From Octopus sinensis (lineage: Eukaryota), in assembly GCF_006345805.1 (NCBI RefSeq), contig NC_043019.1, positions 32,797,360 to 32,861,359 on the forward strand: a stretch of DNA of 64,000 nucleotides, written 5' to 3'. The notes below the pieces were generated by a model. The model was not told the origin of the DNA. It saw nothing but the letters and a program-made list of their open reading frames with translations, and ran no database searches. The translations under genes were made by a program, and so were the position numbers. Shown piece after piece: positions 1-64,000 of this stretch. Within the stretch, counting starts at the first letter, position 1. Every line of letters begins with the position of its first letter.

Positions 1-284
1 AATGATGGTAAATTTTTTTTTGAGAGTAAAAAAAGTTTGAGTTGCGTCCCCTAGACAGTCTGTGGTTTATTTTTTGATTCTCGACCCCATGTCGAATTTA
101 TCGATTTTTTCAGAACTGGGGGAACTTTTCAAAATTTTCGCTGCGTTAGTTTTGAATTATGACATTGGGCTATGTGTGTGTCAAGTTTCATCAGAATCGG
201 TTGAAAGCCGTGGTCAGAGTGAGGGTACGAGAAAACAGACACACAGAAACACACACAGACAAACTGCCGTTTATATAGAGAGAG
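1..284 (-). mobile_element. Probable 5' end of non-autonomous Helitron-like element
   Basis: Reverse complement begins TCTCTCTATATAAA followed by tgtgtgtc microsatellite, like the element at 10399. Confidence 0.45.
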
Positions 285-1204
285 ATAATAATGATAATAA
301 TAATAATCCTTTCTGCTGGAAGCACAAGGCCTCAAGTTTGGGGGAAGGGATTAAGTCTATTACATGGACCCCAGTGTGTAACGGGGTCAATTAAATAAGT
401 ACCAGTTGAGCAGTTGGGTCAACGTAACTGATTTAAACCTTCCTCCGAACTTGCTGGCCTTGTGCCATTTTTGAAATTATTATTAAGGTAGTAAACTAGC
501 TGAATCATTAGCACGCTAGACAAAATACTTTGTGGAATTTTGCCTATGTTTATTTTTTGAGTTCAAATGCTGCTGAAGTTGGAGTCGGATCTACCGTATT
601 TTAACGTGCATAAGGAATCCTTTTTTGTCAAAAATTTGGTTAGAATATATGGGAGTTTCTTATACATGGATAGTATTATAATCCCTAACAAAATCCTTTT
701 TCCAAATTTTAAGCCCCCAAAATTAGGGGCTTCCTTATACACGGGGTTTCCTTGTACATGTTAAAATATGGTAATTGGATTTCCTCCCCACCACTAAAAT
801 TGTTGGCTGCGTGTCTAAATTTTAAACCATTTTTATTTTTATTATTTATTTTTTTCTTCCTCCTTCTATATTCCTTTTTCTTCATTGTTTTTTTTTTGTA
901 TATTTACTTTTCCCTTTCTTTCTTCATCTTTTCTTATGCTTCCTCTTTTTTTATTTTTTCCTTCGGCCTCCTCTTCTATTTCTATCTTCTGTTATTAGAA
1001 TGACTGATGAAGATGACAATGCAACGGAGTCATTTTATATAAGGTAAAAATGAACACACACCCTTTACAGTCACACACCCTTTACAGTCACCTCTCACAG
1101 TCCAGTTCCCATTTATTAGGCAACTCCACTATCATAAGCTCATGCAACTCCTATGCATCGTAACCAACCAGCTGACCGCCATATTATCTCACCTATGCTG
1201 CACA

Positions 1205-1246
1205 ACTATATATATATATAAAAATAAATATATCTATCAAGCTCTA

Positions 1247-1296
<50 letters not shown>

Positions 1297-2238
1297 TAAT
1301 ATATATATATATATATTAATAATATATTAATAATATATATAATATATATTAATAATATATTAATAATATATATATATATATTAATAATATATTAATAATA
1401 TATATATATATATATTAATAATATATTAATAATATTATATATATATTAATAATATATTAATAATATATATATATATATTAATAATATATTAATAATATAT
1501 ATATATATATTAATAATATATAATAATATATATATATATATATAATAATATATAATAATATATATATATATATAATAATATATTAATAATATATATATAT
1601 ATATATTAATAATATATTAATAATATATATATATATATTAATAAATATTAATAATATATATATATATATTAATAATATATTAATATATATATATATATAT
1701 TAATAATATATTATAATATTATATATATATTAATAATATATTAATAATATATATATATATATTAATAATATATTAATAATAATATATATATTAATAAATA
1801 TTAATAATATATATATTATATATTAATAATATATTAATAATATATATATATATATTAATAATATATTAATAATATATATATATATATTAATAATATATTA
1901 ATACTATATAATATATATTAATAATATATTATAATATATATATATATAGAATATATTAATAATATATTAATAATATATATATATATATATATATTAATAA
2001 TATATTAATAATATATTATATTAATAATATATTAATAATATATATATTAATAATATATTAATAATATATATATATTAATAATATATTAATAATATATATA
2101 TATAATAATATATTAATAATATATATATATAATAATATATTAATAATATATATATATTAATAATATTATAATATATATATATTAATAATATATTAATAAT
2201 TATATATTTAATAATATATTAATAATTATATAATATAT
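1205..2238. repeat. Almost pure A/T low-complexity (TA / TAATAA) block
   Basis: About 1 kb with very few G/C; similar block at 3147-3660. Confidence 0.95.
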
Positions 2239-2401
2239 AATAGTTATCCATACTATATGGCATTCTTATAGAAATAAGAATAAAGCTGTCCGCTTATTAG
2301 CTCCATGAGGCCATCGCCTTAAGTTAGCTCTTTGATACACAAACTGTATCCATATAACCTTCGAACAAGGGAGGTCAGTCCTCCACACTACTTGACCGAC
2401 A

Positions 2402-2443
2402 GCTACAGACGCGTTTCGGGGTATTGCCCCTTTTCAATGTAGC
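2402..2443 (-). ncRNA. Type I hammerhead ribozyme (intact inverted copy)
   Basis: Exact reverse complement of 2876-2917. Confidence 0.85.
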
Positions 2444-2515
2444 GTAGTCAGACCAGTAGGTGTCGCTTCTGACAATCTCTGTTCGAAGGTTTTATTTACC
2501 TACTGGTCTGACTAC

Positions 2516-2555
2516 GCTACATTGAAAAGGGGCAATACCCGAACGCGTCTGTAGC
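2516..2555 (+). ncRNA. Hammerhead ribozyme copy with two 1-nt deletions (ccc, GAA)
   Basis: Same sequence as 2876-2917 but cccGAAcgcg; both losses are in homopolymers, so real decay or assembly error. Confidence 0.6.
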
Positions 2556-2875
2556 TGTCGGTCAAGTAGTGTGGAGCGACTGACCTCCCTTGTTCGAAGG
2601 TTATATGGATACAGTTTGTGTATCAAATAGCTAAATAAAGGCGATGGCCTCTTGGAGCTAATAAGCGGACAGCTTTATTCTTATTTTTATAAGAATGCCA
2701 TATTAGTATGGCGATAACTATTATTTTCCAGGAACGCTGCCGTGTTCTCTTTTAGAGAGACTTAGTAATTTTAATATTTCTATTATTGAAAACAAGTGGA
2801 TGTATTCCACCGAAACTAGGTAAATAAAACCTTCGAACAGAGATTGTCAGAAGTGACACCTACTGGTCTGACTAC

Positions 2876-2917
2876 GCTACATTGAAAAGGGGCAATACCC
2901 CGAAACGCGTCTGTAGC
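2876..2917 (+). ncRNA. Type I hammerhead ribozyme, U3-A8 core variant, GUC cleavage after 2911
   Basis: gctaca-TTGAAAA-gggg caata cccc-GAAA-cgcg-TC-tgtagc; stems I and II pair fully, stem III is a minimal self-complementary ACGCGT; stem I extends to 2828-2839/2953-2964. Confidence 0.85.
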
Positions 2918-3667
2918 TGTCGGTCAAGTAGTGTGGAGCGACTGACCTCCCTTGTTCGAAGGTTATATGGATACAGTTTGTGTATCAAATAGCTAACTTA
3001 AGGCGATGGCCTCATGGAGCTAATAAGCGGACAGCTTTATTCTTATTTTTTAAGAATGCCATATTAGTATGGCGATAACTATTATTTTCCAGGAACGCTG
3101 CCGTGTTTCTTTTAGAGAGACTTAGTAATTTTAATATTTCTATTATATATATATATATTAATATATATTAATGATATATATATATTATTAATAATATATT
3201 TATAATATATATATTAATAATATATTTATAATATATATTAATAATATATTAATAATATATATATATATTAATAATATATTTATTATATATATATATTAAT
3301 AATATATTATTATATATATACATTAATAATATATTTATAATATATATATTATTAATAATATATAGATATATATAAATAAATATATATATATAATATATAT
3401 AAATAAATATATATATATAAATATTATATAATTATAAATATATATATATAATATATATATATATTATAAATATATATATTATATTTATAATATATATTAT
3501 AAATATATATATATATTTATAATATATATATATATATTTATAATATATATATATATTATAATATATATATATTTATAATATATATATATATATTCTAATA
3601 TTATATTTATTTATATATATATTTATTATTAATATATATATATTATAAATATTATTTTATAGAAGGA

Positions 3668-3716
3668 GCTTCTACAGGACTAGAACTGTTTCATTCAAAA
3701 GAAATCATCAGGAAGC
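3668..3716 (-). ncRNA. Type I hammerhead ribozyme, weak stem II
   Basis: Reverse complement gcttc-CTGATGA-tttc tttt gaat-GAAA-cag ttctagtc ctg-TA-gaagc. Confidence 0.6.
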
Positions 3717-3777
3717 ATACATAAATATGTATGTATAAATAATAAAGTAATGGCACACAGCAGCGTTTATGTATAAT

Positions 3778-4082
3778 CACAATTTAAGTTAGTTGAAATA
3801 TGTTTCTCATGTATTTCAACTGCTAAAGGCAAGCACACTGCAGTTACCATGGAGAAAAAAATCTCTCTTAGTTTGTTCAGAGTTGTCTCCCTTAGGTACA
3901 TCTCATTGAGAAGAGACAATAAACTCAAACCATCGATGTCTGAGAGATGGCGACACTGAATGAAACTGGGTGTTTTCACACCTTTTAACCGTAAGAGAGA
4001 TTTTTGTCTCCATGGTAACTGCAGTGTATTTGCCTTTAGGGGTTGAAATACATGACAAACATTTCAACTAACCTAAATTGTG
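3778..4082. mobile_element. MITE with ~90-bp TIRs, CAC...GTG termini, 3-bp AAT flanks (CACTA/EnSpm- or Harbinger-like)
   Basis: cacaatttaagttagttgaaat... mirrored by ...atttcaactaacctaaattgtg; aat at 3775-3777 and 4083-4085. Confidence 0.75.
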
Positions 4083-4140
4083 AATATATATGTGTGTGTG
4101 TGTGTGTATAAATATATATTATACTTGTGTGTGTATATAT

Positions 4141-4700
4141 ATCATCATCATCATCATCATTTAGCATCCGCTTTCCATGCTAGCATGGGTTGGACGGTTC
4201 AACTGGGGTCTGTGAAGCCAGAAGGCTGCATCAGGCCCAGTCTGATCTGGCAATGTTTCTACAGCTGGATGCCCTTCCTAATGCCAACCACTCCTTGAGT
4301 GTAGTGGGTGCTTTTTACGTGCCACCCGCACAGGTGCCAGACGGAGCTGGCAAAAGGCCACGGACGATGGTGCTTTTTACGTGCCACCGGCACGGGTGCC
4401 AGGCGAGGCTGGCAACGGCCACGATCAGATGGTGCTTTTTACGTGCCACCGGCATGGGGGCCAGGCGAAACTGGCAACGGCCACGAACGGATGGTGCTTT
4501 TTATGTGCCAGGCGAGGCTGGCAACGGCCACGAACGGATGGTGCTTTTTACATGTCACCGGCACGGAGGCCAGTCGGGGTGGCGCTGGCAACGGCCACCA
4601 TCGGATGGTTCGCTTACTTGTCAACGGCACTGGTATCACAGCCGCAATTTCCATTGATGTTGATCGACTTCGATTTTGGTTCTGCTTTCTGATATCTGAT
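4141..4700 (-). mobile_element. RTE 3'UTR-type dispersed element with (TGA)n tail and internal ggtgctttttacgtgccaccggcac subrepeats
   Basis: Family seen about 18 times, e.g. 6500-6990, 9436-9790, 12745-12945, 13783-14170, 16018-16410, 18172-18400(+), 26245-26640, 29720-30110, 39083-39497, 49502-49758, 56767-57120; joined to RTE ORF end at 24500-25251. Confidence 0.75.
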
Positions 4701-4725
4701 TTGATTTGGTTTGATGTTTTTATAT

Positions 4726-4769
<44 letters not shown>

Positions 4770-5820
4770 AAAGAAATCTAGACAACCATGTGCAATGTGT
4801 TACAAAAAGGAAAACTGTGATTGTCAGTAAATGTGACTAAGGTTGTTAGGACACCTACATTGCTAGAAATAAGAGCTAATGCTGTAGTTAAAGCATACAA
4901 TTGTATATATGTATATATACTGTGAGTGACTGTAATTGCCTGAAAACACTGGCTGAGAATATATATATATATATTTGAGAGAGAAATGGATAGATAGATA
5001 GATATGTTTCTTTATTATCCACACAGGGCTGCACACAGACAGGACAGATTACAAAGTAGAGCTTTTCTTTTTTGGGGAAAGAAAAAAAAAAGGTGGGGTT
5101 AAAAAAAGGGATTGTAAAAGGGAAAGAAGAAAAAAAAGAAGAAAAAAGGAAAAGGAACAAAAGAAAAAAAACGATCAATAGGGATCATGTATCACAGTGT
5201 GATGATGTAAAGTGTAAAGGGGAAAGCAGATAAGGTTTATTCGTAGGAAGAAAAGCCTACGGAAAAGACCACGGTACCCTCAGTCAATATTGTTACATGT
5301 TACCACATTTGTTTGCAAGTAGGTAACCCTCTGTTTTAAATTTTCCAGGTTCATAGGATTAAGCTCAAGGTGGCTTCGTCATTCATACGTGCCATCCTTG
5401 CTACATTCACCCATCTTTTTTTTGAAACATTCGCTAGACAAAACTTGCCTCTCTACTCTCACTTTCCTTTCCTCCTCTTCATCAACAATTTAATGTCCAC
5501 ATCCAGCTCATGTGGGGCAGATGGAATTTCTTTCGAGGTGGGTTTTCTAAGGGTGGATGTCCTTCCTGTTGCTAACCCTAACCTGTTTCCAAAAAGGTAA
5601 TATTTCCCCATAACCAGACATGTTTTCACAGTATATTGGGAATGAAGTAAACTGTGTGCATTATGGTGACAATTTTTTTACAGCTATTATATGGTCTCTG
5701 AGCAAGGAGTAACATACACATGCAGATGCATACATACATGCCTATATATACACATACACACATGTATACACACACACACAGACACGTGGGCTTCTTTCAG
5801 TTTCTGTCAACCAAATTCAC

Positions 5821-6316
5821 TTTGTGTCCCCCAAAGTCCATCCCCTCCTCACCGTGGTGGGGGACGCTGGCAACAAGTAGTGTCAGAGCTATGCCGTAGG
5901 GAACTTTGGTTCCTGTTAGGGCCACCCATGGCAGATTGGTCTGACACCGAGTGGTATTAGGGCCACAACTCGGTGAAAATCCTCAGAGTGTCTGTTTCGG
6001 CGACCGGTGGCTCCTTGGTCGTTCTGTCCCTGCGTCTGCGGACAATCTGCAGCGGCAAACAGGATGTCTCTACATGCGGGATTGTTGGGGACCGCTTGTC
6101 AAATCCACATATTCCCACGAAACTTCTCCCATGAATTCTCAATGGCGAATACAATAGCAACATCGGCCTGCGCTGATGGAACCATGACTGGCTCGCTATC
6201 TCTAGTGAACTGGCGCAGGACCATCATGCGTGGGCTGCCATGGTTCGAGATGCCTCGATGGTGGTAGAAGAAGCCGACTCAACCCGGCCAGGGTGAATGT
6301 CGCCGCAAGTACAAGT
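5821..6316 (+). mobile_element. Internally deleted RTE-like element inserted in a SINE, 8-bp TSD aaattcac
   Basis: TSD 5813-5820 and 6317-6324; (caagta)2 tail; 3' part homologous to the RTE fragment at about 50990-51100. Confidence 0.75.
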
Positions 6317-7594
6317 AAATTCACCCACAAGGCTTTGTTCGACCCAGGGCTTACAGTACAAGACACTTGCCAAAGGTACAATGCAGCAGGACTGAACCCT
6401 GAGCAAATGTGGTTGGAAAGCAAGCTCCTTACCAGACAACACTGAGATCAAATTTGCCCTTTGTCCCTTTGAGGTCAGTACAGTATAGCATCATCATCAT
6501 CATTATCATCATCGTTTAACGTCCACTTTCCATGCTAGCATGGGTTGGACGATTTTGACTGAGGGCTAGTGAGCCAGATGGCTGCACCAAGCTCCAATCT
6601 TGATCTGGCAGAGTTTCTACAGCTGGATGCCCTTCCTAACGCCAACCACTCCAAGAGTGTAGTGGTTGCTTTTTAAGTGCCACCGGCATGGGGGCAAGTC
6701 AGGCGGTACTGGCAATGACCTCGCTCGAATCCTTTTACACGTGCCAGTGAAGCGACGTTGGTAATGATCATGCTCGAATGGTGCCCTTTTACGTGCCACG
6801 GGTACGGAAGCCAGTTGGCTGCTCTGGCAACGATCATGCTCGGATGGTGCTCTTGGCACCTTACTAGCACAGGCACAAGTGCCAGTAAGGCAACGTTGGT
6901 AACAATCATATTCAAATAGCTGCTCTGTCAACGATCACACTCGTATGGTGCTCTTTGCACCCTGCTAGCATGGATGCCAGTCTGGGTTTGATGATATCAA
7001 CTAATTCCCACAACTTGAAATTGGTGGTCTTATGTCTAAATTGGAGCTGGCAAGATTGTTAGCACACTGGACATTTCTTCCAGCTTTACGTTCTGGGTTC
7101 AAATTCCATAGAGGTTCACTTTGCCTTTCATTCATTTGGAGTCAATAAAATAAGTACCGAAAAGGCGGCGAGCTGGCAGAAACGTTAGCACACCAGGTGA
7201 AATGCTTAGCAGTATTTCACCTGTCTTTACGTTCTAAGTTCAAATTCCACCGAGGTCGACTTTGCCTTTCCTCCTTTCGGGGTAGATAAATTAAGTACCA
7301 GTTGCATACTGGAGTTGATCTGATCGACTGCCCCCCTCCCACTCCTCAGAAATTTCAGGCCTTGTTCCTAGAGTAGAGAAGAATGATATACGTACCGATT
7401 GAGCACAGGGGTCGATATAATTGACTTTCTCCCCATCTTCAAAATTCCTAACGTTTTGCCCATTACGAAAAGAATTCTTATTCTTTGTTTATATAAGGTG
7501 GCGAGCTGGCAGAATCGTTAGCATGCTTGGTGAAATACCCGAGTGGCATTTTGTCTGACTTTGTTCTGAGTTCAAATTCTACAGGGGTTGACTT

Positions 7595-8235
7595 TGCCTT
7601 TCATTCTTTCAGAATCGGTAAAATAATTACCAATGAAGTTCTAAGCCACTTTGACTATTGCTCTCAGCTATGGTCACCAACCAGTGTCAAATTAATCACA
7701 GAACTTGAGGTGATCCAACAAAGCTACACGAAGAAGATAGCCTCTGTGCAGCATATAAGCTATTGGGAAAGACTCAAGAGATTAAGACTCTATTCCTTAG
7801 AGTGTAGGCGAGAAAAACTTGCCATAATATACATCTGGAAGATCCTGGAAGGACTTGTCCCAAACTTTGGCATCGAGAGTTACACAAATACTAGAACTGG
7901 GCGCCACTGCATAGTGCCAAGGACTCCAAATTTGCCTTCAAGATGTAGGACAAGATACTGCGATAGCCTGGGCTTCAGAGGTCCACAGCTCTTCAATATC
8001 CTCCAGAAGGACCTGAGAGACCTGCATGGGGTGGATGCGGATATCTTTAAAATAAGGCTGGACCTCTTCCCGTCAGGTGTCCCAGGCGAACCGACTTCAC
8101 GGTAGGAGGTGCAGATGAGGGCAGCTGCATCGAACTCTCTCATGCACCAAATGTCAATTGCTAAAAAGCATTCGTGAAGTAAAAATCATGCAGCAACACC
8201 GAATGGCGGTGCCCCAGCATGGCCACAGCTCGTGA
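7595..8235 (+). mobile_element. CR1/L2-like LINE 3' fragment (RT C-terminal region)
   Basis: SHFDYCSQLWSP...SYWERLKRLRLYSLECRREKLAIIYIWKIL; homologous minus-strand piece at about 50120-50410. Confidence 0.85.
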
Positions 8236-8520
8236 GCTGAAACTAGATGAAAATGAAGTACTGTGATTGATGTAATCAATATGCTCCCCCGCCCCACAAA
8301 ATTTGATGGCTTGAGCCTACAGTAGAAAATATTATTTATTTTCTTCATTCTGTCTTCTTTCTTTATTTTTCCATTGTTTTTTTTCCTTTACTCTTTCTTT
8401 CCTCTTCTTCATCGTCTTTCCTCCTTTTTTTTGTTTTTCTTTCCCTTCCACTTCCTCTTTTACTTCTATTTTCTGTTATCAGACTGACTGACGATGACAC
8501 TGCTACAGAGTCAATTTATA

Positions 8521-8905
8521 TACTCTTTACTCTCTTTTACTTGTTTCACTCATTTGACTGCGGCCATGCTGGAGCATCGCCTTTAATCGAGCAACTCGAC
8601 CCCGGGACTTATTCTTTTGTAAGCCCAGTACTTATTATATCGGTCTCTTTTGCCAAACCGCTAAGTAACGGGGACATAAACACACCAGCATCGGTTGTCA
8701 AGCAATGCCAGGGGTACAAACACAGACACACACGCACACATACATATACATATATACGACGGGCTTCTTTCAGTTTCCGTCTACCAAATCCACTCACAAG
8801 GCTTTGGTCGGCCCGAGGCTATAGTAGGAGACACTTGCCCAAGATGCCACGCAGTGGGACTGAACCCGGAACCATGTGGTTGGTAAACAAGCTACTTACC
8901 ACAAA
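8521..8905 (-). mobile_element. tRNA-derived SINE family A (head ggcgcaggagtggctgtgtgg, internal CA/TA microsatellite, (AAGAGTA)n tail)
   Basis: Other copies: 11309-11870, 19268-19440(+), 36533-36937(+), 37506-37917, 38220-38580(+), 51655-52180, 54505-54878, 56331-56703, 57492-57876. Confidence 0.85.
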
Positions 8906-9102
8906 CACATGTGCATACACACACACACACACACCCTGTCACCTCCATTGCTCCTTCAGTTTATGTAGCATCTCTGAAGCACTCTCATTCTCTTTTCACT
9001 GCTCTCACACATCTTCCAGCCAGCTACCCATCACTTTATCTCACCTATGCTGTACAACGAAACCACACACACACACACATTATATATATGTGTGTGTGTA
9101 TA

Positions 9103-9146
<44 letters not shown>

Positions 9147-9853
9147 ATGGGTGCTTTTAAGTGTCACCTGCATAAGTGCCAGTTACGTGACACCGACGTC
9201 AGTCACCATTGCCTCTGTGAGGCCCAGTGCTTGAATGGTGCTTTTTACGTGTCACTGGTATGGGTGCCTGTTACATGACACCAATATCGGCTACATTGCC
9301 TCTCACACACACACAGAGGTGTGTGTCTGTTTGTATGTGTGTTGATTGATAAAGGATAGATGGAAACCAATTTTGTGAACTGTCAAATGAACATTTGTTA
9401 CCTTCCTGTCCTTAACAGTGACACAGTTATGACTTCATCATCATCATCATCGTTTAATGTCCGTTCTCCATGCTAGCATGGGTTGGACGGTTCGACCGGG
9501 GATCTGGGAAGCAAGAAGGCTGCACCAGGCTCCAGTCTTATCTGGCAGTGTTTCTACAGCTGGATGCCACTCCGTGAGTGTAGTGGGTGCTTTTTATGTG
9601 CCACCTGCACAGGTGCCAGGCGAGGCTGGCAATGGCCACGGTCGGATTGGTGCATTTTACGTGCCACTGGCACGGAAGCCAGTCGAGGCGGCACTGGCAT
9701 CGGCCACAATTCGGATGGTGCTTTTTACGTGCCACCGGCACGGAAGCCAGTCGAGGCGGCGCTGGCATCGGCCCATTTTTTGCAATACTTGATTTCATGC
9801 ATATTATAATAGTTATAATTTTTCTTTTCTGTTTTTGGTTTTTTTTTCTGCAG

Positions 9854-9985
9854 CTCGGATTCATTGGAACCGGAGAGTCCCAGAAATGAGGATGACCCCG
9901 CGCTTGTAGCAGCAACCACATTCCGTGATCTTGTTTGTCGTGCCTCATTCGGAAGTATTAAATCTGTACTGAAGCCTGTCTTAGT
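9854..9985 (+). CDS. EFR3: EFR3 exon: [43 protein letters not shown](V)
   Basis: ctgcag| acceptor, |gtaagt donor; matches ENPAVLAENCFRELLGRATFGNMNNAVRPVF; 132 bp. Confidence 0.93.
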
Positions 9986-12950
9986 GTAAGTGACAGTTTC
10001 GCTTCTTCTTTTCACTGTTTGTCTTCGACTAAATACATCGACTCATCCTCATTATAAATATATATGTGTGTGTTTCTCTTTTACCTTGTTTCAGTTATTT
10101 GCAGTTATACCATGGTTTCAAATTTCTTTAGGTAATAATATGGCAGATAATATTACTTGCTAAAGAAATTTGAAACTATGGTATAACCGCAAATAAAAAT
10201 AACAAGGTAAAAGTTTTTATTTTTCATTCCTTCGAAAACTGCTATTAAATCGTGGTTTTGGCCATGTTGGCTGTTTCTTCTAGCATGTAAAATTACCTGT
10301 TAAAGGGTAATTTCTTTTGTGTTTAAATGTACACTATTTTAAAATTTGAATAAGTTGTCTATTGACTATTTATACATGCTAGGCCACTGGTGGTGATATC
10401 TATATATATAAAACTGTAGTTGTGTGAGTGTCTGTCCCCTTCGATTTAGATTCCTAACTACTCCCACATTTTGCGGTGCAGCTTAACCAAATTCGGGTAT
10501 CTTATAGTCGTGATTCATATCGAGCCCGTCTGAGTATTACCGCGCGTCAACGATGAGTCAACAATTTTTAAAAATAATTTAACATCATTTTTTATTCCAT
10601 TTTAATGCATAATTTTTCGTGTGTCGATGGCGGTGGAGTTGGCGTCCATGGTCACACCTGCACCTGTTTGCTTCTCCCCTTCTTCCCTCCCTCGTGAAGC
10701 TGTGGGGAAGGGAGTGTAAGGAAATCAACGTCGTAAAGCGTTGTCAAGGAGACCAGCGTTCTTTTAGAACAACGACTTCATGGCTTGAAGACACCAAAAC
10801 AGAAATGGCTAAGAAAGCCCGAATTGGCATCTATAAGGGAAATAACTCTCTAAAAATGCTTATGTAGCTATTTCCCTTACAAACCCGAGCAACGCCGGGC
10901 GATACTGCTAGTTTATAATGAATATTCGCTACCCTATTTATGTATCTTATGAATATGTTCATAGCATTCTCGAAGATTCAGCTCTGCATTATTTTTATTT
11001 CCGACTGTAAATACTCTTTTACTCTTTTACTTGTTTCAGTCATTTGACTGTGACCATGCTGGAGCACTGCCTTTAGTCGAGCAAATCGACCCCGGGACTT
11101 ATTCTTTGTAAGCCTAGTGCTTATTCTATTGGTCTCTTTTAGTCAAAAAATCAACCACAGTACTCTTTACTCTTTTACTTGTTTCAGTCATTTGACTGTG
11201 ACCATGCTGGAGCACTGCCTTTAGTCGAGCAAATCGACCCCGGGACTTATTCTTTGTAAGCCTAGTGCTTATTCTATTGGTCTCTTTTAGTCAAAAAATC
11301 AACCACAGTACTCTTTACTCTTTTACTTGTTTCAGTCATTTGATTGCGGCCATGCTGGAGCACCGCCTTTAGTCGAGCAAATCGACCCCAGGACTTATTC
11401 TTTGTAAGCCCAGTACTTATTATATCGGTCTCTTTGCCGAACCGCTAAATTACGGGGACGTAAACGTACCAGCATCGGTTGTCAAGCGATGTGGAGGGGA
11501 CAAACACAGACACACACACATACACGCACAATTATCATCATCATCGTTTAACGTCCGTTTTCCGCGCTAGCAAGGGTTGGACGGTTTGACCGGGGTCTGG
11601 GAAGCCAGGGGCTGCACCAGGCTCGGGCTGCACCAGGCTCCAGTCTGATCTGGCAGTGTTTCTACAGCTGGATGCCCTTCCTAACGCCAACCACATATAT
11701 ACGATGGGCTTCTTTCAGTTTCCGTCTACCAAATCCACTCACAAGGCTTTGGTCGGCCCGAGGCTATAGTAGAAGACACCTGCCCAAAGTGTCATGCAGT
11801 GGGATTGAACCCGGAACCATGTGGTTGCTAAGCAAGCTACTTACCACACAGCCACTCCTGTGCCTACTGTTTTTTTTTTTTTTTTTTTTTTGTTTTTTTA
11901 TAAAATCATGTTAGAGTTAATATGTTAATCCTGTGTTTATTTCTTCTTTTCATTGCAGCCACCTTGATCTACATAAGCTCTGGGTTCCGAATGATTTTGC
12001 CATCAAATGTTTCAAAATTATCATGTATTCCATTCAAGTACGTAAATTTCTCTTTAACAATAATCTTGCTACTGCTGCTTTGTTTGTTTGTTTGTTGAGC
12101 GAAGCGGTCTTCGTCCCAGAGCGCGCAAGATCGCGCCTCTGTAGTGGGAGAAGTACGAAACGTGGTCCTTTGCTATTCGTAAGACCCGCAGAAGAGAAAG
12201 CAGGTCAGCCCCCGACACCGAGAGCATCGACGGACGGATGGATGGATGAATGCGCATCCAGGCTCAGCAGTTGCGTAGGAAGTCGGGGACAAGAAACAGG
12301 AAGAAAGAGTGAGAGAAAGTTGGGGCGAAAGAGTACAACAGGGGTCGCCACAACCCCCTGCCGGAGCCTCGCAGAGCTTTAGGTGTTTTCGCTCAATAAA
12401 CACACACAACGCCTGGTCTGGGAATCGAAACTGCGATCCTCCGACCGTGAGTCCGCTGCCCTAACCACTGGGCCATTGCGCCTCCACTGCTACTGCTGCT
12501 TTTGGTCGTGCTTTTGTTGCTGTTATCATCTCCAAGTCAGAGCCATTATCCAGCTGGTTTCTGATTTTTTTTTTGATATCAAACCCACCTGAAGTCACCA
12601 TCTGGTTCTGTCTTTTATCTTCTATCTTTTACTTGTTTTAGTTATTAGACTGTGGCCATGCTGGGGCAGCACTTCGAAGGGGTTTTAGTTGAATGAAGTG
12701 TTTATCTGGAAGAAATTGTATTCAGACCTGGTGTTGTATATATATCATCATCATCATCATCGTTTAGCGTCCGTTTTCCATGCTAGCATGGGTTGGACGG
12801 TTCTACTGGGGTCTGTGAAGCCAGAAGGCTTCATCAGGCCCAGTAAAATCTGGCAGTGTTTCTACGGCTGGATGCCCTTCCTAACGCCAACCACTCAGTG
12901 AGTGTAGTGGGTGCTTTTTACATGCCACCCGCACAGGTGCCAGACAGAGC

Positions 12951-12983
<33 letters not shown>

Positions 12984-15900
12984 GTTCCTTTCTGTTTCCG
13001 TCTTTCAAATCCACTCAGGAGGCTTTGGTTGGCCTGAGGATGGTAGAATACATTTGCCCAAAGTGCCACTCAGTGTATACTGAACCTGGAACCATGTGGT
13101 TTAGAAAGAAACTCCATACCACACAGCCATGCCCGCATCTGATATAAGCTTCTCGTTTTAATCTGATCTAAATTCAAAACTTCCATCAATATTTTTTGTG
13201 AAGTTATGTCACAAACACCAGATTAATTATGACAAAATATTTTATTAAATTCCTCATTATTTTTTAAATAAATCAAAACTAAGTTGGTGTATTTTTACGT
13301 GCCACCGGCACGGAGGCCAGGCGAGGCTGGCACGGCCACAATCGGATGGTGTTTGTTACGTGCCACCAGCATGGGGGCCAGTCGTTGCAGTGCTGGCTAT
13401 GGCCACGTTCGGATGGTTCTCTTATGTGCCACCGGCACTGGTACCACACACTACAAATTCCATTGATGTGGATCGATTTTGATTTGATTCTTTGATTTTG
13501 ATTTTTTGATTCCATATGTACAAATAAATAAGGTTTTATACAGACGTGGGTTTCAGTGTTGTGGGCACTCTTAAACTTTCTCTATCCAAATGGCATTTCA
13601 ACCCAGTATTTTATCTTTTACTTGTTTCAGTCATTTGACTGCAGCCATGCTGGGGTACCACCTGGAAGGGTTTTAGTCAAACAAAATCAACAGGAATTCT
13701 CTCCTTGAATGTCTCATTTTTTTTGTTTTTTTGTTCTTGAAATGTAACCTTCCTGGAACAATCCCATCAAGGTTTTAGTTCATCATCATCATCGTTTAAC
13801 GTCTGTTTTCCATGCTAGCATGGGTTGGACTGTTCGACCTGGATCTGGGAAGCCAGAAGGCTGCACCAGGCCCCAGTCTGATCTGGCAGTGTTTCTATGG
13901 CTGGATGCCCTTCCTAACGCCAACCAGTCCGTGAGTGTAGTGGGTGCTTTTTACGTGCCACCGTCACGGGTGCCAGGCGAGGCTGGCAATGGCCACGATT
14001 GGATTGGTGCTTTTTATGTGCCACCAGCACGGAAGCCAGTCAAGGCAGCACTGACATTGGCCACGTTCAGATGGTGCTTTTTACGTGCCACCGGCACAGG
14101 GATCACAACTGCAATTTCCATTGATTTTTGATGTTGATGTACTTGACTTAATAGGTCTCCTCAAGCACAGGGTAGTTGATTATCATAATTGCCCAGTATT
14201 ATTTTTACTGACTCTGATCAAAGATTTGAAAAGCAAAGTGCTCAGTGCATGACACAGTAACATATGGCAAAAAACGTTTTCTCTGATGCTCTACTAATTA
14301 TGTTGCCACCTCCTCTGTTGTTCATTGAAACTTGATTCTATTGCTAGTTTAGGTTGTTAAAAATTTTCTAAGAACTGGACCAACAGTGCTACTATTACTA
14401 GAACTAATGCAATTGGTACAACACCAGGTCTGAGCACAATTTCTTCCAGATAAACACATCAGCACCAATTGCCACGTAGTGGTGGTGGAGATAAACAAAG
14501 GCATGCATCCACACAAACACACGCATTCATACATGCATTCATACACTATGGACTTCTTTTAGTTTATCTACTAAATCTACCCACAAGGCTTTGACTGGCC
14601 TGAAGCTATAATAGAGGATATTTGCCCATGATGCCATGCAGTGGGACTGAACCAGAAACTATGTGGTTGAGAAGCAAACTTCTTACCACACAGCCACTCC
14701 TGGAATTTCCATAGGTACAGCTTGTGAAGGCACATTGCTTAGTGGTTAGAGCATTCAGCTCATGATTGTAAGGTTGTGAGTTCAATTCCCGGCGGCACGT
14801 TGTGTCCTTGAGCAAGACACTTTATTTCACGTTGCTCCAGTCTACTCAGCTAGCAAAAATGAGCAGTACCTGTAATTCAAAGGGGCCAGCCTTGTCCCAT
14901 TGTGTTACACAGAATCTCCTTGAGAACTATGTCATGGGTTCACATGTCTGTGGAGTGCTCAACCACTTGCATGTTAATTTCACGAGCAGGCTGTTCTGTT
15001 GATCAGATTGACTGGAACCCTCGTCGTCATAACCAACAGAGTGCCAGTTATAGTTATTCTGCCTGTATATATTTATATATATATATATACAGAATGCGGC
15101 GAGCTGGCAGAAACGTTAGCACGCCGGGCGAAATGCTTAGCCGTATTTCATCTGCCGTTACGTTCTGAGTTCAAATTCCGCCAAGGTTGACTTTGCCTTT
15201 CATCCTTTCGGGGTCGATAAATTAAGTACCAGTTACGCACTGAGGTCGATGTAATCGACTTAATCCGTTTGTCTGTCCTTGTTTGTTCCCTCTGTGTTTA
15301 GCCCCTTGTGGGTAGTAAAGAAATAGGTATTTCGTCTGCTGCTACGTTCTGTTCCGCCGAGGTCGACTTTGCCTTTCATCCTTTCGGGGTCGATAAATTA
15401 AGTACCAGTTACGCACTGAGGTCGATGTAATCGACTTAATCCGTTTGTCTGTCCTTGTTTGTCCACTCCGTGTTTAGCCCCTTGTGGGCAGTAAAGAAAT
15501 AGGTATTTCGTCTGCTGCTACATTCTGAGTTCAAATTCCGCCGAGGTCGACTTTGCCTTTCATCCTTTCGGGGTCAATAAATTAAGTACCAGTTACGCAC
15601 TGGGGTCAATGTAATCAACTTAATCCGTTTGTCTGTCCTTGTTTGTTCCCTCTGTGTTTAGCTCCTTGTGGGTAGTAAAGAAATATATATTTATATACAT
15701 ATATATACATGTGTGTGTTTCTACTTAAAATAACTTTTATATTTGTATTTGCAGGCAAAATACAGTTACTTAGTTCTACAGATGTTGATGAGTCACCTAG
15801 ACACACATCAGAAGAGTGAACCAATGATCAAAGCTAACATAATAGATGTTCTTTTCCAAACAGTATTAATTGCCGCTGGTGGATCTGTCGGTAAGTTCTT

Positions 15901-18900
15901 CCCCCCCCCCCCAAAAAAAAATCTTCATTTCCGTTGCTATTTTGAATCATAGTAATATTTTATGTTGTACCTCATACCAGTCCATCAGAGAGGTGGCCTC
16001 TCTTTAGTTTCTTCATCAGCATCATCATCGTTTAACGTCTGCTTTCCATGCTAGCATGGGTTGGATGATTTTGACTGAGGGCTGGCGAATCAGATGGCTG
16101 CATCAGGCTCCAATCTTGATTTGGCAGAGTTTCTACAGCTGGATGCCCTTCCTAGCACCAACCACTCCGAGAGTGTAGTGGGCACTTTTTATGTGCCACC
16201 GGCACGGGGCCCAGTCCGGCGGTACTGGCAACGACCTCGCTCGAATCCTTTTGCACATGCCACCAGCACAGGTGCCAGTAAGGCGATGTTGGTAATGATC
16301 ACGCTCGAATGGTGCCCTTTTACGTGTCACTGGCACAGAAACCAGTTGGCTGCTCTGGCAACGATCACACTCGGACGGTGCTCTTGGCACCCTACTAGCA
16401 CAGGCACTGACTAAACTCTTATCAGATCATAATTCTGCAATCTTTCAAGAGGAAGGACACATGTGTAGTCCGAAATAAGACTGGAATATTTTCAGTAATG
16501 GTTTTGTTCAATTGGGTCTGGCTTGTGACTGCAAAAAAAAAAAAATGACAACACCAATAACATGCATTGTACCACATCGCATCTTGAAGGTGCATGGCTC
16601 AGTGGTTAGTGTCAGGCTCACAATCATGAGGAAGTGAGTTCAATTCCTGGACCGGGCTGTGTGTTGTGTTCTTGAGCAAGACACTCTATTTCATGTTGTT
16701 CCAGTTCACTCAGTTGTAGGAATGAGTTGTGACATTACTGGTGCCAAGCTGTATCGGCCCCTTTTGCCTTTCCCTTGGATAACATTGGTGGCATGGAGAG
16801 CGGAGGCTGGTGTACACCGGTGACTGCTGGTCTTTCATAAACAGCTTTGCCTGGGCTTGTGCCTCAGAGGGGAACTTTCTAGGTGCAGTCCCTCGGTCAT
16901 TCATGACTGATGGGGATCTTTACCCTTTACCCTTTCACCACATCACATCCTGTTATGGTGCCACTACATGGTAGCCAGATTTGCTGGAAACAGCAGCTAA
17001 AGTTTCAGAAATAGTGTCAGTAAATGGACATCTGTTTATGTCAACAATGAGTTTTTAAGTATTGGGTTGATCAAATGAACTCTTTGTTCATTGAATTAGC
17101 ATTTAAGTGGCCGAGTATTCCATGGATATGCATACCCTTAATGTACTCAGACATAATCAGCTTGACATTGTGTGTGATAAGGTCCTTTAAGTTCCAATTA
17201 ACAGTCTATTTGCTGGTCTTCTGCAAAGTTTTTGAATATCACAAGACTTGGGTCAGTTCAATGCCATGGTAAGAGACACTCACTCTAGATGTCATGCTAT
17301 GGGATTGAACCTGCAATCTCATGTTTGCAAAGGGAACTTCTTAACCATTCAGCCATGCTACAGTTATGAAAAGAAGGTCATACTTCATTTCCTTTTTTTT
17401 TTTGTCTTGTGTTGTTTGAAATATTAATTTTTTTTGTCTATTTGTTATGTGCAACAGAAGCAAGATTAGTTCAAAATAACAACCTGTGGATCATACTTAA
17501 TGCAGATACATCACTGAAAGTGAAATTGGCTGCAGTATTCGTCAAGATGTTATCTCAGAACAATTATCGCTCACATTTAATTTTTTGTTTCTGTGATGTA
17601 TCTGCACTAAGTATACTACACAGATTGCCAATTTATGTTTATTTGTTATTTTGTCTTTGAAACCTGTCCTTAATATGAAAATCTAAGAATATCTCTTTCT
17701 TTTATTGTAGGTCCATCAGTGCTGGAAGTGTTTGATACACTTCTACGACACCTTAGAGTATCTGTTGATTCCAAGTATGAGGAAGCAGAGAAAACTGAAA
17801 TGGAGAGAAAATTCCAAGAGGTCATAATCAACACAATTGGTCAGTGTTATTCATAACAGTCATGTGATGTGGCCGGTGTAGTAGTAGAAGTAGTAGTTGT
17901 AGTAGTAGTAACAACAGAAGTGGGTGTTGTTGTGTAAACTCCAAGGTCATATTTGTTTTTGAGCGTGACACAGATCGTTTTTATTGTTTTGTCAGTCGTG
18001 ATCTAGCAGACCTGTGGAATATGGGTTCTGCATCAATCAATTAGGCTATACCCACAAGTCTGTTGTTCCTTTTAACCGTTTAGCATTCAGATTACACTAT
18101 CAAATGTAATGCTTATTTATTCATACTGCTTTGAATTAATCATGCATTATATCATAGCACTGAGATTTTAAGTGTCGCTGGACTGGCTCCTGTGCAGGTG
18201 GCACGTAAAAAGCACCATTTGGGCGTGGCCGTTGCCAGTACCACCAAACTGGCCCTCGTGCCGGTGGCGTTAGGAAGGGCATCCAGCTGTAGAAACTCTG
18301 CCAGATCAGATTGGAATCTGGGTCGCCATACCTCAGTCAAATCGTCCAACCCATGCTAGCATGGAAAGCGGACGATAAATGATGATGATGAGGATGATGA
18401 TTGTTTGCTTTTAGAATGACATTGAAAGGTAGACATGTGAGGCAAGATCTGACCTGTTTAACCCTTTAGTATTTAAACCGGCCATATCCGGCCAAAATAG
18501 CTAGTCTGTTTTATGTTCAAATTGACCAGATCCAGGCTCTCACACTTACCCTACAATGTTATTCTACATTAAGTAATTACACCATCAAGATCTTGAAGAT
18601 ATGAGATAATGCATGATTAGTTCAAATCAATTGGAATCAATAGGCATTATGTTTGATTGAATAATCTGAACACTAAAGGGTTAAACATAAAATCCTGTAG
18701 GCTATTTTGGCCAGTCATGCCTGGTTTAAATGCGAAAGGGTTAGTTCTGTCCCGAAGCTTGAAGCCTATTCTCCCTGCTCAGACATGTCAATTCTATTGT
18801 AGTCAGTTTTGTTCGAGTCAATTCAACTGTGACAGATCCAAAGGCAAAATGAGTATTAAAACAGTCGATAAATATGAACTACATCAATGACATCTGCTGT

Positions 18901-19886
18901 AAACACTAAACCTTTTATTCAACAAGCCTTTTCATTCCATAATGTTTTTGTGTTTCTACACTATAAGAAGACAATAAAATTATATTTAAGTGCTGCTTTC
19001 CTGAATCAATAAGAACCAGTTGATCTCTATTGAAAGTTTACAGTAAATTGAAGCATTGAATATTAACTGACAAGTCTAAACCTGACTGAAGTCCCTAGTT
19101 TAAACAAGGATTCTCTGGTGTGGGCTGGTGACAATAAATGTGTTGTGAACTCTCAGAACAAATGTAGCACTCATAATGGGTTTTTCTGATAGTTTTACAA
19201 ATCGGTACAGTTTGAGACGTTGTTTCAACAGAAATAAGCGAGAACACTTTTAAATATGTGAATATACAGGCGCTGGAGTGGCTGTCTGGTAAGTAGCTTG
19301 CTTATCAACCACATGGTTCCGAGTTCAGTCCCACTGTGAGGAACCTTGGGCAAGTGTCTTCTACTATAGCCTTTGGGCTGACCAAAGCCTTGTGAGTGGA
19401 TTTGGTAGACGGAAACTGAAAGAAGCTTGTCGTATATATGTTTTTCTACCTATTATATACATTATATTATTTTTGTAATTTACTTAATCTTTACTTTTTA
19501 ATTGTTGTTTTAATTTTAACTTTTCTATTATTTGTAATTTTCTAGATGGTGTAATTTAATTATTCGTTTTGAATTGATAGAAGGTGGTCTTTTCTAATAT
19601 TTCATAAATATATATGTATTATATTGTGTGGAATTTGATTTAGTATTTCTAAATTGAATTCTTTTTCCTTGGTAGTTTGGATTTTATTCCCTCAAATAAT
19701 AAGTCTGTCTGTCTGTCTGTCTGCCCGCCCGCCCGTTAAAGTGAAATGGTTTTATTCAAATATTAGGATAGCCTTTGTTCAATGTTGTATTTTCAAAAGT
19801 CAAAACATGTGTAGAACTCTGTGTGTGTGTGTGCGTGCGTGTGTGTGTGTGAGTTTAATACAGTTTACTTAGCAAATTTGGTCCTT

Positions 19887-19924
<38 letters not shown>

Positions 19925-21593
19925 CTGGCCTAACCAAAGCCTTGGAAGTGGATTTGGTAGACAAGCTAAAAGAAACTTGTATGTATGCATGTATGTACGT
20001 ACGTATGTATGTATTTATGTATGTCTTTGTGTCTGTGCTTGTCTTCCCACCATTGCTTCACAACCAACGTTGGTGTGTTTATATCCTTATAACTTAACAG
20101 TTCGGCAAAAGAGACTGATAGAATAAGTACTAGACTTACAAAGAATAAGTCCTGGGGTTGATTTCTTTGACTAAAAAACTTTGTAAGATGGTGCTCCAGC
20201 ATGGCCGCAGTGAAATGACTGAAACCAGTAAAAGAATGTGTGTGTGTATACACATACACAGGATTAGAGAGAGAGAGAAAGAGAAATGACCAGTGAACGA
20301 GAGTCAGAGAGAGTTATGGAAAGAGTGTAATGATGATCACAGCATGTTTTAAAATGGTATGTTGTCACTCTTGTTGCAGGTGAGTTTGCCAACAACCTGC
20401 CTGATTACCAAAAGATTGATACCATGATGTTTGTATTGGGAAAATTACCTCAGAAAACCAATCATGAAGACTATGGGTAAGTGATTCTCTCTCTATATTG
20501 CTTATCTCACATAACTATATATTTTTCTTGCAGATAGCACCCTGGGAAATTTTCTAATATCATTAATTTAAATCACCTTATCATACACGTAATATATTCA
20601 CCTTTGTGTCAATCTTTGGCATGGCAGTTAAATGTTTGTCTATGCCTTGCTGAAAAGGCCTCATTATACCGAAACACATCCATAATTGTCTCTGTACTTA
20701 CAAGAGATCAGACTCTCTTCCCATTACATTTCCCATGTAAATTTTTATTGATCTCAATTTATGGAGATCATTTCCTAATTGTTTAATTTTTAAGAAGTTT
20801 AGTGGTGTTTTTTATGTGCCACCTGCATAGGAGTCAGTCCAGTGGCACTGGCAACGACTTCGCTCAAATGTTTTGTTCATGTGCCACCAGCACAAGTGCT
20901 AGTAAGGTGACGCTGGTAACGATCATGCTCAAATGGTGCTTTTTACGTGCCACCGGCACAGAAGCCAGACAGCTGCTCTGGCAGTGATCCCGCTCGGATG
21001 GAGCTGTTAGCGCTCAATTGGCATGGGTGCCAGTCATCGAATTTGGTTCAATTTCGATTTCACTTGCCCCAACAGGTCTTCGCAAGCAGAGTTTAGTGTC
21101 CAATGAAGGGATGTTGGCATGGGTGAGGCCTAATGTTCGAAGGTCGTGCTTCAGCACCTCATCCCAGGTTTTCCTGGGTCTACCTCTTCCACAGGTTCCC
21201 TCAACCGCTAGGGTGTGGCACTTTTTCACACAGCTATCTTCATCCATTCTTGCCACATGACCATACCAGCACAATTGTCTCTCTTGCACACCACAACTGA
21301 TGCCTGTAAACTGAAATTTCGATTTCACTTGCCCCAACAGGTCTTCGCAAGCAGAGTTTAGTGTCCACACAGCCACTTACGAACCACATGGTTCCCGGTT
21401 CAGTCCTACTGGATCAACAGTATCAGCACTTCACAATCTCTGGGTCACAGCCTTTATTCTGCAAAAGATGCAAAGACAGAGTCTTTTACTTCTAAGTAGA
21501 ATTTCACGAGATAAAAGAATGGTGAATGGGCTTAATGGATTCCTGTTGTATAGTTTATGCTATGTCCTCGTTATTTGGTATAAAGTTAGTTAA

Positions 21594-21624
<31 letters not shown>

Positions 21625-24600
21625 ATTTGGCTCAAAAGCAAATAGCAAGGCCATGTAGGGGGACATGGAGTTAAGTACAGGGTGGTGTTCATGTAAAGAG
21701 TTCAGGCCACTTGAGGTCCAGGGAGGCTTTGAACAAAGCATCTTCACCATCTCGTCTGGCAGCTTGTTCCACGGATCCGCAACCCGGACGGAGAAAGCTC
21801 CTCTCCTTCGATTGAGATGAAATCGTCGCAAGTAGAGCTTTTCGGAATGACCCCGCAGCCGACGCTCTGGAGTAGGAGTGAAGAACAGCTCTTTTGAGAG
21901 GTTACACTTTCCGCTTATGATCCCTTATGTTATGTTCTCTCTGAAGGTGCATGGCACAGTGGTTAGAGCGTTAGGCTCACAATCATGAGGTTGTGAGTTC
22001 GATTCCCTGGCCGGGCTATGTGCTGTGTTCTTGAGCAAGACACTTTATTTCACATTGCTCCAGTTCACTCATCTGTAGAAATGAGTTGTGATGTCACTGG
22101 TGCCAAACTGTATCGGTGTTTCCCTTGGATAACATCGATGGCATAGAGAGCGGGAGGCTGGTATGCATGGGTGAGCTGGCAGAAACGTTAGCACGCCGGG
22201 CGAGATACGTAGCCGTATTTCGTCTGCCGTTACGTTCTGAGTACAAATTCCACCAAGGTCGACTTTGCCTTTCATCCTTTCGGGGTCGATAAATTAAGTA
22301 CCAGTTATGCACTGGAGTCGATGTAATTGACTTAATCTGTGTGTCTGTGCTTGTTTGTCCCCTCTGTGTTTAGCCCCTTTTGGGTAGTAAAGAAATAGGT
22401 ATGCATGGGTGACTGCTGGTCTTCCATAAACAATCTTGCCCAGACTTGTGCCTCGGAGGGGGACTTTCTAAGTGCAATCCCTTGGTCATTCATCACCGAA
22501 GGGGTTCTTTACCCTGTATAGTTTATGTTCTATCCTCTTTATTTGGTAGAAACTACTTCTTAGGTTATGTTTTTTTTTTCTGTTTTCAGGACACCGCCAA
22601 TAGATATTCAACTACAGAACATGTTATTGAAGACTCTGTTAAAAGTAAGTTAGTGATACATACTGCTTATCGTCATCATCATCATCATTCTCATCATCAC
22701 CACCACCACCACCACCACACTGATCACTATCATCATCATCCCCTCCATCACCTGTCATCTTCACCATCGTTGTTGCTGTTATATTGTTATTAGCAATGTG
22801 TCAACACAAAAACTACCACCACCACCACCACCACTATCGCCATTGTCATTCTTGTCATTACCATCCTGACTACACAACTCTCATTGCCATCCTCACCGTC
22901 ATCTCTACCACCACCACCACCACTACCGTCGCCATCATTGTCATCACCACCTCCATCATCGACCTTTGCCACCACCTCCATCATCGACCTTTGCCACCAC
23001 CTCCATCATCGACCTTTGCCACCACCTCCATCATCGACCTTTGCCACCACCTCCATCATCGACCTTTGCCACCACCTCCATCATCGACCTTTGCCACCAC
23101 CTCCATCATCGACCTTTGCCACCACCTCCATCATCGACCTTTGCCACCACCTCCATCATCGACCTTGCCACCACCTCCATCATCGACCTTGCCACCACCT
23201 CCATCATCGACCTTTGCCACCACCTCCATCATCGACCTTTGCCACCACCTCCATCATCGACCTTTGCCACCACCTCCATCATCGACCTTTGCCACCACCT
23301 CCATCATCGACCTTTGCCACCACCTCCATCATCGACCTTGCCACCACCTCCATCATCGACCTTTGCCACCACCTCCATCATCGACCTTTGCCACCACCTC
23401 CATCATCGACCTTTGCCACCACTCCATCATCGACCTTTGCCACCACCTCCATCATCGACCTTTGCCACCACCTCCATCATCGACCTTTGCCACCACCTCC
23501 ATCATCGACCTTTGCCACCACCTCCATCATCGACCTTTGCCACCACCTCCATCATCGACCTTTGCCACCACCTCCATCATCGACCTTTGCCACCACCTCC
23601 ATCATCGACCTTGCCACCACCTCCATCATCGACCTTGCCACCACCTCCATCATCGACCTTTGCCACCACCTCCATCATCGACCTTTGCCACCACCTCCAT
23701 CATCGACCTTTGCCACCACCTCCATCATCGACCTTTGCCACCACCTCCATCATCGACCTTTGCCACCACCTCCATCATCGACCTTTGCCACCACCTCCAT
23801 CATCGACCTTTGCCACCACCTCCATCATCGACCTTGCCACCACCTCCATCATCGACCTTGCCACCACCTCCATCATCGACCTTTGCCACCACCTCCATCA
23901 TCGACCTTTGCCACCACCTCCATCATCGACCTTTGCCACCACCTCCATCATCGACCTTTGCCACCACCTCCATCATCGACCTTTGCCACCACCTCCATCA
24001 TCGACCTTTGCCACCACCTCCATCATCGACCTTTGCCACCACCTCCATCATCGACCTTTGCCACCACCTCCATCATCGACCTTTGCCACCACCTCCATCA
24101 TCGACCTTTGCCACCACCTCCGCCAACATCATCACTGCCATCGACGCCACCACCACCACTACAACCACCATCATCATAACTCCCCTCCCCTTGCTTCATG
24201 TTCAACATCATTGTCGTATTGTTCTCATCATTGTCATTGGCATCACCACCACCACCACCACCATCATATTCTCATCATCAATTATCCTAACTACACAACC
24301 ATCATGTTGTCATCACAACCACTTTCTTATCATTATTGGATATCTCTTTATCTCATTGATTTCAGAAGGAAAGTGGGCAAAGTTGACCTACTCTCTTAAA
24401 ATCACAAACATTTTATGACTTTGTCTGAATATAATGAATCATTTTAATCATCATTATCAATCAATTGAATGTTAGAAAACAAAAGAAATTCATCATCATT
24501 ATCATCATCATCATCATCATTGTTTAACGTCCGCTTTCCATGCTAGCATGGGTTGGACGATTTGACAGAGGACTGGCAAACCAGATGGCTGCACCAGGCT

Positions 24601-25838
24601 CCAATCTGATCTGGCAGAGTTTCTACAGCTGGATGCCCTTCCTAACACCAGCCACTCCGAGAGTGTAGTGGGTGCTTTTATGTGCCACCGCCACGAGGGC
24701 CACTCACGTGGTACTGGCAACAGCCTCACTCGAAATGGTGTTTTTTATGTGCCACCTGCACAGGAGTCAGTCCAGTGGCACTGGCAACGACTTCGCTCAA
24801 ATGTTTTGTTCATGTGCCACCAGCACAAGTGCTAGTAAGGTGACGCTGGTAACGATCATGCTCAAATGGTGCTTTTTACGTGCCACCGGCACAGAAGCCA
24901 GACAGCTGCTCTGGCAGTGATCCCGCTCGGATGGAGCTGTTAGCACTCAATTGGCACGGGTGCCAGTCATCGAATTTGGTTCAATTTCGATTTCACTTGC
25001 CCCAACAGGTCTTCGCAAGCAGAGTTTAGTGTCCAATGAAGGGATGTTGGCATGGGTGAGGCCTAATGTTCGAAGGTTGTGCTTCAGCACCTCATCCCAG
25101 GTTTTCCTGGGTCTACCTCTTCCACGGGTTCCCCCAGGCCGCTAGGGTGTGGCACTTTTTCACACAGCTATCTTCATCCATTCTTGCCACATGACCATAC
25201 CAGCACAATTGTCTCTCTTGCACACCACAACTGATGCTTGTAAACTGAAATGTTGAAACTTATTTTTTTTATTATTATTATTATTGAGTGAGAGAGCAGT
25301 GCATGCCATCAAAGTGACACTGGGGTAAAATATACGAAGCCCAATATACCCATCATGACTACCCGTCTGATAAAGGTACACCAGGCACATGCATCACAAC
25401 CATATGTGCGCGACATGGTGATCTCATATCAAGATAAACAGCACATGACCTTGCAGGTGGGGCCCAGTTAGAATTTTCTTCAGGTTGAGTAGCCCATCCC
25501 GCTCAAAAGGTCTCTGAATAAGGGTTGTTTAAGGATGTTGAAAGAACCACCCATGTTTCCAGAGGTGAATTATTCAAACCCCAAAGAATCCCTCTCAACA
25601 CATGGCTATGATGCTCCCCCACTACTTCTGCTCGTGATCAGAGATGCACATATCGTCAGCCACTAAGGGGCATGCTCAACTGCTTAAGGTCAAACAACTG
25701 ACAAGCAAATCTGTGGTATTGAGCAGAATATTTGCTGTAGCCCATCTTTTATACCAAGACAAAACAATGTACATGATAGCACTTCCAATCAGTTAAGATC
25801 AGAAGCCATGAGAGCCACTGCCTGGTACTGCATCAGGG

Positions 25839-25877
<39 letters not shown>

Positions 25878-28800
25878 TATTAAGGTGGTGAGCTAGCAGA
25901 ATCGTTAGCATGGTGGGTGAAATGCTTAGTGGTATTTCGTCTGCTGCTACATTCTGAGTTCAAATTCTGCCAAGGTCAACTGTGCCTTTCATCCTTTCAG
26001 GGTCGATAAACACTGGGAGCAATATGTAATCAACTAGTCACCTCCCCACAAAATTTCAGGCTTTTTGCCTATAGTAGAAAGGATTATTATTAAGGTGGTG
26101 AGCTCGCAGTATTGTTAGCACTGTCTCTCCCTTTTGTTTAAATCAGGGGTTCTCAACCATTTTTTTTTTTTAATTGTGAACCCCTTTGGTTCCTATTTTA
26201 CTTGGGTGGATCCCTATAGTCATTCAATGTTTAACAAATCGTATTATCATCATCGTTTAACGTCCGTTTTCCGTGCTAGCACGGGTTGGACGGTTCGACT
26301 GGGGTCTGAGAAGCCAGGAGGCTGCACCAGGCTCCAGTCTGATCTGGCAGTGTTTCTACAGCTGGATGCTCTTCCTAACGCCAACCACTCCGTGAGTGTA
26401 GTGGGTGCTTTTTATGTGCCACCAGCACAGATGCCAGGGGAGGCTGGCAGCGGCCACGATCGGTTGGTGCTTTTTACGTGCCGCCGGCACAGAAGCCAGT
26501 CAAGGCGGCGCTGGCACCGGCCACGTTCGGATGGTGCTTTTTACGTGCCACCGGCACAGGTATCACAACTACAGTTTCCATTTAATATTTATTTTGATGT
26601 CGATGTACTTGACTCAATAGGTCTACTCAAGCATGGCAGGTCACCATACGATCCAAGGTAAGCACAGCAGGTCGTACTGCAATCCAAGGTACTTCGGATG
26701 GGCTGGGGCTATGCGAAACTGGTGCAGGAAGCAGCCATGAACTCACATTATTTGTCGGGTCTTTGCAGTTATTTTTATAATCAAATATATTTTTATGAAG
26801 TGTATAAAAATTGCTTAATTATTTTGTGTGTTGTGCAGGTATAATCAATTTATTGCACACAAACTTTACTGGTCTAAGCACAATTTATTCATGACCCCTG
26901 AAAAATTACTGTGGACCCCCCCCCCCCCCAGTTTACTATATTGCATCTGTGGACCGCAGAAATTTTATATGGACCCCGGTTCAGAACCCCTGGTTTACTA
27001 TATTGTATCTGTGGACCGCAGAAATTTTATATGGACCCCGGTTGGAGAACCCCTGGTTTACTATATAGTATCTGTGGACCGCAGAAATTTTATATGGACC
27101 CCGGTTGGAGAACCCCTGGTTTACTATATTGTATCTGTGGACTGCAGAAATTTTATATGGACTCCGGTTGGAGAACCCCTGGTTTACTATATTGTATCTG
27201 TGGACCGCAGAAATTTTATATGGACTCCGGTTGGAGAACTCCTGGTTTACTATATTGTATCTGTGGACTGCAGAAATTTTATATGGACCCCGGTTGGAGA
27301 ACCCCTGGTTTACTATATTGTATCTGTGGACCGCAGAAATTTTATATGGACTCCGGTTGGAGAACCCCTGGTTTACTATATTGTATCTGTGGACCGCAGA
27401 AATTTTATATGGACCCCGGTTGGAGAACCCCTGGTTTACTATATTGTATTTGTGGACCGCAGAAATTTTATATGGACCCCGGTTGGAGAACCCCTGGTTT
27501 ACTATATTGTATCTGTGGACCGCAGAAATTTTATATGGACTCCGGTTGGAGAACCCCTGGTTTACTATATTGTATCTGTGGACCGCAGAAATTTTATATG
27601 GACCCCGGTTGGAGAACCCCTGGTTTAAATCAACAGCAATTGCAATAAAGGATTATTTCTGCCCATTTCAGGTGGCGACCAAATACCAAACAGTTGTCAT
27701 GATGAATGCTTTCCCACCAGAATTCCTCATTCCCTTGTTGAAGATGTCGCAGGTGGAGGAGCCTGCTTTGCGTCTCATTGTGCAAGACATCCTCCACACC
27801 CTCATTGATCGCCATGGAAACACTCAGAAGCTGAAGAACGTCTGGTCAGTATCCTTCTTTCTTGTCTATCGACCTTTATTCATTCCTTCCTTCAACACTA
27901 CTGCCTCTTCTGCTGGCACTACTATCACTACAACAGCTGCAGCTACTGCTACTACTACCACTACTACCACTACTGTTGCTGCTGCTGCTACTGCGAATAT
28001 AATCCCATACACCGCCACTATGATTAATATTATTACCAACGCTGCTGTCATCAACTCCATAGAGTTTATTGGGTGCGTTTAACATGGCACCAGCACAAGT
28101 GCCCCTTGTGTGGTACCGGCATGGGCGCCCCTTGCTGTCATCACTATTACTACAACTGCTGCCAAACACTGCAAATCTCCCGGTTTGGTTTGAGTACAGG
28201 CAGTTTCATATCGCCTTTAGAAATAGCAGTTAAATCTCCCTCAGATCATGGTGACATGGTGACCCCCTTCGGTCAGACACTGACCATGGGTTTGCATCTA
28301 GAGAGTTACCCTCCGAGGCACAAGTCTGGGCAAGGTTGTTTTTTATGGAAGACCAGCAGTCGCCCATGCATACCGGCCCCCCCTCTCCACGCCACCAGTG
28401 TTGTCCAAGGTAAAGGCAAAGGGGCCGATACAGCTTGGCACCTGTGATGTCACAACTCATTTCTACAGCTGAGTGAACTGGAGCAACGTGAAATAAAGTG
28501 TCTTGCTCAAGAACACAACACGCAGCCCGGTCCAGGATTCGAGCTCACAACCTCACGATCGTAAGCTCGACGCTCTAACCACTGTTGTTCATGTTTTCTC
28601 AACTCTTTCACATCGACCATCACGATCCCACACAGCATTTGGGGAGTTGAGCAGGGAGGGCAACATCCTATGGCTGTACACCTCTCGTCTATGAAGGTTT
28701 ATGTGGCTGTATGGTCAACCAGTGTATATCAGTATTAGGGGGGACCCTAGGAAAGCATCACTAATGAGTTCATGCTAGCCTTTGCAGCATCATCCAACAA

Positions 28801-31800
28801 AAGAGCTTTGTGTGTGTCTCTCTCTCTCTCCCTCTTTCTCTCTCTCCCTCCCTCTTTCTCTCTCTCCCTCCCTCTTTCTCTCTCCCTCTTTCTTTCTCCC
28901 TCCTCTCTCTCTCTCCCTCCCTCTTTTCCTCCTTCTCTCTCTCCCCTCCCTTTTCCTCTCTCCCCTCCCTTTTCCTCTCTCCCCTCCCTTTTCCTCTCTC
29001 CCCTCCCTTTTCCTCTCTCCCCTCCCTTTTCCTCTCTCTCTCCCTCTTTCTCTCTCCCTCTTTCTCTCTCTCCCTCTTTCTCTCTCTCCCTCCCCCTTTC
29101 TCTCCCTCCCCCTTTCTCTCTCTCCCTCTTTCTCTCTCTCCCTCTTTCTCTCCCTCTTTCTCTCTCCCTCCTCTCTCTCCCCCTCTCTTTTTCTCTCTCT
29201 CTAGTGACATCCGTGATTACAAGAAGACTTGTCTTCATTTGGTGAGATGCTTTTACCAAGGGATATGTCATCATCACCATCATCATCATCTAGACATAAG
29301 CATGGCTGCATGAAAAGAGGCTTGCTTCCCAGCCACACGGTTCTAGGTTCAATCTCATTGTACGGCACTTAGGGCGAGTGTCTTTTGCTCTAGCCTCAGG
29401 TTGACCAGAACCTTGTGAGTGGATTTGGTAGATGGCAACTGAAAGGAGCCCACCATACATATCTGTGTGTGTGTGTGTGCGTGCGTGCGTATGCACCCCC
29501 ACCCCCACCCTGTACCACTTCATAACCAGTGCTGGTGTGTTTGTGCTCCTGTGACTTAGCAGTTCAGCTAAAGAAACTGCTAGAATAAGTACCTGGTTTA
29601 ACACAAAATGATAAGTACTGGGGTTAATTCATTCAACGAAAATTTCCTCAGAGCAATTCCCCAGCATGGCCGGAGTGTAATGACTGAAGCAAGTAAAAGA
29701 TATAAAATAGATAAATAGATTTAATGTCTGTTTTCCATGCTGGCATGGGTTGGATGGTTTGACCAAAGCTGCTAAATCCAAGGGTTGGCACCAGGCTTCA
29801 TTGTCCCTTCTGGCGTGGTTTCAATGGCTGGATGCCCTTCTTAATGCCAACCACTCCATGGGGTTTATTGGGTGCGTTTAACATGGCACCAGCACAAGTG
29901 CCCCTTGTGTGGTAACGGCACGGGCGCCCCCTGCGTGGCACCGGCACAAGTGTCCCCCTGTGTGGTACCGGCACGGGCGCCACCTGCATGGCACCAGCAC
30001 AGGCGCTCCATGGGTGCTCCTAGTGTGGAACCACCACGGGCGCTCCCAGTGTGGAACTCCTAGTGTGGCACTGGCACTGGTATCAACTCTGCCATTGAAG
30101 ATGGGTCTATGTTGACATAAGTGGCATCCAGCCATGCCACCTGGTGTTTTTGGTGAGTTTCCAAGCAGTGTGTCCATACAACAGCATCGATTCCATTATA
30201 GCATGCAAGAAGCTTTTCTTAAGGTCACCAATAAGCAATGACATCTAGATGACACTGAAGCCATCAAGAACAGCTCATGCTTCTTTCAAGACAAATTCTT
30301 TCCATTGTTTTAAGTGAATGTCTTGCTTAACCTTTCAGCTTGACCCAGATTTCTCAGTCAGGTGTAATGCTTTTTTATTCACACTGACATGAATTAGTCA
30401 TGCAATACTTTGTAGCTTTGAGATTTCAATGGTATGCTTGCTTGTTTTTAGAATAATATTGTAGGGTAAGTGTGAGAGATCTGGCTTGTTTGAAGATAAA
30501 GCAGGTTGATTATTTTGACTGGATTTGGCCAGTTTAAATGCTTAACCCTTTTGTTACTAACCCGGCCAAAACCGGCTCTGGCTCTGTGGTAAAATGTCTT
30601 GTTTTCATAAGTTCTGAATTAAAATCTTCCACCAAACCTTAGTCACAATTTCTGTTCCTAACACTAGCTGAATGATAACTAAGTTATTTTACTAAATTCT
30701 TTGTTATATTTTAAAATAATTGAAAGAAACACAGAACATCTCAAAATAAATACGGTAACGAAAGGGTTAAAGGTTAAATATACAAGATTCAAGCCATTGT
30801 TTTTCATCAAAGAAATTTCTTTCTAAAATAATGTTTTTTTTATATTTTTTGATATTTCATTTGTTCAGCATGTTGAAGGACCTCTCTGAGCTGACCATTG
30901 AAACCACCCCACGTCAAGATATCATGTTTATGAAGAAGGTAAGTGTGACGGAGGAGATTGTGAATTTTAAAATAGAACTCCTTCCTGACTTGCATAGACT
31001 CACAGGGTCAGTTACCCAGGTTCTGTGGTGTATATACTCCCCGCTGGATGGGATGCTGGTCTGTTACAAGATTACTCATTTTTGCCACCTGAGTGGACAG
31101 GAATGACAAAATGAAGTGTTTTGCTGAAGCACACAATGCTTTGCCCAGTTCAGGAATTGAAACCACAATCTTATGATCACAAGTCCAGCACCTTAACCAC
31201 TTAGCCATGTGATTCCAGAAAAGATAAAACTCATTCTCAAGTCTTATAAAGTCATTAGGCTGGTTCCTTTGGTGTATGTATTCCCCAATAGATAGGAACT
31301 TAGTCTGTCGCAGGAATACATGCCTTTGCCTGCTTAGTGGACTGGTGTAATGTGGAATGAAGTGTTCTTCTCAAGAACAATGCATTGCCCAGTCCAAGAA
31401 TTGAAACCACAATCTTACGATCCTGAGTTCAACACTTTCACCACTAAGCCATGTGCTTCCAATACAATTATGAAGTTTACTTATATTGAATGTGTGTGTG
31501 TTGGAAAGAGGAGAGAAAGAGAGAGAGGGGTTATCGTCTATTCACTCAGCTCTATATAATACTCTTAGTGTTATAAATATTTATACTCAAAATGAGTGTG
31601 TGTGCATGAGAAACTATCATGTTTACTCTCTCTCAGCCCTCTATAACTTCCTTAGTGTTTTCACCATTTACAGTGCATGTGTTCAACCCATGTCCAATGC
31701 CTGTGTCCAACCCATGCCGGCAAGGAAAGCACATTAACAGATGCTGATTATGTGTGAATGAGAGAGAGAGAGTCTGTGTCCTTCATATGCCATCAGTTCC

Positions 31801-32124
31801 ATATAGCAATTCTCTCTGTTTTATAATTCCAGAATGGCAACCATTTTTATCATCACCTCTATGAAAATATTGAAATGAACTCAAACCATGTGGAGAACTT
31901 TGAGGCCCTTTACTGCACCATGGCTCTGATACTAGTTGAGCTTGGTAGTAGTGATTTACTGGTTGACCTCTGCAGACTTGCTCTTGACATACAGGTAAAT
32001 AGACTTCTAAGTATTGTTCTTGTTTAACTCCAGGTGATAAGTACGAGTTAAGCGTTGGAGATTGATGCAATCGACTCTACCCATCTCTGCCCAAATTCCA
32101 GATATTGTGTCTGTAGTAGAAAAG

Positions 32125-32162
<38 letters not shown>

Positions 32163-32173
32163 CATTATTATTA

Positions 32174-32207
<34 letters not shown>

Positions 32208-32926
32208 CATTATTATTATTATTATCATTCAGTAGTTTTATTTTTATAACGTGCTTTCACTTCACTACCGAGCGCAGCTCTGTGTGCCTTGGGTATGTGC
32301 TGTGATTTGTTGTGATGCTCTGATGGTTATTGTATGGAAAGTGTTCTGCGTAGGATGTGTGCAGTGCCTAGTAGTGCAATTTTCTATATGTTATATGTGT
32401 TTGTAAGTCCTGGTGTTTTTGTTATGTATTTGTCTGAATATTTTTTTATCATGCCTAATGCACCTACTATGATAGGAATTGTTTCTGTTTTCAGGTTCCA
32501 CATTCTAGTTACCTCTATTTCCAGGTCTTTGTATTTTGAGAGTTTCTCCATTTCTTTTAGAGACACGTTGTCATCTGCCGGTATTGATACATCAATTAGA
32601 AAGCATTTTTTTTCTTCATGATCTCTGACAACTATATCTGGTCTGTTGGCCTTAATTTCTCTATCTGTGTGTATCGGCATATCCCAGAGTATGGTTGCTT
32701 TCTCGTTTTCTGTGACCTTTTCTGGTGTGTGCCTATACCATCTTTTTTCTGTTGTTATTCCATAATGTTGGCATAGCTTCCAATGTATGTAGGTTCCAAC
32801 TCTGTCATGTCTGTGAATATATTCCTTCTTAGCCAGGACTGGGCAGCTAGAGATAATATGATTTATTGTTTCTTGTCCATATTATTATTATTATTATCAT
32901 TATTATTATTATTATTATTATTATCA

Positions 32927-32981
<55 letters not shown>

Positions 32982-35311
32982 CATTATTATTATTATTATT
33001 ATTATTATTAATATTAAAGGCAAGCTGGAAGAATCATTTGCACATCAAGCAAAATGCCTAAGCAGCATTTGTCCATCTTTATGTTCTGAGTTTCAAATTC
33101 ATCATCATCATCGTTTAACGTCCGTTTTCCATGCTAGCATGGGTTGGACAGTTCGACCGGGGTTTAGGAAGCCAGAAGGGTGCACCAGGCTCCAGTCTGA
33201 TATATATATATATATATAATATTAATTAGAGACAAAACCACTATTTTGCAAATTAAACAAAGAAAGACTTAATCCAATACATAAAAATTTAATATAAATT
33301 AAATAAAATTAAATTCGCCACTACAATTGTTTCGTGTCTCTTCTAAGGACATTCATCAGGTGGATTTCAGATCTAAAAATAATCAATATTTTTAAGATAT
33401 AAATTTAAAATGACTAAAACTATAAATAATATAAATTTATCAATGAAAAAATATATATATATAATCTATATATAATCAAGAACTAAAATAACCTCTATAA
33501 ACAATTGAATATAAAGAAACCTAGTATTTAAGTTCTCATATTTAAAGATGAAGAATCTAATTTCAAAAAACAAAAATAAAAATAAAATATATATACACAC
33601 ATGCTCATACACTAACTCACACATCCATATATATATCTCTATAGATGCACATAAACATCTAGGCAACGATAAATAAATAAAGTAGCCGTATACTACTACA
33701 CATTACTTATTCATACTCCCACACACACACATACAACCCTCATTCATAAATACACTCACTCTGCATGACAACCACACATCCAGCAGCCGCAAATACTCAA
33801 CCACAACAACAGAAACATTTCATTCTTAGCAAGAAACTACCAAATACCATATACCACATGTATACAACAACCATACATAAATACTTAAAACAAACACACA
33901 CACACACACACATATTCCAAATACCACATGCATGCAACAAACATACACAAATACGCAAACAAACTCACACACACACACACACATATTCCAAATACCACAT
34001 GCATGCAACAAACATACACAAATACGCAAACAAACTCACACACACACACACACATTCACACATACATAAACACTCAAAAGAAAACAACATTTCTACACAT
34101 AAACAATGCACACCCACACACACACACTCACAATCACTCACACACAACCGCACTCCCACCTCCACTCCAACACAGAGGAGTAACAAATTCAGCAGATACA
34201 TACACTCAGCCACACATACAGTAACATTCCCTACTCGGCAATATACTATTAAAAACCCCAAACCACTCTAAAACAAATTTATGAATATGAATAATAACTT
34301 ATATAGAATTATTCTATTATTAAACATAACCTAAACCATTTAAAAACGAACCTATCTATTTATCAAAGTATGTCTAAATTATTTAATAACTAATAACAAA
34401 GAAAAATACGATAAATAGATACTACATAAACAACAAGATTAACATAAGGAGAATATATTATTCAAAGCTTATACATATAAAATTACATTAGGAGATATTA
34501 AAAAAATACGTACCTTCTATTCAATTTTAAGTTATGAAGTGAATTTAAAAGTGAAGTTGTAAGGTACCGCACGAATGGAAATATATATGAAAGAAGGCTC
34601 AAAAATGCAATTCCAAAATATGTTTATTCAAATGACCGGCTTCACCCTCAGATGTATTTATCACAGGTCAATCCAAGTAGTAACCTTGATCTCTCTCTTT
34701 CACATACACACCCACACACACACACCAGCAACATTACTCTCTCTGTCTATTCACGCACATTAACTAAAGCAATTCACATACACACCACACATTGTCTTGC
34801 ATACCCCATCAAACACACGCACACACACGCACATTAATTCTTCCGCTTCACGTCCACTACAATTGCACTCTCTCTGTCTCTTTCACTTTCATGCCTACTT
34901 CAAAAGGTCCATTTTCCCCCCAACCCCATAATAAAAAAATAATAACTTTTTACGGAAACCGATGATCATTTGCAAAAATGTAAATAGACACATCTGGTTT
35001 ATAAGTGGATTGTAAGTGATAGTCATGTGTTCCCATAGCGAAAGATCGTCCAATGTTTTAACAATTAGACAAAGGTCCACAAGAATAGCTCTCAGAAACA
35101 GACTATGTACAAATTTGTTCTTCACAACTCGTGAAGCTGTTTTATGACATGGAGGTGGAGTCAGGAAATTTTCATACAACTGGAGGCTCCAATTGGAACA
35201 GGGAACCCGAAATGATAAGGTTGAGAAACGCTGTTATAGATTATGCCTAACCAAAAACGATCACAGCCACATCATCCAAACAGACCAGGTGAAACTGGGC
35301 TTAGCTGCTAG

Positions 35312-35343
<32 letters not shown>

Positions 35344-38300
35344 ATATAGAGGGAGAGTTTATGAAAAAAAACAAAAGATGAAGACAGGTGGTGTACAAAA
35401 CAAACAGATGTATTAGTATAACGCTCAGGAATAGAAAAAAGTCTTTTACGTTTCGAGCCTACGCTCTTCTACAGAAAGGGACACAGAAAAAACAAGGAGA
35501 GAAAAAAATGTGTGTAGTGGCTAATGATCTATCATGGTGTGTATATACATACATACACAGCAAGAAATAAGTTTTGTCTCCTTTTATGGAAACAAAAGGA
35601 TTGATAGGACTGCAAAATAGAAGTGCTCAAATGTAATTGAAACAGAGACGAAGAAACATTGATCATAGAACAAGCATCAAATTTGAGTCAACAACTTTAT
35701 ATATGTATATTTTCTGTGTTTAAGAACCATGGTAATGTTTATAAATGATCAAATGTTTGGAGGTATGGTGTTATATATAAAGTTGTTGACTTGAATTTGA
35801 TGTTGTTTTGTGATCAATGTTTATATATATAGATTTATTTAAAGCAGCAGAAAATTCAACAAAACCTGTTACACGTAGTTGAATTTTCTGCTGCTTTAAA
35901 TAAAGCATATTACTCTACCACTGGTATTTGAGTACTCTTTTTTCCACCTTGTTTCACATTTATGTGTTTACTCCGGTATTTATAGATTTATATATATATG
36001 TGAGGGTGTGTGTGTATGTGTGTGTGTGTATATGTGTGTGTATATGTATGTGTGTGTGTGTATATATGTATGAGTGTATGTATGTATGTGTGTGTGTGTA
36101 TGTATGTATGTGTGTGTGTATATGTATGTGTGTGTGTATGTATATGTATGTGTGTGTATATATATACATATATGCATGTATATATGTGATATAATAGTTT
36201 CACTATTAATAGTTTCAGTATTAATAATAAAAGTATTAAACTGAAAGTTTCTCACATTACAATTGAGATGTTATTGTTTCACTTTTTACACATAATACTG
36301 AAAGATAAGAGATAAGAAATGTAAGAGGTAAGAAAATGCTCCAGGCTTGCATTAAGCAAGAAGCTGAAAATTTTTGGGACCCATGACACTGCATGGACCC
36401 TATGTAAGGCATGTGTAAAATTTGAATGAAATCGGTTGGGTTGTTCTTGAGTTTTGATGATGCACACACACACACACACACATAAAGACAGACATTCTCA
36501 ATTTTTTTTCTATAGAAAGTGATAAGCTGGCAGGCGCAGGAGTGGCTGTGTGGTAGGTAGCTTGTCTACCAACCACATGGTTCCGGGTTCAGTCCCACTG
36601 CGTGGCATCTTGGGCAAGTGTCTTCTACTATAGCCTCGGGCCGACCAAAGCCTTGTGAGTGGATTTGGTAGACGGAAACTGAAAGAAGCCCGTCGTATAT
36701 ATGTATATATATATGTATATGTGTGTTTGTATATCTGTGTTTGTTCCCTAGCATTGCTTGACAACCGATGCTGGTGTGTTTATGTCCCCGTTACTTAGCG
36801 GTTCGGCAAAAGAGACCGATATAATAAGTACTGGGCTTACAAAAGAATAAGTCCCGGGGTCGAGTTGCTCGATTAAAGGCGGTGCTCCAGCATGGCCGCA
36901 GTCAAATGACTGAAACAAGTAAAAGAGTAAAGAGTAATTGTTAGCAGGCCGGGCGAAATGCTTGGCAGTATTCTGAGTTCAAATTCTGTTGAGGTCAACT
37001 CTGCCTGTTGTCCTTTCAGGGTTGATAAATTAAGTACCAGTGAAACTCTGGGGGCAATGTAATTGACTGTTCCCCGCCCCAAAACTTCAGGCCTTGTGCC
37101 TTTAGTAGAAAGGACTGTTATTGCTTTTGTAGGTGGCGAACTGGGATAATCGTTAGCATGCTGGGCAAAATGCTTTATAGCATTTCATCTATCTTTATGG
37201 TCTGGGTTCAAATTCTGCCGAGGTCGACTTTGCCTTTCATCCTTTTGGTGGGGGTCGATAAATTAAGTACCAATCAAGCACTGGGGGTTGTAATCGACTA
37301 ACCTGTTCCTCCAAATTTCAGGCCTTGTGCCTATAGTAGAAAGGATTATTATTATTATTATTATTATTGAAATGCATGAAGCTGCCAGAATCGTTAGCTT
37401 GCTGGACTGAAATGCTCAACAGTATTTCATCCGTCTTTACGTTTTGAGTTCAAATGCTGCTGAGGTCCATTTTGCCTTTCTTCCTTTCAGGGTCGTTAAA
37501 ACAAAGATCAGCTGAGTACAGGGGTCTCTCTTTTACTTGTTTCAGTCATTTGACTGTGGCCATGCTGGAGCACCGCCTTTAATCAAGCAACTCGACCCCG
37601 GGACTTATTCTTTTGTAAGCCCAGTACTTATTCTATCGGTCTCTTTTGCCGAACCGCTAAGTAACGGGGACATAAACACACCAGCATCGGTTATCAAGTA
37701 ATGCTAGGGAGACAAACACATACACACAAACATATATATATGTATACATATATACGACAGGCTTCTCTCAGTTTCCGTCTACCAAATCCACTCACAAGGC
37801 ATTGGTCGGCCCGGGGCTATAGCAGAAGACACTTGCCCAAGATGCCACGCAGTGGGACTGAACCCGGAACCATGTGGTTGGTTAGCAAGCTACTTAGCAC
37901 ACAGCCACTCCTGCGCCTATTATTATTATTATTATTATTGAGTGAGAGAGCAGTTCATGCCATCAAAGTGACACTGGGGTAAAATATACGAAGCCCAATA
38001 TACCCATCATGACTACCCGTCTGATAAGGGTACACCAGGCACATGCATCACAACAATATGTGTGCGACATGGTGATCTCATATCAAAACAAACAGCACAT
38101 GACCTTGCAGGCGGGGCCCAGTTAGAATTTTCTTCAGGTCGAGTAACCCATCCCACTCGAAAGGTCCCTGAATAAGGGTTGGTTAAGGATGTTGAATGAA
38201 ACACCCATGTTTCCAGAGGTGTTCAGTCCCACTGCGTGGCATCTTGGGCAAGTGTCTTCTGCTATAGCCCCGGGCTGACCAATGCCTTGTGAGTGGATTT

Positions 38301-39528
38301 GGTAGATGGAAACTGAAAGAAGCCTGTCGTGTATATGTATGTATATATGTATATATATGTGTGTATATATGTTTGTGTGTCTGTGTTTGTCCCCCTATCA
38401 TTGCTTGACAACCGATGCTGGTGGGTTTACGTCCCCGTCACTTAGCGGTTTGGCAAAAGAGACCGATAGATAGAATAAGTACTGGGCTTACAAAGAAGAA
38501 GTCCCAGGGTTGATTTGCTCGACTAAACGTGGTGCTCCAGCATGGCCGCAGTCAAATAACTGAAACAAGTAAAAGAGTGAAAGAGAGAGAGAGAGAGTAT
38601 CACCATCGTCAATTTAGTGTCTACTTCTCCATGCTTTTTTATCAATCTAATTATTTATATATTTAATTATTTATTTCAGCACATGGTATGCACAAACAAC
38701 CACCTACCAATCACCCACAAGTGTGCCATTCATGGTCTGTTGGCTGCTTACTTAAATCTGCTATGTCATTTGATGTCCATTCCTGCATTCTCAGAACATG
38801 TCAACCAGGTAAAGGATAAATTCTTGGTGTTTTTGTTTTCTTTTCTCATGCAGTTTGGCTGCGGGCCAACCTTCACTCATCAGATCTATGGCCAAAATGA
38901 TTGCTTTTGCCCTTCAGCATTTAAACTGGCCATATCAGGCCAAAATATTCAATTTGCTTTATGCTCAAATTGTCCAGATCTAGTCTCTTACACCAGCCCT
39001 ACAATATCATTCTAAAAATTAAATTATCTCATCAAAATCTGACAGCCAAGGTGTCATAACTACATTATATATATATATATATCATCATCATCATCATCAT
39101 TTAGCATCCGCTTTCCATGCTAGTATGGGTTGGACGGGTCAACTGGGGTCTGTGAAGCTGGAAGGCTTCGTCAGGCCCAGTCAGATCTGGCAGTGTTTCT
39201 ACAGCTGGATGCCCTTCCTAATGCCAACCACTCCACGAGTGTAGTGAGTGTTTTTTTACGTGCCACCTGCACAGGTGCCAGACAGAGCTGGCAAACGGCC
39301 ACGAACGGATGGTGCTTTTACGTGTCACCGGCACGGGGCCAGGCGAGGCTGGCAACGAACACAAACGGATGGTGCTTTTACGTGCCACCGACACGGGGGC
39401 CAGACAGAGCTGGCAAACGGCCAATAGCGAATGGTGCTTTTACGTATCACCGACACGGGTGCCAGACAAGGCTGGCAGCGGACACGAACGGCTGGTTCAT
39501 ATATATATATATGTGTGTGTGTGTGTGT

Positions 39529-39563
<35 letters not shown>

Positions 39564-42500
39564 GTGTGTGTATGTATATATGTGTGTATGCATATATATG
39601 TGTATGTATATATGTGTATGTATATATGTGTATGTATATATGTGTATGTATATATGTATGTATATATATATGTATGTATATATATATGTATGTGTATATA
39701 TATATGTATGTATGTGTATGTATATATATATATGTGTATGTATGTATGTGTATGTATATATATATATATATGTGTATGTATGTATGTGTATGTATATATA
39801 TATATGTGTATGTATATATATATATATGTGTATGTATGTATGTGTATGTATATATATGTGTATGTGTATGTATATATATATGTGTATGTGTATGTATATA
39901 TATGTATGTGTATGTATATATATGTATGTGTGTATGTATGTATGTGTATATATATATATATGTATGTGTATATGTATGTATGTGTATGTATATATATATG
40001 TATGTGTGTATGTATGTATGTGTATGTATATATATGTATGTGTGTATGTGTGTATGTATATATATGTATGTATGTATGTGTATGTATGTATGTGTATGTA
40101 TATATATGTATGTGTGTATGTATGTATGTGTATGTATGTATGTGTATGTATATATATGTATGTGTGTATGTATGTATGTGTGTATGTATGTATGTATATA
40201 TATATGTATGTGTATATATATATATGTATGTGTATGTATATATGTGTATGTATATATATATATGTATGTATATATGTGTATGTATATATGTGTATGTATA
40301 TATATATATGTATGTATATATGTGTATGTATATATATATATGTATGTATATATATATATGTATGTATATATGTGTATGTATATATATATATGTATGTATA
40401 TATGTGTATGTATATATATATATGTATGTATGTATGTGTATGTATATATATATATGTATGTATGTATGTATGTGTATGTATATATATATATGTATGTATG
40501 TGTGTATGTATATATATATATATGTATGTATATATGTGTGTATGTCGTCATCATCATCATCATCATCATCATTTAGCATATAATATATATATATATTTAT
40601 TTGTGTGTGTGTGTTCTCTTTCCTAGGTGCTTGAATCCCGATCACAGGAAGCCTCATTCCTGCTGCCAGAGTTTGCCTTCAATCGTAAAAACAAGCCTAG
40701 CAGGTTAGTATAATGACACCTTTTCATTCCTTCTTTATTTATTTCTATTGTGATTATTCTTTTTAAATTTGCTATTTGAGTTACAGCAACATTATCAGCA
40801 GGTGCACAATAGACCAGTTTCTGGTTCACTACATTCCTGGTAATAAAAAATAGGGTGTCTCTCTATCTCTGTACAAGAAGTTGTTTGCAGTGTACCAATG
40901 TTTGGCATTTTCATTGATAATAGCTCATGCACCCATACAATGTTGTGCTGTGTCAGTTGTGGACACATATTGAGAAAGAAATATACAGTTGACTAAATTT
41001 GTATACTTTCTTAGTGAATGACTGCTATATATTTTATCAACCCTGCTTAATCTCTGGGAAATCTGAACAAAGCTTGTTATAATGATAGCACAGGTGCCAT
41101 TGATGTGTCTACAACCTGTGACTACAACCTGACCTGTATGGTGCTTTTTATGTGCCACTGGCAAGGGTGCCAGTCAAACAGCACTGGCATCAGCCCTGAC
41201 TACAACCTCACTTGTATGGTGCTTTTTATGTGCCACTGGCAAGGCTGCCAGTCAAACAGCCCTGGCATCAGCCATGACTACAACCTCACTTGTATGGTGC
41301 TTTTTATGTGCCACTGGCAAGTGTGCCAGTCAAATAGCACTGGCATCAGCCGTGACTACAACCTCACTTGTATGGTGCTTTTTATGTGCCACTGGCAAGT
41401 GTGCCAACCAAACAGCACTGGCGTCAGCCGTGACTACAACCTCACCTGTATGGTGCTTTTTATGTGCCACTGGCAAGGCTGCCAGTCAAACAGCACTGGC
41501 ATCAGCCATGACTACAACCTCACTTGTATGGTGCTTTTTATGTGCCACTGGCAAGTGTGCCAGTCAAACAGCACTGGCATCAGCCGTGACTACAACCTCA
41601 CTTGTATGGTGCTTTTTATGTGCCACTGGCAAGTGTGCCAACCAAACAGCACTGGCGTCAGCCGTGACTACAACCTCACTTGTATGGTGGTTTTTATGTG
41701 CCACTGGCAAGGGTGCCATTCAAACAGCACTGGCATCAGCCGTGACTACAACCTGACCTGTATGGTGCTTTTTATGTGCCACTGGCAAGGCTGTCAGTCA
41801 AACAGCCCTGGCATCAGCCATGACTACAACCTCACTTGTATGGTGCTTTTTATGTGCCACTGGCAAGTGTGCCAGTCAAATAGCACTGGCATCAGCCGTG
41901 ACTACAACCTCACTTGTATGGTGCTTTTTATGTGCCACTGGCAAGTGTGCCAACCAAACAGCACTGGCGTCAGCCGTGACTACAACCTCACCTGTATGGT
42001 GCTTTTTATGTGCCACTGGCAAGGCTGCCAGTCAAACAGCACTGGCATCAGCCATGACTACAACCTCACTTGTATGGTGCTTTTTATGTGCCACTGGCAA
42101 GTGTGCCAGTCAAACAGCACTGGCATCAGCCGTGACTACAACCTCACTTGTATGGTGCTTTTTATGTGCCACTGGCAAGTGTGCCAACCAAACAGCACTG
42201 GCGTCAGCCGTGACTACAACCTCACTTGTATGGTGGTTTTTATGTGCCACTGGCAAGGGTGCCATTCAAACAGCACTAGCATCAGCCGTGACTACAACCT
42301 CACCTGTATGGTGCTTTTTATGTGCCACTGGCAAGGCTGCCAGTCAAACAGCCCTGGCATCAGCCATGACTACAACCTCACTTGTATGGTGCTTTTTATG
42401 TGCCACTGGCAAGTGTGCCAGTCAAACAGCACTGGCGTCAGCCGTGACTACAACCTCACTTGTATGGTGCTTTTTATGTGCCACTGGCAAGGGTGCCAGT

Positions 42501-45500
42501 CAAACAGCACTGGCATCAGCCCTGACTACAACCTCACTTGTATGGTGCTTTTTATGTGCCACTGGCAAGGGTGCCAGTCAAACAGCACTGGCATCAGCCA
42601 TGACTACAACCTCACTTGTATGGTGCTTTTTATGTGCCACTGGCAAGTGTGCCAGTCAAACAGCCCTGGCATCAGCCATGACTACAACCTCACTTGTATG
42701 GTGCTTTTTATGTGCCACTGGCAAGTGTGCCAGTCAAACAGCACTGGCGTCAGCCGTGACTACAACCTCACTTGTATGGTGCTTTTTATGTGCCACTGGC
42801 AAGTGTGCCAACCAAACAGCACTGGCGTCAGCCGTGACTACAACCTCACTTGTATGGTGCTTTTTATGTGCCACTGGCAAGGCTGCCAGTCAAACAGCCC
42901 TGGCATCAGCCATGACTACAACCTCACTTGTATGGTGCTTTTTATGTGCCACTGGCAAGTGTGCCAGTCAAACAGCACTGGCGTCAGCCGTGACTACAAC
43001 CTCACTTGTATGGTGCTTTTTATGTGCCACTGGCAAGGGTGCCAGTCAAACAGCACTGGCATCAGCCCTGACTACAACCTCACTTGTATGGTGCTTTTTA
43101 TGTGCCACTGGCAAGGGTGCCAGTCAAACAGCACTGGCGTCAGGCGTGACTACAACCTCACTTGTATGGTGCTTTTTATGTGCCACTGGCAAGGGTCCCA
43201 GTCAAACAGCACTGGCGTCAGCCGTGACTACAACCTCACCTGTATGGTGCTTTTTATGTGCCATTGGCAAGGGTGCCAGTCAAACAGCCCTGGCATCAGC
43301 CGTGACTACAACCTGACCTGTATGGTGCTTTTTATGTGCCACTGGCAAGGGTGCCAGTCAAACAGCCCTGGCGCAGCCGTGACTACAACCTCACCTGTAT
43401 GGTGCTTTTTATGTGCCACTGGCAAGGGTGCCAGCCATACAGCACTGGCGTCAGCCGTGACTACAACCTCACTTGTATGGTGCTTTTTATGTGCCACTGG
43501 CAAGGGTGCCAATCAAACAGCACTGGCGTCAGCCGTGACTACAACCTCACTTGTATGGTGCATTTTATGTGCCACTAGCAAGGGTGCCAGTCAAACAGAA
43601 CTGGTATCAGCCGTGACTACAACCTCACCTGTATGGTGCTTTTTATGTGCCACTGGCAAGGGTGCCAGTCAAACAGCACTGGCGTCAGCCGTGACTACAA
43701 CCTCACTTGTATGGTGCTTTTTATGTGCCACTGGCAAGGGTGCCAATCAAACAGCACTGGCGTCAGCCGTGACTACAACCTCACTTGTATGGTGCTTTTT
43801 ATGTACCACTGGCAAGGGTGCCAATCAAACAGCACTGGCATCAGCCGTGACTACAACCTCACCTGTATGGTGCTTTTTATGTGCCACTGGCAAGGGTGCC
43901 AGTCAAACAGCCCTGGCATCAGCCGTGACTACAACCTCACTTGTATGGTGGTTTTTATGTGCCACTGGCAAGGGTGCCAATCAAACAGCACTGGCATCAG
44001 CCATGACTACAACCTCACTTGTATGGTGGTTTTTATGTGCCACTGACAAGGGTGCCAATCAAACAACACTGGCGTCAGCCGTGACTACAACCTCACCTGT
44101 CTGGTGCTTTTTATGTGCCACTGGCAAGGGTGCAAATCAAACAGCACTGGCGTCAGCCGTGACTACAACCTCACTTGTATGGTGCTTTTTATGTGCCACT
44201 GGCAAGGGTGCCAATCAAACAGCACTGGCGTCAGCCGTGACTACAACCTCACTTGTATGGTGCTTTTTATGTGCCACTGGCAAGGGTGCCAGTCAAACAG
44301 CACTGGTGTCAGCCGTGACTACAACCTCACCTGTATGGTGCTTTTTATGTGCCACTGGCAAGGGTGCCAGCCAAACAGCACTGGCGTCAGCCGTGACTAC
44401 AACCTCACTTCTATGGAGGTTTTTATGTGCCACTGGCAAGGGTGCCAATCAAACAGCACTGGTGTCAGCCGTGACTACAACCTCACTTGTATGGTGCTTT
44501 TTATTTGCCAGTCAAACAGCACTGGCATCAGCCGTGACTACAACCTCACCTGTATGGTGCTTTTTATGTGCCACTGGCAAGGGTGCCAGTCAAACAGCCC
44601 TGGCATCAGCCGTGACTACAACCTCACTTGTATGGTGGTTTTTATGTGCCACTGGCAAGGGTGCCAATCAAGCAGCACTGGCGTCAGCCGTGACTACAAC
44701 CTCACTTGTATGGTGCTTTTTATGTGCCACTGGCAAGGGTGCCAGTCAAACAGCACTGGCGTCAGCTGTGACTACAACCTCACCTGTATGGTGCTTTTTA
44801 TGTGCCACTGGCAAGGGTGCCAGTCAAACAGCACTGGCGTCAGCAACCTCACTTGTATGGTGCTTTTTATGTGGCACTGGCAAGGGTGCCAATCAAACGG
44901 CACTGGCGTCAGCCGTGACTACAACCTCACTTGTATGGTGGTTTTTATGTGCCACTGGCAAGGGTGCCAATCAAACAGCACTGGCGTCAGCCGTGACTAC
45001 AACCTCACTTGTATGGTGCTTTTTATGTGCCACTGGCAAGGGTGCCAGTCAAACAGCCCTGGCATCAGCCGTGACTACAACCTCACTTGTATGGTGGTTT
45101 TTATGTGCCACTGGCAAGGGTGCCAATGAAACAGCACTGGCGTCAGCCGTGACTACAACCTCACTTGTATGGTGCTTTTTATGTGCCACTGGCAAGGGTG
45201 CCAGTCAAACAGCCCTGGCATCAGCCGTGACTACAACCTCACTTGTATGGTGGTTTTTATGTGCCACTGGCAAGGGTGCCAATCAAACAGCACTGGCGTC
45301 AGCCGTGACTACAACCTCACTTGTATGGTGCTTTTTATGTGCCACTGGCAAGGGTGCCAGTCAAACAGCACTGGCGTCAGCCGTGACTACACCCTCACCT
45401 GTATGGTGCTTTTTATGTGCCACTGGCAAGGGTGCCAATCAAACAGCACTGGCGTCAGCCGTGACTACAACCTCACCTGTATGGTGCTTTTTATGTGCCA

Positions 45501-48500
45501 CTGGCAAGGGTGCCAGTCAAACAGCACTGGCGTCAGCCGTGACTACACCCTCACCTGTATGGTGCTTTTTATGTGCCACTGGCAAGGGTGCCAATCAAAC
45601 AGCACTGGCGTCAGCCGTGACTACAACCTCACCTGTATGGTGCTTTTTATGTGCCACTGGCAAGGGTGCCAGTCAAACAGCACTGGCGTCAGCCGTGACT
45701 ACAACCTCACTTGTATGGTGCTTTTTATGTGCCATTGGCAAGGGTGCCAATCAAACAGCACTGGCGTCAGCCGTGACTACAACCTCACCTGTATGGTGCT
45801 TTTTATGTGCCACTGGCAAGGGTGCCAGTCAAACAGCACTGGCGTCAGCCGTGACTACAACCTCACTTGTATGGTGCTTTTTATGTGCCATTGGCAAGGG
45901 TGCCAATCAAACAGCACTGGCGTCAGCCGTGACTACAACCTCACTTGTATGGTGCTTTTTTTGTGCCACTGGCAAGGGTGCAAATCAAACAGCACTGGCG
46001 TCAGCCCTGACTACAACCTCACTTGTATGGTGGTTTTTATGTGCCACTGGCAAGGGTGCCAATCAAACAGCACTGGCGTCAGCCGTGACTACAACCTCAC
46101 TTGTATGGTGCTTTTTATGTGCCACTGGCAAGGGTGCCAGTGAAACAGAACTGGTATCAGCCGTGACTACAACCTCACCTGTATGGTGCTTTTTATGTAC
46201 CTCTGGCAAGGGTGCCAATCAAACAGCACTGGCGTCAGCCGTGACTACAACCTCACTTGTATGGTGGTTTTCATGTGCCACTGGCAAGGGTGCCAACCAA
46301 ACAGCACTGGCGTCAGCCGTGACTACAACCTCACTTGTATGGTGCTTTTCATGTACCACTGGCAAGGGTGCCAATCAAACAGCACTGGCATCAGCCGTGA
46401 CTACTACTTCACCTGTATGGTGCTTTTTATGTGCCACTGGCAAGGGTGCCAGTCAAACAGCCCTGGCATCAGCCGTGACTACAACCTCACTTGTATGGTG
46501 GTTTTTATGTGCCACTGGCAAGGGTGCCAATGAAACAGCACTGGCGTCAGCCGTGACTACAACCTCACTTGTATGGTGCTTTTTATGTGCCACTGGCAAG
46601 GGTGCCAGTCAAACAGCACTGGCGTCAGCCGTGACTACAACCTCACCTGTATGGTGGTTTTTATGTGCCACTGGCAAGGGTGCCAGTCAAACAGCACTGG
46701 CGTCAGCCGTGACTACAACCTCACATGTATGGTGGTTTTTATGTGCCACTGGCAAGGGTGCCAATCAAACAGCACTGGCGTCAGCCGTGACTACAACCTC
46801 ACTTGTATGGTGCTTTTTATGTACCACTGGCAAGGGTGCCAGTCAAACAGCACTGGCATCAGCCGTGACTACAACCTCACTTGTATGGTGGTTTTTATGT
46901 GCCACTGGCAAGGGTGCCAATCAAACAGCACTGGCGTCAGCCGTGACTACAACCTCACTTTTATGGTGCTTTTTATGTGCCACTGGCAAGGGTGCCAGTC
47001 AAACAGCACTGGTGTCAGCCGTGACTACAACCTCACCTGTATGGTGCTTTTTATGTGCCACTGGCAAGGGTGCCAGCCAAACAGCACTGGCGTCAGCCGT
47101 GACTACAACCTCACTTGTATGGTGGTTTTTATGTGCCACTGGCAAGGGTGCAAATCAAACAGCACTGGCGTCAGCCCTGACTACAACCTCACTTGTATGG
47201 TGCTTTTTATGTGCCACTGGCAAGGGTGCCAGTCAAACAGCACTGGCGTCAGCCGTAACTACAACCTCACCTGTATGGTGCTTTTTATGTGCCACTGGCA
47301 AGGGTGCCAGTCAAACAGCCCTGGCATCAGCCGTGACTACAACCTCACTTGTATGGTGGTTTTTATGTGCCACTGGCAAGGGTGCCAATCAAACAGCACT
47401 GGCGTTAGCCGTGACTACAACCTCACTTGTATGGTGCTTTTTATGTGCCACTGGCAAGGGTGCCAGTCAAACAGCACTGGCGTCAGCCGTGACTACAACC
47501 TCCCTTGTATGGTGCTTTTTATGTGCCACTGGCAAGGGTGCCATTCAAACAGCACTGGCATCAGCCGTGACTACAACCTCACTTGTATGGTGCTTTCTAT
47601 GTGCCACTGGTGCTTTTCATGTGCCAGTTACATAACACTGGCATTGGCCAGACTATGATCTCACTTACGGCATTGGACACAGCTACGATTTCACTTGGCT
47701 TGGCAGGTCTTTTCAAACACAGCACAAATGATAGTATTTTTTTTCCTAGTAATAAATCTTTCAAAATTGATGCTACTTATCTACTCTAGAGAATTCTGTA
47801 TGTCTTATCATATTCCTGTCTCTTTTTCTCAACAGTTACCCGATTGATTTCACGCTCCGAGAGAACTGGTTGTTCTCCCAGAAAGCCATAGCCGAGAGCT
47901 TACAGAACAATGGTCACGATACTGCTGGTTTGGATGTTCCTTTCAGTCTGAGACCTCTTGGTATAGGTTCGTAGACGCTATTTTTTTCCTTCTCTCTCAT
48001 TTTCCACCTATTTGCTCTGCACTTTCTCATCCAACTTTTATTTCTCCTTCCTTTATGCATATACATATATCATCGCCATCATCATTTAACACTCGCTTTC
48101 CATACTGGCACGGGATTAGATGGTTTGATTGGAACTGTCAAACTGGAGAGCTGCACCAGGTTTGGTGGCTGCCCCCTCGTTATCGAGTATGGCCATTGCA
48201 TGAAGCTTAATCAATGTTGTTATCGTGCAATGCCTGTGCAAGAAGATTTTTTTTTAAAGTGAGGAAAGGCTGTGCTCTGAGTCAATCTCACTCACTAAGC
48301 AACAGCAGCCATAATCCAAAAAGAAGAACAAGTCAACATCATCGGTAACCACTGAGCCGCAGATTTATATCGGAGTTATCCCAGTTACCTGAGTTACCTT
48401 CTCCTAGAATGATGCCCTAACAAAGGCTAGGAGTCCTTCACTCCCAATGGTTTAACTGCGCGATCGGGTATTCAGTCCGATTATTTCTATGTCTCCACGC

Positions 48501-51500
48501 ATGATACAGCCTTAAGACATTTATTGGATGGCCGTTGACTCTCAAGAGTTCCTCCGCATTTTGACAGGTTTTGTTTTTCATCCCGCAGGGTGACCAATAA
48601 ACACCCTCCTCACCAAGCAAGCTTGGTGGGGTTGCCGGTTTAGTCGCCGATGACCCGACCATGCAACAGGTTGTACTGGGTTACATGTTACCAGTAGCAC
48701 TCGAAAGTGACCTGACTAGGTTTACATGCATGCATGCATACATACATACACATGAAGCGGGAGGGTGTACTGAAAAGTTCCTGGCTTTAAGAGTGTTGCG
48801 AAAGGCCTGTTTGGAAACCCAACCTTCCGAGTTCCTTCATGAGGCTCTGCAAAACTGAAGGCTTGCTGCATTAAGTATGTGAATCCGAGAGAGGAATCAT
48901 CATCGTTTAACGTCCGCTTTCCATGCTAGGATGAGTTGGACGGTTCGACTGGGGTCTGGGAAGCCAGGAGGCTGCACCAGACTCCAGTCTGATCTGGCAG
49001 TGTTTCTACAGCTGGTTGTCCTTCCTAACGCTAATATGTTGAGTAAAATCATAATTAACTGATCCCCTTGTATTTCATTTTACCCAAAGCCAGGAACTTT
49101 TCAGCACCCACTTCTAATTACACACACACATACACACGCATACACACACACACACACACACATATATATATCTATATATACACAGATACACACATCCATG
49201 CAAATATACATTTCTGTATACATACATTTATATTTCAAACAATTACAAAGAACACAGAGACTGGTGTGTCATCAGATTTTTCTTTTGATTTTGTAATTGG
49301 TCATACTTCATAATTATTTGATTATATTATACCTTAATTAGTATGACTAACTGTAAAATTAAAAGAAATACTAGACAATGTACTAGTCTCTATATTATTT
49401 GTAATGTTTTGAAATTTACACTTCTGGTAATATTCCTAATCCAGAGAAGCGAACCCAGAGTTACCCATCAGAAGAATTATTGCAGGATTTCTCAGACTAA
49501 GCAATCATCATCATCATCATCATCAACAACCGTTTTCCATGCTAGCATGGGTTGGACGTTTCGACCGGGGTCTGGGAAGCCAGGAGGCTGCACCAGGCTC
49601 CAGTCTGATCTGGCAGTGTTTCTACAGCTGGATGCCCTTCCTAACACCAACCACACCGTGAGTGTAATGGGTGCTTTTTACGTGCCACCGTCACAGGTGC
49701 CAGGGGAGGCTGGCAACAGCCACGATCAGTTGGTGCTTTTTACGTGCCCCAACCGATTGTAGCTGTTGCCAGCCTCCTCGGCCTCCTGTGCTGGTGGCAC
49801 ATAAAAAGCACCCACTACACTCACGGTGTGGTTGGTGTTAGGAAGGGCATCCAGCTATAGAAACACTGCCAGATCAGACTGGAGCCTGGTGCAGCAGTCT
49901 GATCTGGCAGTGTTTCTACAGCTGGATGCCCTTATCATTGATATTTATTGCTACTGGATGTGGTTAACTGTAACCTGGAATATATGTACCACAGAACTAT
50001 CACAGTACCTGCCTAGATAATTTATCCCTATATACTTACCTTACACACACACACACACACACATGTATACACATACTTACAAATATACATATGTATATAA
50101 CGCAAATATTGTGGCTGGTGCTAGCGGCCATGCTGGGGCACCACCGTTCGGTGTTGCTACATGATTTTACTTCACGAATGCTTTTTAGCAATTGACATTT
50201 GGTGCATGAGAGAGTTTGATGCAGCTGCCCTCATCTGCACCTCCTGCCATGAAGTTGGTTCATCTGGGACACCTGACAGGAAGAGGTCCAGCTTTATTTG
50301 AAAGACATCTGCATCCACCCTATGCAGGTCTCTCAGGTCCTTCGGGAGGATATTGAAGAGCTGTGGACCTCTGAAGCCCAGGCTATCGCAGTATCTTGTC
50401 CTACATCTTGATTCATAATAAATTCATAATGTTTATGAATTTGAAATTTTTTTTCAACTCCATTTCACTGTAGTCGTAGATACTTCCTTAGGTGTTGCAT
50501 TCTTGTTTCTGCACCTTTCCATGATCGCATGGGTTGGAGCAAATTTGTTGAAGTTAATTTTCAAGAGAAATGTGTTTGCCTGCCATCCTTTCAAAGTCAG
50601 TGAAATAAATACCAGTTATGCATTAGTACTTGCAAGCATCCTCCAGGTCCTCGCCCACGAGAGATATTGGCTGCCAGATGTCAGTTGGAACCAATGACCT
50701 CATCACCTTTGACTTGGCGGTATTGATTCGGAGACCAACCGCGGCTGCTGCCGCTTGAACATCCTCCCTTCCATCTGTCCTTCTGCAATGGCGCTTGCGG
50801 TGGTTTGGCCATGTATGTAGGTGTCCGGTGGGTGAACTGAGCTGTGATGTCCTTCTCCCCACTCCACTTCCCAACTGGCGGAAACGCGCGGGCGGGCAGC
50901 TGAAGACCTGGGTTACGACAATCAAGGAGGACCTCTCCAAGCTCACGGGTCCACAGGTGGTCAGCCTGCGCCGATGGAACCGTGACTGGCTCGCTATCTC
51001 CAGTGAACTGGCGCAGGAGCTGCCATGGTTCGAATGCCTCGAGGGTGGTAGAAGAAGCCGACTCAGAACGCCCAGGGTGAATATCGCCACAAGCACAAGT
51101 AGCAAGTACTTGCAAACAGATGAGGGCTGGTGACAGCAAAGGTAACTTGGCAGAATTTGAACTCAGAACATAAAGCTGAATGAAATGCCGCTAAGCATTT
51201 TGCCCAGCATGCTAACAATTCTGCCAGCTCACCATTCTTTCATTCTCTTCATATGAAAAAAAAAAGATTGCTCTGACATGTTTCATGGCTGGTTGGCCAC
51301 TCTTCAGAGGACAAGCTTCTCCCACCCATCTGCTTACAGAGAGAACTATGTAGCAATCACTATTTAAATCAGTCAAAAACTAGTTCCTGACTATAATGCT
51401 TAGATTGATGTACATATCATGCAATTGTGGTATTCATTTTTCAGGTGACACCAGTGATATGACACACAGCACAAGCGATATCCATTCGGTGAACCTGGAT

Positions 51501-51925
51501 TTTGATAGCACTAATGGATCACCTACAGTACCAAAGGTAAGTTTGGTAGAAGCAAAAAAAAAAATAATGTGGGAGCCTCTACATAGTCATTCGACCTGCT
51601 AGAAATAGCAGTCAAATCTCTCCTCAAACCCTACCTCTTTCTTTTTCTTTCTCTCTTTTACTTGTTTCAGTCATTTGACTGCGGCCATGCTGGAGCACCG
51701 CCTTTAGTCGAGCAACTCGACTGTAGGACTTATTCATTGTAAGCCCAGTACTTATTCTATCGGTCTCTTTTGCCGAACCGCTAAGTGACGGGGACGTAAA
51801 CACATCAGCATCAGTTATCAAGCGATGTTGGGGGGGACAAACACAGACACGCAAACATATACATACATACATACATACATACATACATACATACACACAT
51901 ACACACATACACACATACACACACA

Positions 51926-52015
<90 letters not shown>

Positions 52016-55000
52016 TATGCGATGGGCTTCTTTCAGTTTCTGTCTACCAAATCCACTCAAGGCTTTGGTTGCCCAAGGCTATAGTAGAAGGCACTTGCCC
52101 AAGGTGCCACGCAGTGGGACTGAACCCGGAACCATGTGGCTCGTAAGCAAGCAACTTACCACACAGCCACTCCTACGCCTATACCCTGTCTTTTTTTTTA
52201 ATATTATGCTCTAAGACTACACTGCTTCATGTAGTCCTGAAATAAACAAAGCAAGTACAGGACTAGAACTTCTTCGATGGAAGGTTTACTGGATCATCAC
52301 GGGCCTGTGACTGAACAACCAGTTAAAGATTCAACAACCTGCAGTCACCTATTATAAATTATTTTTAACCGGAAGTCAGCTCAGGTCAAGCTGGCCTCTG
52401 ATCAAAGGTGTTCGCTCTATGGCAATCATGTTCTTGCTTTTCCTGTTGGTTGGCATTTGATGTAGATTTGGTTACCGAGCAACCACTTAATGGCTCTGTA
52501 GTTCATCATATAGAGTCCTTCCGTTATTCTGTTTCTTATTTCAGTCATTTCACTGCGAACATGCTGGAGCACTACCCTAAAGAGGGTCTTTTAGTTGAAC
52601 AAATCGACCCCAGGACTTATTCTTTGTAAGACTAGTACTTATTCTATAGACCTCTTTTGCCAAACTGCTAAGTTACAGGGACATAAACCCACCAACATTG
52701 ACTGTGAAGCAGTGGTGGGGGACAAACAAAGACACACACACACAAATATATGCATATATATATATATATATATATTATATTAAAAAAGGAAAATACACAC
52801 ACTTAAATAGTTTTAATATAATTTTTAATATATCGATTGGTTTCGCTATCGCTATTCATGATATTATGTTTTACTTATTTGAATATATATTTTTTCTTAA
52901 GAAGAAATTTTGTCCATGTTGTGTGTGATGTAATTCACGAGTGAATGACTTCACAAGTAGTTGAATAAAGAGAGGTAATTGGTTGTCGTTATTATTGTTA
53001 TTTATTGTTATTTATTTCTGTAATGGGAGGGGAATATATATGTGTACGGACTGAGACAAATTTCAAAAACCTTGTTTAGTGAGGGGATTTATGTACAGTG
53101 TTGTAATCGTGAATTGAAATATGTAAAAAGATAAAATTTGGTTATATGTGCATATTAAGACATGTTTTGTATTTTTCAATGAAAAAAGTTTCTTTATTTA
53201 AATGTTCTCGTTGAGAGATTGTGTCTTTGCACTGGTAGAAAGGGAAGACTGTGAACTTTTGTTTGTTATCGGCATATTTTTCTATGTTCACTGAGAGGAA
53301 TTTGTCATGGTCATACTTGTTTGTCGAGTTTAGTGGTGTCTGCAACCTGAGCAGGTTATTACATAAATTAGGTTTTCAGAGGCACAATTGAAACTAGTTT
53401 TAATTCTGAACCTCTGTCCTTTGAAAAGGAAATCCAAGCCGTCAAGCAGTTTGGGCGTCCACATTTTTCAACTGTTGGTTTCGTGGTTGTTTTGTAAAGC
53501 TTCGCATTTGTTAGTAGTCTCTTTAGCGATTTGTCTTGTATTTTTTGCACGTGATGAGTTTGTGTGTTTTCAGGATGTCGTTCATTTTTTAATCTCTAGC
53601 TAGTAAAGGAAGAGTTTGCGCAATAGTGTTGAATGCATCACTGTGTCTGGGGTTGTGCATTGATATAAATAATAATGTTTTGAGTTGAGGTGTGGTGTTA
53701 TATTTTGTTGTTCTTAGTGTTTTTGTGTTTAATTGTTTGGCACGTTTAATTCCCTTGTCGATAAGTGAGGGTGGATATTGTCTTTCAATAAGCGTTGTTT
53801 TGAGGTCTTGAAGACAAAGGTCCCGAGTTGTTCTATCAGACACTATTGTGCAAATCCTTTTTGCTAAATTGAAAGGGATGTTTATTTTGATGTGTTTCGG
53901 GTGGCATGAGTTAAAGGGAAGATATTATTTTGAATCAGTTGGCTTGTAATAAATGTCAGTTATGATTTCATTGTTAACTTTTTTTATCATGATGTCTAAA
54001 AATGGGAGTTGTTCTTTGTTATATTCCATTATGAATTGACTGTTACTATTTATATCATTTACTGTTGATTTGAAGTCCAAAAGTTTGTCGATGTTCTCCT
54101 TCCAAATGATAAAGCAGCCAATTTTCTCTTATGTAGAGGTAAAATGGGTAACCATATTTCTGAAGTGATACTTCATATAAGGTGAATTCAAAATAACCCA
54201 TTATTAGGTTCGCAAGAACCGGAGCTGCTTTTGTTCCCATCGCAATTCCGCATTTCTGACGATAGTATGTGTCATCAAATAGGAAATAATTGTTCTGAAG
54301 TATAAATTTTAAGGATTCAATAATAAAGATCTAGTTTATGCATTCCGGGAGGACTTTGGGGTACTTTTCCAACCAGAATTTAATTGCTTTTATTCCATAG
54401 TCATGGGGGATGTTGGTGTAAAGATTAATAACATCAAAGGTAACCAATATTGCCTCTTCATTAATTGTTTTTAGTAGGTGTTCTAGCATGTCTAAATCAT
54501 CTCTCTTTTACTCTTTTACTTGTTTCAGTCATCTGACTGCGGCCATGCTGGAGCACCGCCTTTAATCGAGCAACTCGACCCCGGGACTTATTCTTTTGTA
54601 AGCCCAGTACTTATTCTATCGGTCTCTTTTGCTGAACCGCTAAGTAACGGGGACATTAACACACCAGCATTGGTTGTCAAGCAATGCTAGGGGGACAAAC
54701 ACAACCACACACACGCATATATACGACGGGCTTCTTCAGTTTCCGTCTACCAAATCCACTCACAAGGCTTTGGTTGGCCCGAGGCTATAGTAGAAGACAC
54801 TTGCCCAAGGTGCCACGCAGTGGGATTGAACCCGGAACCATGTGGTTGGTAAGCAAGCTCCTTACCACACAGCCACTAATGAAACTTTTGATGTATTTCA
54901 GCAAGGGTTTCAGTAGGATGTCTAGAAAATTGCTTAGGTGTGGGTTTCACAGGCTGGCCCAGCTACAATGGGTCTTAAAGTCAAGTCTTCTGGCGTTCTT

Positions 55001-58000
55001 GTTAAGATGGTTGAGGTGTTATTTGAGAGAGATTTAGTTGCTATATCTATCTGGTTCAGCAGCAGTGTAGAGGTGCATTTATTGGCTCTTATGCTGTATG
55101 TGGTATAGTACACTGCAGTGTGAGTGGTGTGATGTACACTGCGGTGAGAGCAGTGTGTTCTAGTACACTGCAGCATGAGTGGTGCATTATAGTACACTGC
55201 AGAATGAATATGGCATGGTATACTAGTGTCGTGTAGTATACAACAATGTACTTTGAGTGGTATACTGTGTGTTGTAGTACATTAGGTTATGGTATGCGAG
55301 CTGGCAGAAGGTGGCGGGCTGGCAGAAACGTTAGCATGCAGGGCGAAATGCGTAGCCATATTTCGTCTGCCGTTATGTTCTGAGTTCAAATTCCGCCGAG
55401 GTCGACTTTGCCTTTCATCCTTTCGGGGGTCGATTAATTAAGTACCAGTTGCGCACTGGGGTCGATATAATCGACTTAATCCATGTGTGGGTTTACATAT
55501 TGTATGATGAAATTTTGGTAGGAAGTATGGTATGATGAAAATTTCGTGTGGTTTGGTGTAATGCTTGGCATACTGTTATGTGATATCAAGCAATGCATTG
55601 TCATGTTGTGTGATATGCTGCGGTGTATCACACCTCCATATGTCGTAGCTAAATATACGATTGTTTATCTATAACTAAGTGTATTTGTTTCTGTTTCCAG
55701 AAAGTTGATGATGTCACGTTCGATGCACTCAAGAAAATGCTCAGTAAGTTCCTTTGTTTGATATTGGCTCTCTTTTACTCTTTACTCTTTACTCTTTTAC
55801 TTGTTTCAGTCATGTGACTGTGGCCATGCTGGAGCACCGCCTTTAGTACATTGTTATCTTGTGGTTGTTATATGCAACTCATAAAAGCATAGTAAATGTT
55901 GTTTTCGAATTTTGCAGGACGCAACTAAGTTGATTACATTGACCCACCCCCCAGCACTCAGCTGGTGCTTATTTTACTGACCTTGGAAAGAGGAGAGGCC
56001 AAGTTGACCTCGGTGGAATTTCAACTCAGAACATAAAGACAGACGAAATGCCATTTAAGCATTTTGCCCAATGAATCTACCAACTTGCTGCCTTATGCAA
56101 AGAAAATATTGCTGTGGATTGTATGTCCTGGATTAGTTGTTTTATTCACAAAAGTAGAATGGAATTACCAGGATGTTCCAATTAGCAATGTTCCAATTAG
56201 CAATGTTCCAATTAGCAATGTTCCAATTAGCAATGTTCCAATTAGCAATCAAACACGCCACACTTGATCCACATATTTTTCCTGTTTTATGTTCAAACTA
56301 CCCAGATCCAGTCTTGCACACCTTCCTTATACTCTCTTTACTCTTTTACTCGTTTCAGTCATTTGACTGCGGCCATGCTGGAGCACCACCTTTTAGTACT
56401 TATTCTATCGTCTCTTTTTGCCGAACCGCTAAGTGACGGGGACGTAAACACACCAGCATCGGTTGTCAAGCAATGCTAGGGGGACAAACACAGACACACA
56501 AACACACACATACAAACATATATATATATACATATATATGACAGGCTTCTTTCAGTTTCCGTCTACCAAATCCACTCACAAGGCATTGGTCGGCCCGGGG
56601 CTATAGCAGAAGACACTTGCCCAAGATGCCACGCAGTGGGACTGAACCCGCAACCGTGTGGTTGGTTAGCAAGCTACTTACCACACAGCCACTCCTGCGC
56701 CTATACTGTTTTTTTTTTGTTAAATAAACAATCACATCATCGAATTCTCAAAGTTATGAGATAATGCATCATCATCATCATCATCGTTTAATGTCCGCTT
56801 TCCATGCTAGCATGGGTTGGACGGTTTGACTGTGGGCTGGCGAACCAGATGGCTGCACCAGGCTCCAGTCTTGATCTGGCAGAGTTTCTACAGCTGGATG
56901 CCCTTCCTAACGCCAACCACTTCGAGAGTGTAGTGGGTGATTTAACGTGCCAACAGCACGGGGGCCAGTCAGGTGGTACTGGCAACGACTTTGCTCGAAT
57001 TTCTCTTTTTTTTTTACACATGCCAATGGCACAGGCACTAGTAAGGCGATGCTGGTAACGATCCCGCTCGAATGGTGCCTCCTACATGCCACGGGCACGG
57101 AAGCCAGTTAGCCGCTCTGGTAATTTAAAACAATGTGAATAAACAAACACGTGCCAGTGACACATGAAATGTACCTGAGCTGGTGACACGAAAAGTGGTT
57201 GGTGTTTGGAAGGGCATCCAGTTGTAGAAACCAAACCAAAGGAAACGAATGGAACCTGGTGCAGCTCTCCAGGTTACCAACTCTGGTCAAATTATCTAAC
57301 CCATGGAAAGCAGATATTAAATGATAATGATAAACATTTGACAGGGTAATCCGAATGCTAAATGACTAATCTACATTTAGGTCTTTCATTTTGGTTTTAT
57401 TAGAAGATATATTAAGACAGATGACTATCACCAAGCAGTTTTAACCCTTTTCTTACCATATTTCTGTTGAAAAACAAAAAAACACTGCCTTTACTCTTTT
57501 ACTTGTTTCAGTCATTTGACTGCGGCCATGCTGGAGCACCGCCTTTGGTCGAGCAAATCGACCCCGGGACTTATTCATTGTAAGCCCAGTACTTATTCTA
57601 TCGGTCTCTTTTGCCGAACCGCTAAGTGACGGGGACGTAAACACACCAGCATCGGTTGTCAAGCAATGCTAGGGGGACAAACACACACATATACATATAT
57701 ATACATATATACGACAGGCTTCTTTCAGTTTCCGTCTACCAAATCCACTCACAAGGCATTGGTCGGCCCGGGGCTATAGCAGAAGACACTTGCCCAAGAT
57801 GCCATGCAGTGGGACTGAACCCGGAACCATGTGGTTGGTTAGCAAGCTACTTACCACACAGCCACTCCTGCGCCTCTATTTATTTTGAGATGTGTTTCTT
57901 TCAATTACTTTAAATATAACAAAGAATTTAGTAAAATGACTTAGTTATCATTCAGTTAGTGTTAGGAACATAAATTGTAACTAAGGTTTGGTGGAAGATT

Positions 58001-60114
58001 TTAATTCAGAACTTTTGAAAACAAGACATTTGTACCACAGAGCCAGCCGGGTTGGTATCGAAAGAGTTAAATAGTTCCCTAGTAGAGCGTTAGTGATTGC
58101 CAAGAATGTTTACAAAAAATTTGGCTACTATTTTTAGCAGTCAAGTGACTGTAAAGAAATTTCATTATGAACTAGTGTCCCATTAAACCTATACAACATT
58201 GATATTACTTCATCTCTAACCCTTTTGTTACCATATTTCTGTTGAGATGCTCTGTGTTTCTTTCAATTAATTTTCAATATAACAAAGGATTTAGTAAAAT
58301 AACTTAATTATCATTTAGCTAGTGTTAGGAACATAAATTGTGACTAAGGTTTGGTGGAAGATTTTAATTCAAAACTTTTGAAAACAAGATATTTGTACTC
58401 AGAACCAGAGCAAGTTTCAGCTGGGTTGGTATCAAAAGGGTTAAGAATTGTTTCTCTATTATATATTTTAAAGCCTTTTGTTACCATATTTCTGTTGATA
58501 TGCTCTGTGTTTCTTTCAATTAATTTTCAATATGACAAAGAATTTAGTAAAATAACTTAGTTATCATTAATCTAGTGTTAGGAACATAAATTGTGACTAA
58601 GGTTTGGTGGAAGATTTTAAGTCAAAACTTTTGAAAACAACATAGTTGTACTCAGAACCAGAGCAAGTTTCAGCTGGGTTGGTATCGAACGGGTTAAGCT
58701 GGTGTATGGAGCATAAGTTAACATGAAACTTCAACTGAAGATTTTAATTTAGGTCACTTTAACCCTTTTGATACCATATTTCTGCAGAAATAGGCTGTCT
58801 TTGTATCAGTAAATTTTGAAAATAAGGAAGTATCTATAAATATAATTTTGTCATTATTAAGCTAGCGTTTGGAATGTAAATTAACTTGAAATTTTGTGGG
58901 GAGGTTTTAACTGAATTATCTAGATTTTTTTTGCCTTTTCTTACCATATTTCTTGTTGAAAAAAAAAAAAAAATTATGAAAACCACTGCCTTTGTTTCAG
59001 TTAATATTGAAAATAATTAAGAATTTAGTAAAACAACCATTTTGACAACTCGAATGAGTTTTTTTTCATTGATTTTTTTTTTTTCATTTTATTTTTATTA
59101 GATGAAGAAGAAACAGTGAATAAAGACGAAGAAGAAAAGAAAAGGCTGCAAATCTTTGCAAGTTTCAGAGACGCACCATTTGAGGAAATAATGGCCAGGT
59201 CTGAAGCCAAGGTAAGTTTACCACCTTTTTCCCTCATCAGTATCTTCCTTCCCTCTCTTGTAGTCATCACCTTTAGCCTTGTTACCATTCTTAATTTTGT
59301 AATTACATTTGTCATTTTTAATATCTTTATCATCATTGTAATGAATTATCATCAATATAGATATTTTCATCATCATCATCATCATCGCTGATATCATCAT
59401 GCCTGGACAAACAACATTAGTGTCAACAATAATATTAAAGTAGCAACGTGAAGTGTGAGGAAGATCTGGCTGCTGTTTCTAGCAGAAAGAATTATTGGTC
59501 AGAGGAAGCTTTACCCCTATTCACACCTGCTCCTAAAGTAGTGAGGTGACTACCCCTCCTCACTCCCTCTTGCTATACTGCTACATAACCCTCACTTTTC
59601 TCATGACCCTTAAGACTCATAAGGCTAAGGCTTAACTTGGTTTCCATGGCATTATACATGATTGGGATTACTACACTCACCCTGGATGGGAAGCCAGTCT
59701 ATCACAGGGTTAACTCCCCAATTATTGCTGGAACTCATAGAGCAATGTGAAATTGGTGTGTTTTCTTCAGGGATGCAGTACACTGCCCAGTCCTCTGCTT
59801 ATCTACTTTTTATTTACTCTCAATTTCTTTTCAAACTACTCTTACTTCACTCACCCTCACTTTTTCCATATCTGTCTCGACTTTACTCACTCATGTCTAC
59901 CTTCACTTAACTCACACACTCTCTCTCTCTTTTTTTTTTTTTTTTTCATTCTTTCCCTCTTTTGCAGTCCAACCAGTTCCACAATAAGCTTAATGAAATC
60001 CTGGATCTTGTGTCTAATCCACCTGAAAGTCCATCATCCACCACCAACCTCAGTTCTCCCGATGCTGCAGTTGCTGTCTTCTCTATGCAGATTCCAGACC
60101 TCTACGTCTATTGA
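9854..60114 (+). CDS. EFR3: EFR3 homolog (stmA/cmp44E/rolling blackout family), 3' 16 coding exons; 5' part outside window
   Basis: 16 AG/GT-bounded exons join in frame. Peptides align by eye to human EFR3A from about residue 215 to the C-terminus (e.g. [26 protein letters not shown] vs [26 protein letters not shown]; PDLYVY* vs PDLCVY*). Confidence 0.97.
10399..10911 (+). mobile_element. Non-autonomous Helitron
   Basis: Inserted between A and T; 5' TC, 3' CTAG; subterminal hairpin cccg-agcaacgc-cggg at 10884-10899; no TSD. Confidence 0.8.
11959..12037 (+). CDS. EFR3: EFR3 exon: [26 protein letters not shown]
   Basis: ttgcag| ... |gtacgt; near-identical to human segment; 79 bp. Confidence 0.97.
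12085..12490 (-). mobile_element. CpG-rich tRNA-derived SINE with (AAAC)n tail
   Basis: Reverse complement has A-box TGGCCCAGTGG and B-box GTTTCGATTCC, ends caacaaacaaacaaac. Confidence 0.8.
15097..15690 (+). mobile_element. tRNA-derived SINE family B with triplicated ~180-bp body
   Basis: ggcgagctggcagaaacgttagc head; other copies 7163-7380, 22175-22400, 25884-26085, 37130-37340, 55310-55480, 61187-61400, 61455-61680, 61915-62120. Confidence 0.85.
15755..15890 (+). CDS. EFR3: EFR3 exon: [45 protein letters not shown]
   Basis: ttgcag| ... |gtaagt; matches AQYSHHVIQEILGHLD...AIAAKGSI; 136 bp. Confidence 0.96.
16589..16920 (+). mobile_element. tRNA-derived SINE family C (CORE-like ttgagcaagacact segment)
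   Basis: tggctcagtgg and gttcaattcc boxes; other copies 14730-15050, 21945-22510, 28215-28582(-). Confidence 0.8.
17711..17839 (+). CDS. EFR3: EFR3 exon: [43 protein letters not shown]
   Basis: ttgtag| ... |gtcagt; matches GPTVLEVFNTLLKHLRLSV; 129 bp. Confidence 0.96.
18462..18680. mobile_element. piggyBac-like MITE (TTAA flanks, CCC...GGG termini)
   Basis: ttaa|ccctttag ... ctaaaggg|ttaa. Confidence 0.75.
20380..20476 (+). CDS. EFR3: EFR3 exon: [33 protein letters not shown]
   Basis: ttgcag| ... |gtaagt; matches GFFGSNLPDYQRSEIMMFIMGKVP; 97 bp. Confidence 0.96.
20803..21317 (-). mobile_element. RTE LINE ORF2 C-terminus plus 3'UTR fragment
   Basis: [47 protein letters not shown]; near-identical copy 24736-25251. 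Confidence 0.85.
21590..21900 (-). mobile_element. CR1/L2-like LINE 3' end with (CTAA)n tail
   Basis: [26 protein letters not shown]. Confidence 0.7.
22590..22644 (+). CDS. EFR3: EFR3 exon: [18 protein letters not shown]
   Basis: tttcag| ... |gtaagt; matches IQIMLLRSLLM; phase fits neighbours; 55 bp. Confidence 0.92.
22945..24121. repeat. 25-bp minisatellite (ccaccacctccatcatcgacctttg) x about 47, with 24-bp variants
   Basis: Direct reading; embedded in (CAC/CAT)n cryptic simple sequence. Confidence 0.97.
24500..25251 (-). mobile_element. 5'-truncated RTE LINE: ORF end, subrepeat-bearing 3'UTR, (TGA)n tail
   Basis: RTE peptide contiguous with the dispersed 3'UTR family. Confidence 0.8.
25284..25850 (-). 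mobile_element. Non-coding retroposon inserted in (TAA)n microsatellite
   Basis: (ATT)n on both sides; second partial copy at about 37930-38220. Confidence 0.65.
26144..27622. mobile_element. hAT-superfamily MITE with 8-bp TSD gtttaaat, nested RTE-3'UTR element and amplified right end
   Basis: TIR caggggttctcaacc / ggttggagaacccctg; TSD 26136-26143 and 27623-27630. Confidence 0.9.
26931..27622. repeat. 63-bp tandem repeat x11, each unit ending in the hAT right TIR
   Basis: 62 + 10 x 63 = 692 bp. Confidence 0.97.
27672..27844 (+). CDS. EFR3: EFR3 exon: [57 protein letters not shown]
   Basis: tttcag| ... |gtcagt; matches LPGSFLDPLL...LMDRHDNRAKL; 173 bp. Confidence 0.96.
28815..29205. repeat. 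Polypyrimidine (CT/CCCT) compound microsatellite
   Basis: Nearly pure C/T on the + strand. Confidence 0.95.
30546..30766. mobile_element. piggyBac-like MITE, 221 bp, TTAA TSD
   Basis: ttaa|cccttttgttac ... gtaacgaaaggg|ttaa; same family at 57445-58066, 58220-58440, 58473-58693 in opposite orientation. Confidence 0.85.
30869..30938 (+). CDS. EFR3: EFR3 exon: (C)[23 protein letters not shown]
   Basis: gttcag| ... |gtaagt; matches RQDTSFMKK; 70 bp. Confidence 0.94.
31833..31994 (+). CDS. EFR3: EFR3 exon: [54 protein letters not shown]
   Basis: ttccag| ... |gtaaat; matches NGQQLYRHIY...VIDLIRLAIALQ; 162 bp. Confidence 0.96.
32229..32880 (-). mobile_element. R4/Dong-like (restriction-like endonuclease) LINE 3' fragment in (TAA)n
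   Basis: [16 protein letters not shown] (CCHC part), NRPDIVV...LIDVSIP...EKLSKYKDL (PD-(D/E)xK), [12 protein letters not shown]; one internal stop; (ATT)n flanks. Confidence 0.88.
33318..33363 (-). ncRNA. Minimal type I hammerhead ribozyme (GUA site, palindromic stem III CAATTG)
   Basis: Reverse complement ccac-CTGATGA-atgtc cttagaaga gacac-GAAA-caattg-TA-gtgg; A10.1:C11.1 mismatch. Confidence 0.72.
35442..35479 (-). ncRNA. Hammerhead-like motif with non-canonical core
   Basis: Reverse complement ccttt-CTGTAGAA-gagc gtag gctc-GAAA-cg-TA-aaaga; core deviates from CUGANGA. Confidence 0.4.
35834..35904. other. Perfect 27-bp inverted repeat with 17-nt loop
   Basis: tttatttaaagcagcagaaaattcaac / gttgaattttctgctgctttaaataaa. 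Confidence 0.9.
38680..38808 (+). CDS. EFR3: EFR3 exon: [43 protein letters not shown]
   Basis: tttcag| ... |gtaaag; matches HRCGIMALVAAYLNFVSQMIAVPAFCQHV; 129 bp. Confidence 0.96.
39500..40545. repeat. Compound (TA/TG/TATG) microsatellite, about 1 kb
   Basis: Direct reading; source of spurious 380-500 aa ORFs. Confidence 0.97.
40627..40703 (+). CDS. EFR3: EFR3 exon: [25 protein letters not shown]
   Basis: tcctag| ... |gttagt; matches VIEIRTMEAPYFLPE; 77 bp. Confidence 0.92.
41108..47610. repeat. 78-bp satellite array, about 83 copies, derived from RTE 3'UTR subrepeat
   Basis: Unit gactacaacctcacttgtatggtgctttttatgtgccactggcaagggtgccagtcaaacagcactggcgtcagccgt. Confidence 0.98.
47836..47960 (+). 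CDS. EFR3: EFR3 exon: [41 protein letters not shown] (alternative donor possible at 47966)
   Basis: caacag| acceptor; matches KIAESLGGSGYSVERLSVPY; two in-phase GT donors 6 nt apart. Confidence 0.88.
50600..51110 (+). mobile_element. RTE-clade LINE 3' fragment
   Basis: [12 protein letters not shown]; [11 protein letters not shown]...[19 protein letters not shown]; frameshifted. Confidence 0.85.
51445..51536 (+). CDS. EFR3: EFR3 exon: [31 protein letters not shown]
   Basis: tttcag| ... |gtaagt; phase 1 to 0 fits; weak similarity to DTVSIQVD region; 92 bp. Confidence 0.85.
52780..55290 (-). mobile_element. Penelope-like element relic (RT + GIY-YIG), interrupted by SINE at 54505-54878
   Basis: LRPIVAGP; [13 protein letters not shown]; [18 protein letters not shown]; LPFLDIMI; CGRPNCLT; [15 protein letters not shown]; [14 protein letters not shown]. 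Confidence 0.88.
55701..55743 (+). CDS. EFR3: EFR3 exon: [14 protein letters not shown]
   Basis: ttccag| ... |gtaagt; matches EEITFEALKKAI; 43 bp. Confidence 0.93.
56173..56249. repeat. 15-bp tandem repeat (atgttccaattagca) x5
   Basis: Five identical copies. Confidence 0.95.
59102..59211 (+). CDS. EFR3: EFR3 exon: (N)[36 protein letters not shown]
   Basis: tattag| ... |gtaagt; matches EKFQKAPFEEIAAQCESK; 110 bp. Confidence 0.95.
59968..60114 (+). CDS. EFR3: EFR3 last coding exon: [48 protein letters not shown]
   Basis: ttgcag| acceptor, TGA 60112-60114; conserved C-terminal motif (human MKFPDLCVY). Confidence 0.95.
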   Translation, partial: SNQFHNKLNEILDLVSNPPESPSSTTNLSSPDAAVAVFSMQIPDLYVY

Positions 60115-60244
60115 TCTGCTCTGGTGTCTCCTTTTCATTGTTTCCTCCAAACAATGACCCAGTGATTTGGTGGGGAGTGGTGTGGGGGCTAGGAGTTGGT
60201 GAACACGTGTCCCTCTTTGTTTTTATTGATCTCTGTGTGTGTGT

Positions 60245-60276
<32 letters not shown>

Positions 60277-61148
60277 ATGCATGGTAGTGCATGTGTGAGA
60301 AGCCACCTGTGAATATCTATATATGTGAATCTATTAAGTTTATGCATGCCTATCAATGAGTATTCAAGCTGTGTGAATCTGTATACGTATGCTCATGGTT
60401 GAAGTGTATGTGTGTATGTGCGTGTGTGTGCGTGTGTTTTTTTTCTTCATGGTATTATCTTTACATTTACCAAAGATAAATAGAGATAGTCCTCCCCTTC
60501 CTGTCTCTCTTTCTCTCATTACCTATCATCAAACATCCTTAGGGATCACATATCGGAAGGGAGCTTAGGGAAATGGGGGCAGAATGTACATATGTATATG
60601 TATACCACACATCATACATTTACATAAAAGCAGCCGTCATACACAAGATTATTATTAGAGCCATACCACACTCTGCACATGCTTCAGAGCAACCAAACAT
60701 TATACAGTACAACTATGTGTGTATAACGCACTACATCCTACACTTAGGAACCATCTAAGTAGTGTTATTAGGCCCCTGATAAATTAATGTACAGGGTCCA
60801 ATTCAATATATTTAACTGCAACTACAGCATACAGAGCTCAGAACTGGTCCCTTATACCTGTGAGTTCTCTGGGCCTTAAGACTGCATTGGATATAATATA
60901 AACTGTATATTACATAAACAGATCACAATGCACAGTATCAACCACATACATTGCTCACACACAGAGAGCCGTGGATACAGCATATCTGAAGAAAGTTGAG
61001 ATGGTCATGGCGTGAACTCTTTTTTTTTTGCTGAGATTGTCAGGCAAGAATGTGGTATTTAGTTTCTGAGTTCAAATTCTGTCTTGGTCAATTTGACTGC
61101 ATCCCCCAGCCTTTCAAAATTGCTGCCCTTATTCCGAAATCAAAAACA

Positions 61149-61186
<38 letters not shown>

Positions 61187-62828
61187 GGTGACGAGCTGGC
61201 AGAATCATTAGCGTGCTGGGCAAAATGCTTAGTGGCATTTTGTCTGCTGTTACGTTCTGAGTTCAAAATCCGCCGAGCTCAACTTTGCCTTTCATCCTTT
61301 TGGGGTCAATAAATTAAGTACCAGTGAAACACTGGGGTTGATGTAACAGACTAGCCCCTTCCTGCCAAATTCCAGGTCTTTGTGCTCTTAATAGAAAGGA
61401 TTATTTATTTATTTTATTTTATTTTATTTTATCTATCTATTTAAACAATCTTAGTCGAGCTGGCAGAAGCGTTAGCACGTCGGGCGAAATGTGTAGCCGT
61501 ATTTCGTCTGCCGTTACGTTCTGGGTTCAAATTCTGCTGAGGTCGACTTTGCCTTTCATCCTTTCGAGGTCGATAAATTAAGTACCAGTTACGCACTGGG
61601 GTCGATGTAATCGACTTAATCCGTTTGTCTGTCCTTGTTTGTCCCCTCTGTGTTTAGCCCCTTGTGGGTAGTAAAGAAATATATTTAAACAGTCTTAATG
61701 GATGAATGGTAAAGTCAACCTCAGATGAATATGTACATAAAGCCAGATAAGTGTCACTAAGCCAGTTCCCTGCCTTTTTGTTATTAATTATAATAATCAC
61801 TAGTTGGCCTTGTGCCTCTGTATTCAAAAGAATTCTTAAATCTAGACAGACTAACTGATAAGAGAAAACAAAAAGGTAAGACGAAAATGTACCAGCAATA
61901 ATAGGGAAATGTAAGGCAGCAAGCTGGCAGAATCATTAGCACACCAGGTAAAATGCTTACTGGTATTTCACCTGTCTTTATGCTGTGAGTTCAAATTCCA
62001 CCAAAGTCAACTTTTTCTGTTATCCTTTTGGGGTCAATGAAATAAGTACCAGTTCAGCACTGGGGGTTGGTGTAATCGATTTGTCCCCTCCTCTAAAATT
62101 GCCGGCCTTGTGCCAAAATTTGAAATCAACGGTAGACAAGTATGTTGGTCTTGTTTATTATGTATGAAAGCGAAACTGCTGCTGCTGCTGATATTGTTGT
62201 TCTTGTTGTAGTTGTGTTCTCCTCTTCCACTACCATCACCACCAGTCACCAAGTTTCGTTTATTAACTCTCAATTAACAACAAACCAACCCCAATTGTTT
62301 TTTTTTTTGGTTTTTTTTTTTTGTTTCCTTCTTTATGTTGACAGCAGAGGTGAAGTGGAGTGGAGTTGAGATGGATTGACTGAGGTCGTAGCTTTGATTC
62401 ACATCATTGGACGTTTCCACGGAGACGGAAATAATGATGAGACAAATGAGGAGTGAGGTGCTTTGCAGCATGCAAGTGTAGGATGCAAGAACGCGTGCAT
62501 CTGCTACCTGTGGTTCTCTAATTCTTTTATGATTTACCTTTCAACACCCACCTTAAAAGAAGAAAACCCAACAGAGAAGAGAATTATTAGGTGCCATCAT
62601 CGTGTCCCCTTTTCTTCTACTATAATCACCTCTTTCTTATCGAAATTCTGATGTACCCCCTCCCTCTGTTTGTAAAAAAAAAAATGAAAAAACAAATGAA
62701 AAGTAAAAATAGAAAAAAAAAGAGTAAAAAATCAAAACCAAATCTGATCCACCCCATTCCCACCTAAAAACAAAATAACACAGAAAACAATGTTATGTAA
62801 AGTGAACAGTAGTTTTGTTTTGTTATCT

Positions 62829-62834
62829 AATAAA
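62829..62834 (+). promoter_or_regulatory. Candidate polyadenylation signal
   Basis: AATAAA followed by T/GT-rich tract, 2.7 kb after the EFR3 stop. Confidence 0.4.
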
Positions 62835-63544
62835 GAATGTTTAATGTTTTTGTCTGGTTCTGTGTTGTACTTTTAACATTTTACGCTGCCACAACTGAAT
62901 GCCTGTGAGACTTGGATAGATTATGAATGCCATGCAAGAAGCCTAAACCGAAATGCCTGAGAAAGCTGTTGAAAATCACATAACAAGACAAATTCCCAGC
63001 TAGCCAGGTCCTCTCTTGAGCTGATCTGCCACGCATTTATACTAGGCCTCGAAACCAGTTTTATAAAACCAGTTAAAACCGGTTTTACATTACGATCAGT
63101 AAAACCGAAACCGATTTGCCAAAACCGATTTTAATGCTTTCTGTTTCTAGTTGTTTTTTTTTTTCGTTTTCTCACAAAACATTTCTCCATTCTTTTTCTT
63201 TTGAAGAAATATCGTTGAAACCGAACTAACGGAACTGTTGTCGGTCGCCTTTAGTTGAGAATGCTGTCTGTTTCATTGAAACATATTGCATCAAATCAAT
63301 TCTCCACTCAGCACCTTGTCATTTCCTTCGCTAACCCCTGGCTGACTCTTTGAATTTGGAGGTAACAGAGTTTATTCATAGCAAGTCAAGGGGATGCTGT
63401 TAATCTTCAGTCAGGTGATCTTTCCCATTGAGCATATGTAATAACCAGTTCCAGATTCATTTCAAGGAAGTAACACTAAATTATTTCTTAATTATTTTCA
63501 TTAGCCCTAGCATGATAAAAAGAAAATCAGCTGTTTGGAATTAT

Positions 63545-63598
<54 letters not shown>

Positions 63599-63684
63599 AA
63601 GGGTGGAAAGGAACACACGAGTTGATATATATGTAAAAATAAGTCAAAATAGAAAATGCTAAAATAATTTTATAGTGAACATTT

Positions 63685-63722
63685 CAGTACCGGTTTCGGT
63701 CATTTTGAGACCTTTTCAACTG
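63685..63722 (-). ncRNA. Minimal type I hammerhead ribozyme, U3-A8 variant
   Basis: Reverse complement cag-TTGAAAA-ggtc tcaaaat gacc-GAAA-ccgg-TA-ctg. Confidence 0.75.
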
Positions 63723-64000
63723 TAACGATTAAATAATTAAATTTAGAAAAATTAGAAGAAAAGTTTTTTTAAAGGAATATTTCTATAGTAGTGTTCAGAT
63801 ATAAGTAGCATTCTGCTTTTCTCTGACTCCCTTGTTTGCACTTGTGTGTTGTAGGTCGTTGTGAATTCTTGGTAGGGTAGAAGAAGAAGAAGAAGAAGAA
63901 GGCTGATGTGGAGAGGGGGTGGGAAAATCTGGGAGTGCCCTGATGGTCATATTTTGAATGGTCAGTGGCGGCTGGCAGTTGCAGTTCAATTCAGGAGAAT

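What the first reader, a model, noticed from the sequence alone, without database searches (positions are those of the whole stretch)
41108..47610. 6.5-kb 78-bp satellite grown from an RTE 3'UTR subrepeat inside an intron
The unit core gtatggtgctttttatgtgccactggcaagg is the CpG-decayed form (acg to atg, ccg to ctg) of the dispersed subrepeat ggatggtgctttttacgtgccaccggcacgg. The array is bounded by degenerate remains of that element (about 41085 and 47611-47720). So one methylation-aged unit was amplified about 83 times. Each unit can form two mutually exclusive hairpins (actggca/tgccagt, or gccagt/actggc with the next motif), giving a long repetitive structured RNA in every EFR3 pre-mRNA. The unit is a multiple of 3 and stop-free in two + frames (Cys/His-rich [26 protein letters not shown]), but I see no evidence of translation.
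Basis: partly seen in the sequence, partly recalled or inferred. Interest (0 to 1): 0.72.

Follow-up and report, generated by a model that had tools for sequence, protein, structure and literature searches.

The report
LINE-seeded minisatellite in octopus EFR3 intron
A real 6.5-kb array of about 83 copies of a 78-base piece from a jumping gene's tail sits in an intron that is spliced out of the octopus EFR3 message; it is one of dozens of such arrays in this genome and is likely a neutral product of DNA slippage and unequal crossing-over, not a functional RNA or protein.

Summary
Observation confirmed: 78 bp x 83.6 at 41118-47610, 96.6% to the majority unit, in the 7,132-nt intron between EFR3 exons 40627-40703 and 47836-47966, which an RNA-type contig joins. 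The unit comes from the 3' UTR of a very high-copy LINE (endonuclease + reverse transcriptase, (ATG)n tail; likely RTE clade), lies antisense to it and is CpG-decayed, as are dispersed copies of the same old subfamily. Its junction occurs only at this locus, and it is multi-copy in runs with two other species labels. The functional reading fails. The RNA folds no better than shuffles (z -0.2), the two hairpins are intact in 42 and 29 of 80 units, and array RNA is at intron-background level. Main addition: this LINE tail has seeded many independent arrays (20 of 20 fetched loci; 8 of about 4.8 kb or more). The scan earlier noted other LINE-end tandem repeats elsewhere in this genome (not checked here). 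Verdict: an ordinary transposon-derived minisatellite, new member of a known kind.

The parts
41118..47610 (+). Tandem array, 78 bp x 83.6, antisense to the parent LINE
   Evidence: orientation
41089..41134 (-). Left degenerate remnant of the LINE 3' UTR (more 3' module); the LINE's terminal core and (ATG)n tail are absent here
47611..47726 (-). Right degenerate remnant; on the LINE strand it reads as the last ~10 codons and stop of an ORF2 C-terminus (or a module copy of it) followed by the start of the 3' UTR
   Evidence: one search compared
41081..41088 (+). Left copy of an 8-bp direct repeat, possible target-site duplication (weak)
   Evidence: one mismatch at 41084 in runs X4 and X2
47727..47734 (+). 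Right copy of the 8-bp direct repeat
41213..42304 (+). Two copies of a 7-unit (546-bp) block, 3 differences: recent higher-order duplication
43319..43395 (+). 77-bp unit (1-nt deletion) that shifts the stop-free path from one open frame to the other; a 1-nt deletion at this unit position is also in a contig of run X6
41051..47635 (+). 2,194-codon stop-to-stop open frame over the whole array; judged incidental
40627..40703 (+). EFR3 exon upstream of the array (residues 644-668 of P0001)
47836..47966 (+). EFR3 exon downstream of the array (residues about 669-713 of P0001)
40704..47835 (+). Host intron, 7,132 nt, GT-AG; about 640 nt without the array; other EFR3 introns in the window are 753-7,191 nt

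Best explanation
The array is a single-locus minisatellite made of a CpG-decayed piece of a LINE 3' UTR, lying antisense in an EFR3 intron that is spliced out; it likely arose by one slippage event at a 6-bp microhomology, likely grew by repeated block duplication (unequal crossing-over or slippage), and is likely neutral. Steps: (1) shown: an old-subfamily LINE 3' fragment without its tail lies at 41089-47726. (2) Shown: its ancestral CpGs are decayed; inferred: by methylation, as expected in a gene body. (3) Inferred: misalignment between unit positions 70-75 of the long module and the similar letters just before the conserved core made the first 78-bp duplicate. (4) Shown: blocks of units were duplicated and variants cluster by region; inferred: by unequal exchange. 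(5) Shown: one RNA-type contig joins the flanking exons. The same LINE tail has seeded many other arrays, so this is a recurrent property of its internally repetitive 3' UTR.
For: 14 of 20 dispersed look-alike loci carry a LINE ORF2 C-terminus next to the modules. Long elements with the same ORF end have RVT_1 and Exo_endo_phos above Pfam cut-offs, 62-68-bp subrepeats and (ATG)n tails; 56,493 first-look candidates. 15 ungapped dispersed modules match unit positions 1-75; best single copy 65 of 78. Five of five CpG-like columns of that module are TG or CA in the unit. Junction motif: 64 of 64 genome hits inside this array. 546-bp block duplicated with 3 differences. Exon-exon join in run X8. 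Folding z -0.20; 97 of 200 shuffled-unit tandems fold as well. 20 of 20 fetched sister loci hold arrays of about 10-130 units; 11 of 23 sister arrays are fully stop-free on the same strand.
Against: The whole-array open frame is nominally unusual taken alone: 134 of 20,000 unit permutations and 708 of 20,000 substitution re-placements reproduce it, and only 3 of 83 slots for the 77-bp unit allow it. The array is multi-copy in runs with three species labels, which could mean retention, although flanks differ by only about 1%. In the same-sample run X6 the unit contigs are only about 10 times deeper than the flank contig at face value, so the assembled length is not confirmed there. The founding duplication and the exchange mechanism are inferred, not observed. 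Neutrality was not tested directly; RNA evidence is contigs from one run whose RNA nature is a guess.
Confidence: 0.85

Rival explanations
1. The array acts as a structured or double-stranded RNA element in EFR3 pre-mRNA (alternative hairpins, or pairing with antisense LINE ends in neighbouring introns) that tunes splicing or A-to-I editing.
For: Both hairpins form in the majority unit (-9.4 and -7.7 kcal/mol). Antisense LINE ends at about 18181-18218 and 49794-49812 can pair with units (-79 and -78 kcal/mol against about -58, sd 5, for shuffled units). Array sequence is present in run X8.
Against: No excess folding stability. Stems intact in 42 and 29 of 80 units; a variant in 32 of 80 breaks the shared arm. 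Antisense matches are short (19-38 nt), and the copy at 49746-49895 has a much better partner 9 nt away. X8 shows no A>G difference in the unit (contigs are a weak test). The intron is no longer than other EFR3 introns.
Confidence: 0.07
2. The array is translated as a long repeat protein (Cys/His-rich for 28 units, Ala/Thr-rich after the frameshift), a young de novo gene.
For: A 2,194-codon stop-free path spans the array; nominal p 0.007-0.035; a 1-nt deletion like the frameshift is in same-sample contigs; left units show 7 synonymous to 11 non-synonymous changes in the open frame.
Against: 11 of 23 sister arrays are also fully open on this strand, up to 2,333 of 2,333 codons, including 67-bp periods where all three frames are crossed. 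Right units show 11 synonymous to 27 non-synonymous changes, the random expectation. A frameshift changes the peptide midway. Array depth in X8 is 18.5 for all ~83 copies together, against 23.7 for the mRNA and 2 for unique intron. Pfam hits are repeat-summed, with 0 stretches passing alone.
Confidence: 0.03
3. The array is real but its assembled length is wrong (over-expanded or collapsed), or is one allele of a highly variable locus.
For: Face-value depth ratio of about 10 in same-sample run X6. No laid contig spans the array.
Against: 51 distinct units with ordered block structure are hard to obtain from assembly error. In X2, six alternative contigs over the same unit segment sum to depth 614 against 6.4-8.9 for the flanks (about 70-95-fold); in X4 two alternative contigs sum to about 2,400 against 52-53 (about 45-fold; those 38-nt pieces were not shown to be array-specific). 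The X6 flank contig runs into repeat sequence, which may inflate its depth. The tool warns that contig depth is no copy number.
Confidence: 0.1

Closest known systems
SINE-derived satellites (sSats) of squamate reptiles (PMC10702118; abstract and Discussion read)
   Same: Tandem arrays grown from part of an abundant retroposon, with a longer parental remnant at one or both ends, arising independently at many loci and homogenised within long loci.
   Different: The parent here is the 3' UTR of an autonomous LINE, not a SINE; units are locus-specific (this junction is at one locus only), whereas long sSat loci share variants between loci; no clear subtelomeric preference was tested.
Satellites from retrotransposon 3' UTRs: pea PisTR-A from Ogre, Drosophila HeT-A 3' region, cetacean L1-like satellite, chicken CR1-derived HinfI (as reviewed in PMC9659126; passages read)
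   Same: Tandem subrepeats or sequence of a retroelement 3' UTR amplified into long arrays.
   Different: Those became chromosome-scale satellite families; this is a 6.5-kb single-locus intronic array.
Octopus RTE LINEs (RTE-2_OV and the O. bimaculoides RTE, PMC9115989, passages read; 13 recently active RTE families in O. vulgaris, PMC13282606, passages read)
   Same: Endonuclease + reverse transcriptase LINE with a microsatellite 3' end, abundant in octopus.
   Different: RTE-2_OV is described with a C2H2 finger and a 3' UTR made mostly of microsatellite; the parent here has a 500-750-nt UTR with subrepeats and a weak PHD-like hit. Identity with a published family was not tested. The passages read do not mention UTR-derived arrays.

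Membership tests
Transposon-derived minisatellite | Head-to-tail array of 10-100-bp units far above chance | tested here: met
Transposon-derived minisatellite | Unit aligns to part of a dispersed element; parental remnants flank the array | tested here: met
Transposon-derived minisatellite | Length variation between alleles (VNTR) | tested here: inconclusive
   contig depths differ between runs but are not copy numbers
Satellite DNA family (multi-locus, 100 kb-Mb arrays) | Same unit in long arrays at several loci | tested here: not met
   junction motif 64 of 64 hits in this array; best other hits 86-89% over one unit among 40 scored of 662 candidates
RTE-clade LINE (parent element) | APE-type endonuclease followed by reverse transcriptase | tested here: met
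   PF03372 and PF00078 above cut-off in L083, L084, L086; the copies examined are broken into two frames
RTE-clade LINE (parent element) | Short tandem (microsatellite) 3' tail | tested here: met
   (ATG)n tails after the UTR in nearly all copies printed; PMC9115989 passage calls microsatellites a common RTE feature
RTE-clade LINE (parent element) | Reverse-transcriptase phylogeny places it in the RTE clade | not tested
   No reference RT set was held; the RTE label rests on architecture and a recalled resemblance of the C-terminal motif
Structured intronic RNA element | Folding more stable than shuffles and stems kept across units | tested here: not met
Protein-coding tandem repeat | Open frame beyond family background with synonymous bias | tested here: not met
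Protein-coding tandem repeat | Translation (ribosome footprints, peptides) | not testable with these tools
   only contigs were available
EFR3 family (host gene) | Exons encode a PF21072/PF21052 protein | tested here: met
   P0001, 842 aa, named EFR3 homolog A of Octopus sinensis by its source; 15 exon matches over residues 256-842 in the window

The most novel reading that the evidence does not exclude
This LINE's 3' UTR seeds kilobase arrays whose antisense strand is often stop-free for thousands of codons; where such an array lies sense in a transcribed intron, as here in EFR3, it is a ready substrate for de novo repeat proteins or for editing-prone double-stranded RNA, and this one has been recruited (translated or regulating EFR3 processing).
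Probability: 0.05. Interest if true: 0.65.

Novelty: new member of a known kind. Interest (0 to 1): 0.24.

Why it matters
Taken alone the array is ordinary. The wider result is modestly useful: one abundant octopus LINE has an internally repetitive 3' UTR that has seeded at least dozens of independent 0.6-8.6 kb arrays with locus-specific units. That is a natural replicate series for how minisatellites are born and homogenised, a source of length markers, and a trap for gene finders because many arrays give false ORFs of 1,700-2,300 codons. Five searches of the held library on octopus LINEs, satellites and minisatellites (listings only for most) returned no paper whose title or abstract start describes these arrays; subscription journals, Repbase and supplements were not seen.

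Tried and rejected
Pfam on single EFR3 exons and a genome search with PF21072 found nothing because the exons are short; identity came. Pfam hits of the translated array are repeat-summing artefacts. A SINE origin was considered and dropped, since the modules adjoin a LINE ORF2 end. A special RNA fold was rejected. One compensatory-looking pair in hairpin 1 occurs in two duplicated units only: one event, no evidence. An empty pre-insertion allele was looked for in runs X2, X4, X6, X8, X9: X2, X4 and X6 carry the insertion edge, X9 does not cover it, so the 8-bp direct repeat stays untested. No genome-wide count of arrays was obtained: one search scored 40 of 6,051 candidates (39 loci, one the query itself), of which 20 were fetched; these were chosen for likeness to an array, so they give no base rate per LINE copy. 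L057-L059 were added for the 23-array comparison. A search of earlier findings by sequence gave only an unrelated hit. No complex or structure prediction was run.

Full report
Observation. TRF finds a 78-bp array of 83.6 copies at 41118-47610. Splitting gave 83 units, 80 of them 78 bp long, 96.6% identical to the majority unit, with 51 distinct sequences; the other three are 77, 63 and 69 bp. The conserved core has 108 matches in the window, 25 outside the array, and none in 100 shuffles. The left third has its own variants and a 7-unit block duplicated with 3 differences in 546 bp. The window lies 18 kb from the end of contig C23 of G000.

Host gene. An exon at 9855-9983 is identical to P0001, 842 aa, named EFR3 homolog A of Octopus sinensis by its source, with PF21072 and PF21052. 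P0001 maps to 15 exons on the + strand. The array lies in the GT-AG intron 40704-47835 (7,132 nt; other introns 753-7,191 nt). A 2,879-nt contig of run X8 (RNA by guess, another sample) covers exon 40627-40703 and continues directly into exon 47836-47966, so the intron is spliced out.

Parent element. Of 20 dispersed look-alike loci fetched, 14 carry a LINE ORF2 C-terminus next to the repeat modules, on the strand opposite to the array's reading. That C-terminus has 56,493 first-look candidates in the genome. Longer copies carry RVT_1 and Exo_endo_phos above Pfam cut-offs, with a weak PHD-like hit below cut-off, then a 500-750-nt 3' UTR with 62-68-bp subrepeats, a terminal core and an (ATG)n tail. 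This fits the RTE clade; I did not test it by phylogeny. The array is therefore antisense to the LINE and sense to EFR3.

Origin of the unit. The unit is not the common subrepeat. Its first 75 bases match, without gaps, a longer module of an older subfamily that ends in a copy of the ORF2 stop region (15 of 138 dispersed hits met my filter; best 65 of 78). The last bases match the letters that precede the core in such copies, and positions 70-75 resemble that upstream context. One slippage at this 6-bp microhomology would make the 78-bp unit (inferred). Five of five CpG-like columns of the module are TG or CA in the unit, but dispersed copies keep CG in only 2-5 of 15 at each, so decay is general to the subfamily; most units also carry two CpGs that the family majority lacks (49 and 66 of 80). 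In octopus, methylation is enriched in introns and exons and low on transposons overall (PMC9476566, passages), which fits decay inside a gene body (inferred). Degenerate LINE remains flank the array; the right one reads as the last codons and stop of ORF2; the LINE's tail is missing. An 8-bp direct repeat brackets the whole insert (41081-41088, 47727-47734), with one mismatch in two other runs: a possible target-site duplication, untested.

Uniqueness and context. The unit junction has 64 exact hits in the genome, all in this array. Arrays from the same LINE tail, however, are common. A search with a 67-bp array found at L058 gave 39 loci among 40 scored of 6,051 candidates. All 20 fetched hold arrays of 65-70-bp units (one reported as a 132-bp dimer), 0.6-8.6 kb; 8 are about 4.8 kb or longer, 6 run off the fetched stretch, and 11 have the LINE tail or ORF2 end adjacent. 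Their majority units differ from locus to locus, which suggests independent births.

Other individuals. Contigs of runs X2 and X4, with two other species labels and about 1% difference in the flanks, carry the insertion edge and deep unit contigs: about 70-95 and at least about 45 times flank depth by my sums of alternative contigs. In the same-sample run X6 the ratio is only about 10 at face value, but its flank contig runs into repeats; X6 does show a 1-nt deletion matching the 77-bp unit. Contig depth is no copy number, so the length remains to be confirmed by long reads.

Function tests. Four units fold at -106.4 kcal/mol against -105.3 for shuffles (z -0.20); single units have z -0.75 to -1.2; 97 of 200 tandems of shuffled units fold as well. 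The two hairpins are real in the majority unit and exclude each other, but are intact in only 42 and 29 of 80 units, with pairing probabilities of 0-0.61 and 0-0.23 in four units examined. In X8 the collapsed unit contig has depth 18.5 for all copies together, against 23.7 for the mRNA and 2 for unique intron: no excess over pre-mRNA or DNA background.

The long open frame. Alone it looks unusual (134 of 20,000 permutations; 708 of 20,000 re-placed substitutions). But 11 of 23 sister arrays are also fully open on the same strand, up to 2,333 codons, and substitutions in the right-hand units show no synonymous bias (11 to 27; the left units 7 to 11). It is best read as a by-product of a stop-poor unit.

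Comparison. It works like the SINE-derived satellites of squamates (PMC10702118, abstract and Discussion) and like satellites from retroelement 3' UTRs (PMC9659126, passages). Octopus RTE LINEs are known (PMC9115989, PMC13282606, passages; PMC5786205 passages for RTE-related SINE parts); I found no description of these arrays, and saw no supplements. Earlier unreviewed notes of this scan describe other LINE-end tandem repeats and the PHD-like insert in this genome; I did not test the former.

Verdict. Real, correctly traced to a LINE 3' UTR, likely neutral; new member of a known kind; interest 0.24.

Noticed in passing
window 49587-49895 (next EFR3 intron): Two LINE 3' ends lie head to head as a 150-nt inverted repeat, 91% complementary, 9 nt apart, with a second 39-nt inverted pair at 49843-49933: a far better double-stranded RNA and editing candidate in EFR3 pre-mRNA than the array.
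   Followed up: partly
G000 C12:49.21 Mb, C3:10.42-10.43 Mb, C1:43.08 Mb, C28:16.05 Mb, C10:0.25 Mb, C9:1.59 Mb, C23:5.25 Mb, C22:19.46 Mb (L091-L093, L103, L104, L108-L110): Sister arrays of about 4.8 to 8.6 kb or more grown from the same LINE 3' UTR, with 66-70-bp locus-specific units; L093, L103 and L110 are stop-free for 1,700-2,300 codons.
   Followed up: partly
window 22945-24121 and 26931-27627: Two more young intronic minisatellites in EFR3: 25 bp x 47 (99% matches) and 63 bp x 11 (97%), each with long open frames.
   Followed up: no
   Followed up: partly
L044, L046, L049, L050, L052, L055, L062: The older subfamily's 3' UTR is built from 121- and 158-bp modules that look like duplications of the ORF2 C-terminus and stop region joined to the subrepeat.
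   Followed up: partly
window 11012-11435 and 15143-15692: Tandem triplications (148 and 176 bp) of other dispersed octopus repeats in EFR3 introns.
   Followed up: no
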